From the sequence record NC_105514.1: a stretch of 64,000 bases of DNA, one strand, 5' to 3'. Positions 1-64,000 of the stretch are shown one piece after another. Made by a program: the position numbers and the translations under genes. The first letter of the stretch is position 1, and every line of letters begins with the position of its first letter. This DNA is from Escherichia phage JLBYU40. The notes below the pieces were generated by a model. The model had not been told where the DNA came from. It saw only the letters and a program-made list of their open reading frames with translations, and searched no databases.

Positions 1-15
1 TTTCAACTTTAATTA

Positions 16-750
16 TTACGCAACTTTTAATTTCTCAATATATTGTTGCGGGCTGCAACTATATTCTGCGCGTTCTTCTTCGGTCATACCTTCCCAACAT
101 AATTGCAGGCGGTCGGCTAGGAACTGATAATCATTATCATCCTCAAGAGATTCATCAATAAAGGTTTCACCTATCAATGTCACGCCGATTGATAGAATAT
201 CGTTAACGGCTTGCGCATCCAGCGTTTTAAATCCGTATGATGCCGCCGCTGATAGCACGCCTTTATGATCATCAATCATTGTAAAATCAGCGTTCGGATA
301 TAATTGTTTAAATAATTCAAAATAATAAGATTTATATACTGCGTCCTTGCTGTGGTATATTTCGCTAACCTTATCAGCTTCAAAATATTTGTGTAGTGTA
401 TCGCGGGAAAATACACGGATATTACTATCCCCACGCCCTCGCAATCCTTGTTTACGCAAATAATAATAATCCGACTTGCTCATCAGTCGAGCGGTACAGA
501 TAATGTTTAACGTGTTAACATCATTCATGCACTGGCGCATATATGTAACAAGGGGCAATAGTGTATCTTGCATTATTAAATCATGTTTGCAGGCTTCATT
601 TTTATACTTATTTAAATCTAAATTGCCCTCGCTATCAAAGCAAGGCGCTACACGATGAAACGAATTAATGATAGTGCCGTCCAGATCCCAAATCATGACG
701 CGGGAAATATGCGGGAAATTACGGGTAATATTCGTTTTAACTTGATTCAT
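16..750 (-). CDS. dmp: HAD-superfamily phosphatase, likely 5'-deoxyribonucleotidase (T5 Dmp-like)
   Basis: 244 aa; N-terminal IWDLDGTI (HAD DxDGT motif); first gene of a dmp-A1-A2-like array. Confidence 0.6.
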   Translation of the reverse strand: MNQVKTNITRNFPHISRVMIWDLDGTIINSFHRVAPCFDSEGNLDLNKYKNEACKHDLIMQDTLLPLVTYMRQCMNDVNTLNIICTARLMSKSDYYYLRKQGLRGRGDSNIRVFSRDTLHKYFEADKVSEIYHSKDAVYKSYYFELFKQLYPNADFTMIDDHKGVLSAAASYGFKTLDAQAVNDILSIGVTLIGETFIDESLEDDNDYQFLADRLQLCWEGMTEEERAEYSCSPQQYIEKLKVA

Positions 751-830
751 TTTGTTACGTTCTCCATTTAAGGGATTAGATTAATTCAGCATTACCCGCT
801 ATTTATAAGCGGGTAATAATAAATTAACTA

Positions 831-1223
831 TTAAAGACCATAAGCCAACGCATCAGCGATAAAACTAACATCTTCACCCGATACACTGGAACGAATCCCC
901 GCACAAGTATATACTTTTGCGCTGATCAATTGATCATCAAGACAAGCGGGGCAAGGCGCGACAACTGCAAAGGCTAGGCCGGATTTTACGGCGTCGATGA
1001 TAATCGTTTCTTGTTTCACCGTGTCAACATAAACGCCTGCGGCCTTAATGTAACTACTTGCGCGGCCTTGCGTATAGGCAAAGGTAGTAACCTGCAAAGC
1101 GTCATTAAAGTCTAGTAGTTCATCAATAACGTGCCCTGCCTCGACGTGGTAACGTTCGCCGTTAGAATAAACCAGAACAATTGAGGACTGAGCGCGATCG
1201 AATGGAATATTTTGCTTTTTCAT
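831..1223 (-). CDS. hypothetical pre-early protein
   Basis: 130 aa ORF, co-oriented and tightly packed with neighbours. Confidence 0.45.
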   Translation of the reverse strand: MKKQNIPFDRAQSSIVLVYSNGERYHVEAGHVIDELLDFNDALQVTTFAYTQGRASSYIKAAGVYVDTVKQETIIIDAVKSGLAFAVVAPCPACLDDQLISAKVYTCAGIRSSVSGEDVSFIADALAYGL

Positions 1224-1261
1224 ATTTATATAACTCCAATTAGTTTAATAAGGGGTTTAAT

Positions 1262-1519
1262 TTATTTGATAATAATCTGCATCTGGTACGGCGTTAATTC
1301 ACCGTTTACGGGTAAATTATTATCGCTTAGCCACTCATAAAAAGCACCATCATCATCAAAAGGGACAATATCGTTATCACGGGAATCGACGGAAATAATA
1401 CCATCCGTATTAGTTTTGGCGGCTAGGATAGGCCCGAAGCTGTAAACTTTATCAGATTCCATTTCATCCGGTGAAATGAATACTTTTTCGTCCAATGTTT
1501 TGGGAAGAGTAACTTTCAT
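1262..1519 (-). CDS. hypothetical pre-early protein
   Basis: 85 aa ORF, acidic. Confidence 0.4.
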   Translation of the reverse strand: MKVTLPKTLDEKVFISPDEMESDKVYSFGPILAAKTNTDGIISVDSRDNDIVPFDDDGAFYEWLSDNNLPVNGELTPYQMQIIIK

Positions 1520-1536
1520 TTAATTTAGCTCCTATA

Positions 1537-1562
1537 ATAGCGGCTATATTTCAAGCCGCTAG
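1537..1562 (-). terminator. intergenic hairpin after the A1-like gene
   Basis: 8-bp stem TAGCGGCT/AGCCGCTA with 8-nt loop. Confidence 0.35.
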
Positions 1563-1575
1563 GGGAATAATTTAA

Positions 1576-3330
1576 TTACGCGAAAAATTTACCGTTTTTA
1601 AAGTCAATCAAAGTACGCTGACCGTTTGCATAGGTAATTAAATGCGTTTGCGTCCAGCTTGACGCGCCAACGTTGTAACCCATATCCAGACTACCAGCTA
1701 CGCCAGCGGTATAAACGCCGCCATAAATGCTTGCCGTATGAGTATGCCCTGTGTTTAATTTGCCCAATTTCTTAAATTGTTTCGGGTTGCCACGGCTGCC
1801 GTTAATGCCATTGTGACCGTGTACGCCGCATTCAATGCCTGCAATTTTAAATGATTGGTCAGTTGTTAGAAAAATGGCGTTAAACTCGCAACCTGCAACC
1901 TTACGCAGCGCATAATCTAGCACGTTGAAAGTATCGTCTTTTTCTGCAATAGCTCCATAAATCGCGGCATTTAGGCGGTGATATAGTTCCGCGTTTGCGG
2001 GGTCGTCTTTAATGTTAGCATTACGATCATCCAGCCAACGGGATAGCGCCAAATCGTGATTCGATTCAACAATGATCGTTTGACTAAAATCACGTTCCAT
2101 CGATTCCAGCACGCGCCCCGTATCGATAAGATCATCCAGAACTTTATCACGTCCGGCGGCATACTGTTTTGCTAGGAATACACCCGAAGCGCGGTTGTGA
2201 TGGTTGCGTGATGTAAAGTCGTGAACGTCATGGATAAACTGATATTTTGGTTTAAGAATATCAAGCAAGCTATTTTCGCCAGCCCATGACGCGGCGGCGC
2301 AATCGTCATCTAATTTTTCAGCGTGAATATCACCATATTGCAAGCCTAAAACATGCCCCGATGTTTCATAACATCCGGCGGGAGTGGCGCAAACATTCAG
2401 ATCATAAAACACGCCGCTTTCGTCCATTGTTTCAAGCTGGCGAACAAAAAATTCCCCGTCGTCGTCGAACTCAACAATCAGCGCCCCGAAATTATGCAGT
2501 GCTTCCGCTTTCTGCCCTGCTTTCTGCTGAATGTAATTTTTGAGCGTTGCCGTTCCGGTTGAATACATGCGGCGCACAATTTCACCTTTTAAAGCTGGCA
2601 CGCTTTCGGCGGTGATTTTAGCGTGACCAATTGCCAGACCTTCAAGATTAAGCGCGGTTGCAGTTTCAGCGAATCCAGATAGCGGATAGTCTGCGGTTGG
2701 CAAAACATTAATTTCAGCCATGAAAGCAAAACGGCGATTATTCAAAAACACGTTTTTGCTGCAAATATATTTATCGAACGCGGAATCATATTTTATTCCA
2801 TCCGCGCCCTCGCCATTTTGGAATCCGTTTTTATTATAAATATACTTAGAAACAAGCAAATCAGCGCCACAATATTTAGCATATTGTTCGAGCGAGGACA
2901 AAAAGTTTTTATGCGGGAACGTATTATTCTGAATCGATGTAATAATAAAGCGTTTACCCTGCTTTACTTCCCATTGTTCAACCGTGCTAGAAACAATCCC
3001 CGCCGCTTCTGGGCGCTCATCGTTTTTAATGGCTTTTGCTGCTTTCGCCGCTTTCGGTTTAGCTGGTTTATTTGCTTCCAACCAATCACAAATGGCGGTC
3101 GAGTGTTTTGTTGTATCGTAGACCGCTTTTGATATATCGTCGCAGACCTCCAGTTTAGTGGCGCGCAGACGTTTACCATAGAAATTAAAGTCAGCGGCCA
3201 TTTTCAGGATAGCGGTTTGTTTTTCTGCGGAAATAATCATAGTATAAAACTCCATTAAAGGGACTAGGTTAATAACGGCAATATTGCCAAATATAACGCC
3301 TATTATTTGAGGCGTTATAATTTGCAACAT
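1576..3330 (-). CDS. A1: pre-early A1-like protein with C-terminal metallophosphoesterase motifs
   Basis: 584 aa; C-terminal GVHGHNGINGS...GHTHT calcineurin-like motifs; size and position match T5 A1. Confidence 0.55.
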   Translation of the reverse strand: MLQIITPQIIGVIFGNIAVINLVPLMEFYTMIISAEKQTAILKMAADFNFYGKRLRATKLEVCDDISKAVYDTTKHSTAICDWLEANKPAKPKAAKAAKAIKNDERPEAAGIVSSTVEQWEVKQGKRFIITSIQNNTFPHKNFLSSLEQYAKYCGADLLVSKYIYNKNGFQNGEGADGIKYDSAFDKYICSKNVFLNNRRFAFMAEINVLPTADYPLSGFAETATALNLEGLAIGHAKITAESVPALKGEIVRRMYSTGTATLKNYIQQKAGQKAEALHNFGALIVEFDDDGEFFVRQLETMDESGVFYDLNVCATPAGCYETSGHVLGLQYGDIHAEKLDDDCAAASWAGENSLLDILKPKYQFIHDVHDFTSRNHHNRASGVFLAKQYAAGRDKVLDDLIDTGRVLESMERDFSQTIIVESNHDLALSRWLDDRNANIKDDPANAELYHRLNAAIYGAIAEKDDTFNVLDYALRKVAGCEFNAIFLTTDQSFKIAGIECGVHGHNGINGSRGNPKQFKKLGKLNTGHTHTASIYGGVYTAGVAGSLDMGYNVGASSWTQTHLITYANGQRTLIDFKNGKFFA

Positions 3331-3528
3331 TTAACTAATCGGCATTAGACTAGAACTAACACCACAAACAACGGCGGCAATAAAGCAAAGTAAGCCTAAA
3401 CGCTTTGCCAATTTAGATTTACGTTTAAAATAATATGAATCTAAATCATTTTGAAAATAAGCGAATAGTAATGAGGCCGCCATAATAAATAAACCTAGAA
3501 TTAACGATTCAGTAGGGTAAAAGATCAT
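3331..3528 (-). CDS. small membrane protein
   Basis: 65 aa, two hydrophobic segments; start abuts A1 stop. Confidence 0.4.
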   Translation of the reverse strand: MIFYPTESLILGLFIMAASLLFAYFQNDLDSYYFKRKSKLAKRLGLLCFIAAVVCGVSSSLMPIS

Positions 3529-3582
3529 TTTAATAACTCCTGATTTAAGGGAAGAAAATAACTATCGCTAAACAGTTATATT

Positions 3583-3609
3583 CTTGCCCCCTCACTAGAA
3601 GGGGGCAAG
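3583..3609 (-). terminator. strong hairpin after the A2-like gene
   Basis: 9-bp G/C stem CTTGCCCCC/GGGGGCAAG. Confidence 0.45.
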
Positions 3610-3618
3610 GTATAACTA

Positions 3619-4026
3619 TTATTCGCCTGCGGCTTGTTTCACTTCATCGGCAACGCCTAACAGTTGCGCTACGGCGTCCAGCGTTTCAAGTTTTGCACTT
3701 TCCAGACTTGCCAGATCGTCGGCGTCTTTAATAATGCCGGAATCGATAGCATGTTTAGCAATAACGCGCACGTAATGCGCTTTGCGGATTGAGCTACCGC
3801 CGCCAACTTTACGCGGCTTATCGCTTTTCTGATACGCTTTTGCGCTGGTCAATTTTGACCGAACGGATACGGGAGAAGCCGCGCCAACTGCTTTTGCAAT
3901 TTCTTTTAAACCGTCGCTATTTGCGAAATCTAAACCGTTTTCATTGATTAACTGCTGGTACATAGAAACAGCTTTCTGAGTGTTTTCTTCATTCCATGAG
4001 AATTTTGCGGTTTTAACGTTAGTCAT
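3619..4026 (-). CDS. A2: pre-early A2-like protein
   Basis: 135 aa; synteny downstream of A1-like gene; strong hairpin terminator follows at 3583-3609. Confidence 0.45.
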   Translation of the reverse strand: MTNVKTAKFSWNEENTQKAVSMYQQLINENGLDFANSDGLKEIAKAVGAASPVSVRSKLTSAKAYQKSDKPRKVGGGSSIRKAHYVRVIAKHAIDSGIIKDADDLASLESAKLETLDAVAQLLGVADEVKQAAGE

Positions 4027-4124
4027 GGTAAAAACTCCTATTAGTTTAATTTAAGGGATAAGATTAACATAATGTTAATCATTATATTCCCCATATTTCA
4101 GAGGAATATAAAGTTAACACTAAA

Positions 4125-4376
4125 TTATAAAACAGCTTCCCATTTTTCGTTGCGTTGAACAACCTTTACAACGTCGCCGGATTTAACGCGAACGCTAAAA
4201 ACGGTTTTGCCGTTGTTACTACGTTCATTTTCAGCGTATACCGCGTCGATTGTATCAAACGGCATAAGCGCCGCACCTTTAATACGTTCGGCTTTTCCGG
4301 TTAATTCATCCGTTTTAGTAACGAAAGGAATAAAAACGGATTGACCAATTTTTGGCGCGGTAATAACGTTTTTCAT
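4125..4376 (-). CDS. hypothetical protein
   Basis: 83 aa ORF. Confidence 0.4.
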   Translation of the reverse strand: MKNVITAPKIGQSVFIPFVTKTDELTGKAERIKGAALMPFDTIDAVYAENERSNNGKTVFSVRVKSGDVVKVVQRNEKWEAVL

Positions 4377-4412
4377 AGTATAAACTCCGAGTTATTTGGT
4401 GGATTGTTCCGC

Positions 4413-4439
4413 ATTACCTGCTGGAAAGTAGCAGGTAAT
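4413..4439. terminator. intergenic hairpin
   Basis: 10-bp stem ATTACCTGCT/AGCAGGTAAT with 7-nt loop. Confidence 0.4.
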
Positions 4440-4574
4440 AAGTAACAATCCGCTCGCCAGTATAATCGATTTAAAGAACTCCACGTAGGCCGCTATATCC
4501 CAGTTAGGGGGCGGGATGCATTATGGTAAGCACCGACCGTCAAATTTTATCAAGTTATCGCTCTTATCGAACTG

Positions 4575-4598
4575 GGTACATCTTAAAACCTATCGGCT
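4575..4598. repeat. left arm of 24-bp inverted repeat
   Basis: GGGTACATCTTAAAACCTATCGGC; 23/24 match to the reverse complement of 4841-4864. Confidence 0.7.
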
Positions 4599-4604
4599 AG
4601 GTTG

Positions 4605-4808
4605 TCAAACTATTTTTTGCAGTTTTTTATGATTTTCTTTCAGGTCAATCATAATATTGCGCCAGATCATTTCCAGACCTTGCTGGCGGCCTTTCTTGTA
4701 CTGCTTAAATCGCCATTTTACCGATCTTTGCGCTACTGTCAACAATTTTTTAGTTTCGCTATCCAGTGCCTTGCTAGGTTTACCAGTGATCAATAAAGTT
4801 TGTTTCAT
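4605..4808 (-). CDS. small basic protein flanked by 24-bp inverted repeats
   Basis: 67 aa, K/R-rich; bracketed by near-perfect inverted repeats at 4575-4598 and 4841-4864. Confidence 0.35.
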   Translation of the reverse strand: MKQTLLITGKPSKALDSETKKLLTVAQRSVKWRFKQYKKGRQQGLEMIWRNIMIDLKENHKKLQKIV

Positions 4809-4840
4809 ATCGTCGATTCCTTATATTATATAAGTTTACC

Positions 4841-4864
4841 GCCGATAGGCTTTAAGATGTACCC
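4841..4864. repeat. right arm of 24-bp inverted repeat
   Basis: GCCGATAGGCTTTAAGATGTACCC. Confidence 0.7.
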
Positions 4865-5581
4865 AATTTTTAAAGAGCGTGGCGGTAAACTTCCCGCCGT
4901 GTAGTTCGTCATTGCCGCCCTACGAGGTAAATACTAGCAAATACCAAAAATGGCGCAACCTTATTTTTGTAAAGAAACGTAAAGACACGATTCACCGGAT
5001 GGCGTGCGGCGACCTGGGCGCGGCGCATTAAAATTAAAGGAAACGGGCGCGCGAATACCACAAAACATAGCAGATAGGCAAGTAATTTTTTCATTTATAT
5101 TTGCTTTGCCCTACTTGACAAAATCTAAAAAGCTCAGGGTAGCGATAAACGGGCTATCCCTTTATGATGGGATGCCTGAAAAATTTACCGCGTCAGAAAG
5201 CGTTTTAGGCGGCTTATTTTCGATTTAACAAATATTTAACAAAAGCAAAATTGAAAAATAGTTGAAAAAGGTCTTGACTTTTAAAAATCAAGACTAAACG
5301 AGTTATTTTATAAAATTAATTAATTGACTTTTGTTTGTTGTTGTGTATTAGAAAGATAGCAGACTAATAATTACTAGAATGATAATCATGCTGGTGGATT
5401 GTAACAGCCTGAACCATTAGCAGACTATTAATCACGGAAAATCTCATTAGCCAACTAACTATTTCATGATATATAATATACTTATAAATTAATGAGAAAT
5501 AATAAGTATAATAAATAATAACTACAGTAAATAATAACTATAAGAAATTATCGGCCTAAGTGAGAACCACTATCATTTAAG

Positions 5582-5689
5582 TTATCCACAAGTTTATTAA
5601 CAGCACAAAATGATTTGACACGATAGGCGGCGATATAAAGACTTATCTACAGACTTATCCACAGGTTATCCTACTGTATAAATATACAG
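5582..5689. repeat. left arm of ~110-bp imperfect inverted repeat with DnaA boxes
   Basis: TTATCCACA at 5582-5590 and 5655-5663, TTATCTACA at 5643, palindrome CTGTATAAATATACAG at 5674-5689. Confidence 0.65.
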
Positions 5690-5956
5690 GGTAAATGGGT
5701 AGTATATTATAAGGATGTCGATTTTAAGCGGCCTAAAACGCTTTCTAACGAGCTAAATGCGGTGGGGTAATATTAAAGTAAAGCCTTCACCCGTCGCCCT
5801 GGTGGCTTCGCCGTGTTTTGCTCTTTATTACACCGCTGCGCGGTTATCATAAAAATATGCGCTAGGCAAGGAAAATAAAAAGGTAAAATAATCTTTGCCT
5901 ATGCTAGAAAATTACCTTTATCATTCACTCACCGATTAACGAGGGAGGCTGAACAA

Positions 5957-6967
5957 ATGAGGCTTTATAAACCTGATAATGCCACCGTTTTAAAAGGTGC
6001 ATTGCGCAACCTGCTGGACGGTAGCAAGTCAACCAGCATTAAACATTTTATTAACAAGGTTGAAACTATTCATCAAAACTTTTTTGATGAATATGACGCC
6101 TATGATATGGATAGTTTTCTACCCTTATATAAGCAAGGGGCAACGCTAGTTTTATATAATCGGGATTGCCATATCTTTACAGGCAGGGGAGCGGGACCGG
6201 ATACCGATTTTATTGTTGCGCAGGGCAATACTATTGTTGCGTATCATAGCAATTCAGGCCGTCAATCATTTAATATAAATGCTTTTGAGCTTATTGGGCT
6301 TGATCTTATAAACGGGCTTTCTAGCATTGAGGGATTTTTAGATGTTATCTGGAAGTATTTACCCGCTGGATGGTATAAGCCGGATAATGACGGATCTCAA
6401 TATACCGCTATAATGGCTTTTGATGGCGATGGTAATTTTTTGTTACCTTCGAAATTATACCCTTATGTATATAATGATCTAATAGAAGAGGCTGGTTTTT
6501 CTTTCTGGAAAGATGATGATCAGCCCATTGACAATATAGAAAACCATGCTGTAAATTCTAACACTCAAAGCGTTAACACTCAAACTACTGAAAACAAAGG
6601 AAAAAATACCATGACCAAGATCGCTAATATCGTTGCCGCTAATAAATCCGCCGTTGTAAATGCTGCAAAACTGGAAGCGGGTAAAATTGCACTGACTCAA
6701 ATTACGAAAGTAGCGGCTAAAAAAGCACCGTTCATGATTAAAGGTTATATTGATACACCTATCGGTCGAGTAGTGATTGCCAACCTGCTGAGCGTAGCGG
6801 TTGACCAGTATGCCCCGAACAACCAGAAAGCGAAAGCGGTAGCAGGTGCAGCTATGGAAGCGGCTATGTTAGAAATGGTACAAAGTTTCAATATTGCTGA
6901 AATGATTGATGAAATGGTAAAAGGTATTGATATTTCTACTTTTACTACTAACACTGAAAGCGAGTAA
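5957..6967 (+). CDS. hypothetical pre-early protein (336 aa)
   Basis: RBS GAGGGAGG upstream of ATG; first gene of plus-strand cassette between inverted-repeat arms. Confidence 0.55.
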   Translation: MRLYKPDNATVLKGALRNLLDGSKSTSIKHFINKVETIHQNFFDEYDAYDMDSFLPLYKQGATLVLYNRDCHIFTGRGAGPDTDFIVAQGNTIVAYHSNSGRQSFNINAFELIGLDLINGLSSIEGFLDVIWKYLPAGWYKPDNDGSQYTAIMAFDGDGNFLLPSKLYPYVYNDLIEEAGFSFWKDDDQPIDNIENHAVNSNTQSVNTQTTENKGKNTMTKIANIVAANKSAVVNAAKLEAGKIALTQITKVAAKKAPFMIKGYIDTPIGRVVIANLLSVAVDQYAPNNQKAKAVAGAAMEAAMLEMVQSFNIAEMIDEMVKGIDISTFTTNTESE

Positions 6968-7084
6968 TAAATAATCTAATGTAAAGTTTTGTAAAGGCCG
7001 CCTTTTATGGTGGCCTTTTTTGTTATAATGCCTTTACACCGTTTGAGGACGGTTGAAAATTTCCCAAAAAATTGGAGGCTTAAA

Positions 7085-7315
7085 ATGGTTGCATATTCTT
7101 CTTCTGACGCTCTTTTCACTGGAAAAGGCTGGGTATCAAATCGCTGGATCATTCAAGAAATGGTGCAAGAATACGGCATTGCTAAAACTTACACTACCAT
7201 TCAGGCGCTTTATGATAATGATCAAATCGATCAGCAAACGGCTGGCTTTTTGCTGGATACCCTGAAGGCGGAACATTGCACCAAAAAACAAGCCGCTAAA
7301 ATTATTTTAATGTAA
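7085..7315 (+). CDS. hypothetical protein
   Basis: in-frame ATG at 7085 preceded by RBS TGGAGG; the longer 7007 start lacks an RBS. Confidence 0.45.
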   Translation: MVAYSSSDALFTGKGWVSNRWIIQEMVQEYGIAKTYTTIQALYDNDQIDQQTAGFLLDTLKAEHCTKKQAAKIILM

Positions 7316-7513
7316 TTAATAACGGGGCGTTACTTTCGCCCCACTAACTAGGAGAATGAAAATGGTTATTTTTCGAGCTATTTTAGCGGGTATCTTGGGC
7401 GCTATTTTATCGTTGTTTGCAATAGCTTTCGGTGTTCACGCCGTTATTATCGGCGCGGGGATTGCCATTTTTTCTTATTTGCTGGGCTGCATGACTAGTA
7501 AAGGAGAATAAAA

Positions 7514-7726
7514 ATGATCCGCAACGTTTCTCTTGCTCGTTCGAAAGGCTTTAAGCTGGTGGACGTTAACACGTTCGAGCGTGAAGATTGTAAAATCGAA
7601 TATGTAGCGCGGAATAAAAACGCTTTTCGTGTTACCGAGAAAAAATTCGATAAGCGCGGCAACGTGATAGCTGAAACAGTTAAACATTTTGCCACCTTTT
7701 ACGCTGCGTTTCGTGGGGTACTATGA
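7514..7726 (+). CDS. hypothetical protein
   Basis: 70 aa; RBS AAGGAGA upstream. Confidence 0.45.
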   Translation: MIRNVSLARSKGFKLVDVNTFEREDCKIEYVARNKNAFRVTEKKFDKRGNVIAETVKHFATFYAAFRGVL

Positions 7727-7849
7727 AAAGCGTTATCATTATTATCCTTGCAATGGTTGGCGGTTTTACCGCCACCTTATTTAAAAATGATCCCCTTTTA
7801 CTGGGGATTTTTATGCTTTTATCTGGCTATCTGATTGGGAGGTTATAAA

Positions 7850-8194
7850 ATGGTAATTTATGAAGGCAATCGTTTTGTTGCTAATTGCCGTCCTGCATTG
7901 CTAGCAAATTACTTAAATCAGCTTTCACCAGCTTATAAGGGCGTCATTAATATTTACGAGGGCAAAGCGCATTATAAGATTAATGCGGTCGTTGCCCGTG
8001 AACTAGCGTTTCAATTTTTGACCTTTGCATCTTGTGACGTTCAGGTCATGGGTGAGGCGTTAATTGCAGAAAATGATGATGATTTTATTAACATTTTTCG
8101 CAAGGTATGCACCGAGCGCCTGATAATGAAAGGCGCATATATTCAATCCACTGCGGATAGTATTGAAACAGCGTTTCGAAAGGTGGCGCAATGA
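7850..8194 (+). CDS. hypothetical protein
   Basis: ATG at 7850 preceded by RBS GGGAGG; internal start of the 7835 ORF. Confidence 0.45.
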   Translation: MVIYEGNRFVANCRPALLANYLNQLSPAYKGVINIYEGKAHYKINAVVARELAFQFLTFASCDVQVMGEALIAENDDDFINIFRKVCTERLIMKGAYIQSTADSIETAFRKVAQ

Positions 8195-8367
8195 AAAAGT
8201 TTTTAATAGCTGGCATGTTTCCCTTGTTGCCTTATGTAATTTGCTGGGCTTTATATGCTCATGGTGCTAGTGTTCCCGGTGTGGTGTCATTTGGTGTATC
8301 GGCGGGCTTTCTAGCTGGACTATTGGCAAGCGTATATTTACGCAAATAATTAATAACGGGGGTTATT

Positions 8368-8562
8368 ATGAGCAATAAAATTATTGTAACCAAAACTACC
8401 ACAATGGTTGACGTTTTTTATGTGCCCGATACGCCGGAAAACCGGCAAGCGGTCGAGCGTGGCGAGTATGATAAAGTGATTTATGATCACGATGGTTATT
8501 ATCAGCATTTGGTCGATTCCTACGGGGAGGAGGAGAAGATCACGCATCAATTACCTGACTGA
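8368..8562 (+). CDS. hypothetical protein
   Basis: 64 aa; RBS-like GGGGG upstream; last gene of the cassette. Confidence 0.45.
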   Translation: MSNKIIVTKTTTMVDVFYVPDTPENRQAVERGEYDKVIYDHDGYYQHLVDSYGEEEKITHQLPD

Positions 8563-8705
8563 TAACAAGCGGGGAGCAGATCCCCGTTTTTCACGCCTCC
8601 AGATAAATACCCCTCTGTTTTAGTATCCCCACCAAAATTAAACGCGTTAGAATGCGATTCAGGACGGTTTAGCGGTATATTAGAATTATTCACTACATAG
8701 GAATA

Positions 8706-8813
8706 CTGTATAAATATACAGTAGGATAAGCTGTGGATAAGTCTGTTAATAATGCCTCAAAATGGCTAGGATTTTGTCAAGTCAAATCGTGCTGTTGATA
8801 AGTCTGTGGATAA
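8706..8813. repeat. right arm of ~110-bp imperfect inverted repeat with DnaA boxes
   Basis: same 16-bp palindrome at 8706-8721; TGTGGATAA at 8732-8740 and 8805-8813; shared AACAGCAC...GATTTGAC blocks. Confidence 0.65.
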
Positions 8814-8829
8814 CTTAAATAGCAGTGTT

Positions 8830-8876
8830 TCTCACTTCCATTTTTAAATGCGAGTCATTATCATTTGCATTTCACT
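8830..8876. repeat. 47-bp direct repeat, copy 1
   Basis: TCTCACTTCCATTTTTAAATGCGAGTCATTATCATTTGCATTTCACT. Confidence 0.7.
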
Positions 8877-8933
8877 ATCTAACCGATAATCATTCCACTT
8901 TTTAAATGAGAATCATTTCACTTCCTGAATAGT

Positions 8934-8980
8934 TCTCACTTCCATTTTTAAATGCGAATCATTATCATTTGCATTTCACT
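8934..8980. repeat. 47-bp direct repeat, copy 2
   Basis: identical to copy 1 except one base. Confidence 0.7.
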
Positions 8981-9046
8981 TTTTAAATGAGATTGATTCT
9001 CATTATCATTCGCATTCAAGCGGGCAGGGCAATTGCCCTGCGCTTT

Positions 9047-9647
9047 TGTGCAAATCCGACATTGCTCCACTGGTGTTACGTGTGGGCATGTATGTGCGAA
9101 TCCGACAATTTTTGGTAGTGTGCAAATCCGACCCGAAAAATTTTTATAGTGTGCAAATCCGACAATGAATTTTCCCAAAAACTCCAGCAATCCGATGCTG
9201 CGCATCAATCCTGTGGAATTAGCTAGAATATGTGCAAATCCGACATGGGTTTATTTGTGCGAATCCGACAAGATTTTTGTGACTTTGATTGGAGGGTGTG
9301 TGATTGTATGGGTTTGAGGAGAAGATGAGAGAGTGAGAGAAATTTGAGGGAACTGTGAGAGGGGCGCAGGATTGGTGCGGAGCACCTGATTTGCGGGGAT
9401 TTTGGGGAAGAGTTGAGAAGATTTGGGTTAATTTGAGATAGGTGCAGAAAAAGCGAAATTTTATTAGCTAAAGGGGGTAAAATAGCTTGACAAGTGAAAA
9501 TTTCTGTGGCTCAAAAAACACAAGCAATCATGGGCCTTCGGCCCGAAATAATGCTGCTATTTTCAGGAGAGTAAGAGTTCCTAAAAACTTAGGCGTTTGT
9601 GCAAATCCGACCATAAATTTCTAGAAATGCAGTGTGCAAATCCGACA
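9047..9647. repeat. iteron array: 8 co-oriented copies of TGTGCRAATCCGACM
   Basis: copies near 9047, 9093, 9118, 9150, 9230, 9256, 9598, 9633. Confidence 0.7.
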
Positions 9648-9690
9648 GTAATTTCTGGAAATGTGTTTTCAAAAAATGTTTCCTAGAAAT

Positions 9691-9763
9691 AACCGCCCTC
9701 CCTATAACCGCCCTGTATTAAACCGCCTAGTATATGTTCCTAGAAACTTAGGAGAACCGCCCT
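9691..9763. repeat. cluster of four AACCGCC(C/T) repeats with CTAGAAA palindromes
   Basis: AACCGCCCT at 9691, 9706, 9755 and AACCGCCTA at 9721. Confidence 0.6.
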
Positions 9764-10110
9764 AGAAAGAGCGGTATCTCGTGAGAACTCTGGAGTTTCT
9801 AGGAAAGTGTTATGCCATCCTAGCAGATGAGCGGCAACAGGTGTATCATCTTGAACACAGATATTGCCTTTAAATATTATAAGGTAAATTAAAAGTAAAG
9901 TAGCCCCCATTACATGTGTGCTTACTCGTGGGGCGCGTGATTAATTACGTAAGTCCTCGACTGTCATACCCCTGTTGCTCGGTCGCAAAGAGTTAACGAA
10001 GTCTCGTGTAATAATCATCGCCCCTAGAGTTCAAAACAAGAGTTGTTTTTAATCTATGTGATTATTATAACATGTGCCGCAATGAGTTGTCAAGAAGATT
10101 TTGTTAACGT

Positions 10111-10338
10111 TTATACATCCTCTTCGAGATTGGTATTGGGATCGTAAATTTTCTTAGCTCCTGTATTTAATAGGAATCGCTCTGCAAGTTGTGGGTGAAT
10201 ATCAAAGAACTCTGTGCATCCTTCGAATCCCTTTAAATTACAGCGGTATTTCTTAAAGTAGATATGTGCAGCGGCTTCTAGATCTCTAGGATTATGGGTT
10301 TCATAGATTCCCATACACGTATAAATCGTCAAAACCAC
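10111..10338 (-). CDS. hypothetical protein
   Basis: 75 aa ORF. Confidence 0.35.
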   Translation of the reverse strand: MVLTIYTCMGIYETHNPRDLEAAAHIYFKKYRCNLKGFEGCTEFFDIHPQLAERFLLNTGAKKIYDPNTNLEEDV

Positions 10339-10454
10339 GATAAACTATCTTATCTAAGTTTAGTGTTTGAATCCTATTATGTGGGTTCATACTAATACTG
10401 ATCTTTGTTCTCTTAGGGATCTTCGTCAGATCCCTATTTGCAAGAATATATACT

Positions 10455-11171
10455 TTATATAGTGACATTCTTTCTAGCCTTGAGTTTGATACCGAGAGAT
10501 GCGAAGTAGATATAAGTTGCTAAATAGGACATAGCAGATCCTGTCTCTTCGTAAGACAGAGTCCCTTTCACGTACCGCTCATATTCTGGCTCTAGATTAA
10601 TAATCGTAGTACTTGGCAATCCTAGCGAATTACATAATGATTTGAATGTTTCTTTATCTCTATGAATCGCATAGTGAATGGCTTTCTCTGTAGGAGTTAG
10701 TTCTAGATCTTTGGTAATGGCTACGTGCAAACTCGCTATAGTCATGCCAATTCCACGATACGTTTCTTCCTTATTAAGGGAAGGTTTCTGTTTCTCTAGC
10801 TCAGGAAGATGTGCAAATTCTCCTTTCTTTCTAGGAATCTTATCATCACTAAGTAATGCTGTTAAGAAATCTGTTTCTTCATAGGCTGGGAGCACTTCAT
10901 CAATCAATACTAGAATAGAACTAGCATTGATACCTTTCGCACTAGGATCTAAAGATTTTAACGCTTTATTAGTTTCAACGTAGGAGCCTGCTAATACTAC
11001 CTTTGAGCTATTCCTATCATATTTAATTTTATTAGCTTCCCAACGTGCAGGACGATAATCAGATAGGAACATTACAGCATACTTCTGTTCATCAGTTAGC
11101 TCAGAGAAACATTTCTGGTTTGATTCTTTTGCTAATGCAATAAGATGCTTTAGTTTTTCTGCTTTATTCAT
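10455..11171 (-). CDS. hypothetical early protein
   Basis: 238 aa ORF. Confidence 0.5.
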   Translation of the reverse strand: MNKAEKLKHLIALAKESNQKCFSELTDEQKYAVMFLSDYRPARWEANKIKYDRNSSKVVLAGSYVETNKALKSLDPSAKGINASSILVLIDEVLPAYEETDFLTALLSDDKIPRKKGEFAHLPELEKQKPSLNKEETYRGIGMTIASLHVAITKDLELTPTEKAIHYAIHRDKETFKSLCNSLGLPSTTIINLEPEYERYVKGTLSYEETGSAMSYLATYIYFASLGIKLKARKNVTI

Positions 11172-11173
11172 TG

Positions 11174-11563
11174 TTAAACCTCTTGAGCTTTATCTTCTGT
11201 ATAGAAATCTTCGGTAGCTTGATAGTGTAATGTAAAGAATTCAAATGACAAGCAATCTGATGCTGTATTTTGAATGTATCTTAATTCATTAATAAAGGAT
11301 TCTTTGAAGATCTTACGGTTAGGTTTTAGTTCTATCAGTTGGTTAATAAGCTCACCGATTAATTCTATTGCATCATCTATATACTCATCCATAAATACTG
11401 GGGATTCATAGATTATTTCCTCAACTCCATTAGTAACTAAAGCTACTACAATTACCTCTCCGGCAGTTTCTTCAGGGTAGAGATAACCTGCATCTATTTT
11501 ACGAACAGTAACACGAGTTTGACTAGTAATTTGACGATTTATAGCAATAATATAATGTAACAT
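11174..11563 (-). CDS. hypothetical early protein
   Basis: 129 aa; 2-nt gap to downstream gene. Confidence 0.5.
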   Translation of the reverse strand: MLHYIIAINRQITSQTRVTVRKIDAGYLYPEETAGEVIVVALVTNGVEEIIYESPVFMDEYIDDAIELIGELINQLIELKPNRKIFKESFINELRYIQNTASDCLSFEFFTLHYQATEDFYTEDKAQEV

Positions 11564-11625
11564 AAATTCTCCTAATATGCCTCCCCCTAATAGAAGGTCT
11601 GGAGAGGCGTAGACCTATAAATTAA

Positions 11626-12246
11626 TTAGTAATCTCTTTTATCCTCATTAATAGCAGCCCCTAACGCCTCCATAATAACATCTTCTAAACTTCCATGTTT
11701 ACTAGGATTATTAAAATGAATAGTGCAAATAGAACTCCTAGAAACTCCAGCATCCGCAGGTGCTACGCTTCGCATATCAGATTCAAAAGCTTCTTGGGTA
11801 TGTTGCAACTGTACAGAAGGGCCGTAATCTTCACCAAACTTATATGACTTCGTACTACTTACCACACCCCCACAAGGAACATTGTGCATATCCGACATTA
11901 ATCTTTTATCGGAGTTACTCAGCATTGAGATTGGCCCTGACTGCCACGGATCTCGAATAGTCACAGGAGTACTAGGACGGTTAACCTCAGTCTTCACAAG
12001 TTTATAACCAGCATCTATTAATGTGTTAATAAGGTTATCAGCTGGAATGCGAGCCGTGCCAAAAATCTTACGAGCATCTTCGAGCTTACCTTCAAGATCT
12101 TTACAGGCTCTAAGGTCAGTGTGTGCAAATGTTAGCTTCATAGATTTGAACTGTACAGTGGCAGTTAAGTCTTTAAAGCTATAATCCCATGTGTTCAGTT
12201 CATGATCTGGTACTACTTGAATAGCTTGTTGTGTATTAAAAGTCAT
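11626..12246 (-). CDS. hypothetical early protein
   Basis: 206 aa ORF. Confidence 0.5.
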   Translation of the reverse strand: MTFNTQQAIQVVPDHELNTWDYSFKDLTATVQFKSMKLTFAHTDLRACKDLEGKLEDARKIFGTARIPADNLINTLIDAGYKLVKTEVNRPSTPVTIRDPWQSGPISMLSNSDKRLMSDMHNVPCGGVVSSTKSYKFGEDYGPSVQLQHTQEAFESDMRSVAPADAGVSRSSICTIHFNNPSKHGSLEDVIMEALGAAINEDKRDY

Positions 12247-12431
12247 TATTTATTCTCCAGTTTGTCTAACAGTTTATGGGCTGCTAGGTTATATTGTTTA
12301 AGCTCACGATTAAGGATTTGGTTTTCACATTTTAACTCCAAATTCTTATTATTAAGAATATTACAGATTAGTAGAAGTGCTAGTATAACTAGCAGGGAAC
12401 CCACGAGCATTAAAAGAAAAAGAGTTTCCAT
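12246..12431 (-). CDS. small membrane protein
   Basis: 61 aa, one hydrophobic helix. Confidence 0.4.
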   Translation of the reverse strand: METLFLLMLVGSLLVILALLLICNILNNKNLELKCENQILNRELKQYNLAAHKLLDKLENK

Positions 12432-12664
12432 TATTTAATTCCCATATAGCGTTTGAGGTATATGATGAAGTCTTCTGTTGTATGTTCTACGCTACCCTGA
12501 ACCACAAACAACTTTAAAGCCTCTCGCTGTAATTTAAGAGCAGCCAACTCACCACGTAATTTTGTTATATCTTCCGCTAGTTCTCTAGCTCTGCGCATAA
12601 TAGCAAATGATACAAATGTTACAATAAATAACATAACTGCTAAAATAATTACTATGATCTCCAT
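12431..12664 (-). CDS. small membrane protein
   Basis: 77 aa, N-terminal hydrophobic helix. Confidence 0.4.
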   Translation of the reverse strand: MEIIVIILAVMLFIVTFVSFAIMRRARELAEDITKLRGELAALKLQREALKLFVVQGSVEHTTEDFIIYLKRYMGIK

Positions 12665-12942
12665 ATTAACATCCAGCTCTTATCGTATATTTGGGCATGT
12701 TCTACTAATTCATTTATCGATATAGAATTATCGTAGATACCCTCTAGTAAACGTTTTCTGTCAAATTTATCAACCAAATACTCTGTGCCATTTATCACTA
12801 CCCTATACAGCTCTGGAACTAAGGAGTGTTTGTTTGGTATTGGGCGACTACCTAAGTCTATTTCATTATATCCCCACGTTGTTTTAAATAGTTTGTTACT
12901 AAGTGCTGCTAGTGGGTTTGACCATACAATATAGCTACTCAC
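12652..12942 (-). CDS. hypothetical protein
   Basis: 96 aa ORF. Confidence 0.4.
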   Translation of the reverse strand: MSSYIVWSNPLAALSNKLFKTTWGYNEIDLGSRPIPNKHSLVPELYRVVINGTEYLVDKFDRKRLLEGIYDNSISINELVEHAQIYDKSWMLIWRS

Positions 12943-13423
12943 TACTTATCTCCATTCTTAGCTTTGAAAACTTATTATACCAAACTATATGATTATCGTC
13001 AATTACAAATTTATGGTAACATGCTGGTACGGTATAAGTTCCATAATCCGTGACACGCTGCACAACCTTGTGTGCACACAGTCGACAACCATGCCCTTCT
13101 AAATGAGATCTAGCAGTCTGCCAGTAATAACCATCGTGATCTGGACAATAGATCTCGACTTGCTGTTGCATTGTCTTATAATTTACACGCTCATATCCGA
13201 AGAAAGCCCCGTGAGCTGCAACGGCTTTCTTGATAAATATAAGGTTTAGTGCTTCTTGCTGGAAGTCGGGATGTAGCTGCTTAATCTTAGTTCTATTAAT
13301 AGATCCATCCGATTTAATGAACCTATTTATTGGAAAGTTGTTAGCTTCCTCGATTAATAATTCATTTACTTTCTCTCTCATATTAGATACTCTCACAACT
13401 AAGATGGAAACATTCGTAAGCAT
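12935..13423 (-). CDS. hypothetical Cys/His-rich protein
   Basis: 162 aa; CPDHDG...HLEGHGCRLCAHK suggests metal binding. Confidence 0.45.
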   Translation of the reverse strand: MLTNVSILVVRVSNMREKVNELLIEEANNFPINRFIKSDGSINRTKIKQLHPDFQQEALNLIFIKKAVAAHGAFFGYERVNYKTMQQQVEIYCPDHDGYYWQTARSHLEGHGCRLCAHKVVQRVTDYGTYTVPACYHKFVIDDNHIVWYNKFSKLRMEISSE

Positions 13424-13661
13424 CCCCAGTAAACTCTTTATCTAGTAGTATACACTTAGCCTGGTCTTCGGGTACTCCAGCATCTAATAATTGTTGTTTA
13501 CTTGGCTTTTCAGCGAATACTTTTACAAAATACTCACCATCCTGATTATACTCATTTATATCTCTGGTAAGGACATATACTTGCATTTGAAGTTCCTTGA
13601 AAACATAAAAGGCCAGAACAATTAAGTCCTGGCCTCTAGAATTAGTGAAGTTGTTTACCAC
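13383..13661 (-). CDS. hypothetical protein
   Basis: 92 aa ORF. Confidence 0.4.
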   Translation of the reverse strand: MVNNFTNSRGQDLIVLAFYVFKELQMQVYVLTRDINEYNQDGEYFVKVFAEKPSKQQLLDAGVPEDQAKCILLDKEFTGDAYECFHLSCESI

Positions 13662-14079
13662 TTCGTAACATAGTGGCCGTTTCCATAAGACCTAGTGTAG
13701 TATCACGCTTATTGATCTGTTTACCGAGTTCATCGGTACGTTTACCGATGTAAGCGTTAATAGCCATATTCATAGCTGAGGCGAGATCTTCTTTGGTTAT
13801 CTCTTCGTCATCTAAGGCTAATTTAGCCAAAGAATCAAATGTGCTAGAGAGTCCTATAAGATCGGAGGTTTCTTTGGCCAAAATAGGATTAATATTATCT
13901 ACTGTTACTTCTAGCATGGAGTTAACAATATCTTCTCCGTCTACTAGACCAGATTCAATATTACTCTCCCACTCCTTCATCTGCTCCAATAATGGATTTT
14001 TCTTTTCTGTCATGGTAGAGGTTTCCTGTGTCAGTTGGTAAGAAGGATGATTGAGCTTTAGGCGGATGTTGTTTAGCAA
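13642..14079 (-). CDS. hypothetical protein
   Basis: 145 aa ORF; true start may be an internal Met. Confidence 0.4.
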   Translation of the reverse strand: MLNNIRLKLNHPSYQLTQETSTMTEKKNPLLEQMKEWESNIESGLVDGEDIVNSMLEVTVDNINPILAKETSDLIGLSSTFDSLAKLALDDEEITKEDLASAMNMAINAYIGKRTDELGKQINKRDTTLGLMETATMLRSGKQLH

Positions 14080-14422
14080 TCCAGTTAAGAATCAGTACAC
14101 GACTAGGAACAATATCAGTGTTGTACCAGAAATCATGAACCCATTGACGAGCATCCTCAAACTTACCAAATTTATATTCTTTCTTAAACAATTCAAACCC
14201 AAAACAATCTGGTGTAAAGTCTACTTCACGATATTGAACTACTTTAGAACCAGTTAGGTCTTGGATCGCTGCATTAATTTCTGTATGCGAGAATTTTGTT
14301 TCGTGAAACTTATTAAAGAATCGGTAGTTGAAGCGTCCGTTCGTTTCGACAAACAACTGGATGAAAAGATCGTTAAATTGGTTATCAAACCAGTAATTCT
14401 GTAGTTGTTGTAGTGCTGTCAT
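13961..14422 (-). CDS. hypothetical protein
   Basis: 153 aa ORF. Confidence 0.45.
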   Translation of the reverse strand: MTALQQLQNYWFDNQFNDLFIQLFVETNGRFNYRFFNKFHETKFSHTEINAAIQDLTGSKVVQYREVDFTPDCFGFELFKKEYKFGKFEDARQWVHDFWYNTDIVPSRVLILNWIAKQHPPKAQSSFLPTDTGNLYHDRKEKSIIGADEGVGE

Positions 14423-14619
14423 TTACGAACTCCGTTAATTGCCACGATGATGCCTTCATACATAAAAGGAAGTAGTTCAGAAGTGTAGAAGATATTTTCC
14501 GTTATTCCTAGATGTCGAAAAAGTATATTAAATAATGCTGTTAGAAATACAATCTGGGGCAGTAATACAAAATACTCAGTTACAATCTTTGGTGCCCGAT
14601 AAACAAGACGTTTTATCAT
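14419..14619 (-). CDS. small membrane protein
   Basis: 66 aa, hydrophobic. Confidence 0.35.
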   Translation of the reverse strand: MIKRLVYRAPKIVTEYFVLLPQIVFLTALFNILFRHLGITENIFYTSELLPFMYEGIIVAINGVRK

Positions 14620-14718
14620 TGTTTTTAAGTCTCCTTATTACTTTGGCCTGCTCCACAATAATGAAAACTGCGAGCACTAATAGTGCTATTAGCCCCGCAG
14701 TAATTGGTACTAAATCAA

Positions 14719-15096
14719 TCATGGGAGACGCCATACGTAATTAGCTGTCTGTAGAACCTTAGGTGTGTCATCATGATACATTACTACAGACTTTGGTGAA
14801 TAGCTATCAGCTAGCTCTTTACGAATCATCTTACATTCTTCACCAGTATCGATATTTTTAACTATCACTTTCATATTAAGAGGTGTTAATACAGAAAGCG
14901 GTTTCCAGAAGTCCTCAATCTCAATTCCTACCTTTTTCTCGATTACCATGAGGACTTCTAGTGTATCATCTGGAATACTAATATTATTATTCACAAACTG
15001 TAATATCTCATGTAAGGTATTTAATTCATTAAAATTAAGCTTCATCTTTAAGAATATCCTCAACCATATCACAGGACTGTTGCAATTCGTCAGCAA
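14719..15096 (-). CDS. hypothetical protein
   Basis: 125 aa ORF. Confidence 0.45.
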   Translation of the reverse strand: MLTNCNSPVIWLRIFLKMKLNFNELNTLHEILQFVNNNISIPDDTLEVLMVIEKKVGIEIEDFWKPLSVLTPLNMKVIVKNIDTGEECKMIRKELADSYSPKSVVMYHDDTPKVLQTANYVWRLP

Positions 15097-15280
15097 TGCG
15101 CTTAATATCGGTCTTCGTCACTCTACCGATTAACATCACCAGTAACATAGAAAGTATAATAAGTGGGACTGGAATAACAAATAAAGCTACCTTAACAACA
15201 TTCTTTGGCGTCCATGTGTGGTACTTAGTAACCAGTACACCAACCACAATTAGATAAAACGCTAGAATAAACATCATCAT
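15035..15280 (-). CDS. small membrane protein
   Basis: 81 aa, two hydrophobic helices. Confidence 0.4.
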   Translation of the reverse strand: MMMFILAFYLIVVGVLVTKYHTWTPKNVVKVALFVIPVPLIILSMLLVMLIGRVTKTDIKRIADELQQSCDMVEDILKDEA

Positions 15281-15558
15281 TTTTTAATCTCCGTAATTAT
15301 CTGAGCACGCATTACTTTATTAGGTAGTTTTGTATTCCCAGCAATTGCTTCAATATTGTTTAGTTTTTCTTTTAGAATATCTGAGCGTCTCTGTGCTAGT
15401 TCAATATCTTGTTCTTGTTCTATTAAGCGGCAGTGAAGTCCACTATTAGTAGTAAGCATACTCTCTATATTTTTTCGCATGCTTACAATACCAATAACCC
15501 CACCAATCGCTACTAGTGTCATAAGCACTAGCAATCCAATGAGAATTTCAGTTAACAT
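15277..15558 (-). CDS. small membrane protein
   Basis: 93 aa, N-terminal TM helix. Confidence 0.4.
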   Translation of the reverse strand: MLTEILIGLLVLMTLVAIGGVIGIVSMRKNIESMLTTNSGLHCRLIEQEQDIELAQRRSDILKEKLNNIEAIAGNTKLPNKVMRAQIITEIKK

Positions 15559-15721
15559 TAAATGCCCCTACATTTTTCGTTATTTGGCGTTACTTTGCAA
15601 ATCTCTACGTTTAGCTCATGAAGAGACTTGTCTACTTCAGTTAAGCGTATGTTAAGAGAAACCATATTATATATTAGTATTCCTATAAGGAATGACAGTA
15701 TTGAAATTGATACTCTTTCCA

Positions 15722-16018
15722 TTATTTCTTACCTTTCAGTTGCTTAACTTCACGCTCAAAAGATGCTGCACGACGTTCGGCAGTCGCTTGATGCTCTTTA
15801 GCAAAACGTGCTTCCTGTTTTGCAAGGTTGAATGCCATAGCATTCTTATTCAGAGAATCATACATCTTTTTCATTGCCGGAATAGACATCTTCATGAGCT
15901 GACCCTCAAATCCTTGCATGTCGAGGAGAATTGCTAATACATTGGCCATTTCAGTCTTGGTAAGGTTAGAGGCGTCGAAGTCTTTAGTCATGTTTTCCAT
16001 TAGAATTTCCTCTCTCAT
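15722..16018 (-). CDS. hypothetical protein
   Basis: 98 aa; directly downstream of early promoter 16033-16061. Confidence 0.5.
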   Translation of the reverse strand: MREEILMENMTKDFDASNLTKTEMANVLAILLDMQGFEGQLMKMSIPAMKKMYDSLNKNAMAFNLAKQEARFAKEHQATAERRAASFEREVKQLKGKK

Positions 16019-16032
16019 TAATTTATGAACTT

Positions 16033-16061
16033 ATTATACAGAATTTTAAGGCTTAAAGCAA
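16033..16061 (-). promoter_or_regulatory. early promoter (TTGCTT-17-TATAAT family)
   Basis: minus-strand -35 TTGCTT (plus AAGCAA 16056-16061), 17-bp spacer, -10 TATAAT, conserved A/T leader. Confidence 0.55.
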
Positions 16062-16078
16062 CTGAATTTTTTAATTAC

Positions 16079-16510
16079 TTACCAATCGTTAACAACGCCG
16101 GAGAACTCAGAAGCAAAAACTTTTTCAAATTTCTCTGCAATTTCAGGATGATCTTTGCAGATCAGCTCAATACATGCTTCTGGAGTCATTCCTTCATCTT
16201 CAGGATCACCATAGTATTTATCCCAAAGATCATCGGGAATGATATGCTCCGCCAAATCTTGGAAAGAGACTAACTGATAACGTTCTGCCTCCTCAGCGAT
16301 AAGAATTTCGCACAGATCTTTATCTATATCGCTACGATAATCCGCAATTAATAAGGCATTGCAAGCATGACACTCCCAAACCATCAAGCGTTCAGAAATA
16401 GGATTAGACTTATCCTGTACGTAAGACTGAAACAGGGTTCGGAAAGTTGCCTTAACTTGTTCAAACTTATCTGCTGCTGCGAAAACTAGAGCTTTATCAA
16501 CTTTGTTCAT
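16079..16510 (-). CDS. hypothetical acidic protein
   Basis: 143 aa; downstream of early promoter 16541-16569. Confidence 0.5.
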   Translation of the reverse strand: MNKVDKALVFAAADKFEQVKATFRTLFQSYVQDKSNPISERLMVWECHACNALLIADYRSDIDKDLCEILIAEEAERYQLVSFQDLAEHIIPDDLWDKYYGDPEDEGMTPEACIELICKDHPEIAEKFEKVFASEFSGVVNDW

Positions 16511-16540
16511 TTTGATTCCTTCTCATCAATTTATAAAGTA

Positions 16541-16569
16541 ATTATACAGAAACTTAAGCATTTTAGCAA
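16541..16569 (-). promoter_or_regulatory. early promoter
   Basis: -35 TTGCTA, 17-bp spacer, -10 TATAAT; leader ATAAATTGATGAGAAGG. Confidence 0.55.
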
Positions 16570-16677
16570 ATAAAACTTTTAATTAAAATGCCTAATCCTG
16601 TGCCAATAGCAATACAAATGATTATAAGTATTGCTATCGCCTGTATGATTCGTTTAATAATAACCTCAGCTATATAC

Positions 16678-17271
16678 TTAGACATTTATATCGCCACGCA
16701 ATACAGCAGCTACGTCTTCTCCTATTTGTAATACCTCGCCGGTAGTACAATTAACCACTCTATCGTAACTAGTAAACTTACCAGACACAATATCCTCTAG
16801 TGGAATTGGAGTTCTACTCATTTCAAATGAGACATTAATATAACGTGGATCACGTAAAGAAGTAGTATGTACATGTCCGTGAATATTTAGTTTGCCACGA
16901 AGTTCATTGGGATGCAAAGGGCAGTGAGATAGCCAAAACTTTTTGCCACCTCCAGTCTGTTTGCCTAGAGCTTGAATATCGTCATAAACTTCCGCTAAGT
17001 CCCTAATACTCAGTCCTTGACGCTCCGCATCATGATTACCCATAATGAGTTGATTAGGGACATTGTGGATAACCGACTTTAATTTGGCCAGACCTTCACG
17101 ACCTACTGCAATATCTCCTAGCAAAATAAGTTTTGTTCGTTTACCAATATGCTTGGATAAAGTATCTAGAATATACTCATCGTGCTCTTTCATGTTCTTA
17201 AACCACGGACGGAAACGTAGTGCTCCAGGGTGGTCTAAGTGCAAGTCTGACCAGAATTTAACCTTCATCAC
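16678..17271 (-). CDS. metallophosphoesterase (calcineurin-like)
   Basis: 197 aa; motifs DLHLD, GDIAVGREG, GNHD, GHVHT. Confidence 0.6.
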   Translation of the reverse strand: MMKVKFWSDLHLDHPGALRFRPWFKNMKEHDEYILDTLSKHIGKRTKLILLGDIAVGREGLAKLKSVIHNVPNQLIMGNHDAERQGLSIRDLAEVYDDIQALGKQTGGGKKFWLSHCPLHPNELRGKLNIHGHVHTTSLRDPRYINVSFEMSRTPIPLEDIVSGKFTSYDRVVNCTTGEVLQIGEDVAAVLRGDINV

Positions 17272-17555
17272 TTACTCCTTTTTTGTATTAAATTATCAAC
17301 CCAGGTAGTTAATACTCTAGTTTTAAACTCCTCGGGAGTCTCTCCTTCCTTAAGGTCTACCTCATTAAGGTAGGTAGTAAGCCTTGTTTCTATCTCTATT
17401 TCAGCAGGAGAATTAAAACAAAAATTGACTGCTATTCCAGAATATATTACTCCGGTATCCCCTTTGACGAAAGCATTAACTAATGCTCTCCAACGAAGGG
17501 CATCAATACGCATTGCTCGTAATTCTTCTCGTACTTCTTTCATTCTATCATTCAT
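17268..17555 (-). CDS. hypothetical protein
   Basis: 95 aa ORF. Confidence 0.4.
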   Translation of the reverse strand: MNDRMKEVREELRAMRIDALRWRALVNAFVKGDTGVIYSGIAVNFCFNSPAEIEIETRLTTYLNEVDLKEGETPEEFKTRVLTTWVDNLIQKRSK

Positions 17556-18430
17556 TAAAGAATCCTCTGTACACCGCAGCTATCAATTTTGTCTGTGGTA
17601 AATGTGGTGATTTTGCCAGTTTCATCGTTAACTTGCGCAACCGTCAACTGCCCGTTGAAAACACCGCCAGTATCAAGATAAACACGGTTCTGGTATAAAA
17701 TCGGGTAGGGTACTCCAGTATGCCCATGAAATACAAAGTCTACTCCATTAACTGGGGGTACTTCTACCATGTATTTTTCCTTAAATCCTGCATAACGCTG
17801 GAAATACGGGTGTTCCTCCCCATTTTTGGACAAGTAGAAGCCTATTTCTTGGATTACATCTCGATCCCATAAATATGGTTCAATATGGTATCCAGGATGG
17901 TCATGTGGGTCTTCCTTAGCTGCTTCTACTTGTGCAATAAGATTATCCCATACTGGGGTTTCTACTTCATTACCACATTCTTTGTACGTAAAAGGTACAC
18001 CACCATGAACAACACCAAACTTCTTACCACGATGTCTAACAGTTAGGAATACTGGCATTTTTTCAGCCATATCTTCGGCAATATTTTTAATTGTGTCTGC
18101 ATCTAGTTCATTCATGGCCCACATACCCCCATTATACATCCAATTAGTCCAATCTCCCACAATCATAAATTGATCATGATTACCACGGACACTGATAAAA
18201 CGTGGATTATATAGGAATTTGGCTAAAACTTGTAGGTTTTGTGTGCCTCGGTCAATTAAGTCACCAACACATACTACGCAATCTTTTTTGCTATTATAGC
18301 CAGCCAATTTCAACGCATCTTCTAGCAAATCATTGCATCCATGAATATCACCAACGAAAAACAAGTTGGCATCATCCGGCACTACTAGAGTTTTATGTAC
18401 ATTAAATTCTTTTTTCATAATTATTCCCAA
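17555..18430 (-). CDS. Ser/Thr protein phosphatase (PPP family)
   Basis: 291 aa; GDIHG, GDLIDRG, RGNHD motifs. Confidence 0.7.
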   Translation of the reverse strand: MGIIMKKEFNVHKTLVVPDDANLFFVGDIHGCNDLLEDALKLAGYNSKKDCVVCVGDLIDRGTQNLQVLAKFLYNPRFISVRGNHDQFMIVGDWTNWMYNGGMWAMNELDADTIKNIAEDMAEKMPVFLTVRHRGKKFGVVHGGVPFTYKECGNEVETPVWDNLIAQVEAAKEDPHDHPGYHIEPYLWDRDVIQEIGFYLSKNGEEHPYFQRYAGFKEKYMVEVPPVNGVDFVFHGHTGVPYPILYQNRVYLDTGGVFNGQLTVAQVNDETGKITTFTTDKIDSCGVQRIL

Positions 18431-18666
18431 ATAACAGTTAAAATAGTTGTGCCATAATCATTAGATAGTTGGAGAGTATAACCCTCTTTATAGAGGGCTT
18501 TTATAGCTTCATAACTAATTTCATCACGATTAAACTGCACAAAAGAACCCCCAATTCCCACAGAAGAAACTATTCTCTTTTTAACATACTTATATGGTTT
18601 CTTTCTGCTATTAAGGAGTGCAGCTCTATTTATCCTGGCTAAACATTTTGCTTGTTCCGCTAACAT
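18421..18666 (-). CDS. hypothetical protein
   Basis: 81 aa ORF. Confidence 0.4.
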   Translation of the reverse strand: MLAEQAKCLARINRAALLNSRKKPYKYVKKRIVSSVGIGGSFVQFNRDEISYEAIKALYKEGYTLQLSNDYGTTILTVIWE

Positions 18667-18670
18667 TTAA

Positions 18671-19075
18671 TTATCTCCAGTGGTTAGTATGCTTCTCAGC
18701 TTCTGTATCATTTGGCTCAAAGACAACATGACAATCAATAGCTTCCCAGAAAGCTTCACGGATTAAAGAGTTTTTAGCTATAATATCCAACTCTTCCCAT
18801 TCTTCTAATGTTTCTAGATCTGTATCAACTTCGGTATCACAGCCAACCAGCCCCAAAGAAACAACAATAGTAACGCGATCTTCACGTTGTTCGGGATAAA
18901 CATCAGCATATTCCCAAGCAGCTTCTTCAACATAATATTGTTGTTCCTTTTCTGGAAGTGACTTATACTTTTCTTCTGTAATACCCATCTCAACGGCGCG
19001 AGTACCACAAACTACATTGTTATTAATAATTAGATATGCATAGTTCATCGTAATACTCCTATTTCTTGGGGGCAA
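18671..19075 (-). CDS. hypothetical acidic protein
   Basis: 134 aa ORF. Confidence 0.45.
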   Translation of the reverse strand: MPPRNRSITMNYAYLIINNNVVCGTRAVEMGITEEKYKSLPEKEQQYYVEEAAWEYADVYPEQREDRVTIVVSLGLVGCDTEVDTDLETLEEWEELDIIAKNSLIREAFWEAIDCHVVFEPNDTEAEKHTNHWR

Positions 19076-19126
19076 AGATAGTCATTAATATGACTAAAAT
19101 CCGTACAAAGATAGATGATGTAATCA

Positions 19127-19345
19127 TTATCTCCACCGTGGATAGTCATTACAGGTATATTTAAATTCAATTTTCTGAGTAGGAGTAAATATCATATCAC
19201 CATTGGTGCTAATAGATGTAAGAGTAGTAGATACTGTTCGCATTTCTTGCGTTTGTACACAGTTCTGGGCTGCCATTTCTTGGGCATCCTTAGCTTTATA
19301 ATAGGCTTGTACCACTACCTTACCCAAGTGATTATATAATATCAT
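19127..19345 (-). CDS. hypothetical protein
   Basis: 72 aa ORF. Confidence 0.4.
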   Translation of the reverse strand: MILYNHLGKVVVQAYYKAKDAQEMAAQNCVQTQEMRTVSTTLTSISTNGDMIFTPTQKIEFKYTCNDYPRWR

Positions 19346-19445
19346 TAATTAATCCTCCCATCAATTTATATAAGTATTATACCAAAATTTTTAGCAAAAA
19401 GCAAGTAAAATAAAAGCCTGATCAGCTAAGATCAGGCTTTGTTTA

Positions 19446-19736
19446 TTAGTCCTCTGGATTATCATCCAGGAAATTTTTAATAGCTTCGTGCATAGTTTCT
19501 TTACGAAGCTGACGTCCAATCAGAATATGATTAGCTTCTACTCGACCATTAGGTAAGCGATCCGCCAGAACTACTACAGGAACTTGGCGTACGCCAAATT
19601 TCTGCATTAATTCTGTATTATCAGTCTCTTTATGGACTTCCAAATTATATTCATTGACTACTTTATCAAATACTGGCTCAAACATTTTGCAAGGATTGCA
19701 AGTAGAACCTTTCAATAGATATACTAATTTACTCAT
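19446..19736 (-). CDS. thioredoxin/glutaredoxin-like protein
   Basis: 96 aa; CNPC (CxxC) near N-terminus. Confidence 0.5.
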   Translation of the reverse strand: MSKLVYLLKGSTCNPCKMFEPVFDKVVNEYNLEVHKETDNTELMQKFGVRQVPVVVLADRLPNGRVEANHILIGRQLRKETMHEAIKNFLDDNPED

Positions 19737-20160
19737 AGTTATTAATGGCCTCTAAGAAGTTTTTCATAGTTTTTACGGTTGCGGTGCTCAGATCAAGATT
19801 TACACCCAAACACTCGGTTAATGCTTCCTGATAAGGAGCCTTTAATCTGCCTTCTGGGACTTCTACCTTCTTATATTCTTTATTTTTGACCTTTTTAATC
19901 ATAGTCTCTAGTACAAGAAGCGGTAATTTAGCACCTTCAATATCAGTACCCAAAAGTTCAGTTAAAATTTTATTAAGATCAAGACGAGTTAACTTTTTGC
20001 CCTTAGACATAGATGCACCTACCTTTGTATCAATAGATTTTTCCGCTTTCTTTTCGAGCTTTTTGTACTCAGGAGAGTCATGATCACGGAGTGCAATGTT
20101 TAGCTCGTAATGTGGTATACGAAAATGTTCCGCCATTTGAGTATAGAAACGATCAGACAT
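19729..20160 (-). CDS. hypothetical protein
   Basis: 143 aa ORF. Confidence 0.45.
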   Translation of the reverse strand: MSDRFYTQMAEHFRIPHYELNIALRDHDSPEYKKLEKKAEKSIDTKVGASMSKGKKLTRLDLNKILTELLGTDIEGAKLPLLVLETMIKKVKNKEYKKVEVPEGRLKAPYQEALTECLGVNLDLSTATVKTMKNFLEAINNYE

Positions 20161-20235
20161 AATATATACCTCTCTTAACTAATTTATGTATATATTATAT
20201 AATAACTGGGGCTAAAAGTCAACTACTTTTTTATC

Positions 20236-20652
20236 TTAATCTACTGCATGTATAAATCTTTTCCTAACTAGATACATAGTTATTGGGTAAATTGAGTACA
20301 TAAGTATCGGGGAGAAAAGGGTGAAATACGCTGTAACTCCCCCAGCTAACATCAAAGGTATTAATGCTAGAGTAAGGGCCATAAGAATCATGCCGAATGA
20401 AACAGCCAAAGCTATGGATATGGGATTCTCTAGTTCCATCCATAACCAACAATATTTCGTATCTCTATGGCAATTGCATTTACAAACGCCGAATGAACCC
20501 ATAATTATATACTCTAGTCCGTGAATAACCTTTACTAATAAGCTATTTCGGGTAGTTAATGCAATGATAGTAAAGACTATCATTAAAACGAATACTACTA
20601 GACTTATTTTCCAGATACCTAGCAGCATCATAGTGAATAGTTCTGCAAACAT
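20236..20652 (-). CDS. multi-pass membrane protein
   Basis: 138 aa with about four hydrophobic helices. Confidence 0.45.
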   Translation of the reverse strand: MFAELFTMMLLGIWKISLVVFVLMIVFTIIALTTRNSLLVKVIHGLEYIIMGSFGVCKCNCHRDTKYCWLWMELENPISIALAVSFGMILMALTLALIPLMLAGGVTAYFTLFSPILMYSIYPITMYLVRKRFIHAVD

Positions 20653-20729
20653 GGCTTTCTCCTATCTTCAAAAATTATTAAAGCCCCCTTTGCCTAAAAA
20701 GGCGGGAATATTCCCGCCTCAGTTATTAA

Positions 20730-21143
20730 TTAAACTAGTTCGACATGACCGCCATCATAGGTACCACGTTTTATTTCGTCGTGATAATCTCCTGAAGCAT
20801 TCCAATCAGCACCAAAACGAAGTTTAATGCCTAGTTCTTTACCAGCTTGTTCAAAAGCCTTTTTAACTGCCCAAAATGCTTCTAAGTCATTCCAATCAAT
20901 TTTGCCATTAATGTATGGAGCAAAATCAAGGGCATCCCCAGTAATATGCTTGCTTTTACTAGGATCTTTTAAAAATGAAGTACCATTAGCAATATTCTGG
21001 GCACTTTGTGCTACTGTACGAATACCCTGTACGATCGTGAAATCATATGGAGATAATTCTAAAGCTCTACGAGCTACTTTTTGTAGCTCTGGCTTAACGG
21101 TAGCTAATTGTTTTTCGCTATTTTTACCAAATTTAAAACTCAT
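20730..21143 (-). CDS. lys: endolysin, likely L-alanyl-D-glutamate peptidase (T5 Lys-like)
   Basis: 137 aa; H..D...H-type zinc peptidase residues; immediately downstream of putative holin. Confidence 0.65.
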   Translation of the reverse strand: MSFKFGKNSEKQLATVKPELQKVARRALELSPYDFTIVQGIRTVAQSAQNIANGTSFLKDPSKSKHITGDALDFAPYINGKIDWNDLEAFWAVKKAFEQAGKELGIKLRFGADWNASGDYHDEIKRGTYDGGHVELV

Positions 21144-21796
21144 ATTGATCTACCTAAAGATCTCTGTTGTGGAGAACAGAGCTTTGTTAAATACTCGTTA
21201 AATTTCTCAGAATCGGCCGCATCTACAGGATTATCTTTCCAAGCAATACCAATATATCCAGCATAGATATTGTTTAGATTGAAATACGGACAAGTGTATA
21301 TGTAATTAAAAGTAACGTTCTTAAACGCAGGTATATTTAACCCCATGTATTTATTTACTTTTACACTTAAATCCGATGCGTAGTTAAAGCCCTCTAAGTG
21401 ACGTCTATATAGCTCAGACGTTTTATTTACCGCTTTATCGGCCAAGTCAGCCCTATCTAATTGCGCATTGCTTTCCCATGCAATAATGTTAGAATAATCA
21501 TTAATGGCATCGGGTTTATACTTGACGACAAAAACAGCATCCGCACCCGTTTGAGAAAAGAGTACCATGCTCTTTTCTCTAGCTACATTAGGAAAGTTAT
21601 CTATCCTTTGAGTTTGAACATCCTGTAGAACCGCAGACGTGGAGAAAGTCTTTAAGAATGACATCACCTCGCTAGTATTACTAACAAATAAGAAAATAAT
21701 GACAGCAACTAAGATAGTTAGCAGACGTTTAAGAAGCGATGCTGGATCTTTCGCTTCTTGGAGCAGTACCGTTAATAATTGTAAGAACTTTTCCAA
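21140..21796 (-). CDS. putative holin
   Basis: 218 aa with one N-terminal TM helix; 4-nt overlap with endolysin start. Confidence 0.45.
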   Translation of the reverse strand: MEKFLQLLTVLLQEAKDPASLLKRLLTILVAVIIFLFVSNTSEVMSFLKTFSTSAVLQDVQTQRIDNFPNVAREKSMVLFSQTGADAVFVVKYKPDAINDYSNIIAWESNAQLDRADLADKAVNKTSELYRRHLEGFNYASDLSVKVNKYMGLNIPAFKNVTFNYIYTCPYFNLNNIYAGYIGIAWKDNPVDAADSEKFNEYLTKLCSPQQRSLGRSI

Positions 21797-21952
21797 TTGT
21801 AACCTCCTCTAACCAGTACCATTATACTAATTTTGGAGGAAAATTACAATGTGTTTTTAAAGATCACTTCTGGAGCATAAAATTTTGTCGTTGTCAAGAA
21901 GAATTTTAGATAAAAGAAAAGCCAGGGTCGTTAAACCCTGGCTTAAAACTAC

Positions 21953-22552
21953 TTACTCTTCGTTGTACCCATCGAATTGAGGTAACTGGGCTTTATTATA
22001 TTGCTCAGATCGATATTTTGCCAAGATTTCAATACGCTTATGGATTTCTTTGCTATCTAGATAGATATTTTTGTTGTCTTTTACCATCTCGTCGATTTCA
22101 TCTATTGAGAAGAATGGATAGTAGACATCTAGCATCATATCTTCTACGAACTTGTTGTAAGATTCATAGGCTTTCTTGATTTCTTGACCTTTCTCACAGA
22201 ATCCGCCAGAGAACGTGTGTCCCATTAACGTAGCATGTGGATGTACTACCCATCCATGACAGGATAGGAAAATTGTGCAGTAAGCAGAAGCACTAGGACC
22301 AATCAGATGTCCTATAACTGTTCCACGGCAATTAGCAATTAAGTTAGATAACTGTGCAGCAGTATCAACATAACCACCCGGGCCATTGATCATCAGATTA
22401 ATTTCGTCGTCCTCATTTGCCTGCATAAGTACCATTGATAAATCACGGTATTCATCCGGCGGGCCTAATTCTTCATCAAAGAAAAAGGTATACTCATTAG
22501 ATTGGCGAATGGAGTGAAACAGGTTAGTCTTTTCTTCTTTTTTATTAGTCAT
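21953..22552 (-). CDS. ClpP-like serine peptidase
   Basis: 199 aa; INGPGG (cf ClpP INSPGG) and GPSASAY Ser-motif-like segment. Confidence 0.45.
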   Translation of the reverse strand: MTNKKEEKTNLFHSIRQSNEYTFFFDEELGPPDEYRDLSMVLMQANEDDEINLMINGPGGYVDTAAQLSNLIANCRGTVIGHLIGPSASAYCTIFLSCHGWVVHPHATLMGHTFSGGFCEKGQEIKKAYESYNKFVEDMMLDVYYPFFSIDEIDEMVKDNKNIYLDSKEIHKRIEILAKYRSEQYNKAQLPQFDGYNEE

Positions 22553-22564
22553 AGCGATCCTTGA

Positions 22565-23317
22565 TTATCCAACTAGTGGTTCTAGCTCTAAGTCACAGAA
22601 GTTATAAACTTCTAGTTTAAGGTTATTGATACCATCGAATTTATTAACTAATTCGTGAGTAATATATTTTGCAGGAATACCACTTTCAGATGGATGATCT
22701 GATTTAATAGTGAACTTCTGCTCAGCGGGTACTACATTTACTATCAAAGAATCCATATCTAAATGGTTTGTTTCTCTTAGTAACTCTCCTTCATTGGGGA
22801 ATCTAACATCTGTTATTACGGCGACGTCTGGGTCGTCTTTAGCGATGGATTGCTCCAGAATTATGAGCCAAATGCGTTCATGCACCAGCTGCCTTCCTAG
22901 CTCTGTTCCTACGAGCTGTAACATTTTTCTCGGAGAAATAAATAAACTATAAAGACCATCTTCTTTACTCTCTGAGATAAGTTGTTGAGGATTAAGATAT
23001 TTTTCCTCAAAAATAGGCCAAACGTACGAGAAGTCTTCAAACTTATCGATACCATACTTAACCCACACATCTCTGGCTCGCTCCAATTGAGATTGTGTGA
23101 CTGTAAACCATTGGTCAATCTCTTTTCCCTTGCGCTCTCCTAGAAACTCTGGAGTTACACCGAGGATTACGGATGCAAGTTCATAAACGGGCTTAGCAAA
23201 ACTATAACGACGAGAAAAACACGTTGGATACGTGTCATTACACCAATCGATAATTAATTTTGCAACGGTATCTTTTCCCGAACCAGCTTCACCATGTAAA
23301 CCGACTAATACTGACAT
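22565..23317 (-). CDS. dnk: deoxynucleoside monophosphate kinase
   Basis: 250 aa; P-loop GEAGSGKDT; T5-like position. Confidence 0.6.
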   Translation of the reverse strand: MSVLVGLHGEAGSGKDTVAKLIIDWCNDTYPTCFSRRYSFAKPVYELASVILGVTPEFLGERKGKEIDQWFTVTQSQLERARDVWVKYGIDKFEDFSYVWPIFEEKYLNPQQLISESKEDGLYSLFISPRKMLQLVGTELGRQLVHERIWLIILEQSIAKDDPDVAVITDVRFPNEGELLRETNHLDMDSLIVNVVPAEQKFTIKSDHPSESGIPAKYITHELVNKFDGINNLKLEVYNFCDLELEPLVG

Positions 23318-23670
23318 TAATCTTTCCTATTTGTAATGGGTGGATAGTAAACTAAGCAACGTTTTTCTTGTAAACCTTGACGATAGAAGCAGACCATACC
23401 AGTCAGTCGTGAAATGTAAGAGTAAACTGCTTCCTCACATTTTGCTTTTGCATTCCAATCTTTGTATGGTATAACAACTACTACGCCGTCTTCTCCATTT
23501 GTAGCTAATTTCTTTTCAAACCTAAAGTTAAAGCTACAAGGTTGAAGTCCTTTAGGCCAGTCTACATGAGCTTGCTTTAACTCATGAGATGGCTCTGGTT
23601 TTATTTCTTCTGCACAGCCTGTGATTGTGATTGCGGCTGCGAGCAGTATTCCAAGTTTCCAGTTAAACAT
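23317..23670 (-). CDS. lipoprotein, candidate o-spanin
   Basis: 117 aa; signal peptide ending ITGC (lipobox-like); start overlaps the upstream gene by 70 nt. Confidence 0.4.
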   Translation of the reverse strand: MFNWKLGILLAAAITITGCAEEIKPEPSHELKQAHVDWPKGLQPCSFNFRFEKKLATNGEDGVVVVIPYKDWNAKAKCEEAVYSYISRLTGMVCFYRQGLQEKRCLVYYPPITNRKD

Positions 23671-24050
23671 GCTAATCTTTCCTCGAACTCTTTATTCTGC
23701 TTTTTAGCAATTAATGTTACCAATCCAGGCTTTGCAGCGATAACATCTTGACGACTAAGAGCTTTATCTAGCTGCTTAATCTTTTTGTCTAGATCTGCTT
23801 GCGAAATATTATTCATTGTGAAATACTGATTCATTCTAGTCTCACGAAGTTCGCTTTCAGCTTTCACCTTGTTAAGGGAAGTCTCTAGAGAAGAAATCTT
23901 TTTAGTAGCTACCGCAAGATCTCCCGCCAAAGTCTCCACTTTATTTACTAAGTGATAAGCACCGAACCCGATGCCTATCGCTAGACCTGCTCCCAGGATA
24001 TACCACTTACCGTGCCATATTCCTGAAAGAAGTTTTTGTATCAAATCCAT
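23601..24050 (-). CDS. N-terminal-anchored coiled-coil protein, candidate i-spanin
   Basis: 149 aa; N-terminal TM then coiled-coil; overlapped Rz/Rz1-like arrangement. Confidence 0.4.
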   Translation of the reverse strand: MDLIQKLLSGIWHGKWYILGAGLAIGIGFGAYHLVNKVETLAGDLAVATKKISSLETSLNKVKAESELRETRMNQYFTMNNISQADLDKKIKQLDKALSRQDVIAAKPGLVTLIAKKQNKEFEERLACLTGNLEYCSQPQSQSQAVQKK

Positions 24051-24705
24051 GCGCTGCTAACCTGTCTTTATCTGATACTTTAATTATATCAGGCTCACCA
24101 GTTCCTAGTACACCAAAGATATACTGTTCGAGAACTTGGTGTAAACGGTATAAGTTACTTTCAATTTCCTGCCACGGAATACCGGACTGATGGAAACGAA
24201 TGTTAGTCTGAATTACGAAGTTACGAACATCATCGTTATCGTTCTTTTTAATACCTTTCACATATGCAATCGGTACACGCAGTTCGGATAAGATACGTTC
24301 TGCTTTAGGTTTTGCTTCAGCTAGTAGATCACGCATTGTTTCACGAACATCTCCACGACTCTTATCCATTAAGTAAGAGCGAGCATGTAACCCCATCTCT
24401 TCCATTTTATCAAACATAGTGTCGAGATTAAACGTTTTGAAGCTAAATGCTGGATGCCAGCAGTACAGCTCGTGTAACCAGTAAACTTCACCTGCAACAA
24501 ATAGGGGGTTTACGAAGTATTCGAAATCACCACGGAAAGATAGCGAACCATCACGAAATACCTGGCGAGTATGCACAATGTTCTTTTCTGCATCATCGGT
24601 TACTTTAACCAGTAACTCCTCAGTTTTACGTTCCCACACACGATCTGGGTCGAACAAACTGTTCTGCAAATCATACACATCGGCGAACTTAGAAATAATC
24701 CTCAT
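24007..24705 (-). CDS. hypothetical protein
   Basis: 232 aa ORF. Confidence 0.5.
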   Translation of the reverse strand: MRIISKFADVYDLQNSLFDPDRVWERKTEELLVKVTDDAEKNIVHTRQVFRDGSLSFRGDFEYFVNPLFVAGEVYWLHELYCWHPAFSFKTFNLDTMFDKMEEMGLHARSYLMDKSRGDVRETMRDLLAEAKPKAERILSELRVPIAYVKGIKKNDNDDVRNFVIQTNIRFHQSGIPWQEIESNLYRLHQVLEQYIFGVLGTGEPDIIKVSDKDRLAAHGFDTKTSFRNMAR

Positions 24706-24859
24706 ATTTAATCCTCTTGCCTCAATCTATAAACATATTATACAAAAGTTTGGGCATCTAAGCAACTAAAATTTTATTATAAAAATAGCCCAGTCGCAAA
24801 AGTGCAGGCTGGGCTTTGTCATTATTTGCTTTTGCTAGTAAGTTGATTTAGTATCAATC

Positions 24860-25240
24860 TTATGTAATATTAGTTTCTCTAGCTTTACGCAGTACCCCTG
24901 CATTTCTCCACAATTTGATGTCAGCAACTGTTTCCTTATATGGGGCAATGGTAGAACCAATTGGGCCAGCAACTAATAGTCCAAAGAACCCTACAATACG
25001 CATGTAGAACAAGCATTCTTTGGCTGTCATATTATTTACTGCTTTTTTCTGCTTTTCATCTTTAAACTTCTGTTCTTGATCATCAATACGTAGATACTTA
25101 ATAAACCATTCAGCAGAATATTCGTCCAAATGTCTAATAATAGCTATCGCATATCCAGCACCGATTAAAAACCAAGTTGTAACAAGAATTAGTAATATAG
25201 TCATATTATCTCCAGTTAGGGCTAGCAGCCACCTCACCAC
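24860..25240 (-). CDS. membrane protein
   Basis: 126 aa, several hydrophobic helices. Confidence 0.45.
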   Translation of the reverse strand: MVRWLLALTGDNMTILLILVTTWFLIGAGYAIAIIRHLDEYSAEWFIKYLRIDDQEQKFKDEKQKKAVNNMTAKECLFYMRIVGFFGLLVAGPIGSTIAPYKETVADIKLWRNAGVLRKARETNIT

Positions 25241-25314
25241 TTACCGCACTAAGGGGCACGACTCCCTTATCCGTAACAGTTGCAGGTGACGCAACTCGGT
25301 CCTACGCGAGTTCT

Positions 25315-25599
25315 TTAAGTATTCTGCATTTCAGCTTTAAATTTTTTCATATTACGAGTTTTTCTATAAAAGAAAAACACAGATGTTGGGCCTAGAAGAA
25401 TATCCACAATAAATATCACAGATCTAGCACATCTGAGTAATGTTTTATCATCAAGAGGTGGCAGATCTAACGGTCGAGTTTTATGTATAACGTATAATAT
25501 TACATCTCTATTCTTAGAAATATACAGATCATCAACCAAGCTGTAAATAGCAACCACAGACCCAATGACGAACCAAAGAGCAAACGGAGAAATAATCAT
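25315..25599 (-). CDS. membrane protein
   Basis: 94 aa, two hydrophobic helices. Confidence 0.4.
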   Translation of the reverse strand: MIISPFALWFVIGSVVAIYSLVDDLYISKNRDVILYVIHKTRPLDLPPLDDKTLLRCARSVIFIVDILLGPTSVFFFYRKTRNMKKFKAEMQNT

Positions 25600-25892
25600 T
25601 TCAGATCCTTTTCATTAATTAGAATATTAGTAAACAGTGGAGTAACTCCTAGACTCATAGTGGGTCCAAACGTATTCATGGCTACCCACATTTGCATTGT
25701 GATCATCCCATCTTTAATCTCTGGATCTTTATATTCTTCGATACGTTTTTTGGCAAAGGCAACTACATCTGGGTTATTTTTATTTTCCTGGATATAGGCA
25801 TGCCAAAACTGGGTATTCTCACTACGTAGGAATGTTAAAATATCCTTAGTTGCTGGGATCTGTACTGTGCTATTGATGTTTAGTCTTTTCAC
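25596..25892 (-). CDS. hypothetical protein
   Basis: 98 aa ORF. Confidence 0.4.
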   Translation of the reverse strand: MKRLNINSTVQIPATKDILTFLRSENTQFWHAYIQENKNNPDVVAFAKKRIEEYKDPEIKDGMITMQMWVAMNTFGPTMSLGVTPLFTNILINEKDLK

Positions 25893-26289
25893 GTTCTTCT
25901 CTCCGACGTTTGCGTTCTTTCATCATATGAGCTGCTACAACTTCATGGTAGTAGTCATTAATGTTATCTTCTGGCAAGAAATGCTTAATAGTCATTAGCT
26001 GACAAATAACTCGATGAAGATGGTTATTTGGTAGACACAATTTTATACCTGCAACAAATCCAGAGAAGCCGGGAACACTAAACATGGGTTGGGCTTCTAC
26101 TCTACCTTCAGAGTTGATATTAAGCTCAATTGAGATACCCATTTTCATACTATAAAGCTGGCAATATTCTCCATTACCAGACCTTGACCAAACAGTAAAA
26201 TCCTCATCAATTTGATCTTGGATTTCTGTAATTGCAAATTTAATTCTAGGGTCTAAATTATTCATCTTCACCTTCAAAGTCGCAATCAT
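25870..26289 (-). CDS. hypothetical protein
   Basis: 139 aa; basic C-terminus. Confidence 0.45.
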   Translation of the reverse strand: MIATLKVKMNNLDPRIKFAITEIQDQIDEDFTVWSRSGNGEYCQLYSMKMGISIELNINSEGRVEAQPMFSVPGFSGFVAGIKLCLPNNHLHRVICQLMTIKHFLPEDNINDYYHEVVAAHMMKERKRRREEREKTKHQ

Positions 26290-26623
26290 AACGACAAGTA
26301 AAAGAATCAGAACTATTAGTACGTTGAGTGGTTATTTCACCGCGTTTGCTAATAGTAACGGCTGGAGTAGAAAAGTTTTTGTTAGTATAGATTTCTACTT
26401 TACCATTACGTTCTTTAACATCACGAACTTTACCATACTCGGTAATAATGCCGTTCTGTTGGACTTTAACACTGCCATTTTTCATAGAAACTTTGGTAGA
26501 TGCCAGAGAACCGAAACTAACTGCGGAGATCATCAGTGCAATAATAAACTTATTCATCTTCATCCTCCCCACTACAATCACGACATACATCATAATCGTT
26601 GAAAGAACGTTCGTGAGCTTCAC
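26258..26623 (-). CDS. secreted/periplasmic protein
   Basis: 121 aa with signal-peptide-like N-terminus. Confidence 0.4.
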   Translation of the reverse strand: MKLTNVLSTIMMYVVIVVGRMKMNKFIIALMISAVSFGSLASTKVSMKNGSVKVQQNGIITEYGKVRDVKERNGKVEIYTNKNFSTPAVTISKRGEITTQRTNSSDSFTCRYDCDFEGEDE

Positions 26624-26831
26624 ACCACCAAGAACAAGAATCGCAGAGGAACATTTCGGTTTTCTCCAGTGCTTGACCTAAAAGATCATCAGCTTCCTCA
26701 GCAGTAATCTTCAATCCGCACACATCTGCCACACGTTCTTTAATTAAACGACCTGCTTCGTGGTAAGACATACAGGTTCCCGCAACATCATGTTCAAGAA
26801 CATGAATGGCACAGTCTAGGCGATTTTTCAT
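26550..26831 (-). CDS. Cys-rich protein
   Basis: 93 aa; several Cys pairs; downstream of early promoter 26862-26890. Confidence 0.45.
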   Translation of the reverse strand: MKNRLDCAIHVLEHDVAGTCMSYHEAGRLIKERVADVCGLKITAEEADDLLGQALEKTEMFLCDSCSWWCEAHERSFNDYDVCRDCSGEDEDE

Positions 26832-26861
26832 TTCAAACCTCTCTCATCAATTTATAAATAT

Positions 26862-26890
26862 ATAATAGCAAGAAAAGAGAGGTTTAGCAA
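26862..26890 (-). promoter_or_regulatory. early promoter
   Basis: -35 TTGCTA, 17-bp spacer, -10 TATTAT; leader ATAAATTGATGAGAGAGG. Confidence 0.5.
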
Positions 26891-26907
26891 ATGAATTATT
26901 TCAGAAT

Positions 26908-27255
26908 TTAGTCATAGCACCACCATAATCCACGCTTACGCATGTCATGATCGCGATTATAGTCGTAATTTTCTGGATCTTTCATCACGCGATGTAGTTC
27001 TTGGCGATTCCCTTGACGAACCATTTTATTAGAATGCCACTTAACATTCTTACTAATAGAATTCCAGTTATAACCATCCTTTTTCTCATTACGAATGGTT
27101 GCTTCCTTCATTTCCTGTTCTACATCATCCCAGGATTTAGCATAAATAACACGAATCCAGTAGCCATTTTCTTTTAGGAAAGAATATTCTTGAGAGAATT
27201 GCTCTTTAGACTTCCACCACTGATCACCAGATTGTCTACGATAAGTACGGCTCAT
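26908..27255 (-). CDS. hypothetical Trp/basic-rich protein
   Basis: 115 aa ORF. Confidence 0.45.
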   Translation of the reverse strand: MSRTYRRQSGDQWWKSKEQFSQEYSFLKENGYWIRVIYAKSWDDVEQEMKEATIRNEKKDGYNWNSISKNVKWHSNKMVRQGNRQELHRVMKDPENYDYNRDHDMRKRGLWWCYD

Positions 27256-27376
27256 ATTACCTCCATTAAGTCTTTTAAATTAACCTAATGTGGATGAATT
27301 TTATTATACATAAACTATCTCCCTGTATACAGAAAAACCCCAGACTACTTATTCAATAGCTGGGGTTTGTTATTAA

Positions 27377-27691
27377 TTACAGATCGGGGCGTTCATCTTC
27401 GAAACAGCCTGAGCTGATTCCTTCTCCGAATCCTACAAAGCCATCAAATTCATCATTTGAGATGCCAATAATCATTGCTTCCATTTTCCTGATCTCCGAG
27501 GTTTTCATACCTGCTTTACTATTCTTATAGTATTTGCGAGGGTTCCCACACATCCAACAAGAACAGATGCAAGGAGTAGTAGTGACAATACCTAACCGCT
27601 TGGGGCTTTCTTCATGTGGGAAGACTGTCCAATACTTCTTGCGATTGTTCTTCACACGTTGCCGGTGATGGCGTCTTAATGCTCGATCCAC
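27377..27691 (-). CDS. Cys-rich basic protein
   Basis: 104 aa; CICSCWMC cluster. Confidence 0.4.
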   Translation of the reverse strand: MDRALRRHHRQRVKNNRKKYWTVFPHEESPKRLGIVTTTPCICSCWMCGNPRKYYKNSKAGMKTSEIRKMEAMIIGISNDEFDGFVGFGEGISSGCFEDERPDL

Positions 27692-27772
27692 ACATTTCTC
27701 CTAAAACTTGGGAGATAAATGGAGTTTGCTCGACTACCTTGCGTAGCTGGGAGAAATCGTATCCAAACCCCA

Positions 27773-28141
27773 TTACATCGCCTGAGTAAATGTACGACTA
27801 ATAACGTCGTTCTGTTGTTCACGAGTCAGTGCGTTAAATCGAACAGCGTAGCCAGATACACGGATAGTTAATTGAGGGTATTTTTCAGGATGTTTCTGTG
27901 CGTCTAAAAGCTGATCACGACTTAACACATTGACATTTAGGTGCTGACCGCCTTCGATTTGAGGGGCGACTTCCACTTTGACTTCACGGAAGGCTTCGGG
28001 ATCGAATTGTGGTGTGATACCTTCTAGATCTTCAACTAGAACTTTCTGTTTAAGTTCACCGTTATCGGAGTATAGCTGAATGATCTGATTTTCATGAACG
28101 AGATTGATTACGCCAGATTTAAGATTTTGATATGCTTTCAT
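27773..28141 (-). CDS. autonomous glycyl-radical cofactor (GrcA/YfiD-like)
   Basis: 122 aa; C-terminal RVSGYAVRF glycyl-radical motif. Confidence 0.6.
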
Positions 28142-28183
28142 TAGATCTCCCTGATGTTAGAATTTGGCTCAGCTCTTTATTCT

Positions 28184-28378
28184 CTATAGTTTACCACGAT
28201 ATACAGAAACTGTCTTACCAGTTTGGTTCATAACGTATGCTACTTCATCTTCTTTTAAGAAGATTGCTTGATCTATTCCAGAAATAGCTATGCTTTTATT
28301 TCTGGGATTAAACCCTACGCTTTTACCAACATGGATCTGCTCACCACCATCAGTGGACATTATTTTAACTGTTAACAT
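28184..28378 (-). CDS. hypothetical protein
   Basis: 64 aa ORF. Confidence 0.35.
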   Translation of the reverse strand: MLTVKIMSTDGGEQIHVGKSVGFNPRNKSIAISGIDQAIFLKEDEVAYVMNQTGKTVSVYRGKL

Positions 28379-28415
28379 AATTGCTCCTATATTTAGCTAT
28401 CTCTAGCTCTTTTAA

Positions 28416-28491
28416 TGGTAGTTAGTAGTGGATTTGAACCACTGTAGTCGCTCCGTATGAAGGAGGTGCATAACCACTCTGCCAACTAACT
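28416..28491 (-). tRNA. tRNA (anticodon CAT; Met, fMet or Ile2)
   Basis: hand-folded: 7-bp acceptor AGTTAGT/ACTAACT, T-arm, encoded CCA, anticodon loop TTCATAC. Confidence 0.55.
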
Positions 28492-28587
28492 GTTATGTTT
28501 TACTAGACTAAGTAAGTATTCTTTATACTCTTTAGACCAATTAGCTTTTTTAAACTTTCCTGGACGCATAGTCTTAATTCCTAAATT

Positions 28588-28664
28588 TGGTACTCCGGGA
28601 GGGATTTAAACCCCCGATCTCTCGGTTATCAGCCGAGTGCTTTAGATCGCTAAGCTACCGAAGC
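28588..28664 (-). tRNA. tRNA-Ile (GAT)
   Basis: acceptor with two G-U pairs, T-arm, CCA, anticodon loop CTGATAA. Confidence 0.55.
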
Positions 28665-28665
28665 A

Positions 28666-28893
28666 TTAACATTTTACAGCAGAACGTTTGCCATTTCTAG
28701 GTGCACCTGGAAGTCGTGCACGTTCTGCCATTCTTCGCTTAATCTTTGAGATATCTTCTAGTGTTTGTTCTTCAGGCTTAATACCTGAAACACTACACCA
28801 CTGATTACCATCCCATGCGGTAATGATCATAACACCGTTACTCATGATCTTTTCTGTGAAAGTAATCCTCATTATAGCAACTCGTCTAAGCAA
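28666..28893 (-). CDS. hypothetical protein
   Basis: 75 aa ORF. Confidence 0.35.
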   Translation of the reverse strand: MLRRVAIMRITFTEKIMSNGVMIITAWDGNQWCSVSGIKPEEQTLEDISKIKRRMAERARLPGAPRNGKRSAVKC

Positions 28894-29165
28894 GAGGTAT
28901 ATTTAAGTTTACCATCTTTATCTACTTTGATTTCGACTTCCGCTCGTGGTACTTGACGAACTACACCATGAATCATCTTATAGTTAATAGACTTAGACGG
29001 TTCATAATCTTTTGTGAAGACTTGCTTAATCGTTACTACCTTGTACCCATCACGCGGTGTTAACACAACAACTTGATCACCTTCTTTGATCTTCCAAGAG
29101 CTAGGAAATTCATAGGTATAGCGTTGACCACCAGTTTGGAACACAACAGAAAGATAACGTTTCAT
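28872..29165 (-). CDS. hypothetical protein
   Basis: 97 aa; downstream of early promoter 29195-29223. Confidence 0.45.
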   Translation of the reverse strand: MKRYLSVVFQTGGQRYTYEFPSSWKIKEGDQVVVLTPRDGYKVVTIKQVFTKDYEPSKSINYKMIHGVVRQVPRAEVEIKVDKDGKLKYTSCLDELL

Positions 29166-29194
29166 TTGGTTTCCCTCTCATTAATTTATATAAA

Positions 29195-29223
29195 TATTAT
29201 AACAAGAAATAAGAGAGAAAGCA
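29195..29223 (-). promoter_or_regulatory. early promoter
   Basis: -35 TTGCTT, 17-bp spacer, -10 TATAAT; leader ATATAAATTAATGAGAGGG. Confidence 0.55.
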
Positions 29224-29232
29224 AATGAATTT

Positions 29233-29427
29233 TTAATAAAGTTTAGTCACTTCATAAACTATACTACGAGATTCTTTATTTCGTTCTATTAAATTAGTAT
29301 ATGCTTTTTCAGCTTCATTTTTAGTATTAAAGTCTATAACGTGGGAGGTATTCGCTCTATTTGATTGACTATACCAGATAACTACTAACAGTTTAAACAT
29401 AATAGTCCTTAAATTGGTGCTGGGCAC
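29233..29427 (-). CDS. hypothetical protein (start uncertain)
   Basis: 64 aa ORF; listed start overlaps a tRNA 3' end, so the internal Met near 29400 is more likely. Confidence 0.3.
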   Translation of the reverse strand: MPSTNLRTIMFKLLVVIWYSQSNRANTSHVIDFNTKNEAEKAYTNLIERNKESRSIVYEVTKLY

Positions 29428-29501
29428 AGGATTCGAACCTGCAGCGGGATTACTCCTCCTGATTACAAATCAGGTGCATTCAACCATTCTGCCAACCCAG
29501 C
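29415..29501 (-). tRNA. type II tRNA, anticodon unresolved (canonical register TGT)
   Basis: perfect acceptor, GGTTCGAATCC T-arm, CCA, ~15-nt variable arm; anticodon stem CCTGA/TCAGG with loop TTTGTAA. Confidence 0.45.
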
Positions 29502-29666
29502 AGAACCCGTTATTTCAACGGGATTTCTTTTTCAATAACAGGAGACTTATCAGTCATAACTGCCATTGCCATTTGTTGTAGAAATTCAAAGGTGAAGGCT
29601 ACACGTTCTTCACCAATCTCTACTTCTACACGTTTCTTTTGTTTGTCGATCTTGACTTTTAGGTTA

Positions 29667-29918
29667 TCAGCCATTAGATAGTACAGTACTGGTAGTTGGC
29701 AATACTACAGATGAAGCAACAGTATTTAAATGCTTTCTCCAGTCTAGGTTAAATTGTTTTCGAAACTCTTCATAAGGTTCTTCTGGATAAAAGCTAAAAC
29801 CTCCTTTCTCATCATTCAGGATAACAGTGCCGTCAGTTTGTTCGTATGCTCGGTATGTTTCTCCAATAACAATAACTCGTTTATCAGTACTTTTATTACG
29901 GAACTCAAAAACGTGCAT
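29667..29918 (-). CDS. hypothetical protein
   Basis: 83 aa ORF. Confidence 0.4.
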   Translation of the reverse strand: MHVFEFRNKSTDKRVIVIGETYRAYEQTDGTVILNDEKGGFSFYPEEPYEEFRKQFNLDWRKHLNTVASSVVLPTTSTVLSNG

Positions 29919-29934
29919 AACGTTTCCTTAAAGT

Positions 29935-30010
29935 TGGAGCGGCTAGAGGGAATCGAACCCTACTCAGCGAGGCTTGGAAGGCCTGCGGCACAACCCGTAT
30001 GCTTAACCGC
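29935..30010 (-). tRNA. tRNA-Gly (TCC)
   Basis: acceptor GCGGTTA/TAGCCGC, T-arm GGTTCGATTCC, CCA, anticodon loop CTTCCAA. Confidence 0.55.
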
Positions 30011-30018
30011 TTATTATT

Positions 30019-30094
30019 TGGCTGGAGAAGGAGGAATCGAACCTACCATTAACGGAGTCAAAGGCCGTTGTGCTAACCGTTACACTACTCTCCA
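30019..30094 (-). tRNA. tRNA-Gln (TTG)
   Basis: U1-A72 acceptor, anticodon loop CTTTGAC, CCA. Confidence 0.55.
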
Positions 30095-30100
30095 ATTATT

Positions 30101-30176
30101 TGGCTGGGATGCCACGGATCGAACGTGGAACCTTCGGAGTCAGAGGCCGACGATCTGCCAATTGATCTACATCCCA
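30101..30176 (-). tRNA. tRNA-Gln (CTG)
   Basis: U1-A72 acceptor, anticodon loop CTCTGAC, CCA; close paralog of the previous tRNA. Confidence 0.55.
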
Positions 30177-30188
30177 ATAATTTTTATT

Positions 30189-30383
30189 CTACGGAAAAAT
30201 TGTTGTTGGCTCAGATTCTTCCAAACGTTTGCCTTCATGATCTACTCGAATAACTCCGCATCCCTCGCAAATCACAACAGCACCGTAGCCTTCTTTAACT
30301 TCAGCTTCTGTAATCAAACCAGAAAGATCACCAGTATCTCTGCCCCACATATCAATGGAGCATTGTTTGCAGAAATCAGCCAT
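30189..30383 (-). CDS. hypothetical Cys-containing small protein
   Basis: 64 aa ORF. Confidence 0.4.
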   Translation of the reverse strand: MADFCKQCSIDMWGRDTGDLSGLITEAEVKEGYGAVVICEGCGVIRVDHEGKRLEESEPTTIFP

Positions 30384-30408
30384 ATTTTATTTCCTATTTA
30401 AGTTAATT

Positions 30409-30485
30409 TGGGGTGGCTAGTGGAATTCGAATCCACATAGGCCTGATTCACAATCAGGATCATTAACCAATTATGATATAGCCAC
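30409..30485 (-). tRNA. tRNA-His (GTG)
   Basis: perfect acceptor, D, anticodon (loop TTGTGAA) and T stems; discriminator C; CCA. Confidence 0.65.
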
Positions 30486-30853
30486 AATTGAAAACTCGCA
30501 GGGTTAGCGAAACCATCCTCAATTAGCATGTTCTAGAATACTAATCAAGTTATCTCCTATTGCACGCAGCTCAAGACGAGTACGAATTTTCAATTGTGGC
30601 GGCTCTCCGAAACTCTTCTACTCTAGCCTTAGCAGCTTACTCCCGAACGCATGTCGGGAAAGTCTTACTAAGAGCATCAAATAGCACCGTTACACTTTGA
30701 GCCATTGATGTATCAAGGAATAGAAGGACTTGAACCTTCATGAGTTAGACCATTTAACTCAACCGCTTTTAAGGTATATTTCTAGGAGTGGATGTTCCTA
30801 GTAAACCTATTGGGCAGTCCCGTCTACCAATTCCGGCATATTCCAAGAATTAT

Positions 30854-31105
30854 TTAAAACTTATAGCCTTCAGGAACCTTATCTTTAACACCGTCATACT
30901 TAGCCTGAATGTAGTAGTCTGGTACATGATCTTTTGGCAGATTTTTATTAGTATCATGAACCTCAGCTCTAGCTTCTTCTTCAGAATCAAAGCCACGATA
31001 CCAGATTTCACCGCCCCACCCACGTTCACTTTCAGTATACTTAACAATATGTTTCATAAGGTTTTCCTTATAAGTTGGAGGAAGGTAATGGAGTCGAACC
31101 ATCAC
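30854..31105 (-). CDS. hypothetical protein
   Basis: 83 aa ORF between tRNA blocks. Confidence 0.45.
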   Translation of the reverse strand: MMVRLHYLPPTYKENLMKHIVKYTESERGWGGEIWYRGFDSEEEARAEVHDTNKNLPKDHVPDYYIQAKYDGVKDKVPEGYKF

Positions 31106-31165
31106 CGTATCACTACAGCGGGCTAGTTTTCAAGACTAGTTGCGTACCACTACGCCCTACCTTCC
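31076..31165 (-). tRNA. tRNA-Ser (TGA), type II
   Basis: acceptor GGAAGGT/ACCTTCC, anticodon loop CTTGAAA, long variable arm, CCA. Confidence 0.55.
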
Positions 31166-31172
31166 ATTTGTT

Positions 31173-31263
31173 TGGCGGAAGAGGAGAGATTTGAACTCTC
31201 AAGCCGTTTTACCAGTCAGCCACTTTCCAAGCGGTTTTCGTCGCCAATTCGATTTGCTCTTCC
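31173..31263 (-). tRNA. tRNA-Ser (GGA), type II
   Basis: perfect acceptor, T-arm GAGAG-TTCAAAT-CTCTC, CCA, long variable arm; 4-bp anticodon stem with one G-U, loop TTGGAAA. Confidence 0.45.
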
Positions 31264-31299
31264 AATAATAAGATGATGCCTCTATCACACCAGGCAGTT

Positions 31300-31372
31300 A
31301 CGCCTCGCTGGGATTCGAACCCATTAAAACAGCTCAACCGAGATAGTAGGTTTAGTTTACTCTGACCATCAA
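31300..31372 (-). other. tRNA-like element (T-arm only)
   Basis: canonical T-arm (rc of CTGGGATTCGAACCC) in a slot between two tRNAs, but no complementary acceptor or anticodon stem found. Confidence 0.2.
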
Positions 31373-31375
31373 ATT

Positions 31376-31452
31376 TGGTGCGTGACAAGGGATTCGAACC
31401 CTCAAAACCCGACTTCTAAGGACGGTATGTATGCCAATTCCATCAATCACGC
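31376..31452 (-). tRNA. tRNA (anticodon TAG, Leu-type; short variable loop)
   Basis: good acceptor, T-arm, CCA; anticodon stem has one U-U mismatch, loop CTTAGAA. Confidence 0.4.
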
Positions 31453-31457
31453 GTATT

Positions 31458-31531
31458 TGGTGGAGAAAGAGGGAGTTGAACCCTCGTCTTCTGCGTGCAA
31501 AGCAGATGTTCTACCATTAAACTATATCCCC
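31458..31531 (-). tRNA. tRNA-Ala (TGC)
   Basis: G3-U70 pair in acceptor, anticodon stem TCTGC/GCAGA, loop TTTGCAC, CCA. Confidence 0.6.
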
Positions 31532-31769
31532 AAATTCTTTAGTTTACTAAGGCTATTAGCTCGGCGTAACTACAGCACCTTCGCTTCGAGCGGAAGTAAC
31601 CGCGTCATCTCGCAAACCCGATACACTATTCAGTTGCCGCTGAATCTAGTGGACTAATCTAGAACCTCTCCCAAATCGTAGGGATCGTGCTTTTTGGCAG
31701 CCAGTCCTAGGTCGAGCTAATACCTTAGTGAACTATGATGAGGATTTCTCCTCATCAATTTATATAAAT

Positions 31770-31798
31770 ATTATAACAAGAAATTAAGCATCAAGCAA
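31770..31798 (-). promoter_or_regulatory. early promoter driving a noncoding leader plus tRNA block
   Basis: -35 TTGCTT, 17-bp spacer, -10 TATAAT; about 200 nt without a plausible ORF before tRNA-Ala. Confidence 0.5.
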
Positions 31799-31816
31799 AT
31801 GAGTTTTTCTTGAAAT

Positions 31817-31895
31817 TGGTAGATCGCCTGGGACTCGAACCCAGAACCTTCCGATTAAAAGTCGGATGCTACTAAACCTATTGAGCTAGCGATCT
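31817..31895 (-). tRNA. tRNA-Lys (TTT)
   Basis: perfect acceptor, anticodon stem TCCGA/TCGGA, loop CTTTTAA, CCA. Confidence 0.6.
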
Positions 31896-32084
31896 ATTAA
31901 TAACTATTGTATACTTCTTTAATAGAGTGAACTTTCAAGTAAGGGTGATTAGTACTAAACTCTATCATTACTTCATCCCAATTTTTACCATAATGAGCAA
32001 GTAAGGATTTTGATGTATTCTTACCTAAACGTTTGTCACTTACTACTAATCGAAATACTTTCATTTCGAAATCCTCTATTAAAG

Positions 32085-32162
32085 TGGAAGCGGGTGCAGG
32101 AATCGAACCTACCTCTTTCTAGCTTATGAGACTAGCGATCTCTACCAGAGATCTAACCCGCA
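32085..32162 (-). tRNA. tRNA (anticodon CAT; Met, fMet or Ile2)
   Basis: unpaired 1-72 (U-U), D-stem GATC/GATC, anticodon loop CTCATAA, CCA. Confidence 0.45.
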
Positions 32163-32168
32163 ATTGTT

Positions 32169-32246
32169 TGGTCTCCGTGGGAGGATTTGAACCCCCGACC
32201 CTATCGCCCCAAACGAAACGCTCTGGCCAAACTGAGCTACACGGAG
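32169..32246 (-). tRNA. tRNA-Pro (TGG)
   Basis: perfect acceptor, D-arm GCTC/GAGC, anticodon loop TTTGGGG (stem with one U-U), CCA. Confidence 0.5.
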
Positions 32247-32619
32247 AATATTATTTCTTTAACCACAGCAAAGATAAGCCCAGCATACTAAAACCGCTAA
32301 CTAATCCGATACATTTTTCTTCTATAGTAAAAGTATCTAGATTAAATGCTGTTATAGCTATTGGCATACACCATAATGCCATAAAAACTTGAGATATCTT
32401 GTGTTTCATTTTGCTTTCCTTCTCTTCACTTTATAAAATATATTATACAGATAATAAAGCAGAATAGCAAATGAATTTTTAATAAATTTACTTATTGTGT
32501 AGGCCACCTGGAGGCTACCAACCCCACGGCTGACAAAGAAGTTTGCGAGACCTCTCTTAAATGCCAGAATAGACCCGCCGGTCTATCGGAACCTACATAA
32601 TAAGTAAACTTTATAGTGT

Positions 32620-32740
32620 CATTCTAGACAGGACTCGAACCTGTTATCACTTGTGCGGACTTACGAGAACCATTCTTTCACTCGAATCGAACGAGCTTCT
32701 GCCCCCGCCAAGCTGGTTTCCCCATCAACCACGCTAGAAT
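32620..32740 (-). other. oversized tRNA-like element (~120 nt)
   Basis: canonical T-arm (rc of ACAGGACTCGAACCTGT) but the only complementary acceptor partner lies ~115 nt away; no CCA. Confidence 0.2.
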
Positions 32741-32862
32741 GTTTGATTGTTTTCAGTGCAAGAGTCCGAGTCTTGGACACGACCGCTTCGCAAGTACATA
32801 GGCGGCTTATCATGAGTCAGCACTTCCGAATTGCTAGCTTCGTGTTCTGCACTGAAATTTTG

Positions 32863-33210
32863 TTAATTTAATAGTAAAGTACGATCTACTTCACCATTAA
32901 TTGTTCGGCATTCTTCTGGGATTGCTGGTGTAGTCTTATATTCCCACCATTCAGAACCATCATATTCACCACGTTCTAACCAAGTTCCATCGGTAAACCA
33001 TACGTTACCATAAAGCAATTGTCCGCCGAAACCAGAATCATATTTAAAGTCTAGATTATCTAGAAAATCTTCAATATCTTTTTCTGTATAACCTACGGGT
33101 AATACCCAAACTTCTTTATCCCCATAATAACCGAATTCTATCTTAATACACTTAACTTCAGAATTAGTATTCTTTAGGGCAAGTAACAATTCTTCTTTAG
33201 CATTAATCAT
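32863..33210 (-). CDS. hypothetical acidic protein
   Basis: 115 aa ORF. Confidence 0.45.
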   Translation of the reverse strand: MINAKEELLLALKNTNSEVKCIKIEFGYYGDKEVWVLPVGYTEKDIEDFLDNLDFKYDSGFGGQLLYGNVWFTDGTWLERGEYDGSEWWEYKTTPAIPEECRTINGEVDRTLLLN

Positions 33211-33236
33211 AGCGTATTTCTCGTGCTAGTTTAGTT

Positions 33237-33313
33237 TGGCGCGACCGATGGGATTCGAACCCACATTCTCTCCCGTGACAGGGGAGTACCATTACCAAGC
33301 CAGCCCCGGTCGC
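33237..33313 (-). tRNA. tRNA-Asp (GTC)
   Basis: perfect acceptor, anticodon stem CTCCC/GGGAG, loop CTGTCAC, CCA. Confidence 0.65.
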
Positions 33314-33322
33314 ATAATTCAT

Positions 33323-33508
33323 TTACTCAGCTTTGAGTTTTTCAATAGCTGCATTAAGTTCCTTAAGAAACTCTTTTCGTACATTAAGACGATTAAGACT
33401 TACTAGTATATCATGTTTAAGTTCTTCGATGTATTTCTTCTCAACTTCAATATTGTTGATAGTGCTATCACGATGAACTTCTAGCTGTGCAATTACGTTC
33501 TTGGACAT
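33323..33508 (-). CDS. hypothetical coiled-coil protein
   Basis: 61 aa ORF. Confidence 0.35.
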   Translation of the reverse strand: MSKNVIAQLEVHRDSTINNIEVEKKYIEELKHDILVSLNRLNVRKEFLKELNAAIEKLKAE

Positions 33509-33610
33509 GCTTGTTTCCTCAGTTATTAATGAAAATGGTATCTGTGGCTGAATTCGATGTCAGCAATGATAGCTGGTTGGCTACCGGTTTACTTAACTCT
33601 ACACAGAATT

Positions 33611-33688
33611 TGGCGGTTCCTGCTGGATTCGAACCAGCAACCCTCAACTTAACAAGATGCCGCTCTAACCAATTAGAGCTAAGGAACC
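33611..33688 (-). tRNA. tRNA-Asn (GTT)
   Basis: perfect acceptor and T-arm, CCA; anticodon loop TTGTTAA but stem has two mismatches. Confidence 0.45.
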
Positions 33689-34183
33689 ATATAAGTCAGA
33701 ACTAGAGTTAATACGTTCTAGATATTTACTAAGATCTCTAGAATTTATACTAAACCACTCATGTTCTTTTAAATCTTTGAAATACTGGTGAATTAGTTTT
33801 TCACCTTTTCGTTTGTCAAACCAAAAAGACCAATGCTCTAACTTATAATCCCTATAAGGGGAATAAGTCTGATATTGAGCTAATCTCTCTTTTGGATTTT
33901 GACTCATACCTATTTTATACTGATTTTTCCATGCAGGATTACTAATACAGTATACAAAACCTTCAGAAATAGGAAGTTTATTTTCCTGCTTAAACTTTAT
34001 AAAGGAAAGTGCAGCAAGTTTTCTCGAATACATAGTATTTGTATTCTTTTTGGTATTACCATTGGTTCCTGAAAGATTTATATATTCTTCCATAAATCTT
34101 TGGATTAGTTCTGCGGTTATATAGAAGGGCTCATTAGTAACAATACCTTTCTTTACCAAACTATCAAAAACTCTTGTATGCAC
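33665..34183 (-). CDS. T5orf172-domain (GIY-YIG-like) protein
   Basis: 172 aa; GFVYCISNP...YKIGMSQNPKERLAQY resembles the T5orf172 motif; 3' end overlaps tRNA-Asn by ~24 nt. Confidence 0.55.
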   Translation of the reverse strand: MHTRVFDSLVKKGIVTNEPFYITAELIQRFMEEYINLSGTNGNTKKNTNTMYSRKLAALSFIKFKQENKLPISEGFVYCISNPAWKNQYKIGMSQNPKERLAQYQTYSPYRDYKLEHWSFWFDKRKGEKLIHQYFKDLKEHEWFSINSRDLSKYLERINSSSDLYGSLALIG

Positions 34184-34204
34184 TACTTCTTTCCTTTAGT
34201 AATT

Positions 34205-34280
34205 TGGACGACCGCATGAGATTTGAACTCACATAAAAAGGATTTGCAATCCTTCGCCTAAGCCATTCAGCCAACGGTCG
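34205..34280 (-). tRNA. tRNA-Cys (GCA)
   Basis: acceptor with terminal G-U, anticodon stem AAGGA/TCCTT, loop TTGCAAA, CCA. Confidence 0.55.
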
Positions 34281-34357
34281 GTTTATCTTGTTCTGTCATG
34301 TTGCTTCTCCAGTTCAATTTATGTAATTATTATACAGAACTTTTGGAAACTAAGCAA

Positions 34358-34627
34358 CTACATTTTTAAGAATTTGATGCCTTTCTTTTTCTTCTTATAT
34401 TTCCACGTTAATGGATTCTGCCGATTGTGAACGCTTGAGATCTTCGTCTCGTCAAAGTTCTTCAATATCATGTAATCACAAGATAATTGTTCTAATGGAA
34501 TGTGATCACCGTCAAAAGCATATACATAAGGCTGTTGACTAACACGATAATGATAGACTTTGTTAATTCTACGTTTTAGCGACTTATCAGCGCAGTAAAT
34601 AAAGAAGTTTTCAGGATGCATCAGCAT
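34358..34627 (-). CDS. hypothetical basic protein
   Basis: 89 aa ORF. Confidence 0.4.
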   Translation of the reverse strand: MLMHPENFFIYCADKSLKRRINKVYHYRVSQQPYVYAFDGDHIPLEQLSCDYMILKNFDETKISSVHNRQNPLTWKYKKKKKGIKFLKM

Positions 34628-34638
34628 CTCCTTCGATT

Positions 34639-34713
34639 TGGTGCACCCTGTTCGTATCGAACGAACCTCTCAAGCTCTTCAGGCAAGCGCTAATCCATCT
34701 CAGCTAAAGGTGC
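34639..34713 (-). tRNA. tRNA, probably Phe (GAA)
   Basis: good acceptor, T-arm, CCA; anticodon loop CTGAAGA but stem has two U-U mismatches. Confidence 0.4.
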
Positions 34714-34719
34714 AAATTT

Positions 34720-34796
34720 TGGCAAACCTACTAGGACTCGAACCTAGACCGTACGGTTTTGGAGACCGACATGCTGTCCAGTAACACTCTAGGAAT
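34720..34796 (-). tRNA. tRNA-Trp (CCA)
   Basis: anticodon arm CGGTCTCCAAAACCG as in bacterial tRNA-Trp; perfect T-arm; acceptor has two U-U mismatches; CCA. Confidence 0.5.
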
Positions 34797-34804
34797 GCAG
34801 AAAT

Positions 34805-34881
34805 TGGCGTCCTGTGCGGGGATCGAACCCGCAAATCCTACCTTGAAAGGGTAGTGACTTTACCAGTTTGTCTAACAGGAC
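34805..34881 (-). tRNA. tRNA-Glu (TTC)
   Basis: perfect acceptor, anticodon stem CTACC/GGTAG, loop CTTTCAA, CCA. Confidence 0.65.
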
Positions 34882-34888
34882 TTAAATT

Positions 34889-34979
34889 TGGTGTTGGATG
34901 ATGGAGTCGAACCACCCGAGACCCTTCCGAGTCGGCAGATTTACAGTCTGCTTCGCTACCTCTACGATACTAATCCAAC
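34889..34979 (-). tRNA. tRNA-Tyr (GTA), type II
   Basis: anticodon arm GCAGACTGTAAATCTGC, long variable arm, CCA. Confidence 0.65.
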
Positions 34980-35107
34980 ATATTTAAAAGTATTCAAATA
35001 CTAGTTTAAACACTTTTAAATATGTTTCCGAATTAGATAACTATTATATCAAGTTTTAAGGCACTGAGCAAGTCAAATTTTAAAGAACTTGCTCAGTGCT
35101 GTATTAG

Positions 35108-35383
35108 TTAGTCGAACTTAGGAGTGACAGTTAAGGAGAACGGAAGTTCGAAAACTTCTTCGCCCTCATTACTAACGGTAACTACACGACCTTTAAGTTC
35201 AGACATTAAAATATCAATATCAGCTTTTGCATCTGGAGCCATGCCAGCTTCAATACATTTAGCTTTAACTTCCGGTAAAAGCTCTACGTTATAGAGATAG
35301 AGCCACTCAATCTCACCTTCCCAGTCTTCCCAGGATTTGCAGATTGCACTTTCAATACCAGTTGCTACAACACGATTTTGCAT
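35108..35383 (-). CDS. hypothetical acidic protein
   Basis: 91 aa ORF with early promoter upstream. Confidence 0.45.
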   Translation of the reverse strand: MQNRVVATGIESAICKSWEDWEGEIEWLYLYNVELLPEVKAKCIEAGMAPDAKADIDILMSELKGRVVTVSNEGEEVFELPFSLTVTPKFD

Positions 35384-35473
35384 TAATTAACTCCTTCATC
35401 AATTTATATAACTATTATACCAGAAATTTAAAGTAAAAGGCAAGTACATTTTTAAAAATTCTGTTTGGAGGAG

Positions 35474-35680
35474 CTAAACTCCAGATTTTTCGGCCAAGTC
35501 TAGACTAATAAGAGTTATAGCCATAATTGCTGCACCGTGTTCTTTTTCTCCGGTGTTTTTAGCAGAGTCTATAATATCCTTAATCTGTTCGTAATAACTT
35601 TTTACTTCTTGTTCAATGCCTGCCTCGGCTATCATGCCTTTAGCCATGAATCGTTGCATGGTAATTTCAGGATTAGCCAT
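35474..35680 (-). CDS. hypothetical protein
   Basis: 68 aa ORF. Confidence 0.4.
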   Translation of the reverse strand: MANPEITMQRFMAKGMIAEAGIEQEVKSYYEQIKDIIDSAKNTGEKEHGAAIMAITLISLDLAEKSGV

Positions 35681-35855
35681 GTTGTTTCTCCAGTTTCATT
35701 TTTAATAGTTTACAGATGAAATCAACGTCTTCATCTGTGCCTAAGTCTCTATCCTCAAGGGTCGCCTTGAAGTTTTTCGTCAATTCCATGAGGATGACTT
35801 CCCTAGAACGACGTGTTGGCGGAGGTGGATGTCTATACATCTTATTTCCTTAATT

Positions 35856-35932
35856 TGGTAGGGGTGGTGGGATTCGAACCCACAAAACCTGAATTTTAAG
35901 TCCAGTACCTATGCCAATTCGATTACACCCCC
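35856..35932 (-). tRNA. tRNA (anticodon TAA, Leu-type; short variable loop)
   Basis: acceptor GGGGGTG/CACCCCT, anticodon stem CTGGA/TTCAG, loop CTTAAAA, CCA. Confidence 0.45.
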
Positions 35933-36148
35933 GTGTAATTTAGTCAATTACTTTTGAAGCTTCAAGGTAGTCGATATAGTGTACGTTTTCTACCGTAATC
36001 ATATAATCTGCCACTTTATCCATAGCTTGGGCTTCAGAGGTAGCTCTGGCTAACCTATATCCTTTTTTATATTCATCAGAGTATTCTCTATCTTGAATAA
36101 ACACAACATAAACTACGTATAATTCCACTTGTAACCCCCTAATTAAGT

Positions 36149-36226
36149 TGGTGGCTCCCCGAGGATTCGAACCTACGTACCTTCCGGTTATGAGCCGGGT
36201 GCTCATACCATATGAGCTTGAGAACC
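36149..36226 (-). tRNA. tRNA (anticodon CAT; Met, fMet or Ile2)
   Basis: acceptor with two G-U pairs, D-arm GCTC/GAGC, anticodon loop CTCATAA, CCA. Confidence 0.5.
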
Positions 36227-36232
36227 AAAATC

Positions 36233-36321
36233 TGGCGGAAGAAGTGGGAATCGAACCCACAAGGCTATATTTCAAACCGACAGATTAGCAATCTGCTGCA
36301 ATACCGTTATGCTATTCTTCC
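36233..36321 (-). tRNA. tRNA-Ser (GCT), type II
   Basis: perfect acceptor, anticodon stem GCAGA/TCTGT, loop TTGCTAA, long variable arm, CCA. Confidence 0.6.
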
Positions 36322-36342
36322 GAATTTATAAGATATATTATA

Positions 36343-36862
36343 TTAGAAATTTAGCTTCATAGCAAGAAAATTTTTCAAGTTTTCGGTAGACATCTCATCT
36401 ACATCTACAGGAGAAACAAAGCCGTTTAATTTTCTAGCAAATTTTTCACCATCGGGATCATTGTCTCCAACAGCTACCAATTTAAAAGGTAGTAATTTCA
36501 GTTGCTTTAATAACGCTTTTCCTGGAGAAGAACCCAACATTGCTAGGGCTGGATAACCAGCGTTATGTAACGCAACTGCCTTAAATACAGATTCAGCAAT
36601 CAATACTACTTTTTCATCTCCATTGAGAGTTTCTAGTCCCCATACACACTGGGTAGTAGAATAAGTAAAGTATTTAGCTTCAAAGGGGCACTTACCATGA
36701 CCTTTTGGAGCAGAAGGATTATAAGTTTGATAGCCCCTCAACATCCCAGAGAAGTCATACAACGGGACTGTTAGCCATCCTTCTGGACTTAACCAGCAAT
36801 GATATTTATCTGTATCAAATCCCCTAGATAAGAGGTGCTGTGTTAGCTCATCAACATTCATA
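36343..36862 (-). CDS. Toprim-domain protein
   Basis: 173 aa from the Met at 36862 beside an early promoter; IAES...VAVGDNDPDGEKFA resembles the Toprim E + DxD signature. Confidence 0.45.
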
Positions 36863-37036
36863 TTTGGTTCCTCTCTCAAATTTATAGATATATTATACAG
36901 AGAATTTAGCATTCAAGCAATCAAATTTTTTAACTTTTTAGAGGAAAATCATAGGGCGCTTAAGGGTAACAGATAAGTGGTGAGGACCAAAATTTGTGAC
37001 CCCACTAAAAATCCGGGGGCAATTTTTAAAGACCCC

Positions 37037-37065
37037 TTGACATTTTCGCTGGGGTAGTGTAAAGT
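37037..37065 (+). promoter_or_regulatory. sigma70-type promoter of the plus-strand island
   Basis: perfect -35 TTGACA (37037-37042), 17-bp spacer, -10 TAAAGT preceded by TG; unlike the phage early promoter family. Confidence 0.5.
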
Positions 37066-37127
37066 ATATGTTATGGATGAGTGATCAAAGAGACACACAT
37101 TTTCTATATACTAGGAGGTGTCAAAAA

Positions 37128-38114
37128 ATGACAGAAGAAGTAGCTAAGAGTCCTGAGACCGTCGCTAGCGTTGCAGCAGAACTGCACCGTCACGAGGAAT
37201 CAGATAAGAAAAAGTGGGAGAAGGTCAGAGCCTACGAAGAAAAACATCGTGAACACGATGATGAAGAAGATGACGATGATGAACATTGTCATAAATATGG
37301 AAAACATAAAATGCAAGAACCAGTAAACGTATTCACTAGTGGCTTCCCTGGCCTACTGGGTGGTTACCCAGCAAACGCAGGTGCTTTCGGTGGTGAAGGT
37401 ATGGGACTATTCGGAGCTATCCTAATCGGTGCTCTATTAACAGGTGGATTCGGTGGTTTCGGTGGATTCGGTGGACGTGGTGTAGTTGGTGAAGGTACCG
37501 CAGTTGATGCAGTACTTCAGAACCAAGATACCGCTAGTATTCTAGCAGCTATTAACACTACTCGTACAGAAGCTAATCAGGGTACTGGGGCTGTGTTAAG
37601 CGCAGTTAACAATGGTTTTAGCCAGACATCCCAAAACCAGAGCCGTGATACTCAGTCTGTACTAACTACGATTTATGGTACAGGTGCTAATCTGTCTAAT
37701 CAGATCTGCCAGGAAACTCGCAACGTTATTCAGGGTCAGTTCGATCTTTCTCGCCAGATTGATCAATCTTTCGCAGCTAACCAGATAGCTCGTGCACAAG
37801 ATAAATTTGATTCTGCACAGATCGCTTTCCAGCAGACTTTACAAACTAATAACCAGTTTGCCGCTGTTCAGGCTCAGATGTGTGCTAACCAGAACTCTCT
37901 GGAACGTCAGATCGCTGAATGTTGCTGTGAACTTCAGACTGCGATCGCTGGTGTAACTACTGCGCGTATCCAGGATGAGTTAGATGCATGTCGCCTACGT
38001 GAGGCAATCGCTGCGGGTAATGGTGCTAACGATCAGGTAATTAATCAAATCGCTGTAAGTCTTGGTGCAATCACTCAGACTCTGGCTGGTCTGCAGGCTA
38101 AACTGCCGGCTTAA
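37128..38114 (+). CDS. glycine-zipper membrane protein with acidic/His-rich N-terminus and Q/N-rich C-terminus
   Basis: 328 aa from ATG 37128 (RBS TAGGAGGTG); GLFGAILIGALLTGGFGGFGGFGG segment; CCC motif; GC visibly above flanks. Confidence 0.55.
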   Translation: MTEEVAKSPETVASVAAELHRHEESDKKKWEKVRAYEEKHREHDDEEDDDDEHCHKYGKHKMQEPVNVFTSGFPGLLGGYPANAGAFGGEGMGLFGAILIGALLTGGFGGFGGFGGRGVVGEGTAVDAVLQNQDTASILAAINTTRTEANQGTGAVLSAVNNGFSQTSQNQSRDTQSVLTTIYGTGANLSNQICQETRNVIQGQFDLSRQIDQSFAANQIARAQDKFDSAQIAFQQTLQTNNQFAAVQAQMCANQNSLERQIAECCCELQTAIAGVTTARIQDELDACRLREAIAAGNGANDQVINQIAVSLGAITQTLAGLQAKLPA

Positions 38115-38135
38115 TATTAAGGGGAGGAGCCCATT

Positions 38136-38552
38136 ATGAGTAAATATGGTTTTGTAAATAACGGACTTAATCAAAGTATGGGCTCCCAGCAGCCCATTCC
38201 GGGTCTGGATAACCCCTACTTACAACAATTGCAACAGCGTTTAGCAGAAGCGCAACAGATGCAGCAACAACTCCAGCAAAACCCTGGAAGTGTGAGTCCT
38301 ATGCAAATGATGCAGCAAATGAGCGGGCAGTCGCAAATGCCTCAACAAATGCAGCAACAGGTGCCTCAGCAGCAAGTTCAGCAACAAACCCAACAACCGC
38401 AGGTTTCTGCGGAAGGACAGGCAGTACTAGCCCTTTTCGAAGACTTCGCAAAGACAGAGGATGGGAAACAGCTTGTATCACTTATGGGTAAGTTTAATAG
38501 CTTCTGCCAAAGCCAGGTTGCAAAAGCTCAAAATAGTGGTAATAACTCCTAA
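38136..38552 (+). CDS. glutamine-rich low-complexity protein
   Basis: 138 aa; RBS GGGGAGGAG; long Q/M/P-rich stretch. Confidence 0.5.
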   Translation: MSKYGFVNNGLNQSMGSQQPIPGLDNPYLQQLQQRLAEAQQMQQQLQQNPGSVSPMQMMQQMSGQSQMPQQMQQQVPQQQVQQQTQQPQVSAEGQAVLALFEDFAKTEDGKQLVSLMGKFNSFCQSQVAKAQNSGNNS

Positions 38553-38561
38553 GGAGGAATT

Positions 38562-38756
38562 ATGTGTTGCAGAAAATCTGTTTCGTGCTGCCCAATGCCT
38601 GTAGCACGTTGTTGCTCTCCAGCAATGTTTACGCAAATACCGGCGTTCAATCCGTTTGCCTTTAAGCCTACTCTTATCCTGCCCCCTAGAGTAGATTTTC
38701 AGTCAAGATTGGCCTCCCGTATGGGTAGTTGCTGTAACAAGAGTATATGGTTCTAA
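38562..38756 (+). CDS. small Cys-rich protein
   Basis: 64 aa; RBS AAGGAGG; four CC doublets. Confidence 0.45.
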   Translation: MCCRKSVSCCPMPVARCCSPAMFTQIPAFNPFAFKPTLILPPRVDFQSRLASRMGSCCNKSIWF

Positions 38757-38769
38757 GGAACCAAACAAT

Positions 38770-38810
38770 AAAGCCCCTAGTCGAAAGACTTAGGGGCTTT
38801 TCTTTTATCT
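38770..38810 (+). terminator. Rho-independent terminator of the plus-strand island
   Basis: ~11-bp GC-rich stem with GAAA loop followed by TTTTCTTTTATCTT. Confidence 0.6.
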
Positions 38811-38851
38811 TAAATACAGAAAAGCCCTGCGCTCTCTAGGAAACGCAGGGC
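38811..38851 (-). terminator. Rho-independent terminator for the SPFH gene
   Basis: 9-bp stem AGCCCTGCG/CGCAGGGCT with a T-run on the minus strand. Confidence 0.55.
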
Positions 38852-38876
38852 TTATTTCAGATGTTACATGCGGGTA

Positions 38877-39824
38877 TTATTTATTACGCATATCCATAAT
38901 CATTTGGCCATCATAGCCAGTGCCAACCACAGTCTGCGGTACACCACCTTGGTATTTCTGAGCACGAATCATTTCAACTTCCAGTTGCTTCCAGCGAATC
39001 ATCTCAGGAGTAATGGTACGTTGCAATGCGGCGTTAGCTTCAGCTTCTTTCTTAGCTGCATATAGTTTAGCATCTGCGTCACGTTCATTGGCAATAGCTT
39101 GGTTGTTGCGAGCTTCACGGTCTGCTTCTGCTTGTTTAACTTTTTGCTGTGCTTCCTGTTCAACGCGAGCCAGTTCAGCTTTCGCAGCATTAACTTGCTC
39201 TTCACGAACTTTGGTATTCTGTACCTGTTCCATGATTACCGGTGGCAAAGTAATATCCTGAAGGAATACCTGCTTAACTGTATAACCATATGGGCGTGCA
39301 TACTCTTCAACTTCCTGTTGAATTGCAGTTTGCAATTGAGCCTGAATTTTAGCATCAAACAAATCTTGTGCTTTAGGTACAGACTTACCAAACTCACGAA
39401 TAGTAGACAGTAATTTTTCAGTTACATACTTGTCTAGTGCCTGATCCTGAGTACCTGCGTTAATACGGTTAATTGGTGCCTTAGAACCATCAAACTGCAA
39501 CATAACAGTCAGGTCAACAGTGGATTTAAACTTATCCTGGCTAGGAACCTGAAGTTTATCTAATTTTACAGCAATATCTTTTGTACTAAAAGTGTCGAAA
39601 GATGCAAATGGGTTTACAAGATGGAAACCTGGTAATACTGGGTTAGGATCTACTTTACCCAGAAATGTTTGGGTTTTAACCGTACCATCAGAAACAATAG
39701 TATATGAATTAAAAGCTAGGATTAAACCTGCTAAACCAACTACAGCACCAATACCCCAACGTTTAATAGTACGAATTACTTTCTGCTCAGAAGTCAGTTC
39801 TTTCATATTTTTAGTATTAAACAT
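38877..39824 (-). CDS. SPFH/band-7 (prohibitin/HflC-like) membrane protein
   Basis: 315 aa; N-terminal TM helix, SPFH-like core, long charged coiled-coil C-terminus. Confidence 0.6.
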   Translation of the reverse strand: MFNTKNMKELTSEQKVIRTIKRWGIGAVVGLAGLILAFNSYTIVSDGTVKTQTFLGKVDPNPVLPGFHLVNPFASFDTFSTKDIAVKLDKLQVPSQDKFKSTVDLTVMLQFDGSKAPINRINAGTQDQALDKYVTEKLLSTIREFGKSVPKAQDLFDAKIQAQLQTAIQQEVEEYARPYGYTVKQVFLQDITLPPVIMEQVQNTKVREEQVNAAKAELARVEQEAQQKVKQAEADREARNNQAIANERDADAKLYAAKKEAEANAALQRTITPEMIRWKQLEVEMIRAQKYQGGVPQTVVGTGYDGQMIMDMRNK

Positions 39825-39858
39825 ATATTTCCTTTGTTTTAGTTACAGTTAATAAAAT

Positions 39859-39933
39859 TGGCCGAGGTGACAGGATTCGAACCTGCATAAAGGAATTTAG
39901 AAGACTCCTGCCTCTCCCTTAGACTACACCCCG
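39859..39933 (-). tRNA. tRNA-Arg (TCT)
   Basis: acceptor CGGGGTG/CACCTCG, anticodon stem GGAGT/ATTCC, loop CTTCTAA, CCA. Confidence 0.5.
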
Positions 39934-40435
39934 TTTAAGTATTTTTAAGAACTCTCGTAAAAACTCTTAAAAATACAGACGATACCGGGAGAGTCATAGG
40001 TCTCACTCATTAAGTATTTCAAGACAAAATACAGTAACGTCTATTATTTTCCAGTTTAAGTCAGGGTGACTTAGTGGTTATGTCCTGCGGTATATTGAGG
40101 ACTCGGTTAGGCTTGGGGTCATGACTTCCCGCCTTTTGCTGCTACTCAACAGGAGTTATCGCGAATTACCTGTGCTATTGTGCACCATTAGTGACATCTC
40201 TCATGCCAGCATTTCCCACTTTGTGGATAGCTTGAAAAACTACTCCGATATGGAGAAAGAACTTCACTATCCTAGAATACCTTCTAAAGTTCTTCTTTAG
40301 CCTGGACATAGTTAAATCGTAATAAAACTATTCAGCAGACCGGTTGGTTAGTCTGGAACCAACTACCGCGTGGTTTAGGCAGTGCGCAACTAACCTCGGA
40401 AGCTTTTACGTTAAAAGCATCAGTTATCCAGTTCT

Positions 40436-40507
40436 TACCGACCGTAGGATTCGAACCTACATCTTCCACCAGTTACGGCTTGATAATACCAATTATACTA
40501 GGACGGC
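40436..40507 (-). tRNA. tRNA, anticodon unresolved
   Basis: perfect T-arm, acceptor with one U-U mismatch, no encoded CCA; no convincing anticodon stem by eye. Confidence 0.3.
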
Positions 40508-40730
40508 AGTGTTACTACATAAGTGATTTCCACACCCCACTATTTATAAATTAGAGAAGAGTTTAGGGAAGAGGTTTCAGACGCCTCATTTTACACGTTC
40601 TAGCCACTAACCGGGATTGCCGCCCCCTGTGTACTAGTTTTACAACTAACCCACCGACTCTATTCAATGCACTCCGGTTGGGATTCTGCACTCAGCGTAA
40701 TCGGCTCGCTGTTCCCTAATTTATGAATAT

Positions 40731-40759
40731 ATTATACAGAATTTATAAGCATTTAGCAA
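40731..40759 (-). promoter_or_regulatory. early promoter
   Basis: -35 TTGCTA, 17-bp spacer, -10 TATAAT. Confidence 0.5.
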
Positions 40760-40767
40760 ATGAATTT

Positions 40768-41202
40768 TTAGAAAAATTCACTAGCGATCAAAGCAGTTGT
40801 TTTACCGTCATAACGTCCAGGAAATTCTGCCTTAATAGTTTTCATTAATAGAGCTTTGGTAATACCTGGGTTTAATTTAACCAGTTCTGCAAAATACTCA
40901 CGAATTTCAGTTTCAGTCAGTTGACTTGGCTGATACTCTTGCAGCATGGAATAAAGCAGTTGCTCATAGTCTACATCAGTAGGAACTTTCGTACCAACTT
41001 TAATAGCGCGCTGCTTTGCATTTTCTAGAGCCTTAATCTGAGCTTTCAGATAGGCTACAAACTCGGTTCGAGTAACAATGTCTTTATCAATACGTTGCAG
41101 GTCGCCAATCATGGTCTGAAGATTAAGTGCCCGCTCTTTATCACCGTGAGTACGTGCTAGACTAAGCAGTCCACGAAGGGTCATTAGGATATTTTCACCC
41201 AT
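40768..41202 (-). CDS. hypothetical protein
   Basis: 144 aa ORF. Confidence 0.45.
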   Translation of the reverse strand: MGENILMTLRGLLSLARTHGDKERALNLQTMIGDLQRIDKDIVTRTEFVAYLKAQIKALENAKQRAIKVGTKVPTDVDYEQLLYSMLQEYQPSQLTETEIREYFAELVKLNPGITKALLMKTIKAEFPGRYDGKTTALIASEFF

Positions 41203-41440
41203 TATTTCATCCCCAATGCTTGGTTAAAAGATTGTTCTGTCATAACTGCTGAGACTTTGGCGAAATCAAACTTTTTAGGGTTCGTAGTGATTTCAGCAAC
41301 GTTAGAAGTTTTAACAGTTTTCGTAGTACGAATACCGCGAGTGTTAACACCAATAATTACAACTGATTTCATATTTCGCTTCCTCTCATTAATTTATGAA
41401 AGTATTATACAGAAATTTAAGTATTTAAGCAAGTAAATTT

Positions 41441-41908
41441 TTAAGTTTTAGTGACAACAGGTTTATAAAACGTATGTCCCTTAATCTTAGTTGTTTTCTT
41501 AAACTTCTTTGTCCAGTAAGGTTTATCTTTACCACTATGGAAGTATAGTGCTCCATGTGTAGGATCTTGTGGTAAATCAACGTAGTATATCACTCTAGCT
41601 AAATTCTTAGCGGTTTGCCAAGCCTCATCAGTTTTATCAACTTTTGGTCTCTTAGATACCCAAGAGAACTGGTTAGACTGATATACTACTTTACAGTAGG
41701 AATCTGGGAATTTACCGGAGTTTACACGGTTTTTAGTAACATGTGCAATCGCCGTCATTCCCTTTATGCCCTCACCACGACTTTCGAAATAGATATTTTT
41801 AGCAATGCAATCTATTTCTTTTGCATCGTGCGATGCCTGACTACTAAAGCTGAAGGTAAGGGCAGCTACTAAAAGCAAAGCTGCCTTCATTCTTTTTACT
41901 ACTGCCAA
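41441..41908 (-). CDS. secreted cell-wall hydrolase (SleB-like)
   Basis: 155 aa; signal peptide; IAHVTKNRV...FPDSYCKVVYQSNQFSW resembles the SleB hydrolase core. Confidence 0.5.
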   Translation of the reverse strand: MAVVKRMKAALLLVAALTFSFSSQASHDAKEIDCIAKNIYFESRGEGIKGMTAIAHVTKNRVNSGKFPDSYCKVVYQSNQFSWVSKRPKVDKTDEAWQTAKNLARVIYYVDLPQDPTHGALYFHSGKDKPYWTKKFKKTTKIKGHTFYKPVVTKT

Positions 41909-42213
41909 TCATATTCAACACGATTGGGATTTTCTTTATACCCTAAGTCAAGCAAATCATTACGCATATTTTGCTTAGCTACTGGGTTCGAGGTTACTAG
42001 TACCACTTTCTTTGGTCTCTGCCCAAATTCTAAGAGTAAACGAAGAATTTGATAACCTTCCATACCATCTACAGCCAAGTCATTATCCATATAAACGAAA
42101 TGGCCTGTGGTATCAGTTTTATTCAGAAACTCTACAGCGGCTTCTGGGGTTCGAATGATAATGTCCATTCCGTGAAGATTGCGCACGTCATCAATCAAAA
42201 TATGAAAAGTCAT
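41899..42213 (-). CDS. hypothetical protein (possible receiver-like fold)
   Basis: 104 aa; weak resemblance only. Confidence 0.35.
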   Translation of the reverse strand: MTFHILIDDVRNLHGMDIIIRTPEAAVEFLNKTDTTGHFVYMDNDLAVDGMEGYQILRLLLEFGQRPKKVVLVTSNPVAKQNMRNDLLDLGYKENPNRVEYDWQ

Positions 42214-42655
42214 AATAGCCTCGTTTCATCAATTTAAAAATATATTATACACATAATTTAGTAAATTAGCAAATACATTTTTAAATTGTGAAACTAGTAA
42301 ACCGATAAACAGCCTAGAGGCGCCACAGGCCATATCTTATGAGCCATGTACCTTTGATCTAGGGTTTGAATCATCAATGAATACTTTGCATCTTTTAGCT
42401 TTAGAAGTTTAGAAGTTTGAGTTCTTTAAACTTTTCAGCTTTCATACTTAAATGTTGATCTTTGAAGTTGTGTCGGTAATATCAACGACGCTTTGTTTTT
42501 ACGTGTCAGATTAAATGTCTGATGTAATAAACATAATCTCCAATAGATTATACTTTATAGTATGGTCAGCGGTCTTATTTAACCTCGTATTTCAACCGCT
42601 GCTGCGAGGTAAGATGCTTGGGCTTTCGTCTACCGATTTACTAGCTTTTAAATTA

Positions 42656-43294
42656 TTACTCTACTTCAATGAAGGTAGAGGCGTTAGACTCGGACAGAAC
42701 AAAGTCAACATTTGTTGCAAAGTCCTGATATTCCTCGTCATGCTGTTTAATCAGCTTTTCCAGTTCCAGCGGATCAATCAAGAATGGGGTATTCTTGAGT
42801 TCCAGCAGGTTGAGCTGCATTTTAACTTCATCTTCGGAAGTTTTCTTATCGCGGGTAGCCATGCTATCCTGCAAACGCTCATATTTAGCATCAAACTGTG
42901 CTTTCTGCGTATTAAACTTAACCGTAGCGGCATGGAACTGCTTACGCATGTTAGCCAGCAGTTGGGCTTTAAGTTCCATAGAACGCTTAGCTTCAATTGC
43001 TTCCGCAACGGTCATCTTACGAGAGCCAATCTCAACGATTGTTTCAGCATTGCTTTTAATCAGAGCAGCTTTGATACGATCACGCTGGGACATCATATCC
43101 AGGAGAGATTGGAAATCTGCCTTAATACGAGCAGACAGATCGTCTACTTCGATTGCAGCGCCAACTACAACCTTATTTTTATCCTTACCTTCACCAACAG
43201 CGATCAGAAGCTGCTGTTCAGTAGCTTTACGGATTTTAGCTTCCAGAGATTTGATAGTTGCCAGAGCGCGGGTTTTAGAAATACGAGTAGTCAT
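42656..43294 (-). CDS. hypothetical coiled-coil protein
   Basis: 212 aa; plus-strand ORFs here are antisense shadows. Confidence 0.5.
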   Translation of the reverse strand: MTTRISKTRALATIKSLEAKIRKATEQQLLIAVGEGKDKNKVVVGAAIEVDDLSARIKADFQSLLDMMSQRDRIKAALIKSNAETIVEIGSRKMTVAEAIEAKRSMELKAQLLANMRKQFHAATVKFNTQKAQFDAKYERLQDSMATRDKKTSEDEVKMQLNLLELKNTPFLIDPLELEKLIKQHDEEYQDFATNVDFVLSESNASTFIEVE

Positions 43295-43570
43295 TATTTG
43301 CTTCCTTATATGAAGTTTGAGATTTGAATTTGTTTAAAGTTGGTCTATTACAGACCAATTGCCAGCAGAGTGCGCAGAACAGTATCGTTACTGTTATCAA
43401 TTTTAGGATTAGCACGATTTAGCAGATCAAAGATTTTCTGGACACCTGATTGACGTTCAGCCATACGACGGATACCCAGATTACGAGTAGCTTTCTTACC
43501 ATTTTTACGAACATTTTTAGATACTGGCGTATTTGTTTTCCTTTTATTGTTTTCTCAAATTTATGAATAT

Positions 43571-43599
43571 ATTATACAGAATTTTGGGGCCGGAAGCAA
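43571..43599 (-). promoter_or_regulatory. early promoter
   Basis: -35 TTGCTT, 17-bp spacer, -10 TATAAT. Confidence 0.5.
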
Positions 43600-43600
43600 A

Positions 43601-44302
43601 TCAAATTTTCATTTTTTCGATCATAGCTGCAACACAATAGCTTTCAACTAAGGCATCAAATGCAGGATCATGCTTAACCGGATAGATCCCATAACGAATA
43701 GTGTCCATCTTCTCCATTTTAGCTATTGCCCAGCTAATAGCTTCGGTCTCTAGAGCCTTATAACTGTATCCAGCTTGCATCCAGAGATTACGAAGAGATC
43801 GAACATTACCCAAATTCCAGAATTTCCACGGAACTACCTCTTCATTGGTTCCAGCATGGAACGTGTTTGCAGAGTAGATAGTCATATCAAATTCTGGGCC
43901 ATTGCCATAATACAAAGCATTTTCGCCTAGAGCCAACTCCATAATATTTTGAGCCATAGAGAAGGCAGCATAGTTAGAGCCGAGCTTATTAGTACAGTGA
44001 TGTTTACCATTTTGGAAGGCAATCAGTTTTGGATTACGTTCCTTCATAGCTTCCATTATGTGAATAGCAGAGGGGCTATTTTTAGCTTGATCCATCCAGA
44101 ATGCTAGAGTAGATGCTGTAACTTTGGCACCAGAATTAAGCTGATCCTGCACATCCAAAGTAACAAATACTAAGTCAGGGTCTTTGTCAATCCCATGCAT
44201 AGCCACAAAAGCGAAAGAAGGCATTGCGATATGAGTAGTACCACAATCTCCTGGAGTTCCTAGAGATTCAATATCTAGCATACCAAATGGTTTTACTTTC
44301 AT
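43601..44302 (-). CDS. putative DEDD-type 3'-5' exonuclease
   Basis: 233 aa; FGMLDIESLG (DxE) and C-terminal HDPAFDALVESY (H-x4-D). Confidence 0.45.
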   Translation of the reverse strand: MKVKPFGMLDIESLGTPGDCGTTHIAMPSFAFVAMHGIDKDPDLVFVTLDVQDQLNSGAKVTASTLAFWMDQAKNSPSAIHIMEAMKERNPKLIAFQNGKHHCTNKLGSNYAAFSMAQNIMELALGENALYYGNGPEFDMTIYSANTFHAGTNEEVVPWKFWNLGNVRSLRNLWMQAGYSYKALETEAISWAIAKMEKMDTIRYGIYPVKHDPAFDALVESYCVAAMIEKMKI

Positions 44303-44330
44303 AACTTATCCTTTATTGTGTAGAAAACTA

Positions 44331-44567
44331 TTAAAGAGCTGTCTCTTTAATAGACTCCCACTTCTTGGGGTCTTTAAAACCAGGAAGCATATCCTCACTG
44401 ACATCCCAGTTCTCTTCCATAGAGAAGTCGGGCCATTCATTCCAGCTACCTTCCAGCTCTTCATAACAGGCATCCATTACCTCATGAATAGAAAGTCGTG
44501 TATAATCCCTAGCTGACTTATGGGTGCTAGCACGGTTAAAATCATTCTTTGCTACAAAATTACGCAT
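44331..44567 (-). CDS. hypothetical acidic protein
   Basis: 78 aa ORF. Confidence 0.4.
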   Translation of the reverse strand: MRNFVAKNDFNRASTHKSARDYTRLSIHEVMDACYEELEGSWNEWPDFSMEENWDVSEDMLPGFKDPKKWESIKETAL

Positions 44568-44608
44568 AGTTTCTCCAAATAAGAGGGGCCTTCGCCCCCT
44601 GATTTAAA

Positions 44609-44824
44609 TCACTTGCCCAGCAGTTTAAGGATATTTTCCATAATAGTTTGGGCAGATTTTTCACTCTTGTTGGTTTCAGCCAACTTTAAAGCGAGTTCTT
44701 CCTGCTGTTTCTGAATATCCGCAGCAATTTTTTGATCAGCCTCAATACGAGCTTGAAGCTCATCAGTGATAGTGGTAAAGGAAGCAACGATTTCAGTAAC
44801 AGAACGTGGTTTCTTAGAGAACAT
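44609..44824 (-). CDS. hypothetical coiled-coil protein
   Basis: 71 aa ORF. Confidence 0.4.
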   Translation of the reverse strand: MFSKKPRSVTEIVASFTTITDELQARIEADQKIAADIQKQQEELALKLAETNKSEKSAQTIMENILKLLGK

Positions 44825-44887
44825 AAAAATATCCTTGATTAGTTAGAGAATTAGTAGATTGTAGGGGCTTCTGCCCCTATTTATCTA

Positions 44888-45403
44888 TTACTTCGCTTTA
44901 CGCTTGCGAGCTGGTTTAGCAGATTTACGAGCAGAATCACCCGTGAACTTAATGCCTACACCGTAACACAGAGCACGAACGTTATCTTTGCTATACTCTA
45001 CACCGAAGATATTTGGCTTAACAGAACCAAACTGTCCACGAGTATCACGCAATACATCTGCCGTTGGTTTGCGTTTCTGGTTAACTGCTTTCTCGTAATC
45101 TTTCATGGCCATGCCATTACGAGGGAACAATTCTGCTCCAGCATTGAAACTCAGTGCTACTGGAACAGATTTGTGACCGTAACCCTGTACATAGGTCACA
45201 AGGCGGGCTACAGAACGAGTTGCGTTCTTAGCCTTCGGCTTTTGACGAATCGGAGCCGGACGATTCAGTGCCTGTGCAGCTTGAGCATCAGTAGGGTGCT
45301 TGCGCAGGTGGCGTTCCAGACGAGCTTTGCGGTTAGCCTCAGTCTGAGGGAAAGTTTTAACTGTAGTAGCTGCTTGAGTTTTTGCGTTTTTCTGCTTAGC
45401 CAT
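44888..45403 (-). CDS. basic, probably nucleic-acid-binding protein
   Basis: 171 aa, K/R/A-rich termini. Confidence 0.45.
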   Translation of the reverse strand: MAKQKNAKTQAATTVKTFPQTEANRKARLERHLRKHPTDAQAAQALNRPAPIRQKPKAKNATRSVARLVTYVQGYGHKSVPVALSFNAGAELFPRNGMAMKDYEKAVNQKRKPTADVLRDTRGQFGSVKPNIFGVEYSKDNVRALCYGVGIKFTGDSARKSAKPARKRKAK

Positions 45404-45441
45404 TATTTATTTTCCTTTTTGTTTATCAATTTATGAAGTAT

Positions 45442-45470
45442 ATTATACGAGAATTTGAAGCGTTTAGCAA
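45442..45470 (-). promoter_or_regulatory. early promoter
   Basis: -35 TTGCTA, 17-bp spacer, -10 TATAAT. Confidence 0.5.
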
Positions 45471-45486
45471 ATGAATTTTTTAAAAA

Positions 45487-45765
45487 TTATCTACCAACCA
45501 TCTTGGCTTGTTCTGCATCGGAAACATATTGATACGCTCCTTTATTATACGCTGGAGCAGTACACATTTTCTTACGCTCAATCTCTTCTTGAGCTTTTCT
45601 TTCGCGTTCAGCTAATTCTTCGTCCAGATAAACTAAACGTTGTTCTGGAGGGGGTGGAAGACGTGTCTCTGGCTCACCAATATTAGCCTTTCTTATTTGA
45701 CGAGGTGATTGTGCACGTTTTCTCAATGGTTTAAATCCTAATGAATTTGAGTTATAAATCCGCAT
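45487..45765 (-). CDS. hypothetical protein
   Basis: 92 aa ORF. Confidence 0.4.
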   Translation of the reverse strand: MRIYNSNSLGFKPLRKRAQSPRQIRKANIGEPETRLPPPPEQRLVYLDEELAERERKAQEEIERKKMCTAPAYNKGAYQYVSDAEQAKMVGR

Positions 45766-45841
45766 AAAGCCCTCCTCACTTTCAATATGAATATTATACT
45801 AAATTAGAGGGCTTTAAGCAAGAAGATTTTTAATTTATTTA

Positions 45842-46330
45842 TCACATCTCGGCCATTTCAGCTTCAGTAATAACTGTGTTACACAATGCATCTACAGCTT
45901 CATTACCACTAATACCAGAATGTCCTTTAACCTTAATAAAGGTAGGATTAGTATTGTGAAAGTTGATATACTGCTGTGTTAATTTAAATGCTTCCTGCCA
46001 AAGTTCTAGATTAAGAGGGACTTCACCATCTGCTTTCTTCCAGCCTTTCCTTTGCCAAGAAAACATCCAACTTTCCATACCATTTTTGCAATAAGCAGAA
46101 TCAGTATAGATAACAATTGGTCTATTATCTTTTTTAACTGACCAACGTAGAGCCTCTACAATAGCCGTGAGTTCCATCTCATTATTTGTAGTTTTAGGAC
46201 TATATCCAGATTTAGAACCTAAACGATCGTCGTTATCATCATAGACAATAAAACCCCAAGCACCTGGACCTGGATTAGACTTACAAGCACCATCTGTATA
46301 AATGTGGAAAACCGACATTATACCTCCCAA
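45842..46330 (-). CDS. rnh: ribonuclease H
   Basis: 162 aa; YTDGAC...GPGAWG, TNNEMEL, YTDSAY RNase HI motifs. Confidence 0.7.
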   Translation of the reverse strand: MGGIMSVFHIYTDGACKSNPGPGAWGFIVYDDNDDRLGSKSGYSPKTTNNEMELTAIVEALRWSVKKDNRPIVIYTDSAYCKNGMESWMFSWQRKGWKKADGEVPLNLELWQEAFKLTQQYINFHNTNPTFIKVKGHSGISGNEAVDALCNTVITEAEMAEM

Positions 46331-46599
46331 CTAATTTTAAGACCCATGTCTACAAAGGCGGCTTCTCGGTAGTATTGTGAGAGATGATACCCCTTATCCG
46401 ATAAGGTTTTTAGTACCGATTTAGCTGCTCCTGGCATTTCTCTAGGATTATATAGCCATCTAGCGTAAGGATTATCTCGAATAATTACTTCTGTATTTCC
46501 AGACTTAGCAGCTTCTACAATCTTTTCTTCTATAAACTTTAGAAATGCGGGTACTTCTGTTAATCCTGCAAGTTCTTGGGCTTCTTTGGCTGAAATCAT
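46318..46599 (-). CDS. hypothetical protein
   Basis: 93 aa ORF. Confidence 0.45.
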   Translation of the reverse strand: MISAKEAQELAGLTEVPAFLKFIEEKIVEAAKSGNTEVIIRDNPYARWLYNPREMPGAAKSVLKTLSDKGYHLSQYYREAAFVDMGLKISWEV

Positions 46600-46692
46600 T
46601 GTATACCTCCAATTTATAAAATATATTATATTTAAATTTCACTAAATAAGCAAATGAAATTTAAATATAATAGCCCCGAAGGGCTATTTAAG

Positions 46693-47532
46693 TTAAGAGG
46701 ACATTTTAGCTTTAAGAGCCGGATGCGGATCATATCCTTCAAGCTGGAAGGACCAAGCTGCCGTATTATTTTCTAATAAATCGTAAAGATCTACAAACTC
46801 TGGCATTACTAGAGTAGGTAAAGCACGAGGTTTACGTTTTACCTGCTCTTCTACCTGTTCCATGTGGTCATTATAGATATGAGTATCACCGCCACTAAAG
46901 ATAAGATAACGAGGTTTTAATCCTGTCAGTTTTGCTAATATGTGCGTTAATAAAGCATAACTAGCAATATTGAAAGGTAAACCGAGGAAACAATCTACAG
47001 AACGTTGGGTCCATTTAAGATCTAGGTATCCATCGTTACTTACATAGCACTGGAAGCCGTAGTGACATGGTGGTAATGCCATTTTATCAAGTTCAGCTAC
47101 GTTCCATGCAGAAACTAGATGTCTGCGGCCATGAGGATTATTCTTGAGTCCTTCAATAAGTTCTATAATCTGATCTCTCCCACCAAAGTTGCGCCACTGT
47201 TTACCATATACTGGTCCTAGATTACCCTTATCATACCCCATACTTATAGCTTGGTCTTCATAATTTGGAGTCCAGATGGTCCACTGTCCTTCGTCACGAC
47301 CAAATGTGAATACACGTAGATCATGGAGATTTGTGGAACCAGACAAGAACCATAAGAGTTCTCCTACTACTGATTTCCAGGCCAGGCGTTTAGTAGTTAC
47401 AGCCGGGAATCCCTCACGTAGGTCGAACTTAGCATAGGAATCAAAAATCGAAACTGTGCCCGTTCCTGTACGATCGTTACGTGGTTCACCTAGTAAAATT
47501 ACATCTGTCAAAATTTTTAAGTATTGTTGCAT
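46693..47532 (-). CDS. thyA: thymidylate synthase
   Basis: 279 aa; catalytic-Cys motif PPCH and RLAWKSVVGELLWFLSGSTN. Confidence 0.8.
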   Translation of the reverse strand: MQQYLKILTDVILLGEPRNDRTGTGTVSIFDSYAKFDLREGFPAVTTKRLAWKSVVGELLWFLSGSTNLHDLRVFTFGRDEGQWTIWTPNYEDQAISMGYDKGNLGPVYGKQWRNFGGRDQIIELIEGLKNNPHGRRHLVSAWNVAELDKMALPPCHYGFQCYVSNDGYLDLKWTQRSVDCFLGLPFNIASYALLTHILAKLTGLKPRYLIFSGGDTHIYNDHMEQVEEQVKRKPRALPTLVMPEFVDLYDLLENNTAAWSFQLEGYDPHPALKAKMSS

Positions 47533-48065
47533 TAATAAGTAACCAATTCCTGTACAAATCGCAGGCTGTTATCACTGTTTGCGCCAGTTGCGTAAACTAA
47601 ACGAGTAGATTCATAGTTGTAATCTAGAATCGTATTATCCAGATGTACATCTGCCTCTAGTTTTTGATCACTAAAGATTGTGGATACAAAAGCACTTTCA
47701 ATATGTCCATGAATATACATTTCTAGAAGAAGGTTAGCCCCACCTAGAACTACTGTCTGCTGATCTTTCAGAAATGTAGGTAAAGCATCCCCAATCTTAG
47801 AAATTGGAGTGTAAATATCATGTGTAATATCGTCTGGCAGTGGACGATCAGCACGAATAAATAGGTCAGAAGCTCCAATCATACGTTCTCTAACGGCGTA
47901 TGGAAGAGCTAAATAAGTACCCGCACCAATGATGATGTTATCTGGATTCAACACGTCCAGTTGAGAATAGAAAGCATCTAGTTCTTCTTTGAAGGAACCC
48001 CATGGAAGTTTACCGCGGAGGCCGAACTCCCCATTCGGCCCAACTGCATACATTGCTGTAATCAT
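47532..48065 (-). CDS. frd: dihydrofolate reductase
   Basis: 177 aa; GKLPW and N-terminal fold motifs; start overlaps thyA stop. Confidence 0.7.
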   Translation of the reverse strand: MITAMYAVGPNGEFGLRGKLPWGSFKEELDAFYSQLDVLNPDNIIIGAGTYLALPYAVRERMIGASDLFIRADRPLPDDITHDIYTPISKIGDALPTFLKDQQTVVLGGANLLLEMYIHGHIESAFVSTIFSDQKLEADVHLDNTILDYNYESTRLVYATGANSDNSLRFVQELVTY

Positions 48066-49207
48066 AAGAAATCTCCAAATTCATTACCTAGATCTTTCAG
48101 AGTATCAGCAGAGGTCTCAGTTACCTGACCTACACGGTAAGCTGCACCAATCTGGATTTCTTGCGGAGCAGGCTGTAGAGAAGTAGTATCCAACCAGTTC
48201 ATGATCCATGGAATAGGGTTTTTGGTGATTACTGGTAAGTGACTAGGCCATTCTACACCGATGTGCATAAATGCATTACGTCCCACAAAGTACAGATATT
48301 CTTCTAGAAGTTCTGCATTCAAGCCAATCAGACTACGACCTTTGAAAATGAAATGACCCCATTCAATTTCAGTTTTCAGAGTTTTCAGGAGCTGTGCTGG
48401 TGCTTTAGCCACTGCTTCATCTACCAGATCTTTGTCAAACTGCTGAAACATAATCTGGATGATTGCTTTGGACATCTGAGTGTGCAGAGCTTCATCTTTA
48501 GCGATTAATTGCAGATTTTTAGCAATACCTTGCAGAATATCGTTCTCTGCTAATGCAAAGGTACATGCAAAGGATGCGTAAAACTGCATTGCTTCCAGAC
48601 CATAGATAGCAAAGTAAGCGTCTAATAGTTTAGCCTGAGTTTCACGTTTAACTTCAGGGAACTCCGTTTCTGGATATGTATTGTCGCCACGATGATCGCG
48701 TACTGCGATGAAATACTGACCTAACTGGTACAGTTCATCGAATAGTTCAACAGAATCAGCGATGCGTGCGAATGCTTCTTGGTTTTTGGTTACAGAATCA
48801 ATAAATTCTGCTGGGTCAGTCAGCACATTACGAATAATATTGCTATAAGCACGACTATGCAGGTCTTCAAAATAGCTCCACTGTTTGAGCATACCTTCCA
48901 ATTCTGGACGACTTACAAGTGGCATAATAGCTGCTTCAGGGGCACGACTGATAAAGGAATCAGTTTGAGTCTGCCATGCTAGGTTCAGGAGTGTAATTTC
49001 CTGAATTTCCCGTGGGAGGTTAGGCCATTGTTTCTTATCTGCTTCCAGACTGATTTCAGTTTCAGTCCAAAATTGAGAGCGTTGCAGAAGTGCCAGACGT
49101 TCTAGTTCTGGATGTGCTACACGTACATAATCTGCGATACCGAGAGAATCTCCCAGGAAAAGGTCAGCATTAGTATGATCCCAATTCAGGTTTAGTAAAG
49201 TAGTCAT
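48062..49207 (-). CDS. nrdB: ribonucleotide reductase class Ia small subunit
   Basis: 381 aa; di-iron/tyrosyl-radical family signature; 4-nt overlap with frd. Confidence 0.75.
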   Translation of the reverse strand: MTTLLNLNWDHTNADLFLGDSLGIADYVRVAHPELERLALLQRSQFWTETEISLEADKKQWPNLPREIQEITLLNLAWQTQTDSFISRAPEAAIMPLVSRPELEGMLKQWSYFEDLHSRAYSNIIRNVLTDPAEFIDSVTKNQEAFARIADSVELFDELYQLGQYFIAVRDHRGDNTYPETEFPEVKRETQAKLLDAYFAIYGLEAMQFYASFACTFALAENDILQGIAKNLQLIAKDEALHTQMSKAIIQIMFQQFDKDLVDEAVAKAPAQLLKTLKTEIEWGHFIFKGRSLIGLNAELLEEYLYFVGRNAFMHIGVEWPSHLPVITKNPIPWIMNWLDTTSLQPAPQEIQIGAAYRVGQVTETSADTLKDLGNEFGDFL

Positions 49208-49313
49208 TGATTTTCCTCTTTCTCACTATTTCAGGAATATTATAGCAAATCTGGTAGCGATTAGCAAGTAAAATTTCAAAGAAAAAGGAGACCCGAAGAT
49301 CTCCTTATTTTTA

Positions 49314-51644
49314 TTAAATAGTACAACCGCCTGATGCACAACCGGCTGCTTCTTCTCCTGCACCACCACCATTAGCGGTGTTGAAGTTTGCGTAGTAGAA
49401 AGTCTTCCACCCATACTTAACAGCAGTCATGAAATCACGAACTACTACTGGACCAGGAATGATTTCATTCTCAAACTTGGTGTAGTCATAGTACATATTC
49501 GTACTGATAGACTGACTGAAGAATTTCTGCATAGTTGCTACCCATTTGATCCACTCGATACGATCTACATCATAAGCCAGTTTATAGCTCATTAACGTTT
49601 CCCAATCGGTTGCACCCGGAGCAATTGCAATTACTTTATTCACTGCACTACCCTTGATAGATACAATCTTACGAGGCGGTTCAATAGAGTTAGTAACACC
49701 TAACAGAACAGAAGAACTTTCTCCCGGCATCTGAGCAGTCAGAACAGAGTTACGCATACCATATTTCAGAATATCTGCACGTAGAGACTCCCAATCCATT
49801 TCTAGACCTACGGATACCAGTTCATCAACAGTTTTCTTGTACGTGTCGATTACCAGAATTCCTTTAGATGGTTTAGTACGATCAAACCACTCACATGCAC
49901 CCTGTTCTTTAGCTAGGCGTACAGAGGCTTTATGTAGGAAGTAGGACAGTTTTTCAGCCTCACGGTGAATCCAGTTACGGGCTTCAATACCTTCGTAAGC
50001 CAGACCTTCTGCTGCCATTGCACCTGCTGCGTTCATTAGGCCAATACCAACATTACGACGTTTCTTAGCCGTATATTCCATAGTTGGGAACGGATAATCC
50101 TGAATTTCGATAATTGTATCAACGAATTTCAGAAGGATGTAGCAAGTTTTTTCCCACTCAGCTAGAGATTCCATGCGTCCAAGTACAACACCACCTAAGT
50201 TACACAGAGATACTTCACCAATATCCTCCGGCTTCATTTGATCAAGCTGCTCTTTTGTCTTATACAGCTCTGTAATGTGATGGAATGGGCGTGTAGGCTG
50301 AGTAATCTCAACACAAAGGTTTGTCATACGGATCGGATCAAGGAAATTACCGTGACGATTAGATTCCCCGATGTGATGAGCATACATACGTCCTGTTTCC
50401 ATTCGGATACGTAGCCAAGTATCTAGGATTTCTTTTGCAGAGACTTTAGGAGCTGCAGGAACTGTTTTTCCTTCGTGGTCGATCTTTGTAAGAGATGCCA
50501 CACGTTTCTCCGCTGCCACGTAGATTTCTTCAAATTTAGCCTCGTCATCACTATAAAACGCTTCATGAACTTCTGGAGCATAGAAGTATGACATTAGCGT
50601 AATATCTTCATTTTTCAGATAACGTTTTAACAAAAGATTGTTGAAGCTCAGAGAATAATCCATCTTATCGATTTTATTCTCATCTGTAGCACGTTGTTGC
50701 TTAACCTGCATTAATTGAATGATTTCAGGGTCGAAGTATGGATAAGACACTGTAGCAGAACCACCACGAGTTTGCTGAGTATTGGCCTTTACTGAGCGGT
50801 CAATGTGTCGATAATATGGCAGTTTTCCGGAATGCGGGAATGCCCCATTTCGCACCGGATCAGCAATTGATCGGCTTTCAAGATGATACCCGATTCCCGC
50901 TCTGGCTGCGACCATTTTGAAGACGATGTGCTCGGCGGTGTCGATTGAATCCAACGTGTCAGTGGAATCCACGAGGCAGCAACTAGCAAATCCACGGTCA
51001 CTAGAGCGCAGACCAACCAGTGGCGGCGTAGGAACGTTGATTTTGTGGAGCGACATTGCGTTGTAGAGGTCGATTGCATCTAGAATTGTCCAGTTAGGTT
51101 GAGATAACATCGCCATTGCCATACCCATGTAGGCAAACTGCGGGGTTTCGTAAATTTCACCAGTGGCTATGTTACGACGGGAATACTTATCAAAGAACTG
51201 CTTCAGCCCACCACTAGTAAAAAGACGGTCACGATCATGGTCGATAACCTGATTCAGAGCTTCAAATTGCTCATCGGTAATCCATGCACTCATGTCTTCC
51301 CATGCACCTACGCTAACCATGTGGTCATGGAAGAAGCGTAGAGAAGGTGGTTCGAAAGAGTCATAAAGGCGTTTACGCATTTGCGCAAGACGTAATTCCT
51401 TTGCTGGCACATCGTATGCTGGGTTATCTTTGATAAGACTTTCAGCAGCTTTAATTAATGCGTCCATCAGAGTGTCGGAATCTACAACCCCTTTAGGTAG
51501 AGTTTTTTGAGCAGCCATAGTAATGGCTGACCAGCTTACATCAACTGTTTTGCAACCATACTCTGCCCAACCATTGAGTTTTTCAGGAGCAAAGTCTTCT
51601 ACAGTACCGTCACGTTTAATTACTTTTTCAATGCGATGGCTCAT
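49314..51644 (-). CDS. nrdA: ribonucleotide reductase class Ia large subunit
   Basis: 776 aa from the Met at 51644 (RBS AAAGGAAAG); ATP-cone VIKRDGTVEDF; C-terminal Cys pair; the longer 51749 start is probably not used. Confidence 0.75.
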   Translation of the reverse strand: MSHRIEKVIKRDGTVEDFAPEKLNGWAEYGCKTVDVSWSAITMAAQKTLPKGVVDSDTLMDALIKAAESLIKDNPAYDVPAKELRLAQMRKRLYDSFEPPSLRFFHDHMVSVGAWEDMSAWITDEQFEALNQVIDHDRDRLFTSGGLKQFFDKYSRRNIATGEIYETPQFAYMGMAMAMLSQPNWTILDAIDLYNAMSLHKINVPTPPLVGLRSSDRGFASCCLVDSTDTLDSIDTAEHIVFKMVAARAGIGYHLESRSIADPVRNGAFPHSGKLPYYRHIDRSVKANTQQTRGGSATVSYPYFDPEIIQLMQVKQQRATDENKIDKMDYSLSFNNLLLKRYLKNEDITLMSYFYAPEVHEAFYSDDEAKFEEIYVAAEKRVASLTKIDHEGKTVPAAPKVSAKEILDTWLRIRMETGRMYAHHIGESNRHGNFLDPIRMTNLCVEITQPTRPFHHITELYKTKEQLDQMKPEDIGEVSLCNLGGVVLGRMESLAEWEKTCYILLKFVDTIIEIQDYPFPTMEYTAKKRRNVGIGLMNAAGAMAAEGLAYEGIEARNWIHREAEKLSYFLHKASVRLAKEQGACEWFDRTKPSKGILVIDTYKKTVDELVSVGLEMDWESLRADILKYGMRNSVLTAQMPGESSSVLLGVTNSIEPPRKIVSIKGSAVNKVIAIAPGATDWETLMSYKLAYDVDRIEWIKWVATMQKFFSQSISTNMYYDYTKFENEIIPGPVVVRDFMTAVKYGWKTFYYANFNTANGGGAGEEAAGCASGGCTI

Positions 51645-51682
51645 TTGGCTTTCCTTTTTATAGTTATCAGGATTTAAGGAAT

Positions 51683-51711
51683 ATTCTACTTTATTATCGG
51701 TCATTAGGCAA
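51683..51711 (-). promoter_or_regulatory. candidate nrdA promoter
   Basis: -35 TTGCCT, 17-bp spacer, -10 TAGAAT, about 40 nt upstream of the proposed nrdA start. Confidence 0.4.
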
Positions 51712-51786
51712 ATAAAATTTTCTGATAGAAAAGGCCCGAGTATTTTCATACCCAGGCCCTGTATATTACCAGTCTAGCTTTTTAGC

Positions 51787-52008
51787 TTATTCAATTACTT
51801 TAGCTCTAGCTACTTCTTTTAATAGAATATCTATGGAGGTGCTCAGCTCGTTATAATTGAATGGTTTATTTGGATTTGAGGTTACAATTTTCCACGCTAG
51901 GGTTGTCTTAGGACTTTCTTCCCCTTCCTTACGTGTAATCATATTAGCAGCACTCAGTGAAGTACGATGTATTTTAGTTTTACGGCTCAGATGAACGACG
52001 TTTCCCAT
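51787..52008 (-). CDS. hypothetical basic protein
   Basis: 73 aa from internal Met (MGNVVHLSRK) with RBS; the listed longer ORF overlaps phoH. Confidence 0.4.
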   Translation of the reverse strand: MGNVVHLSRKTKIHRTSLSAANMITRKEGEESPKTTLAWKIVTSNPNKPFNYNELSTSIDILLKEVARAKVIE

Positions 52009-52009
52009 A

Positions 52010-52771
52010 TTACACCTTCCCCATGTCTTTAAAAATATCATAGAATGCTTTAGACTCAACAGAACGAACGTTATCAATCAATTCGATCATTGAGAAGGGG
52101 GCATTTTCGTATTTCTCATAGACTTCCATAAGGAGTGCTAGACCTGAGTCGCCTTTAATGTCTTTCTGGGCTATATCTCCGCAGATAATTAAACGGCAGT
52201 CTTGTCCTACACGAGTTAGGAGACAAATCATTGCCTCAACGGAAATATTCTGAGCTTCATCGACAATTACATAGGAGTTGTTGAAAGTTCTGCCACGAGC
52301 ATGTTCGATAGCCAAAAATTTAATTTTCTGACGTTCGACATACCCTTTATATGCATGATCGCCAATGGCCCATTTCATACCATCAGCTATTGGCTCCAAC
52401 CAAGGCTCTAGCTTTTCCGCTAGATCACCAGGAAGCATACCAAGAGACTTACCTAGAGGTTCATTAGGACGTACGAGAATCACTTGCTCAATATCTGAGT
52501 GAATGTCTACTAGTTCCTGAGCTGCAAGAACGGACGGAATAAAGGTTTTACCAGTACCTGGCTCACCGATACCCACAGTCACTGTGTTGTTCTTGATCAT
52601 ATTGATATATGATTTTTGCTCGCGGTTTTTACCTACTAGGGATTTAGCAACTGGGTTAGCGTAATCATTAGAAAAATCAGCCTGAATTACGTTATTCTCA
52701 TATTTGTTGCCACGCTTTCTTGAACCATTGCGGTTCTCTCTTTTTTGACGTGCTTTTCCCATAAATAACAC
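52010..52771 (-). CDS. phoH: PhoH-like ATPase
   Basis: 253 aa; Walker A GEPGTGKT and Walker B VIVDEAQN. Confidence 0.75.
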   Translation of the reverse strand: MLFMGKARQKRENRNGSRKRGNKYENNVIQADFSNDYANPVAKSLVGKNREQKSYINMIKNNTVTVGIGEPGTGKTFIPSVLAAQELVDIHSDIEQVILVRPNEPLGKSLGMLPGDLAEKLEPWLEPIADGMKWAIGDHAYKGYVERQKIKFLAIEHARGRTFNNSYVIVDEAQNISVEAMICLLTRVGQDCRLIICGDIAQKDIKGDSGLALLMEVYEKYENAPFSMIELIDNVRSVESKAFYDIFKDMGKV

Positions 52772-53056
52772 TCCTATAGTGTACTTCGCTAACAGAGGAT
52801 CAACAAAAAGATCTTGTTTATCAACTTACAAATATATTATACCAATATATACAGTAAAAAGCAACTACAATTTTAAATAAGCCTATGATATTGCATTTAA
52901 ATAAAAAATTTGCTTGCTTTTAACGTGAGATGTGTGATACTAGATAATCATTTTATATCGCGTGCACGAGTGCGTGATTATACAATTTTTAATAGAGATT
53001 GGCAAATAAAATTTTTTGACTCAGATCATGTTATAGAACTTTATAGTAAAATATTG

Positions 53057-53085
53057 TTGACATCCGCCCTCGAATGAGTTATAAT
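53057..53085 (+). promoter_or_regulatory. consensus sigma70 promoter upstream of nrdD
   Basis: -35 TTGACA, 17-bp spacer, -10 TATAAT; FNR-like TTGAC-N4-ATCAT at 53016-53029. Confidence 0.55.
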
Positions 53086-53114
53086 AGTAGTCTTAGTTAG
53101 AGAAGGAGGGTGTA

Positions 53115-54989
53115 ATGAATCGTAATGAAGAACTAAAATATAAAGAAATGCAGGCGTTAATTAGAAACTGCAAAGAGATTATCGAAGGGTCAGCAGATGA
53201 AGAGCTGCTGTTTAATAATGCTAATAAACCCTCAGAACGTTTCCCTACACAAAGGGATATGCTTGCAGGTGAATTGAGTAAGTATCTAATTCTAGAAGAA
53301 ATGCCAATTCAGATTCGAAATGCTCATATGATTGGGGATATTCATTTCCATGATGCTGATTATGCTGCATTAGGCATGACTAACTGTTGCCTGGTAGCTC
53401 TGGAAGATATGTTGAAGAATGGTATGAAGGTTGGTAATGCTGAAATTAGCACTCCAAACTCTATCACTACTGCGGCGGCTATTACTGCTCAGATTATCAC
53501 TCAGGTTAGCTCCCATCAGTATGGTGGTACTTCTGTAGATCGCCTTGATGAAGTATTAGCCCCTTATGTTCGTAAATCCTATGACAAAAATCATGCGTTT
53601 GCAAAACGCTGGACTAAGGATGAGGCCAAAGCATCCGTAATGGCTACGGAGATGACTGAAAAAGAAGTCTATGATGCTTGTCAGGGTCTAGAGTATGAGA
53701 TCAATACGATGTTCAACTCTAATGGTCAGAGTCCATTTATTACCTTTGGTTTTGGTCTAGGAACTTCTTGGGAAGCTCGTCTAGTACAGAAAGCAATACT
53801 GAAAGTACGTATGGATGGTTTAGGTATCAATAAACGTACAGCTATCTTCCCGAAACTGGTATTTGTACTTCGTGATGGAGTAAATATGAAACCAGGAGAT
53901 GTTAATTATGACATCAAGAAGTTAGCTATGAAATGTACTGCTGAACGTATGTATCCAGATTATATCAGCTATGACAAAGTTGTAGAAGTTACTGGAGACT
54001 ACAAAGTTTCTATGGGCTGCCGTTCATTCCTAGCTGCTACAGAAGATGGTGAAACTGCAGGTCGTAATAACTTAGGTGTTGTTTCTGTAAACTTGCCTAG
54101 AATTGCTATCGAAGCTGAAGGAAATATTGACCTATTCTTTGATTTGCTTGAGCTACGTGTAGATACAGCATTAAAAGCGTTGGAGTGGAGAGTTGATCGC
54201 TTAAAATACATTCAAGCTAAAGCTGCACCCATCCTCTATATGTCAGGAGCCTTTGGGTTACGCTTAGGGCCTGATGAATATGTATTTGATCATTTCTATA
54301 ACCGTGCTTCTGTATCTCTAGGGTATATTGGTTGCCATGAAATGCTACAGTTCATGTTTGGCAAAGATGTAGACACAATGTCCGAGACCTGCATTAAGTT
54401 TGTTCAGCGTGTATTGCAGTACATGCGAGATAGAGTCGATCAGAAGAAGGAAGAAACTAAGTTAGGTTATAGCCTGTATGCTACACCATCAGAATCCCTA
54501 TGTGATCGTTTTTGTCGTCTAGACCGTGAATATTTCCCGGAGCATGAAGATATTCTGTCTAAAGGATACTACACTAACTCGCACCACCTTGATGTAGAAC
54601 GCAAAGTTGCTCCCAATGTGAAATTTGATTATGAATCTAATTTTACTCCGATTGCTTCTGGTGGGTGCATTTCCTATGTAGAACTACCAGATATGAAACG
54701 ATTCCCAGATGCACTGGAATGGGTTATTAATTATGCTGCTAGTAAAGTTCATTACTTCGGTATTAATACTCCAGTGGATTCTTGTGGTAAATGTGGATTC
54801 TTAGGTGAAACAATAGCATCCGAAGATGGATTTAAGTGCCCTATCTGTGGTAATCATGACCCCGAAACTCTTGAAGTAACTCGTCGAGTTTGTGGGTATC
54901 TTGGAAATCCAGGTGCTCGTCCATTTAACCCGGGCAAACAGCACGAGGTTATGGGCAGAGTGAAACATCAGGATATTCGAGCTAAATAA
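53115..54989 (+). CDS. nrdD: anaerobic ribonucleoside-triphosphate reductase (class III)
   Basis: 624 aa; C-terminal RRVCGYLG glycyl-radical motif and CxxC zinc ribbon. Confidence 0.75.
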   Translation: MNRNEELKYKEMQALIRNCKEIIEGSADEELLFNNANKPSERFPTQRDMLAGELSKYLILEEMPIQIRNAHMIGDIHFHDADYAALGMTNCCLVALEDMLKNGMKVGNAEISTPNSITTAAAITAQIITQVSSHQYGGTSVDRLDEVLAPYVRKSYDKNHAFAKRWTKDEAKASVMATEMTEKEVYDACQGLEYEINTMFNSNGQSPFITFGFGLGTSWEARLVQKAILKVRMDGLGINKRTAIFPKLVFVLRDGVNMKPGDVNYDIKKLAMKCTAERMYPDYISYDKVVEVTGDYKVSMGCRSFLAATEDGETAGRNNLGVVSVNLPRIAIEAEGNIDLFFDLLELRVDTALKALEWRVDRLKYIQAKAAPILYMSGAFGLRLGPDEYVFDHFYNRASVSLGYIGCHEMLQFMFGKDVDTMSETCIKFVQRVLQYMRDRVDQKKEETKLGYSLYATPSESLCDRFCRLDREYFPEHEDILSKGYYTNSHHLDVERKVAPNVKFDYESNFTPIASGGCISYVELPDMKRFPDALEWVINYAASKVHYFGINTPVDSCGKCGFLGETIASEDGFKCPICGNHDPETLEVTRRVCGYLGNPGARPFNPGKQHEVMGRVKHQDIRAK

Positions 54990-55031
54990 GCTAATCAGCT
55001 GGGTTGCTAGTCGACCTGGCTTTTATTTTAT

Positions 55032-55060
55032 TTGCTTTCAGCCAAAAATTTATATATAAT
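55032..55060 (+). promoter_or_regulatory. plus-strand early promoter
   Basis: TTTATTTGCTTTCAG...17...TATAAT then ATAAATTTGAGAGG leader; near-duplicate of the promoter at 62722-62750. Confidence 0.55.
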
Positions 55061-55088
55061 AGATTTATAAATTTGAGAGGAGAAAGCT

Positions 55089-55370
55089 ATGAGCGAGTTG
55101 CTTCCTAAAGTAGATGTCTCCCATCTTGGAGAGCCTAGTGAAGAACGTAAGGCTCTAGATTGGTTGGGTGGATTTGATTATCGTCGTGTTGTTGCAACAT
55201 GGAATGATAAGAAAGTTAAGAAGTTTCGGGTACATTATGTAGGTAAAGACAAGTGGCTCTGGATTGATTATGAAGAATCAAAGGGGTCTACTAAGGCTGT
55301 GAAAATTTATTGTATGTATGGGTATTATTATGCTCACTGTGATAAGAATGAATTTACAGTACAGAACTAA
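55089..55370 (+). CDS. hypothetical protein
   Basis: 93 aa; RBS GAGAGGAGAAAG. Confidence 0.5.
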   Translation: MSELLPKVDVSHLGEPSEERKALDWLGGFDYRRVVATWNDKKVKKFRVHYVGKDKWLWIDYEESKGSTKAVKIYCMYGYYYAHCDKNEFTVQN

Positions 55371-55379
55371 GGAACAAGA

Positions 55380-55583
55380 ATGAAAAACGTAAAACATCTT
55401 AAATATCGCTTAATTTACAACGGACGTATGGAAACAGAAGATCTGGCCCAATTAGCTATTAATTCTAATGAGGTTACGGTGCGTGCTCTGGCAATTGAAA
55501 AGTTGCGTGCCTCTTATGAAAATCGTGTTATGGAACTGGAGGAGAAACTTTATGGACTTCTTGAATCAGAATCTAAAAAGTAA
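55380..55583 (+). CDS. hypothetical protein
   Basis: 67 aa ORF. Confidence 0.4.
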   Translation: MKNVKHLKYRLIYNGRMETEDLAQLAINSNEVTVRALAIEKLRASYENRVMELEEKLYGLLESESKK

Positions 55584-55746
55584 TCCAGAAAACATGCTTA
55601 TTGAGCAATGGAACTTTGGTTATAATGCTGGTGTAGCTACTTGTATTGCTAGATTGGATACGCTTATTAAGCAAGAAAAGGTACGCCCTGAGGAAGCAAT
55701 TTTACTCCAAAATATTATCGAAGGATTTAAGCAAGGAATCGTATAG
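55552..55746 (+). CDS. hypothetical protein
   Basis: 64 aa from ATG 55552 with RBS GGAGGAGAAA; internal start of the longer listed ORF. Confidence 0.4.
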   Translation: MDFLNQNLKSNPENMLIEQWNFGYNAGVATCIARLDTLIKQEKVRPEEAILLQNIIEGFKQGIV

Positions 55747-56582
55747 TGCGTAGATTAGTTATTATTAGCGGTGCAGGTTTGAGTGTTGAAAGTGGTGTAC
55801 GAGCTTTTCGTACTGATACTGCTAGTGGTAAAGCATTGTGGGATGATTATGATCTAGAAGAAGTATGTAATATTCATGCCTTTCGTGGTAATTTTTATCA
55901 TAAAACCCATATGTTTTACAACAAACGTCGTGAAGAGCTAAAAACTGTTGAACCCAATCTTGCACATTTGCGTATTGGTGAATGGTATAAACAATATCCA
56001 GGTCAAGTAGTAAACTTGACTACCAACGTTGATGACCTTATTGAGCGTGCTGGCGTTCCACATAGTGACATTCTGCACATTCACGGATATTTAAAAGAGG
56101 TTGTTGTAGCTGATAGCTACAATAGTAGCAATAAACGGATTATTGATGTAGGGTATAATTCTATTGATCCAGATGATTATAAATGGGTTAAACCTAATGT
56201 AATCTTCTTTGGAGAACATGCTCCTGCATACGCAGAAATGTATAATGTTTTTGATGGTATTACCAGTCAAGATATGATCATTGTGGTTGGTTGCTCTAAT
56301 CAAGTAATTAACTTCTACTGGGAATTATTTCCTGTTCTTAATTTGACTGCTGCCAAACTAATGGTAGTTAACTACTATGATAGTGCCATAGCAGCAGAGC
56401 CAGGCTATCAAGGTATGACTCGTAGTGAGATGTACCAACTGGAAGATCGTGGTATTCCTTACTGGAGTAAAGGTGCAGTAGATGCTTTTAGTGACCCTGA
56501 TTTTATTGCTCGTGTGGAAGCCCATTTAGAGGGTAGACCTTATGTGCCGGAGAGAAGGGGAAACAGATATGTCCATAGTTAA
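55746..56582 (+). CDS. Sir2-like (sirtuin-family) NAD-binding protein
   Basis: 278 aa; GAGLSVESGVRAFR, TTNVDDLIERAG and HIHGYL sirtuin-type motifs. Confidence 0.6.
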   Translation: MRRLVIISGAGLSVESGVRAFRTDTASGKALWDDYDLEEVCNIHAFRGNFYHKTHMFYNKRREELKTVEPNLAHLRIGEWYKQYPGQVVNLTTNVDDLIERAGVPHSDILHIHGYLKEVVVADSYNSSNKRIIDVGYNSIDPDDYKWVKPNVIFFGEHAPAYAEMYNVFDGITSQDMIIVVGCSNQVINFYWELFPVLNLTAAKLMVVNYYDSAIAAEPGYQGMTRSEMYQLEDRGIPYWSKGAVDAFSDPDFIARVEAHLEGRPYVPERRGNRYVHS

Positions 56583-56751
56583 ATCTGTTTATACACATCC
56601 CGATGATATATTTGTATGGGCGGACGGTAGTTGGTGCTATCGCTGTGAGCTGTGGGAAATGGACTATAAATCCGATGACTATGGTGTCATATATGTTGAT
56701 ACGGCTGAGTATGATACGTTCTTAGAAAGGAACAAAAATGGAAATAAGTAA
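56569..56751 (+). CDS. hypothetical acidic protein
   Basis: 60 aa from ATG 56569 with RBS AGAAGGGGA. Confidence 0.35.
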   Translation: MSIVKSVYTHPDDIFVWADGSWCYRCELWEMDYKSDDYGVIYVDTAEYDTFLERNKNGNK

Positions 56752-57244
56752 TACTCCAATTATTTTTCTAGATATTGATGGGGTGCTCAATTCGAGCATC
56801 TCCCACCATCATGCGCCTGATCATGAAAAGATTTTCTTTGGAAGTGACTGGGTTTTCAAACCGCTTCTCAAGGCTTTTCAGGACTTTATTCGTCCTTCTC
56901 CGATAATGATTGTTGGAGTATCCTCATGGTTCCCTGTCAGGAATGAGATGGAGAACGTTCAGATTATGACCGGATTAGGTCTTATCGATCGTTTTCTTGG
57001 TACAACGGATTTTACTGGTGGTGGGCTATCTAGGGGTAATTCTGTTCTTCGCTTCGTTGAAAAGCATAAGCTCAAACATTGGTGTGTGCTGGATGATGCT
57101 GGTGCTATGATGTACCAGTATCCAACGGTTATAGTCAACGGTAGAACTGGAATAAATCTTCAAGATTTAAGAGCTGTTAGCTATATGCTAGAATTTAGCC
57201 CAGATCTTGAAATGTGTAAATCCTTACAACAATTTAAGGTGTAA
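56738..57244 (+). CDS. HAD-like hydrolase
   Basis: 168 aa; N-terminal IIFLDIDGVLN (DxDGV). Confidence 0.45.
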   Translation: MEISNTPIIFLDIDGVLNSSISHHHAPDHEKIFFGSDWVFKPLLKAFQDFIRPSPIMIVGVSSWFPVRNEMENVQIMTGLGLIDRFLGTTDFTGGGLSRGNSVLRFVEKHKLKHWCVLDDAGAMMYQYPTVIVNGRTGINLQDLRAVSYMLEFSPDLEMCKSLQQFKV

Positions 57245-57246
57245 AT

Positions 57247-57675
57247 ATGTTCAATAATGTATTCTCTAAAGAAGCTAACCCAATTTTGGTTAACTTTTGG
57301 CGTACTCTCCCGGCTAGCCTGTATAATGAGGCTATTAACTCCTTGAAAATATGGTGTGAAAATAATGAAATCTCCTTTGCTTTTAAAGATGATATTGATG
57401 AGGCCCCCTGTATTGGTTTAGTTGTGCAGGTAGAGGATGGTCTTGAAGAGATTGTGGGCTGGAAAGAGTTAGACGAAATGGGCTTAGTTTTTGCGTTAAA
57501 TTATAAGCTGTTTATGCCTGCTAAGCATCGCCTCGTTGTTAACCATAAAACTAGTGAATCTCCTGGTTTTCAGGTTAATGAACGTTATGGTTGGTCTTAC
57601 TCACCGGAAGAAGTAAATGAGGGGATTCAGAAACTTCGCCGTTTTGGTTATCAGATTCCGGGTTTAACTGCTTAA
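57247..57675 (+). CDS. hypothetical protein, paralog A
   Basis: 142 aa; shares D(D/E)PCIG...W(K/N)EL(D/S)(E/A)MGL(V/I)(F/V)ALN(Y/F)(K/S)LF(M/H)P and ...Y(Q/V)(I/P)PGL(T/N) with the next ORF. Confidence 0.5.
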   Translation: MFNNVFSKEANPILVNFWRTLPASLYNEAINSLKIWCENNEISFAFKDDIDEAPCIGLVVQVEDGLEEIVGWKELDEMGLVFALNYKLFMPAKHRLVVNHKTSESPGFQVNERYGWSYSPEEVNEGIQKLRRFGYQIPGLTA

Positions 57676-57684
57676 GGAGGCAGA

Positions 57685-58077
57685 ATGGAACAAGTATATT
57701 GGCGTCAGATTGATCCTAGTTTGGTGAAGCGTGCGGAGAAGCTGCTACAACGTTGGTTGGGGGTAAGACAAGCCTCCTTCACTTTTCCGGAGCAGCAAAT
57801 AGACGATCCCTGTATTGGTGTTTTCCTATCAGGCTACGCTAGGGAATGGGAATTGGATTGGAATGAATTGTCTGCTATGGGCTTGATTGTTGCCCTAAAC
57901 TTCTCTTTGTTCCATCCACGTGGTTTGGCCATATGTCGTGTGCCTGATGACGGTTGTTCGCCCCATCTTTTACAGGTGGAAGATGATATTTGGGAGTACA
58001 CTCCAGATATTCTCACAGAAGCTAAAGAACAATTAAATCGTGTTGGGATTTATGTTCCGGGCTTAAATGATGAATGA
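57685..58077 (+). CDS. hypothetical protein, paralog B
   Basis: 130 aa; tandem paralog of 57247-57675; RBS AGGAGG. Confidence 0.5.
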   Translation: MEQVYWRQIDPSLVKRAEKLLQRWLGVRQASFTFPEQQIDDPCIGVFLSGYAREWELDWNELSAMGLIVALNFSLFHPRGLAICRVPDDGCSPHLLQVEDDIWEYTPDILTEAKEQLNRVGIYVPGLNDE

Positions 58078-58168
58078 TTTTTATTAGCTGAAATTTGTAA
58101 TCCGGGCTATTAGTGCTCGGATTATTACATAATCTTTCCAGTCGATTGACAGTCAAAATAAATTGTCG

Positions 58169-58197
58169 TTGACAATTTGGATGGATTATGTAATAAT
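58169..58197 (+). promoter_or_regulatory. candidate promoter with palindromic TTGACA repeats
   Basis: GATTGACAGTCAA...GTTGACAAT with an A/T-rich -10-like AATAAT at 17 bp. Confidence 0.3.
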
Positions 58198-58216
58198 ATA
58201 TGTATTGGAGGTGAGG

Positions 58217-58669
58217 ATGTCATTCACACAGCAAGAACTTTTAGATAACTTCCGATATGAAGATGGTAAGTTATTTAGAACTACAGGAAGAAATGCAGGG
58301 AAAGAATGTTGTGTTTCTACGGGTAACGGATATTATCGTATATCTCTAGGGAATAGGACTATGCTTCGGCATAGAGCAATATTTTTAATGCATCATGGAT
58401 ACTTACCTGATTTAGTAGATCATGTGAATACTATAAAAGGTGATGATCGTATTGAAAATCTTAGAGAGCAGACAGTGTCCGGTAATCTAAGAAATATCAA
58501 ATATAAGAAAGGAATGCATGTTTACCCTTCTGGTAGTAAGAACTGGCAAGTAGTATTTACTATTAACCGTAAACGTATAGTTAAAGGAACATATGACAAC
58601 TATGAGGTTGCATGTTCTATGGCCAAGATGTTTAGAGGTCAATTATACGGTAGGGAATCAATCCAGTAA
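58217..58669 (+). CDS. HNH homing-endonuclease-like protein
   Basis: 150 aa from ATG 58217 (RBS GGAGGTGAGG); HRAIFLMHHGYLP...VDHVNTIKGDDRIENLR. Confidence 0.55.
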   Translation: MSFTQQELLDNFRYEDGKLFRTTGRNAGKECCVSTGNGYYRISLGNRTMLRHRAIFLMHHGYLPDLVDHVNTIKGDDRIENLREQTVSGNLRNIKYKKGMHVYPSGSKNWQVVFTINRKRIVKGTYDNYEVACSMAKMFRGQLYGRESIQ

Positions 58670-59204
58670 AATTTCATTTGCAAGGGAGTATTATTTTATA
58701 GTATAATATTCCCATAAATGAGAGACATTAGTAAAAATTGATTTTGCTAATTTTTCTTGTTTACAATCCGCGATACGGAACAGTTAGGCTGCCCCATTAA
58801 GGGTTGTTTTAACTGTTACGTGTTAGTTTTTAAACAAATAGTTAATAGAATACTTAGCGATCTGCGTCCCATAGGAACCCTGGTAAGGCCTCGAAGCAAC
58901 CTAGTATGAGGTGGTTGTGAAGTGAGATGGGAGGAGTGAAAAACTCCGAGACGTGATTCTGTAAGTTATATTGCATCTAGTATGAGCTAGTATATGAAGC
59001 ATTAGGTGAGCAAATCTGGCTTAGCGGCCATCCTCAAGGATTTGTGCGGTATAACAAAGCAGCAGCGCAGCGTGAAAGTGGAAGTTGCCACCCCACTTCA
59101 GTATTTGCGATTAATTTGTTGAGAAATTGACAGTAACAGTTGTTCTATTCTTTCTGAATAGTCCTAAAGAAAACTTATTTCATTTCCAACACAGGAGTAT
59201 TGTT

Positions 59205-61991
59205 GTGTTTTCAATCCTACAAGGTCATGCAGGATTTCATCGCGATTTAGCCACAGGCAATTGGCGAGAAGTTAAAGCAGAAGACTATCTTTTTGCTAAA
59301 AGATTTTCCTCAAAGCATCCTGAAGGTAAACCAGCTTCAATGCCCTTCAAGTTTGATGTAATTGATGAAGTTGATCCTCAAACCCTAGTAGAAATGCTTC
59401 CTCTTATGAGACGTTTAACGTCTGACCCTCATATCGTTGCGGTACGAGGTCGATGTCTTGCACCTAAAAATAATGTGCGACGTAAGAAGGGCAACTTTAA
59501 TGTATCTAACCCAAGTCATATAATTGCAATGGACGTGGATGGTATTGTAGATACAGGTGGTTGTAACAAGTTTGATCTTGTTGGCATGGCCCGACATATT
59601 ATTAGGATGTTAAATAGTATTAGTGAGGATATGTTTCCTCTTGATGCAGGGTTTATCGCTCATGCATCATCTTCGGCTGGGCTAAAACCAGGTATCCGAA
59701 TGCACTTAATACTAGAATCTAATGTTAAAGTAACTCAGGGTCAAATCAAGTTCTTATTTACATCTATCAATGAAAGTAGTAGACAAAAGTATGGCTTTGA
59801 TATTGCCGACTTAGCTTATTACTCTTCCGTACAGCTCCATTATTTTGCAGATCCGTTATTTACAGATGGTATAGTAGATCCGTTTAAAGCGGAGGGTGCT
59901 TCACGTCTGGTATTTGTTAAGGGTTCTAAAGTAAATTTACCCAATAATCTGGTTGACTATGAAACAACTAGAGGCGAGTTTAAAGAGGAGTTTTACTCTT
60001 TACTCGATCAAATTAAAGGTAAAAAAGCCGCCTCCGATAAAGTAGAGGAAACTATCAGCGAACTAGAAGAAGCTGAGGATGGAGTGTATCTACGTATTAT
60101 TCCTAAACTCTATCACAGGGCTTTAGAGGATGGTGTTGATTTTGCATGGCTAGAAAAAGAAATCCGTCCAGCCTTATCAGAGTATATTGCAACTAAAGAT
60201 AATAGTCGTAATATTCAAGACTACTTTAACAACGGTCGTAAGCAGGCTCTGAAAGCGTTTGTTAATAATTCTAAACGTGATATACCGGATGTTTTAAAAG
60301 GTATTCCACTTAAAAAGCTAGAAACTAACTCTCTAGAGACTGATAACTTCTTGAAATTAAATACTGTACCACCAGAAGGTTATATGACTTTTGTAAAAGC
60401 AAGTCTAGGTACAGGTAAAACTACGGCGGTTGTGCGTTGGCTGGATTCAGGAGTTATTAAGGGTAATTTCTTAGCAATTACCAATACTAGGGCACTAGTG
60501 TCTTCAAATGCTAAGAAATTTAGTGCAGGACAATATGATAAGTCTGTAGATATGCTTAATTTTAAGCGCGGTGCTATTGACCGTATGTCCACAACTATTC
60601 ACTCTTTACATAAGTTCAAGAGTTTTATTGGTCAAATTGATGCAATCTTTATCGATGAATGTGATGCTGTAATGAATGACCTATTATTCGCCCCGGTTGT
60701 TAAGCAACGTCGCGAGTGTATTCAGGTTCTTCGGGATATTCTTGCAACTGCAAAAATCATTATATTATCTGATGGTGATATTAGTGCTGAAACAATTGAA
60801 GCATATGGTTCTTTGATTGAGTTTGATAAACCGGTTGCATTTTATAATCATCACCGTAAGATGCTGTCAAAAGCTCATGCTTATGAGTTCCCTGATGAAT
60901 CTAGTATTTGGGTTGCACTTCAGACTTCTCTAGAGATGGGTGAGAAATCTATTCTGGTATCTGACTGTGGGCCGGATGAGCTGAATGAGAAGGGCATGGC
61001 ATTGCGTCATAATACGGGTGCATTAGTTAAGGAAATCCACTCAAACTCTACGTCTGATGTAGATATTAGACGTATCCTGGATTACACAACTAATGAGTTA
61101 ATTGACCAACAAATTGATTGCTTATTATGTAGTCCATCCGTAACGAGTGGTGTTGACTTCAACTATTTTGATAACGTATTCGTTATTACTAGAACCAGTA
61201 ATCAGGCGCCAAACATGCGTTTCCAAGCAATCAGGCGCGACCGTGGTGCTCAGAACATCTATTATTTTATTGATAAATCCACTAGTGGATTCTCCGCAGG
61301 TTCCGAACAATATAATATTGATGAAGGTTGGCTGGAGTTAGCACAGCAATTATACGCACGTCGCAGAGAGCTAGAATCTAGGAACTATACTAGTACTTTA
61401 CGTTATTACTTGCTTGATCAGGGTGCAACTATTGATATTTTCAGCGAAAGCTGGGGAACTATTGAAGGTGCTGGTAAAGAGTACACAGAAGAGCGAATTA
61501 AAGCTATTCTACATTCAACTCCGGATTATTGTGCTCCACGTCATGCGGATGCGTATGAAGCTAAACTACTTCTTGTTCGCTATTATCATCTCGAGTCTAT
61601 TAAAGATGTAACAGTTGAGCATGTTGAACAATATATCAAAGATAAACCAAATGATCGAGCTGCATTCTTCCATAAGATGCATGAGATGTTCTGGGAAGAT
61701 ATTAAGAAGTGTTCAAATGTGACCATTAAACCATTCATAGAAGCTCTGAAAGGTAAGAAGAAGGATTTCTTCCTTAAAACAGGTCAGAGTGCTAACCCAA
61801 AATATGCTAGAATGTATCTTGGTATGATGGGTATTGGTAAGGATATGAACACTGAAAATATTGTAGACTGGTACAGAACCTATTGTAAAATCGAGTGTAT
61901 GCCAATTCCTTTCAAATTCATGACAGAGGAAGAGAAGGCTATGGCAGAAGAAGTAATGTCCGAACTTGGAGCAACCAATGAAGATGCATAA
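59205..61991 (+). CDS. large Walker A/B NTPase, helicase/replication-initiator-like
   Basis: about 928 aa from GTG 59205 (RBS AGGAG); ORF track gives 954 aa from a TTG; Walker A GTGKT, Walker B FIDECD. Confidence 0.5.
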   Translation: MFSILQGHAGFHRDLATGNWREVKAEDYLFAKRFSSKHPEGKPASMPFKFDVIDEVDPQTLVEMLPLMRRLTSDPHIVAVRGRCLAPKNNVRRKKGNFNVSNPSHIIAMDVDGIVDTGGCNKFDLVGMARHIIRMLNSISEDMFPLDAGFIAHASSSAGLKPGIRMHLILESNVKVTQGQIKFLFTSINESSRQKYGFDIADLAYYSSVQLHYFADPLFTDGIVDPFKAEGASRLVFVKGSKVNLPNNLVDYETTRGEFKEEFYSLLDQIKGKKAASDKVEETISELEEAEDGVYLRIIPKLYHRALEDGVDFAWLEKEIRPALSEYIATKDNSRNIQDYFNNGRKQALKAFVNNSKRDIPDVLKGIPLKKLETNSLETDNFLKLNTVPPEGYMTFVKASLGTGKTTAVVRWLDSGVIKGNFLAITNTRALVSSNAKKFSAGQYDKSVDMLNFKRGAIDRMSTTIHSLHKFKSFIGQIDAIFIDECDAVMNDLLFAPVVKQRRECIQVLRDILATAKIIILSDGDISAETIEAYGSLIEFDKPVAFYNHHRKMLSKAHAYEFPDESSIWVALQTSLEMGEKSILVSDCGPDELNEKGMALRHNTGALVKEIHSNSTSDVDIRRILDYTTNELIDQQIDCLLCSPSVTSGVDFNYFDNVFVITRTSNQAPNMRFQAIRRDRGAQNIYYFIDKSTSGFSAGSEQYNIDEGWLELAQQLYARRRELESRNYTSTLRYYLLDQGATIDIFSESWGTIEGAGKEYTEERIKAILHSTPDYCAPRHADAYEAKLLLVRYYHLESIKDVTVEHVEQYIKDKPNDRAAFFHKMHEMFWEDIKKCSNVTIKPFIEALKGKKKDFFLKTGQSANPKYARMYLGMMGIGKDMNTENIVDWYRTYCKIECMPIPFKFMTEEEKAMAEEVMSELGATNEDA

Positions 61992-62496
61992 ACCAATGCC
62001 TCCTATGGCATTTATCCTAGAAAAGCTTAGGTATGACGAAAGTACTGGGGACTTAATTTGGTTATCTGGCCCAAGGAAGGGAAAGATAGCGGGCTCCAAA
62101 ATGAAAACTGGGAGACAGTTAGAGTTTATGATAAATGGAGAGCATACAGCTTACTTAGCCCATAGAATAATCTGGTTTATAAAGACAGGCGAAGATCCTG
62201 GAGATAAAACTATCGACCACAAAGACGGTGATAGTTTAAACAACTTGTGGGATAATTTACGTAAGGCTACCTATTCCGAAAATGGAAAGAATAAGAAGTG
62301 TTCTACTAATTCTACCGGATTCACTGGAGTTGTAAAACGAGGTAATAGGTATATGGCCTACGCTTACTGCAATGGAAAACAGCATATTTTTGGTAGACGA
62401 GATACCCCGGAAGAAGCCCATCAGCTATACCTTAGGGGAGTTAAAGAACTGTTTGGTGAATTTAATCCCTCGGAGAGATATGACAGTGAAGAATAA
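61966..62496 (+). CDS. HNH endonuclease with AP2-like domain
   Basis: 176 aa; IDHKDGDSLNNLWDNLR then GFTGVVKRGNRYMAYAYCNGKQHIFGRRDTPEEAH; start overlaps upstream stop. Confidence 0.55.
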   Translation: MEQPMKMHKPMPPMAFILEKLRYDESTGDLIWLSGPRKGKIAGSKMKTGRQLEFMINGEHTAYLAHRIIWFIKTGEDPGDKTIDHKDGDSLNNLWDNLRKATYSENGKNKKCSTNSTGFTGVVKRGNRYMAYAYCNGKQHIFGRRDTPEEAHQLYLRGVKELFGEFNPSERYDSEE

Positions 62497-62713
62497 AAAA
62501 TGGGAAACAAGGAAGTTCCCCGTAAAAGAGCGTAAAGTTCCTGTTTACGATACTTCGGAAAAGCTATGTAGGGTGGTACCGCACAGATTAGCTGGCATCC
62601 CTAACATATCCGAATGGTTACTTAAACAACGGAAAACAAACGTGTCTCTTCGCATCGGCTTTGAGTTAGATAAAGTCTATGCTGAACTTGCTTCTTTGCT
62701 CAAGGAATCGTAA
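62480..62713 (+). CDS. hypothetical basic protein
   Basis: 77 aa from ATG 62480; the longer listed ORF overlaps the HNH gene. Confidence 0.35.
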   Translation: MTVKNKKWETRKFPVKERKVPVYDTSEKLCRVVPHRLAGIPNISEWLLKQRKTNVSLRIGFELDKVYAELASLLKES

Positions 62714-62721
62714 AAATTTAT

Positions 62722-62750
62722 TTGCTTTCAGGAAAATTTTTCTGTATAAT
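62722..62750 (+). promoter_or_regulatory. plus-strand early promoter
   Basis: -35 TTGCTT, 17-bp spacer, -10 TATAAT, then ATAGATTCATAAATTTGAGAGAGAGGAG leader. Confidence 0.6.
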
Positions 62751-62783
62751 AGATTCATAAATTTGAGAGAGAGGAGTTTAAAT

Positions 62784-63488
62784 ATGGCTGGTTCTCGCAG
62801 AAAGAAACATATCCATGAAATCCCGGATGAAGTCTTTAAAAAAGTTATAGAGCATCTGGAGAACGGTGGTACTAAGAAAGCAGCATGTGAAATGCTTGGC
62901 GTATCATCCAATCCAACTATGGAAAGGATGATTGAAGAATGGCAAGACCGCCAGATTCAAGTTGCCGAGATGAAGAAAAAGAAACGTGGTACACTCATTG
63001 AAGGTATTGAGTTGGCCAACGTTATTGAACAGTATCTATCTGGCGATTCTTTTGAAGAAATTGCCGACCGTAATTACCGCTCTGTAGCAATGGTTAAATC
63101 TGTTCTGGAACGCTATGGTGCTTTGCTTCGTTTGAACGATATTGTAGACCCATTGAATCCTCCAATTATTCCTGATGATGCTGTGGCAGAAGAATTTGAA
63201 GTTGGTGAGCTTGTTTGGGTTCCTGGATACCAGTGTATTGGTGAAATCAAAAAAGCAATGGATAATCCTGTTGGTTGTTACCGTGTTTGGCTTCTATCAG
63301 AAGGCAAACAACAGAACGTCCATTATATGAATTACGAGCTGGCTTCTGTTAAACATCTGGAAAAGTTAGGGGTAGACGTAAAATCTCTAGGGTATAAATG
63401 GACTCGTGAAGAAATTATCACACTGATTAATGAAGCTGTTAAGGCTGCCTTGAAACTTGATAAAGAAAAAGGAAAACGCCGTGAGTAG
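62784..63488 (+). CDS. hypothetical protein, possibly DNA-binding
   Basis: 234 aa from ATG 62784 (RBS GAGGAG); the longer 62679 start lies within the promoter. Confidence 0.5.
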   Translation: MAGSRRKKHIHEIPDEVFKKVIEHLENGGTKKAACEMLGVSSNPTMERMIEEWQDRQIQVAEMKKKKRGTLIEGIELANVIEQYLSGDSFEEIADRNYRSVAMVKSVLERYGALLRLNDIVDPLNPPIIPDDAVAEEFEVGELVWVPGYQCIGEIKKAMDNPVGCYRVWLLSEGKQQNVHYMNYELASVKHLEKLGVDVKSLGYKWTREEIITLINEAVKAALKLDKEKGKRRE

Positions 63489-63732
63489 ACTAACTGATTT
63501 ACTTAAAGATGGAGAAGTAAAAACTCTGTATCGTAGAAGCTGGGATAATGATAATAATGGCTTAGTGTTACTAACTTTAGATGCTGACTCAGATGTAGCT
63601 ACTCAGCATACCTGGGTAGCCGGTAACTATCCATATAGCGAGGTTGTTTCATTAACAGTATGCGAAGCTATTGCTGACGATTGGGAGGTTGCCAGCATTG
63701 ATGATATGCTCGCTGTTGGCCTGGTGGAGTAA
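63481..63732 (+). CDS. hypothetical acidic protein
   Basis: about 83 aa from in-frame GTG 63481; the ORF-track start is a TTG. Confidence 0.35.
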   Translation: MSRLTDLLKDGEVKTLYRRSWDNDNNGLVLLTLDADSDVATQHTWVAGNYPYSEVVSLTVCEAIADDWEVASIDDMLAVGLVE

Positions 63733-63835
63733 CTACTTAAAAATTTCAGTTGCTTAATCCTACAATTCTTGATATAATATTCTCATAGTTTGAAAGAACT
63801 ATTCTGTTTAATTCTTAATTAAGGAAATATAAAAT

Positions 63836-64000
63836 ATGACTACTCCAACTCAGTGGACTGATGAACTGTTCGAAAAAATGTCTTCCGAATACGTTGCTCG
63901 TATGGAGCAATTCCCAGAGGATGAACGTCCGGGTGTTAGCATGGAAATTGTTAGCGAAATTGCCCAGGAAAATGGTGTAACTCCGAACGGTTTTCGTATG
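63836..64000 (+). CDS. hypothetical protein, 5' partial (runs off window)
   Basis: ATG 63836 with RBS AAGGAAAT; open to the window end. Confidence 0.45.
   Translation, partial: MTTPTQWTDELFEKMSSEYVARMEQFPEDERPGVSMEIVSEIAQENGVTPNGFRM

Follow-up and report, generated by a model that had tools for sequence, protein, structure and literature searches.

An ordinary T5-type lysis locus, with a ClpP-fold peptidase among its genes, in Escherichia phage JLBYU40

In phage lambda, the lysis genes S-R-Rz/Rz1 form one contiguous late cassette in which Rz1 is embedded, and their products follow a three-step logic of holin, endolysin and two-component spanin, the last consisting of an inner-membrane protein and an outer-membrane lipoprotein; the lambda holin has three transmembrane domains and the lambda endolysin is a transglycosylase. 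The endolysin of T4 is a lysozyme. The T4 spanins PseT.3/PseT.2 complement lambda Rz/Rz1, and their genes, which are separated from each other, are as a rule unlinked from those of the holin and the endolysin (PMC6139136). For T5 (NC_005859), the lysis layout has been published in the RefSeq annotation and by Kongari 2018, and comprises T5.039, lys (T5.040), the holin gene C1 (T5.041), T5.042, dnk (T5.043) and T5.044/T5.045. The T5 record likens T5.044 and T5.045 to T4 PseT.2/PseT.3, and both the T5 i-spanin family and a 70-bp overlap of the T5 spanin genes have been reported (PMC6139136).

The window analysed here is a stretch of 64,000 nt from Escherichia phage JLBYU40 (NC_105514.1), a T5-like phage (Tequintavirus). 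In the region at 20236-24050, all genes lie on the minus strand in the order T5.039 to T5.045, and every open reading frame of the original prediction was found at its coordinates. The region is 98-99% identical to many sequenced phages; its 3815 nt have matches in 452 phage records, with at least 80% of the length covered in 430 of them, so that its open reading frames are not due to chance. Genes, order, strand and overlaps are the same as in T5, and the products share 87-99% protein identity with their T5 counterparts, the spanins being the most diverged (87-88%). The two phages differ in that T5 carries hegF, which encodes an HNH endonuclease, between the i-spanin gene and a gene for a 232-aa protein, whereas in the JLBYU40 window these last two genes share a 44-nt overlap. 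The arrangement had been considered unusual, and this was not borne out: the layout is constant in T5 and its relatives, and because it is already annotated in T5 and in hundreds of relatives, the region is the standard lysis locus of a T5-like phage. The identities first proposed for the genes (holin, endolysin, ClpP-like peptidase, dNMP kinase, spanin pair and SleB-like hydrolase) were nevertheless all correct.

The spanin pair stands at the upstream end of the region. The i-spanin (149 aa; 23601..24050, minus strand), a homologue of T5.045 with 86.6% identity, matches PHROG 739 'Rz-like spanin' (E 6e-38) and has an N-terminal membrane anchor at about residues 17-35 (stretch YILGAGLAIGIGFGAYHLV, KD19 1.55), followed by a periplasmic coiled coil in which a/d heptad occupancy is perfect across residues 37-64. 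Its C-terminal Cys128 and Cys136 are both retained in a homologue with only 30% identity. The o-spanin (117 aa; 23317..23670, minus strand), 88% identical to T5.044 and matching PHROG 812 'Rz-like spanin' (E 2e-29), is an outer-membrane lipoprotein precursor; the lipobox on which this call depended is present as ITGC at residues 16-19, with Cys19 and Ala at +2, and four more periplasmic cysteines occur at positions 45, 78, 94 and 105. The two genes overlap by 70 nt in different frames, unlike the separated spanin genes of T4, and the weak tblastn matches of the o-spanin (26-27% identity) are to T4-size phages, one of them labelled 'outer membrane lipoprotein Rz1'. The pair first read as an overlapped lipoprotein and transmembrane coiled-coil protein is thus recognised as o-/i-spanins from its PHROG matches, lipobox, transmembrane segment and heptads.

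Directly after the spanins, with a 1-nt overlap between the o-spanin stop codon and its own start codon (junction TTAATG), comes dnk (22565..23317, minus strand), for a deoxynucleoside monophosphate kinase of 250 aa. The call agrees with the Pfam DNMK (E 1.9e-11) and PHROG 139 matches and with 98% identity to T5 Dnk (T5.043). The ClpP-like gene follows at 21953..22552, also on the minus strand, and is closed off by a predicted intrinsic terminator at 21919..21944 (minus strand), with an 11-bp stem containing six GC pairs, a T-run, and a folding energy of -18.5 kcal/mol (z -5.5). Before the holin gene lies a sigma-70-type promoter-like site at 21821..21849 (minus strand; TTGTAA-17-TATAAT), a consensus match only, in which 10 of 12 positions agree. 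A further predicted terminator hairpin is found 3' of the endolysin gene at 20696..20720 (minus strand; GAGGCGGGA-AUAU-UCCCGCCUU, then a U run; -16.4 kcal/mol, z -2.5). The T5 annotation places a terminator, a promoter and a terminator at the positions equivalent to these three. In a distant relative, L005, a terminator likewise follows clp, and the same hexamers (TTGTAA-16-TATAAT) stand before the holin gene. With a strong terminator and a promoter setting it apart from clp, the holin-endolysin pair is a small transcription unit of its own, and the ClpP-like gene shares the upstream operon with dnk and the spanin genes.

The holin (218 aa; 21140..21796, minus strand) is of the T4 T type (Pfam Phage_holin_T, E 8e-114) and is 95.9% identical to T5.041, with which it shares a TTG start. 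Its single hydrophobic segment, at about residues 21-39, makes up its one transmembrane domain; the large C-terminal domain, which contains Cys169 and Cys207, is periplasmic and has matches in solved chains of T4 holin T (6PXE, 6PX4 and 6PSK; E 3e-16). The endolysin gene (20730..21143, minus strand) has a start codon that overlaps the stop codon of the holin gene (ATGA), and encodes the soluble EndoT5, an M15 L-alanoyl-D-glutamate peptidase of 137 aa, 99.3% identical to T5 Lys; the match to PDB 2MXZ, the T5 L-alanyl-D-glutamate peptidase, spans residues 1-137 (2MXZ/8P3A, E 1.3e-90). His66, Asp73, Asp130 and His133 are present, and the sequence holds no hydrophobic segment and no signal sequence. 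Both products had been named as endolysin and putative holin, in keeping with these matches.

A second secreted cell-wall hydrolase had also been proposed outside this region, and stands. It is a SleB-like protein of 155 aa (41441..41908, minus strand; Pfam Hydrolase_2, PF07486, E 2.4e-25; PHROG 938, endolysin) with a signal-peptide-like N-terminal sequence, MAVVKRMKAALLLVAALTFSFSSQA, and its gene lies unlinked to the lysis region. Published descriptions of T5-like phages list such a protein as SleB or as a second endolysin (PMC3326045; PMC11664485).

Taken together, we favor, with a probability of roughly 0.88, a lysis locus in two minus-strand units that acts in three steps, with dnk and the ClpP-like gene as neighbours by descent. 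By analogy with the characterised homologues, the first unit would be an early operon beginning upstream of the 232-aa gene and ending at the terminator at 21919-21944, and would supply the i-spanin, the overlapping o-spanin, the dNMP kinase and the ClpP-fold serine peptidase; the second, from its own promoter, would supply the T-type holin translationally coupled to EndoT5, and then terminate. The holin would build up in the inner membrane and trigger to form large holes, through which the cytoplasmic peptidase would escape and cut the murein. The spanin complex, in which the inner-membrane coiled-coil i-spanin would be bound to the outer-membrane lipoprotein o-spanin, probably by disulfide bonds, would then be released from the murein mesh and fuse the inner and outer membranes. 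Promoter activity, terminator activity and lysis function are predicted here from the sequence and from T5, T4 and lambda. With lambda the locus shares the three-step logic, but its spanin genes belong to a different, upstream operon, overlap instead of being embedded one in the other, and are kept apart from the holin gene by two unrelated genes. With T4 it shares the holin family and, as in T4, spanin genes that are not adjacent to those of the holin and endolysin (PMC6139136). It differs from T4 in that its endolysin is an M15 peptidase and that its holin and endolysin genes are adjacent and coupled.

The ClpP-like protein, a T5.042 homologue of 199 aa, has a database name that implies a true ATP-dependent ClpP; a study of phage BF23 gives its function as 'currently unknown' (PMC10644984). 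The ClpP-like call itself holds, since the protein exceeds the Pfam CLP_protease cut-off (33.6 bits against 20.2) and the top PDB matches of its AlphaFold model (pLDDT 82.8) in Foldseek are all ClpP, with TM 0.63-0.65. The catalytic triad fared well in part: of the candidate residues Ser89, His112 and Asp159, the first two align with the catalytic residues of ClpP and are conserved in 166 and 165 of 166 family members, respectively. Asp159 aligns with the catalytic Asp of ClpP; however, the acidic position kept in 153 of the 166 members is Asn162 in JLBYU40, a shift relative to bacterial ClpP (MEROPS S14), and the third catalytic residue is uncertain. The protein is probably an active Ser-His(-Asp) peptidase. 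It falls far under the NCBIfam cut-offs of both the canonical ClpP and the head-maturation models, and its family, for which at least 527 cluster representatives match at E <= 1e-30, is a large branch of the ClpP fold specific to phages.

Could this peptidase be a virion-associated or morphogenetic protease, a second enzyme for processing head or tail proteins? Beyond its own family, the closest relatives in PHROG and NCBIfam are indeed ClpP-related head maturation proteases (phrog_1684, E 1e-20; NF045542, E 3e-10), and the BF23 homologue, ORF45, was found in purified virions (PMC10644984). The virion signal was of low intensity, however, and could be carry-over, the NF045542 score is 40 bits against a cut-off of 120, and a separate prohead protease processes the capsid protein in T5-like phages (PMC10644984). 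As the gene is also located in the early region, a long way from the structural genes, we consider this role unlikely.

A true ATP-dependent ClpP, redirecting host proteolysis by docking on the ClpX or ClpA of the host or by mixing with its ClpP, is likewise improbable. The length of the protein is close to that of mature ClpP, about 160 columns align with solved ClpP at about 2.5 Å rmsd, and the Pfam threshold is passed; yet with the canonical equivalog TIGR00493 it reaches 16.9 bits where the cut-off is 308.6. The N-terminal region diverges from that of bacterial ClpP, its 19 residues being short, poorly conserved and modelled at low confidence, and neither the axial hairpin nor helix A has a visible counterpart in the alignment and model. 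The docking-pocket positions are polar, with M54, N74, H82, V102 and H104 standing where E. coli ClpP has what we take to be Y62, F82, I90, F112 and L114, a comparison that is an indication only, because the alignment is at 16-22% identity. Canonical docking on ClpX or ClpA is probably absent.

Downstream of the endolysin terminator lies the gene for a membrane protein of 138 aa (20236..20652, minus strand; PHROG 5944, labelled unknown function), a homologue of T5.039. Its assignment as a membrane protein agrees with hydrophobic segments at about residues 16-34, 80-98 and 100-118 and with the T5.039 annotation, 'contains four transmembrane domains'. The stretch from the terminator to its start yielded no promoter-like site, so that read-through from the lysis unit probably accounts for its expression. 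This, and a homologue with 32% identity in the same position in L005, would suit a lysis regulator (antiholin or second holin) belonging to the cassette, but no holin or antiholin family of Pfam, PHROGs or NCBIfam resembles the protein, and in Vibrio phage D252 a thioredoxin gene instead lies directly 3' of the endolysin gene. We regard such a role as distinctly unlikely.

A part for the ClpP-fold peptidase in the lysis programme, for example as a timer of lysis that degrades or processes a spanin, a holin antagonist or the holin's cytoplasmic N-terminus, would account for its place wedged between lysis genes, but is very improbable. Despite just 39% identity between the ClpP-like proteins, L005 retains the spanin-dnk-clp-holin-endolysin block; in Vibrio phage D252, where no T-type holin gene intervenes, the ClpP-like gene and the start codon of the endolysin gene overlap directly; and throughout Demerecviridae the gene adjoins lysis genes, which counts against a neighbour by descent. 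Against this, the protein has no signal peptide or transmembrane domain in its sequence, and the terminator and new promoter before the holin gene, both also in L005, separate it from the holin-endolysin unit, leaving its placement functionally inside the cassette unsupported. The proposed tie to lysis lacks support as well, as homologues in the unrelated Barbavirus, Pakpunavirus and Schitoviridae phages have early or DNA-metabolism genes, not lysis genes, as their neighbours.

Moreover, dnk is equally conserved in position without a plausible lysis role, so that descent accounts for the conserved synteny. Both the dNMP kinase and the ClpP-fold peptidase are most probably neighbours by descent and not lysis components, and the "split" cassette is a fixed ancestral arrangement of this phage family.

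The genes of the original prediction, which had described a split lysis cassette and had called a ClpP-like gene inside it unusual, are all present as open reading frames on the minus strand. They encode a membrane protein (20236-20652), an endolysin (20730-21143), a holin (21140-21796), the ClpP-like protein (21953-22552), a dNMP kinase (dnk, 22565-23317), an o-spanin (23317-23670) and an i-spanin (23601-24050). The region (3815 nt) matched 452 phage records, 430 of them with at least 80% query coverage, and is 98.7% identical to Klebsiella phage KPP2018; nearly all matched records are T5-like phages of Salmonella, Escherichia and Klebsiella. Chance ORFs are ruled out by the conservation in more than 430 genomes. 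The same order is found in RefSeq records (phiLLS) and in the T5 reference genome, where the genes are T5.039 (membrane protein), T5.040 (lys), T5.041 (holin, gene C1), T5.042 (annotated 'ATP-dependent protease'), T5.043 (dnk), and T5.044 and T5.045 (annotated 'Rz-like spanin'), and the window proteins are 86.6-99.3% identical to their T5 counterparts. Because gene order and protein identities match T5, the source of the window is a Tequintavirus-like phage, in agreement with a tRNA cluster at 28.4-40.5 kb. In this T5-type cluster (28416-40507, minus strand), ARAGORN finds 22 genes and Rfam 24, Rfam adding two weak tRNA matches at 36152-36226 and 40436-40507; Rfam searched over the window returned tRNAs only, and none between 20236 and 24050.

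The layout is correct as predicted but already known, since it is documented in the T5 genome record, in RefSeq annotations, in the Shivani announcement and in the AKFV33 and OSYSP genome papers (PMC3326045, PMC11664485), and the spanin arrangement in a spanin census (Kongari et al. 2018, PMC6139136). With the T5 reference, many T5-like RefSeq records and that census already carrying the layout, its value as a discovery is small. A ClpP-like gene at this place is not unusual either, being part of the constant T5 layout, and a role for it in lysis is unsupported, with a terminator and a promoter-like site lying between it and the holin gene.

The terminator is a strong predicted hairpin followed by a T-run, directly 3' of the ClpP-like gene (21944-21919, minus strand; -18.5 kcal/mol, z -5.5), and the promoter-like site, TTGTAA-17-TATAAT (21849-21821, minus strand), is found between this terminator and the holin gene. 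T5 has an annotated terminator and promoter at the corresponding places between T5.042 and the holin gene. In a distant metagenomic relative (L005/L006), whose ClpP-like protein is 39% identical, the order is i-spanin, o-spanin, DNMK, CLP, Phage_holin_T, M15 peptidase and membrane protein, and the stretch between clp and the holin gene likewise contains a terminator and a TTGTAA-16-TATAAT site. Since this relative keeps the same order, terminator and promoter-like site, the split is an old and stable feature of the T5 family, in which holin and endolysin are a separately controlled unit. Upstream, the dnk start overlaps the o-spanin stop and the gap between dnk and the ClpP-like gene is 12 nt, so that spanins, dnk and clp are predicted to be one tightly packed operon. 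A second hairpin terminator is predicted after the endolysin gene (20720-20696, minus strand), as also in T5. The stretch from it to the gene of the 138-aa membrane protein yielded no promoter-like site, and T5 annotates none there, so that the membrane protein probably depends on read-through.

Several smaller features of these genes were recorded. The dNMP kinase is 98% identical to T5 Dnk and matches Pfam PF21448 with 44.4 bits (gathering threshold 27.1). Within dnk, a GCGC motif (23132-23135) and its flanks are conserved relative to T5 22336/22337, and T5 annotates this motif as a major single-strand interruption (nick) site. The i-spanin gene and an upstream gene for a 232-aa protein overlap by 44 nt (24007-24050), whereas in T5 the HNH homing endonuclease gene hegF, missing at this place here, lies between them. 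Residues 57-68 of the membrane protein (20449-20484) form a loop cysteine cluster, CKCNCHRDTKYC, which is missing from the 32%-identical L005 homologue. A small thioredoxin-like protein (Pfam Thioredoxin_3 and Thioredoxin) is encoded at 19446-19736 on the minus strand, two genes downstream from the lysis unit; T5 has a likewise placed thioredoxin-like gene (T5.037), and the gene immediately after the endolysin gene of Vibrio phage D252 has a thioredoxin domain.

Judged by sequence, the lysis pathway would be of the holin-endolysin-spanin type known from lambda and T4, assembled here from a T4-type holin, an M15 peptidase endolysin and T5-family spanins. The 218-aa protein is identified as a T4 T-type holin: residues 3-217 match Pfam PF11031 (Phage_holin_T) with 379.3 bits against a cut-off of 22.2 (E 8e-114), and residues 57-217 align with the solved periplasmic chains of T4 holin T (6PXE, E 3e-16). 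It has a single hydrophobic segment at approximately residues 20-39 and two cysteines, Cys169 and Cys207, in the C-terminal domain, and its gene starts, like that of T5, with TTG after the Shine-Dalgarno sequence GAGGAGG. The endolysin start overlaps the holin stop as ATGA. The endolysin itself matches PDB 2MXZ, the T5 L-alanyl-D-glutamate peptidase, with an E value of 1.3e-90 and is predicted to be essentially EndoT5, an M15 L-alanoyl-D-glutamate peptidase; the Pfam Peptidase_M15_4 match falls under its cut-off (23.2 vs 25). His66, Asp73, Asp130 and His133 are present, and we take their roles, including the metal-binding His/Asp/His set, to be those of EndoT5. Neither a signal nor an anchor sequence was found in the endolysin sequence, which would therefore depend on a large-hole holin.

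The 41441-41908 gene (minus strand), predicted to encode a second secreted SleB-like wall hydrolase, lies in the early region approximately 20 kb from the lysis genes. Its product matches the full domain of Pfam PF07486 (Hydrolase_2; 89.5 bits vs 27, E 2.4e-25), has a signal-peptide-like N-terminus and fails the spore SleB equivalog TIGR02869 (50.6 vs 236.5). The Hydrolase_2 match and the N-terminus bear out the prediction for this gene, as the Phage_holin_T and 2MXZ matches do for holin and endolysin. Papers on T5-like phages name the hydrolase SleB or second endolysin (PMC3326045, PMC11664485).

For the remaining two lysis genes, an overlapped lipoprotein and coiled-coil protein had been proposed as o- and i-spanin. 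A lipobox follows the pattern [LVI][ASTVI][GAS]C, and Asp at +2 is the rule for retention in the inner membrane; residues 16-19 of the 117-aa o-spanin are ITGC, Ala takes the +2 position after Cys19, and the protein thus does not lack a lipobox at the sequence level. The 149-aa i-spanin has an N-terminal hydrophobic anchor at residues 17-35 (KD19 1.55), and residues 37-64 have hydrophobic residues at 8/8 a/d heptad positions in a crude in-house test for coiled coils. The proteins belong to PHROG 739 (i-spanin, E 6e-38) and PHROG 812 (o-spanin, E 2e-29) and are 87-88% identical to T5.045 and T5.044, respectively. Their genes overlap by 70 nt in different frames, and the same 70-bp overlap has been described for the 'T5' family of overlapped spanins (Kongari et al. 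2018, PMC6139136). PHROG families, lipobox, anchor, heptads and overlap together support the proposed pair. Pfam and NCBIfam searches with both spanins and the membrane protein gave no useful match; PF26831 (Phage_T4_Spanin), annotated on the o-spanin of the distant relative, had no match in the Pfam search of the window spanins. Besides Cys19, the o-spanin has Cys45, Cys78, Cys94 and Cys105, and the i-spanin has a C-terminal pair, Cys128 and Cys136, kept in a homologue at 30% identity; these periplasmic cysteines are available as candidates for intermolecular disulfide links.

The T5 genome record likens T5.044/T5.045 to T4 PseT.2/PseT.3, and the o-spanin has weak tblastn matches in T4-size phages (26-27% identity). 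PseT.3/PseT.2 of T4 complement lambda Rz/Rz1 (PMC6139136); in the literature we found no report of such complementation by the T5 spanin pair. The overlapped o-spanin gene is unannotated in many deposited T5-like genomes: vB_Sen-E22 lists only the i-spanin, and several o-spanin tblastn matches lie under the annotation 'none' or 'i-spanin'. As GenBank records of T5-like phages often omit this gene, the locus is useful as an annotation check.

The ClpP-like protein passes the broad Pfam CLP_protease model (33.6 bits vs 20.2) and fails both the canonical ClpP equivalog TIGR00493 of NCBIfam (16.9 vs 308.6) and the ClpP-related head maturation protease model NF045542 (40.1 vs 120). For its AlphaFold model (14 input sequences, pLDDT 82.8), the best PDB matches are all ClpP, at TM 0.63-0.65 and 16-23% identity, and predicted phage proteins fit the model better (TM 0.76-0.85). 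Among 1.84 billion representatives, a profile search returned 527 family proteins at E <= 1e-30; the phage ClpP-like proteins are a large family in their own right. Ser89 is found in all 166 aligned members of the family and His112 in 165 of them. In both HMMER and MAFFT alignments, Asp159 falls on the catalytic Asp of ClpP; the conserved acidic position (D/E in 153 of the 166) is, however, 162, which is Asn in the T5 group, and this leaves the third triad residue uncertain. Of the Ser-His-Asp triad, whose absence would have spoken against the original prediction, the first two residues stand and the third has a candidate in Asp159, so that such an absence is not borne out. The T5 subgroup has Asp or Glu at 159 instead of an acidic 162, and a few members have neither (residues 159-162 correspond to 22067-22078); this switch may reflect a migrated third triad residue. 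The first 19 residues are variable and of low pLDDT. At the positions that we take to form the E. coli ClpP docking pocket for the IGF/IGL loops of ClpX/ClpA, the protein has M54, N74, H82, V102 and H104 in a low-identity alignment, which makes this an indication only. Because the N-terminus is variable and the pocket positions carry these residues, the database name 'ATP-dependent' is unsupported.

Could this peptidase nevertheless act in lysis? In Vibrio phage D252 the ClpP-like protein occupies the place expected for the holin, but a fusion of ClpP to a holin in Vibrio T5-like phages can be dismissed, the C-terminal extension of the D252 protein being acidic, of low complexity and without a hydrophobic segment. 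A second reading is that of a cytoplasmic protease that would tune lysis timing, or remove a host or phage factor needed before lysis. It draws on the gene being kept beside the lysis genes across the T5 family, indeed throughout Demerecviridae, and on its overlap with the endolysin start in D252, which encodes a 320-aa version (L007, 3399-4361) with a long acidic C-terminal tail and has no T-type holin gene between the two. Between dnk and clp, D252 also has a gene for a 171-aa protein that combines a transmembrane segment with a coiled coil. Against this reading, terminator and promoter-like site separate the ClpP-like gene from the holin gene, no export signal was found in the ClpP-like protein, and dnk holds an equally conserved position. 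Homologues also occur away from lysis genes in Barbavirus (beside phoH and dam), in Pakpunavirus and in one Schitoviridae phage. Purified BF23 virions gave a weak signal for the homologue, whose function the same study (PMC10644984) calls 'currently unknown'; this is the sole experimental remark that we found, and literature searches turned up no study of T5.042 or of phage ClpP function. We consider a lysis-tuning protease very unlikely. On the strength of the terminator and promoter, the missing export signal, the position of dnk and the non-lysis contexts of homologues, we conclude that the ClpP-like peptidase is a neighbour by descent of the lysis genes.

Were the protease to tune lysis after all, a large phage branch of the ClpP fold would be working without the canonical docking features for a Clp ATPase. 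What retains value with the peptidase as a neighbour by descent is a ClpP-fold protein whose family is large, confined to phages and invariant in its Ser-His pair.

Follow-up and report, generated by a model that had tools for sequence, protein, structure and literature searches.

The gene at positions 27773 to 28141 of the stretch of phage DNA analyzed here (64,000 nucleotides [nt] in length; referred to below as the window) probably encodes an autonomous glycyl radical cofactor, a small protein that would repair host pyruvate formate-lyase (PFL) cleaved by oxygen and that would do so via the host PFL activase, PflA. Judged by homology and conservation, and by published work on a relative in phage T4, rescue of a host glycyl radical enzyme is the best-supported mechanism for this gene, but it is not a new one. 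The features discussed below are as follows.

27773 to 28141 (stop codon included), minus strand: coding sequence of the GrcA/Y06I-type autonomous glycyl radical protein, 122 amino acids (aa), ortholog of T5.056 (from the open reading frame [ORF] list, Pfam, PHROG 1209, homology, and dN/dS).
27776 to 27958, minus strand: PFL-type glycyl radical domain, residues 62 to 122 (gap-free alignment to PflB and GrcA; AF2 model).
27851 to 27853, minus strand: Gly97 codon; this glycine, within RVSGYAV, is predicted to bear the radical (position computed; aligned to PflB Gly734 and GrcA Gly102).
27959 to 28141, minus strand: N-terminal half, residues 1 to 61 (homologous to the N-terminal half of T4 Y06I and perhaps, weakly, to that of GrcA).
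28147 to 28151, minus strand: Shine-Dalgarno sequence GGGAG, 5 nt 5' of the ATG (read off the sequence).
53115 to 54989, plus strand: nrdD, class III (anaerobic) ribonucleotide reductase (RNR), with its own glycyl radical site at Gly594 (Pfam; context only).

The window is from a T5-like phage (Demerecviridae, Tequintavirus). It is collinear with the complete genome of Salmonella phage Th1 at 86 to 99% identity, and around the GrcA-like gene, identity is 97% with Escherichia phage phiAPCEc03 and approximately 90 to 97% with hundreds of T5-like phages that infect Salmonella and E. coli. The 122-aa protein itself is 100% identical to a protein of Th1. The T5 ortholog, T5.056, is of equal length (369 nt) and occupies the equivalent position and context, bordering the early tRNA cluster, and T5 annotation places it downstream of early promoter P11. 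In the ORF list, the GrcA-like ORF, for which the original prediction named no strand, lies on the minus strand and starts with ATG. A scan for promoters and terminators around the gene returned no more sites than the shuffled expectation, and we therefore make no claim regarding its transcription signals. The stop codon of the gene overlaps, in TAATG, the start of a 53-aa ORF (27612 to 27773, minus strand; PHROG 31464, unknown function). On the other side, a 64-aa ORF of unknown function (28184 to 28378, minus strand; PHROG 3909) precedes the gene, with 42 nt between them; since T5 has tRNA-Met directly upstream instead, this ORF represents an insertion relative to T5. Farther upstream, starting at 28416 (about 270 nt from the gene), come 20 tRNA genes on the same strand (28416 to 35932, minus strand), and such a cluster beside the gene is typical of the T5 early region.

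Homologs of the GrcA-like protein were present in 1583 phage records, including 434 T5-like records with at least 80% protein identity. T4-like homologs (from phages of Escherichia, Klebsiella, Shigella, and others) showed about 52% identity over the full length, and further homologs were found in jumbo phages and in Vibrio and Aeromonas phages. The names given to orthologs in GenBank vary widely. Many records, including those of identical proteins, carry "autonomous glycyl radical cofactor GrcA," and others carry "pyruvate formate-lyase," "2-ketobutyrate formate-lyase," "acetyltransferase-related," or "hypothetical." The label "pyruvate formate-lyase" is a misnomer, because the protein has neither the catalytic barrel nor Cys418/Cys419 of PflB and TdcE and is thus a cofactor module and not an enzyme. 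The label "ribonucleotide reductase subunit," found on the orthologs of Salmonella phage 1-19 and Citrobacter phage YZU-L1, is wrong. In a separate annotation discrepancy, Th1_045 (L007 27749 to 28165) has been called from an upstream start, giving 417 nt instead of 369 nt.

The original prediction of a GrcA-like 122-aa protein carrying RVSGYAVRF was borne out by comparisons of the C-terminal half, in which the similarity went well past anything expected by chance. The Pfam Gly_radical model matched with an E value of 3.7e-18 (66 bits against a cutoff of 22). The best matches among solved structures were the nuclear magnetic resonance (NMR) structure of YfiD/GrcA (6owr; 1.4e-30; residues 46 to 121 of the protein on YfiD residues 49 to 126) and the C terminus of PflB (5e-27; residues 61 to 122 aligned without gaps on PflB residues 698 to 759, PDB numbering). 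These alignments to GrcA/YfiD and to PFL C termini place Gly97 on PflB Gly734 and on GrcA Gly102, confirming that the conserved glycine is present. The motif spans residues 94 to 102; it had been described as C-terminal, but it stops 20 residues short of the end of the protein and does not form the very C terminus. Over the 61 ungapped residues of the radical domain, identity was 84% to TdcE (51/61), 80% to PflB (49/61), 79% to GrcA (48/61), and 79% to T4 Y06I; when DNA was compared, pflB was the nearest E. coli sequence (75.8%). In an alignment of 48 phage and bacterial family members, RVSGYAVRF, including Gly97, did not vary, and 36 C-terminal domain columns were invariant. The 122-aa protein retains the strand that duplicates PFL beta10, along with the RVSGYAV loop and the tail. 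The likeness to PFL ends there: the formate C-acetyltransferase model TIGR01255 was matched only at profile positions 683 to 744 of 744, with 86 bits against a cutoff of 994, which places the protein outside that family.

The overall architecture is that of GrcA/YfiD, i.e., a stand-alone protein of about 14 kDa with a PFL-type radical domain at its C terminus and a glycine (Gly97) in RVSGYAV. Like E. coli GrcA/YfiD (P68066; 6owr), the protein has about 60 aa in its N-terminal half and then a 61-aa radical domain, and the AF2 models of the phage protein and of a bacterial GrcA look similar; the phage protein differs from E. coli GrcA in being phage encoded, in the T5 early/tRNA region, and in having an N-terminal half that is barely recognizable in pairwise comparison (z = 3.4; 12 of 2000 shuffles scored as high), with the likeness residing essentially in the REVxVEVxP stretch alone. 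As a result of this divergence of the phage N-terminal half, the protein fell below the cutoff of the NCBIfam GrcA equivalog model TIGR04365 (IPR011140), scoring 121 bits against 170 over residues 50 to 122 only. In the same comparison, E. coli GrcA scored 234 bits and T4 Y06I scored 151 bits, likewise under the cutoff; since Y06I is biochemically validated, a score below 170 bits is no argument against function. Relatedness to Y06I (vs.6; NP_049730) extends over the entire length. Both are small stand-alone phage proteins (120 aa in T4 and 122 aa here) that begin with MKAYQ, contain the RVSGYAVRF loop, belong to PHROG 1209, and are 52% identical at 100% coverage. The match of the window protein to the PHROG 1209 profile was 8e-48, with residues 1 to 122 on profile positions 1 to 121, and local alignment of the two N-terminal halves gave a z value of 5.6, with 1 of 2000 shuffles scoring as high. 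Gln5 hardly varies among the 48 aligned sequences, in which the N-terminal half follows a common pattern, and a signature, LS.+QL..AQ, separates most phage copies from bacterial ones. Full-length homology to Y06I, together with conservation and selection of the gene, places the protein in the Y06I/vs.6/T5.056 family.

The AF2 model of the protein (mean pLDDT of 77) agrees with this assignment. Its C-terminal half adopts the YfiD/PFL radical domain fold (Foldseek matches to 6owr at 4.8e-6 and to 2pfl at 3.2e-4). The N-terminal half is modeled as beta rich with a pLDDT of 81 to 89 for residues 1 to 40 (86 to 89 over residues 1 to 30), and Foldseek returned no PDB fold match for this part of the model. 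We considered and rejected the idea of a phage-specific ordered N-terminal domain: a bacterial GrcA (P0095) modeled from the same alignment was also beta rich, with a pLDDT of about 81 to 89 over residues 1 to 40, indicating that the feature belongs to the family as a whole and is nothing new in phages. By NMR, free YfiD has been reported to be disordered over its N-terminal 60 residues. One possibility that would reconcile the predicted order with the NMR result is that this half takes up its conformation only on binding.

PMC8683613 (citing Wagner et al. 2001) describes E. coli YfiD and T4 Y06I as spare-part proteins of about 14 kDa on which the PFL-activating enzyme (PFL-AE) installs a glycyl radical and which, once activated, form complexes with oxygen-cleaved PFL and restore its activity; the same source gives the two as the only validated spare parts. 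Given the full-length homology to Y06I and retention of the strand, the RVSGYAV loop, and the tail, we infer the same mechanism for the protein of the window. When the host cell is anaerobic or microaerobic, activated PFL would be cleaved by oxygen at Gly734. The phage radical domain (residues 62 to 122), assisted by the N-terminal half, would then dock where the cleaved enzyme has lost its own, and host PflA would put a radical on Gly97 of the docked phage protein, upon which PFL activity would return. The expected benefit is that production of acetyl coenzyme A, ATP, and formate could continue even when the phage has silenced host gene expression and the infected cell can make no replacement 85-kDa PflB. 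In the library searched, no publication dealt specifically with the T5-type protein, and to our knowledge, an in vivo phenotype or benefit has been reported for no phage, T4 vs.6 included.

Selection was assessed with four T5-like phages (the phage of the window, Th1, VSe12, and T5). The GrcA-like gene had a dN/dS of 0.03 to 0.06 at a dS of 0.34 to 0.83. Within the radical domain, each pair of phages showed 0 nonsynonymous compared to 9 to 20 synonymous differences, and dN/dS for the N-terminal half was 0.04 to 0.13; these low values indicate that both halves are under strong purifying selection. This analysis refutes a reading that could be taken from the annotation record, namely, that the gene is a decaying, functionless fragment of a captured host pflB or grcA gene. 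That the protein covers only the last 8% of PflB and has been labeled "pyruvate formate-lyase," "acetyltransferase-related," or "hypothetical" would fit a fragment, but the dN/dS values at this depth of divergence would not, and neither would the good Shine-Dalgarno sequence, the full-length GrcA-type architecture with its conserved N-terminal half, and the conservation of the gene in T5-like, T4-like, jumbo, and Vibrio/Aeromonas phages. We regard this reading as having next to no chance of being correct.

A different concern is whether the constraint reflects repair of PFL at all. The protein might instead serve as a decoy or modulator that binds host PFL or titrates PflA, thereby altering fermentative flux, or that blocks host GrcA-dependent repair, and it would carry out no repair itself. 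The N-terminal half gives this idea some footing: in YfiD, that half matters for binding of cleaved PFL and for activation (PMC8683613), and in the phage protein it is strongly diverged from GrcA and, in most phage copies, bears the LS.+QL..AQ signature that sets them apart from bacterial ones. However, constraint is absolute on the radical glycine, on the entire RVSGYAVRF loop, and on the catalytically relevant tail, for which a mere binder would have no need, and the T4 homolog repairs PFL in vitro, according to PMC8683613. A decoy function thus appears very unlikely to us.

For the favored function, repair of a host PFL, the choice of partner deserves separate consideration. The 25 residues after the glycine are identical to TdcE at 23 positions, to PflB at 20, and to GrcA at 18, and the radical domain as a whole also has its highest count of identities with TdcE, the paralogous 2-ketobutyrate/pyruvate formate-lyase of the host (51/61, compared to 49/61 for PflB and 48/61 for GrcA). 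With identity to GrcA and T4 Y06I at only 79% and a post-glycine tail nearest that of TdcE, the T5-type protein could have a different preferred partner. We nevertheless consider it unlikely that the protein is tuned mainly to TdcE and not to PflB. The differences amount to a few residues within 61, and the neighbor-joining (NJ) tree is without support values; moreover, the part of the domain before the glycine is nearest other phage copies (31 to 32 of 35 residues), compared to 27/35 for TdcE. In addition, TdcE is made only under particular conditions, whereas PflB is the abundant enzyme.

In the NJ tree of the 61 residues, which is without support values, and in the identity tables, the T5-type radical domain groups with copies from jumbo phages and Vibrio phages, but its origin is not firmly resolvable because the domain is short and highly conserved. 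It is conceivable, if improbable, that the T5-type proteins, together with those of jumbo and Vibrio phages, form a phage-specific lineage of spare parts whose partner or control differs from that of bacterial GrcA. The LS.+QL..AQ signature, the TdcE-like post-glycine tail, and the divergent but strongly constrained N-terminal half would be the marks of such a lineage. If it exists, its members might serve TdcE as well as PflB; alternatively, they might engage undamaged or inactive PFL, and the phage would then control fermentative flux while being fully reliant on host activases.

The T4 protein differs from the T5 type in its radical domain, which is 96.7% identical to that of E. coli GrcA, whereas the T5-type domain is 78.7% identical to either. 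The high identity in T4 suggests a recent exchange with the host gene. When T4 vs.6 (L002 6558 to 6920) was compared with E. coli grcA (L004 3067 to 3450), the N-terminal half was of the phage type and the radical domain was GrcA-like; on this pattern, vs.6 looks like the product of a recent gene conversion or recombination with host grcA. A hybrid arrangement of another kind was seen in metagenomic "GrcA" clusters (P0098, P0100, P0107 [900 members], P0108, P0109, P0115, and P0118), which have a bacterial GrcA N terminus and a PflB-type C-terminal tail (…NSLTKEQQQDVITRTFTQSM) and lie mostly on contigs of about 1 kb. These represent either assembly chimeras across an identical 22-residue stretch or real grcA/pflB conversion.

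The window also encodes a second glycyl radical protein. The nrdD assignment at 53115 to 54989 was correct: the 624-aa product matches Pfam NRDD (4.4e-172) and Gly_radical (9.4e-23), and RRVCGYLG occupies residues 590 to 597, with the radical glycine at 594 and a Cys4 zinc ribbon (CGKCG...CPICG) immediately before it. The original prediction had named both a host glycyl radical enzyme and the phage's own NrdD as possible beneficiaries of the 122-aa protein. The first is favored by the full-length homology to Y06I; the second, in which the protein would be a spare part for the phage's class III RNR, we judge to be extremely improbable. It is true that both genes reside in one phage and that each encodes a glycyl radical motif, that nrdD or nrdG accompanies the GrcA-like gene in many phage groups, and that spare parts for other glycyl radical enzymes have been the subject of speculation (PMC8683613). 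However, BLASTP of the 122-aa protein against the phage NrdD gave no similarity (E = 5.7), and the two have only the generic RV.GY in common. The protein contains 0 cysteines and hence lacks the zinc ribbon that precedes the radical site of NrdD, as well as its RVCGY; what it carries is a PFL-type domain 80 to 84% identical to the tails of PflB and TdcE. The two genes are 25 kb apart on opposite strands, with no operon link indicated. Finally, class III RNR requires the activase NrdG, but RVSGYAV is reported, from peptide-substrate work with PFL-AE, to be the recognition sequence of the PFL activase. The co-occurrence of the GrcA-like gene and nrdD is best explained by a common lifestyle, infection of facultative anaerobes.

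The region downstream of nrdD (55089 to 57675, plus strand) contains two small ORFs, which match PHROGs 7953 and 5827 and have no known function, and genes for a SIR2-family protein (55746 to 56582), a HAD_SAK_2 domain protein (56738 to 57244), and a DUF7415 protein (57247 to 57675). A phage SIR2 gene adjoining genes of nucleotide metabolism may merit a separate look.

How either protein would acquire its radical depends on the activases available. When E. coli PflA and NrdG were used as tblastn queries, no homolog was found in the 64,000-nt window; the complete genome of Th1, a close relative, likewise yielded none and has none annotated. The best match (E = 0.2 to 0.3) was to a 93-aa ORF directly downstream of nrdD, which we dismissed as a chance match, as this ORF matches only PHROG 7953, of unknown function. 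With no phage activase found, activation would depend on a host enzyme, and T5-like phages, to judge from these two sequences, seem to need host activases for NrdD as well as for the GrcA-like protein, their two glycyl radical proteins. This is a further difference from T4, which encodes the NrdG activase for its NrdD; T4-like phages carry the GrcA-like gene, nrdD, and nrdG together.

The window adds no new concept to the biology of these proteins. The phage spare-part phenomenon is already known, its principle dating from the 2001 characterization of the T4 homolog, and the annotation of the T5 gene has named a glycine radical protein since deposition of the T5 genome. What the gene provides is an example of a phage that, at little cost, carries a 14-kDa module for repair of a host enzyme of 170 kDa. 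Such a module would fit the needs of lytic phages of gut enterobacteria, which must complete replication in cells exposed to trace oxygen once host expression has been silenced.

What the first reader, a model, noticed from the sequence alone, without database searches (positions are those of the whole stretch)
28416..36321. tRNA cluster with several non-canonical members
Seen by hand folding: about 25 tRNAs with good T-arms and encoded CCA, including three CAT tRNAs and paired Gln (TTG/CTG) isoacceptors. Several deviate: a type II tRNA whose only good anticodon stem gives loop TTTGTAA (anticodon TGT, not a normal type II identity); two Leu-anticodon tRNAs (TAG, TAA) with short variable loops; U-U mismatches in acceptor or anticodon stems of the Trp, Phe, Pro and Asn candidates. 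These may be real phage idiosyncrasies or errors of my manual folds.
Basis: seen in the sequence. Interest (0 to 1): 0.5.

Follow-up and report, generated by a model that had tools for sequence, protein, structure and literature searches.

The report
T5-like phage tRNA cluster oddities
This is the known tRNA gene cluster of a T5-like phage, but its threonine tRNA carries an extra arm and its two leucine tRNAs lack one; both shapes are conserved and widespread, I found no description of them, and they may help the phage translate when host defence nucleases cut tRNAs.

Summary
The window comes from a Tequintavirus (T5-like phage), and 28416-36321 is its minus-strand tRNA-rich region. It holds 24 tRNA genes with encoded CCA; tRNA-Arg and a tRNA-like RNA lie further on.

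The 87-nt tRNA(UGU) has a 15-nt variable arm. Leu(UAG) and Leu(UAA) have 5-nt variable loops. Trp, Phe, Pro and Asn have U-U mismatches.

None is a fold error or pseudogene.

The long-arm tRNA belongs to a covarying tRNA-Thr family. G1-C72, C2-G71, G35 and U36 are invariant, and the discriminator is never G. The family occurs in about 98 T5-like phages, other phages, and the chromosomes of Eremiobacterota and Acetobacteraceae.

Phage Bas33 has this form as its only tRNA-Thr. Published PARIS rescue data imply, indirectly, that it works and escapes the AriB nuclease.

The arm-less Leu tRNAs keep the full E. coli LeuRS identity set and are very common in phages.

Best reading: these are correctly charged tRNAs with remodelled bodies. 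They supply phage-preferred codons and, by inference, resist tRNA-targeting defences. The cluster is known; these architectures appear undescribed.

The parts
28416..28491 (-). tRNA-Met(CAU), elongator
   Evidence: ARAGORN; Rfam 51.5 bits; 100% identical to T5 tRNAM(CAU).
28588..28664 (-). tRNA-Ile(GAU)
   Evidence: 64.7 bits; 99% identical to T5.
29415..29501 (-). Long-arm tRNA-Thr(UGU), 87 nt. Ser-type D arm (3-bp stem, loop GAAUGGUUGAA). 15-nt variable arm made of 1 nt, a 3-bp stem, tetraloop GUAA and 4 nt. Acceptor stem has G1-C72 and C2-G71; discriminator A73; CCA encoded.
   Evidence: (58.7 bits). Family alignment and covariation. A different allele from T5's 75-nt Thr at the same site.
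29935..30010 (-). tRNA-Gly(UCC), deviant D arm and anticodon stem
   Evidence: Found only by relaxed ARAGORN. Best Rfam match is tRNA-Sec at 29.6 bits, below threshold. 97% identical to T5 tRNAG1.
30019..30176 (-). tRNA-Gln(UUG) and tRNA-Gln(CUG), adjacent; both have C31.U39
   Evidence: Alleles differ from T5 (no T5 tRNA more than 71% identical) and are identical to T5_ev219.
30409..30485 (-). tRNA-His(GUG)
   Evidence: 100% identical to T5.
30487..30847 (-). Stable RNAs RNAIII (30487-30592), RNAI (30597-30703) and tRNA-like RNA1 (30704-30847). RNA1 is a type II Leu(UAA)-like cloverleaf with a 40-nt insertion in the anticodon loop and no CCA.
   Evidence: BLAST to the T5 annotated misc_RNAs, 92-100% identity. 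ARAGORN intron mode. Fold z-score -2.2.
31076..31165 (-). tRNA-Ser(UGA), type II
   Evidence: 100% identical to T5.
31173..31263 (-). tRNA-Ser(GGA), deviant (4-bp T stem); allele differs from T5
   Evidence: Found only by relaxed ARAGORN. No BLAST match to T5 tRNAS2. Annotated tRNA-Ser in T5_ev219.
31376..31452 (-). Arm-less tRNA-Leu(UAG), 77 nt. Leu-type D loop GAAUUGGCAUA, variable loop GUUUU, A73, U30.U40 mismatch.
   Evidence: (47.5 bits). T5 has an unrelated 85-nt type II Leu at this position. Family covariation.
31458..31531 (-). tRNA-Ala(UGC), with G3.U70
   Evidence: (72.3 bits).
31551..31722 (-). Stable RNA2H
   Evidence: 97.7% identical to the T5 misc_RNA.
31817..31895 (-). tRNA-Lys(UUU). 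Allele differs from T5 (71% identity). 3' side of the anticodon arm reads U36AAUCG41.
32085..32246 (-). Initiator tRNA-fMet(CAU) 32085-32162 (U1.U72, A11-U24) and tRNA-Pro(UGG) 32169-32246 (U28.U42)
32496..32741 (-). Stable RNAIV (32496-32598) and tRNA-like RNA2 (32617-32741)
   Evidence: 96-97% identical to the T5 misc_RNAs.
33237..33313 (-). tRNA-Asp(GUC)
33536..33688 (-). tRNA-like RNA3 (33536-33608) and tRNA-Asn(GUU) (33611-33688). Asn has U30.U40 and G27.A43, and reads U36AAGUU41.
   Evidence: Asn is 100% identical to the T5 tRNA-Asn that helps neutralise PARIS (PMC12409363).
34205..34280 (-). tRNA-Cys(GCA)
34639..34979 (-). tRNA-Phe(GAA), tRNA-Trp(CCA), tRNA-Glu(UUC) and tRNA-Tyr(GUA) in tandem. 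Phe and Trp carry the U.U mismatches. The Trp and Tyr alleles differ from T5.
35856..35932 (-). Arm-less tRNA-Leu(UAA), 77 nt. Same D loop and variable loop as Leu(UAG); A73. T5 has no counterpart.
   Evidence: (57.4 bits).
36149..36321 (-). tRNA-Ile2(CAU) 36149-36226 and tRNA-Ser(GCU) 36233-36321
   Evidence: 97% and 100% identical to T5 tRNAI2 and tRNAS3.
39859..39933 (-). tRNA-Arg(UCU), outlying member of the cluster
39934..40563 (-). Stable RNAX region, including a tRNA-like element at 40435-40508 with no CCA
   Evidence: (35.5 bits).

Best explanation
The region is the tRNA-rich region of a T5-like phage (Tequintavirus). Its non-canonical members are functional tRNAs whose amino-acid identity matches their anticodon but whose body plan has been remodelled.

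(1) 29415-29501 is a tRNA-Thr(UGU) built on a class-II-like scaffold: a Ser-type D arm plus a short variable-arm hairpin. It keeps the acceptor-stem and anticodon elements that ThrRS reads, and it lacks the elements that define Ser, Leu or Tyr acceptors. It should therefore be charged with Thr and read ACA/ACG.

(2) The two 77-nt Leu tRNAs keep everything E. coli LeuRS is known to need (A73, A15-U48, G18G19, A20a, D/T-loop contacts). They have lost only the long arm, which LeuRS does not use. They should read CUA/CUG and UUA/UUG.

(3) The mismatched anticodon stems (Asn, Phe, Pro, Trp and others) are conserved features of working T5-type tRNAs.

Shown here: structure, conservation, covariation, identity elements, and allele replacement relative to T5.

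Inferred: actual charging.

Inferred, at roughly 40% on its own: that the remodelled bodies exist because they make the phage tRNAs poor substrates for host tRNA-targeting defence nucleases. Candidates are PARIS AriB, which cuts the anticodon stem and contacts the D loop, and PtuAB/Septu, which cut the variable arm. The same tRNAs also supply codons the phage uses far more than its host.
For: Provenance.
- 96% identity to Salmonella phage S130 and Escherichia phage T5_ev219; 589 phage records match.
- 15 tRNAs and one tRNA-like element, plus all eight T5 stable RNAs, are 91-100% identical to T5.

Long-arm Thr.
- ARAGORN and Rfam agree on the fold.
- 46 family members were recovered: 18 viral loci and 28 bacterial-genome loci.
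- 14 of 19 helix pairs show compensatory changes.
- G1-C72, C2-G71, G35 and U36 are invariant. The discriminator is A or U, never G.
- The variable-arm hairpin covaries: GGA/UCC, CC/GG, GGC/GCC, UAG/CUA, CCCA/UGGG and others, mostly with GNRA-like loops.
- The tertiary 15-48 pair covaries without exception: 7 A15-U48 and 17 G15-C48.
- Chromosomal copies sit among ordinary cellular genes in many Eremiobacterota and Acetobacteraceae species.
- Identity rules: ThrRS reads acceptor pairs and the anticodon but not N73. Bacterial tRNA-Ser has conserved G2-C71, with G73 and the variable arm as determinants (PMC9976931).
- Bas33 (HildyBeyeler) has this 87-nt gene as the only tRNA-Thr in its tRNA region. 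It is rescued from PARIS by T5 tRNA-Lys alone, whereas T7 needs Lys plus Thr (PMC12409363).

Arm-less Leu.
- 117 of 120 IMG/VR pattern hits are 69-84-nt tRNA-Leu(UAA/UAG)-type tRNAs, nearly all 73-78 nt. In the analysed set, 116 of 117 have A73 and 110 of 117 have U48.
- 18 of 20 pairs show compensatory changes. The D-loop core (G13, A14, A15, U17, G18, G19 and two downstream A's) is invariant.
- In the same contigs Ser (74 of 76) and Tyr (27 of 27) keep the arm.
- E. coli LeuRS needs A73, A15-U48, G18G19 and A20a, not the arm (PMC9976931).

Defence context.
- AriB cuts E. coli Lys(UUU), Thr(UGU) and Asn(GUU) between positions 40 and 41 and contacts D-loop U16-U17. T5 variants rescue.
- PtuAB and Septu cut the variable arm of tRNA-Tyr. 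T5 tRNA-Tyr is reported resistant because of its distinctive variable loop.
- For both Thr and Asn, T5-like phages carry either a class-I allele with a mutated, mismatched anticodon stem or a long-arm allele with a host-like anticodon arm.

Codon supply. Of Leu codons in window ORFs, CUA is 21% and UUA 25%. Of Thr codons, ACA is 24%.
Against: - No aminoacylation, expression or cleavage data exist for this exact gene. Charging is inferred from identity rules established for E. coli.
- The long-arm Thr keeps the AriB site sequence U36AAUCA41, so resistance would have to come from the D loop and variable arm. This is untested. The Bas33 inference is indirect.
- The window allele has A73 and A15-U48, two LeuRS elements. 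Weak leucylation is therefore not excluded, although G18G19 sit at the Ser-type register in the D loop.
- Its D arm, including C11-G24, is Ser-like.
- I found no reported nuclease that targets the variable arm of tRNA-Leu, so the defence rationale for the arm-less Leu is a guess.
- The same long-arm Thr is a normal chromosomal tRNA in two bacterial lineages, so the architecture need not be a phage-specific adaptation.
- The allele differences from T5 could reflect homing-endonuclease-driven exchange rather than selection.
Confidence: 0.72

Rival explanations
1. The remodelled tRNAs are functional and correctly charged, but their odd architecture has no defence-related role. They would be neutral variants that aaRS recognition tolerates. 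They spread among phages by horizontal exchange and by cassette replacement linked to homing endonucleases, and are kept only because they supply codons that are rare in the host.
For: - T5 carries three HNH endonuclease genes (hegA, hegC, hegD) inside its tRNA region. The window lacks all three.
- Nine isoacceptors have no T5 tRNA more than 64-73% identical, while their neighbours are 96-100% identical.
- At the Thr site the upstream flank is identical and only the tRNA body is swapped.
- The long-arm Thr is an ordinary chromosomal tRNA in Eremiobacterota and Acetobacteraceae.
- LeuRS is indifferent to the arm.
- Phage codon usage favours CUA, UUA and ACA.
Against: - Thr and Asn each show the same pair of alternatives: a mutated anticodon stem, or a long arm with a host-like stem. 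Both are AriB targets.
- In contigs chosen for an unrelated feature, long-arm variants are enriched among ANN decoders: 14 of 299 against 3 of 523, Fisher p = 1.2e-4.
- The variable arm is a documented nuclease target in tRNA-Tyr, and T5 tRNA-Tyr escapes through its variable loop.
Confidence: 0.25
2. The 87-nt tRNA(UGU) is a recoding tRNA. It would be a Ser- or Leu-type class II tRNA whose anticodon drifted (UGA to UGU is one change). SerRS or LeuRS would charge it, inserting Ser or Leu at ACA codons, as nematode nev-tRNAs and bacterial allo-tRNAs do.
For: - SerRS and LeuRS ignore the anticodon.
- The D arm is Ser-like, including C11-G24 and the register of G18G19.
- The window allele has A73 and A15-U48.
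- V-arm tRNAs with other anticodons are known elsewhere (PMC3333845 and PMC5389517, listed).
Against: - C2-G71 is invariant in all 46 members, whereas G2-C71 is conserved in bacterial tRNA-Ser.
- The discriminator is never G, and it is U in many members, which rules out both Ser and Leu for the family.
- The variable arm is only a 2-4-bp stem, shorter than Ser arms.
- It is the tRNA with anticodon UGU found at these chromosomal loci in many bacterial species.
- Bas33 relies on it as its only Thr tRNA under PARIS attack.
Confidence: 0.05
3. The deviant members are decaying pseudogenes, or artefacts of tRNA finders in an AT-rich phage genome.
For: - Several members score low with Rfam: Trp 36.3, Tyr 32.6, Ser(UGA) 33.1 bits.
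- Gly and Ser(GGA) are missed at default thresholds.
- T5 annotation notes that many T5 tRNAs do not yield amber suppressors when the anticodon is changed.
- The region does contain tRNA-like RNAs that cannot decode: RNA1, RNA2, RNA3.
Against: - All 24 have encoded CCA and intact cloverleaves.
- The odd ones are near-identical across many phage records: 162 (Leu UAG), 327 (Leu UAA) and 98 (Thr) at 90% identity or more.
- Distant homologues keep the pairs through compensatory changes.
- T5 Lys, Thr, Asn and Tyr tRNAs are experimentally active.
Confidence: 0.03

Closest known systems
The bacteriophage T5 tRNA gene cluster, called the 'tRNA-rich region' (TRR) of T5-like phages (NC_005859 annotation; Azam et al. 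2024, PMC11555353)
   Same: Same genomic region, strand and gene order. 15 tRNAs, one tRNA-like element and all eight annotated stable RNAs are 91-100% identical. The TRR is already documented as an anti-defence locus.
   Different: Nine isoacceptors are different alleles: Thr, Gln x2, Leu(UAG), Ala, Lys, Pro, Trp and Tyr. T5 has a class-I Thr and a type II Leu(UAG). It also has Val and three HNH endonuclease genes that the window lacks. The window has Leu(UAA), which T5 lacks.
[quoted passage not shown] 2024, PMC11464382; PMC12409363)
   Same: Same isoacceptors in the same cluster. The window's Asn is 100% identical to the T5 variant. The phage supplies a replacement for a host tRNA that the nuclease destroys.
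   Different: The T5 variants escape through substitutions at or near the 40/41 cleavage site. The window's Thr keeps the host-like U36AAUCA41 and instead has a different D loop and an added variable arm. Its resistance is only inferred, from the Bas33 rescue.
T5 tRNA-Tyr, reported resistant to retron-Eco7 PtuAB because of its distinctive variable loop (PMC13096335; PMC11555353)
   Same: Precedent that variable-arm remodelling of a phage tRNA defeats a defence nuclease.
   Different: That case concerns a tRNA that normally has the arm. Here an arm is gained (Thr) or lost (Leu) relative to the canonical class.
V-arm tRNAs with non-Leu/Ser anticodons: nematode nev-tRNAs (PMC3333845) and bacterial allo-tRNAs (PMC5389517)
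   Same: A long variable arm combined with an anticodon outside the Leu/Ser/Tyr set.
   Different: Those keep a Leu or Ser identity and mistranslate. Allo-tRNAs also have 8/4 or 9/3 acceptor/T stems. The tRNA here has a normal 7/5 arrangement and Thr identity elements, with no G73 and no G2-C71.
E. coli tRNA-Leu variants lacking the long arm (in vitro work reviewed in PMC9976931); class-I tRNA-Leu of animal mitochondria (my own knowledge)
   Same: Leucine identity carried by A73 and D/T-loop tertiary elements without a long variable arm.
   Different: Those are laboratory constructs or organellar tRNAs. Here arm-less tRNA-Leu is a natural, abundant form in phages of bacteria.

Membership tests
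T5-like (Tequintavirus) tRNA-rich region | Nucleotide identity and synteny with the T5 tRNA region | tested here: met
   96% identity over 8 kb to T5-like phages. Gene order matches NC_005859 and T5_ev219.
T5-like (Tequintavirus) tRNA-rich region | Presence of the T5 stable RNAs interspersed with the tRNAs | tested here: met
   RNAIII, RNAI, RNA1, RNA2H, RNAIV, RNA2, RNA3 and RNAX all map at 91-100% identity.
tRNA-Thr (E. coli ThrRS identity set) | G1-C72 and C2-G71 in the acceptor stem | tested here: met
   Present in the window tRNA and invariant in the family. The specific pairs are from my own knowledge of Hasegawa et al. 1992. The general rule is in PMC9976931.
tRNA-Thr (E. coli ThrRS identity set) | Anticodon G35 and U36 | tested here: met
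   Loop UUUGUAA. G35 and U36 are invariant across UGU and CGU members.
tRNA-Thr (E. coli ThrRS identity set) | Actual threonylation by ThrRS | not testable with these tools
   Indirect support only. Bas33, whose only Thr tRNA is this form, needs only tRNA-Lys to escape PARIS.
Canonical class I tRNA architecture (expected for Thr) | 4-5-nt variable loop, 4-bp D stem | tested here: not met
   15-nt variable arm, 3-bp D stem and 11-nt D loop.
Bacterial tRNA-Ser | G2-C71, G73 discriminator, long variable-arm helix | tested here: not met
   C2-G71 is invariant. The discriminator is A or U. The arm stem is only 2-4 bp in nearly all members. Criteria from PMC9976931. The D arm, including C11-G24, is Ser-like.
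Bacterial tRNA-Leu (E. coli LeuRS identity), applied to the 87-nt tRNA | A73, A15-U48, G18G19 at the Leu register, A20a | tested here: not met
   The window allele has A73 and A15-U48. However, G18G19 sit one position earlier (Ser register), and many family members have U73 and G15-C48.
Bacterial tRNA-Leu (E. coli LeuRS identity), applied to the two 77-nt tRNAs | A73, A15-U48, G18G19 and A20a in an 11-nt D loop | tested here: met
   D loop GAAUUGGCAUA, variable loop ending in U, and A73 in both. Conserved in the family. Criteria from PMC9976931.
Canonical class II architecture (expected for bacterial Leu) | Variable arm longer than 10 nt | tested here: not met
   5-nt variable loop GUUUU in both Leu tRNAs.
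allo-tRNA | 8/4 or 9/3 acceptor/T-stem configuration | tested here: not met
   7-bp acceptor stem and 5-bp T stem.
PARIS (AriB)-resistant phage tRNA | Not cleaved by activated AriB | not testable with these tools
   The cleavage-site sequence UAAUCA is retained. The D loop and variable region differ from the E. coli substrate. Only the Bas33 rescue data bear on it.

The most novel reading that the evidence does not exclude
Variable-arm remodelling is a general, unrecognised way for phages to hide their tRNAs from defence nucleases while keeping synthetase identity. On this reading, phages add a small GNRA-capped arm and a class-II D loop to ANN-decoding tRNAs (Thr, Asn, Lys, possibly Ile and Met), which are the targets of anticodon-arm nucleases such as AriB. 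They delete the arm from tRNA-Leu, the one class II tRNA whose synthetase ignores it.

As a corollary that is already largely shown here, the textbook rule that bacterial class II tRNAs are only Leu, Ser, Tyr and Sec is wrong. A class-II-like tRNA-Thr(UGU) is a native chromosomal tRNA in Eremiobacterota and Acetobacteraceae.
Probability: 0.35. Interest if true: 0.75.

Novelty: new variant of a known kind. Interest (0 to 1): 0.55.

Why it matters
The cluster itself is ordinary for a T5-like phage, and its anti-defence role is published. What is not in the literature I could search is that two of its tRNA types break the class I / class II rule in opposite directions, and that both exceptions are large, conserved families.

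The long-arm tRNA-Thr occurs in about 98 T5-like records, in T4-like and jumbo phages, and in two bacterial lineages. A related long-arm tRNA-Asn matches 588 phage records.

This gives tRNA biologists natural test cases for how ThrRS, AsnRS and LeuRS tolerate the arm. It gives phage-defence researchers a concrete, cheap experiment: is the arm what makes these tRNAs AriB-resistant? It also warns annotators that tRNA length and class cannot be assumed from isotype in phages.

Tried and rejected
- E. coli origin. I looked for an E. coli counterpart of the 87-nt tRNA by BLAST against 5,426 E. coli genomes and found none. It is not host-derived.
- Conserved tuf context. I looked for EF-Tu next to the bacterial long-arm Thr genes, as in the thrU-tyrU-glyT-thrT-tufB context. 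No EF-Tu motif lay within the 8-kb loci. I therefore claim only a chromosomal context with cellular neighbours and nearby Tyr/Gly tRNAs.
- Chance pattern matches. 96 of the 142 loci scanned for the long-arm Thr pattern had no tRNA called at the match. I treated these as mostly chance hits.
- tRNA-Leu-directed nuclease. The OLD paper has no mention of Leu or of the variable arm. The retron-Eco7 and Eco4 work reports only tRNA-Tyr.
- Literature. Full-text searches for a long-arm tRNA-Thr found nothing relevant. Reviews list only Ser, Leu, Tyr and Sec as class II. The 2020 review of non-canonical tRNAs does not mention phages.
- Arm-less Leu in bacteria. The bacterial loci I held contained no Leu tRNA, so I could not test whether bacteria have arm-less Leu.
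- RNA1 as an intron-containing Leu gene. Rejected, because T5 annotates a stable 144-nt RNA, the insertion lies between positions 32 and 33, and there is no CCA.

Full report
**What the region is**

Megablast of 28400-36400 finds 589 phage records. The best matches are 96% identical over 91-96% of the query: Salmonella phages S130 and S131, and Escherichia phage T5_ev219, all Tequintavirus.

The richly annotated T5 reference (NC_005859) has the same minus-strand array of tRNA genes, small ORFs, promoters and 'stable RNAs'. All eight T5 stable RNAs map onto the window at 91-100% identity. The finding therefore sits in the well-known T5 tRNA cluster. This cluster was recently named the tRNA-rich region and shown to be an anti-defence locus (PMC11555353).

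**Check of the observation**

- ARAGORN at default settings gives 22 tRNAs in the window, 21 of them inside 28416-36321.
- Rfam gives 24 tRNA hits at or above the gathering score. It adds the third CAU tRNA and a tRNA-like element at 40436-40507.
- Relaxed ARAGORN adds Gly(UCC) and Ser(GGA).
- By identity to T5 annotation, the three CAU tRNAs are elongator Met, initiator fMet and Ile2.
- All 24 tRNAs in the interval have CCA encoded.

**The long-arm tRNA(UGU), 29415-29501**

The fold is unambiguous:
- a 7-bp acceptor stem, GCUGGGU/GCCCAGC;
- a 3-bp D stem with the 11-nt loop GAAUGGUUGAA, the layout of bacterial tRNA-Ser;
- a perfect anticodon stem, CCUGA/UCAGG, with loop UUUGUAA;
- a 15-nt variable region forming a 3-bp hairpin with a GUAA loop;
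- a normal T arm, A73 and CCA.

Rfam scores it 58.7 bits.

It is an alternative allele, not an insertion mutant of the T5 gene. At the same site T5 and T5_ev219 carry an unrelated 75-nt class-I tRNA-Thr(UGU). The upstream flank is identical and the tRNA body is swapped.

In the phage collection, about 98 records carry the long-arm allele at 90% identity or more. About 310 carry the T5 class-I allele. T4-like Aeromonas phages PX29 and Ah1 have an 85-nt homologue at 78% identity.

**A family, not an oddity**

I scanned for the Ser-type D arm followed by a UGU anticodon loop. This recovered long-arm tRNA-Thr genes of 82-90 nt in 18 IMG/VR loci and 28 bacterial-genome loci.

- In a 17-sequence alignment, 14 of 19 helix pairs show compensatory double changes.
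- The variable-arm stem covaries. It is mostly capped by GNRA-like tetraloops (GAAA, GUAA, GAGA, GCAA), with one unpaired base before it and three or four after.
- The tertiary Levitt pair covaries without exception. Seven sequences have A15-U48 and 17 have G15-C48. This places the last variable-region base at position 48 of a normal L-shape.

The bacterial copies come from many species of Eremiobacterota and of Acetobacteraceae and related Alphaproteobacteria. The collection holds one genome per species. The copies lie on contigs of up to megabase size, next to ordinary genes: FAA hydrolase, cytochrome b561, SpoU methylase and an ECF sigma factor. Tyr and Gly tRNAs are often nearby. The Acetobacteraceae version is closely similar to the window's. 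In those loci the Thr(GGU) isoacceptor is an ordinary 75-nt tRNA.

**Which amino acid?**

- G1-C72, C2-G71, G35 and U36 are invariant across the family.
- ThrRS identity rests on acceptor-stem pairs and the anticodon, and the discriminator matters little (PMC9976931). That the E. coli set is exactly these four elements is from my own knowledge (Hasegawa et al. 1992).
- Bacterial tRNA-Ser has conserved G1-C72 and G2-C71, with G73 and a long arm as determinants. Here position 2-71 is always C-G, the discriminator is A or U and never G, and the arm stem is only 2-4 bp in nearly all members.
- LeuRS needs A73, A15-U48, and G18G19 and A20a in the right register. Many family members have U73 and G15-C48, and G18G19 sit in the Ser register.

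The family is therefore best read as tRNA-Thr.

One published experiment bears on this. HildyBeyeler is Bas33, and this 87-nt gene is the only tRNA-Thr in its tRNA region. Bas33 is blocked by PARIS and is rescued by T5 tRNA-Lys(UUU) alone. T7, which has no tRNAs, needs Lys plus Thr, because AriB also destroys host tRNA-Thr(UGU) (PMC12409363). The simplest reading is that the long-arm tRNA-Thr decodes ACA in vivo and survives AriB. In the passages I read, that paper does not comment on its architecture.

**The arm-less Leu tRNAs, 31376-31452 and 35856-35932**

Both are 77 nt. Both have a 3-bp D stem, the D loop GAAUUGGCAUA (E. coli tRNA-Leu has GAAUUGGUAGA, from my own knowledge), the variable loop GUUUU, A73 and CCA.

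T5 has an unrelated 85-nt type II tRNA-Leu(UAG) at the first position and nothing at the second. Among T5-like records, the arm-less Leu(UAG) allele (about 162 records) outnumbers the T5 type II allele (about 54). The arm-less Leu(UAA) is in about 327 records. Related arm-less forms of about 73-77 nt occur in Felixounavirus, SSE121-like, Vibrio and Pseudomonas phages.

Of the 120 hits, 117 were ARAGORN-called tRNA-Leu(UAA/UAG)-type tRNAs, nearly all 73-78 nt.
- 116 of the 117 analysed have A73, and 110 have U48.
- A gap-free alignment of 25 diverse members shows compensatory changes in 18 of 20 pairs.
- The D-loop core (G13, A14, A15, U17, G18, G19 and two downstream A's), U48 and A73 are invariant.
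- In the same contigs, Ser (74 long, 2 short) and Tyr (27 long, 0 short) keep their arms.

This is what the identity rules predict. E. coli LeuRS uses A73, A15-U48, G18G19, A20a and D/T-loop contacts, and does not use the arm. Serine identity rests primarily on the arm. These are therefore plausible, fully equipped tRNA-Leu species.

**The mismatches**

Eight of the 22 window tRNAs have at least one non-Watson-Crick, non-GU pair in the anticodon stem. Five mismatches lie at internal positions 28-30. This compares with 60 internal mismatches in 1301 tRNAs from the viral loci and 1 in 74 from the bacterial loci.

- Asn and Phe are 100% and 97% identical to the T5 genes.
- T5 tRNA-Asn is one of the three tRNAs that neutralise PARIS. 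Its substitutions lie at the AriB cleavage site. In the window it reads U36AAGUU41, where E. coli has UAAUCC, and this produces the U30.U40 mismatch.
- T5 tRNA-Phe has been studied as a PheRS substrate.

The mismatches are conserved properties of working tRNAs.

**Mechanism**

Shown: the window ORFs use CUA (21% of Leu codons), UUA (25%), ACA (24% of Thr), AGA and GGA. This is far more than E. coli does (host figures are from my own knowledge). The cluster's U34 anticodons match these codons.

Also established by others:
- AriB cuts host Lys(UUU), Thr(UGU) and Asn(GUU) between positions 40 and 41 and makes base-specific contacts with D-loop U16-U17.
- Retron-Eco7 PtuAB and Septu cut the variable arm of tRNA-Tyr.
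- T5 tRNA-Tyr is reported resistant because of its distinctive variable loop.

Inferred: T5-like phages seem to have two solutions for each of Thr and Asn. One is a class-I body with a mutated, mismatched anticodon stem: the T5 Thr reads UAAGCA with U28.U42, and the T5 Asn is described above. The other is a host-like anticodon arm on a class-II-type body: the window Thr reads UAAUCA, and the Bas33 86-nt Asn reads UAAUCC. The second would change both non-cleavage-site regions that matter for AriB.

For Leu I have no identified nuclease. Arm loss as evasion is only a hypothesis there.

**Rivals**

- Neutral mosaicism. T5's tRNA region holds three HNH endonuclease genes that the window lacks. Nine isoacceptors are swapped while their neighbours are near-identical. 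The long-arm Thr is also a normal cellular tRNA. I give this reading (functional tRNAs, no defence meaning) about 0.25.
- Recoding by Ser or Leu mischarging: about 0.05, for the identity reasons above.
- Pseudogenes or artefacts: about 0.03.

**Comparison with what is known, and novelty**

The cluster, its stable RNAs and the anti-defence role of T5 Lys, Thr, Asn and Tyr tRNAs are known. GenBank records already label these genes tRNA-Thr and tRNA-Leu.

I found no paper that notes a class-II-like tRNA-Thr or natural arm-less tRNA-Leu in phages or bacteria. Reviews state that class II comprises Ser, Leu, bacterial Tyr and Sec. The search covers only open-access text, so an older description cannot be excluded.

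I classify this as a new variant of a known kind, of moderate interest. It is surprising to tRNA specialists and directly testable, but it lies inside a well-studied locus, and its mechanism is only partly supported.

Noticed in passing
window 30704-30847 (-): T5 'RNA1' is a type II tRNA-Leu(UAA)-like cloverleaf: Leu-type D arm, a 6-bp variable-arm hairpin and a good T arm. A 40-nt insertion between positions 32 and 33 extends the anticodon arm. It has U1.U72 and no CCA. It is 94-95% identical to T5, and the fold z-score is -2.2. It could be a relic or a decoy form of the type II Leu that the arm-less genes replace. Its function is annotated as unknown.
   Followed up: partly
L267:9551-9636 (Bas33); L021:7270-7352 (Shigella phage SSP1); L019:3228-3309 (Aeromonas phage PX29): T5-like and T4-like phages also carry long-arm tRNA-Asn(GUU) of 82-86 nt. 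These have the same design: a class-II-type D arm and a short variable-arm hairpin, GNRA-capped in the Bas33 and SSP1 copies. BLAST with the Bas33 gene matches 588 phage records, 587 of them over at least 80% of its length. These include Klebsiella, Serratia and Enterobacter T4-like phages. The window itself has the T5-type 78-nt Asn.
   Followed up: partly
IMG/VR loci L012, L020, L022, L033, L184, L189, L191, L192, L214, L216, L223: Other phage tRNAs of 81 nt or more have class-I isotypes: Lys(CUU/UUU), Trp, Met, Ile(GAU), Ile(UAU) and Cys. In contigs chosen only for having arm-less Leu, long forms are enriched among ANN decoders (Ile, Asn, Lys, Met, Thr): 14 of 299 against 3 of 523, Fisher p = 1.2e-4. 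Several share a contig, so the counts are not independent.
   Followed up: partly
window 29415-36321 compared with L003 (T5) and L001 (T5_ev219): Allele replacement happens at the scale of single tRNAs. For Thr, Gln(UUG), Gln(CUG), Leu(UAG), Ala, Lys, Pro, Trp and Tyr, no T5 tRNA is more than 64-73% identical. Interleaved neighbours are 96-100% identical. T5_ev219 shares the window's alleles except for Thr and Ala. The T5 HNH endonuclease genes hegA, hegC and hegD, and tRNA-Val, are absent from the window.
   Followed up: partly
window 31817-31895 (-): The window's tRNA-Lys(UUU) allele reads U36AAUCG41. It has an enlarged D loop with a mismatched D stem. The PARIS-resistant T5 allele instead reads UAAACC. 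Whether this allele resists AriB or PrrC is unknown.
   Followed up: no
window 32085-32162 (-): The initiator tRNA has U1.U72 and A11-U24. It lacks the three consecutive G-C pairs at the bottom of the anticodon stem that bacterial initiators normally have; only G30-C40 is present. It is 100% identical to the T5 gene annotated as tRNA-fMet.
   Followed up: no
window 33665-34183 (-): A 172-aa ORF with a T5orf172/MUG113 (GIY-YIG-like) domain, E 5e-16. Its 3' end overlaps the first 24 nt of tRNA-Asn. It occupies the same position as T5.069 in T5.
   Followed up: partly
window about 31296-31340 (-): Between Leu(UAG) and Ser(GGA) there is an isolated T-arm-like stretch (GGGTTCGAATCCC) with no complete cloverleaf. 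It may be a remnant of a displaced tRNA gene.
   Followed up: no
window 40435-40508 (-), inside RNAX (39934-40563): A tRNA-like element: Rfam 35.5 bits, and relaxed ARAGORN calls anticodon 'ACT'. It has an extended acceptor stem containing a U.U mismatch and no CCA. It is 96% identical to T5 and embedded in the annotated stable RNAX.
   Followed up: no
L036, L047, L055, L070, L097, L100, L107 and others (Eremiobacterota); L037, L039, L062, L074, L096, L105 (Acetobacteraceae): In these bacteria the chromosomal tRNA-Thr(UGU) is the long-arm form (82-89 nt). The neighbouring Thr(GGU) is a normal 75-nt tRNA, so the arm is isoacceptor-specific. I could not check whether a class-I Thr(UGU) also exists elsewhere in those genomes.
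   Followed up: partly
L003:7178-7248 (T5 tRNA-Trp): ARAGORN does not call the annotated 71-nt T5 tRNA-Trp even at a relaxed threshold. The window's different 77-nt Trp allele is called, despite three U.U mismatches.
   Followed up: no
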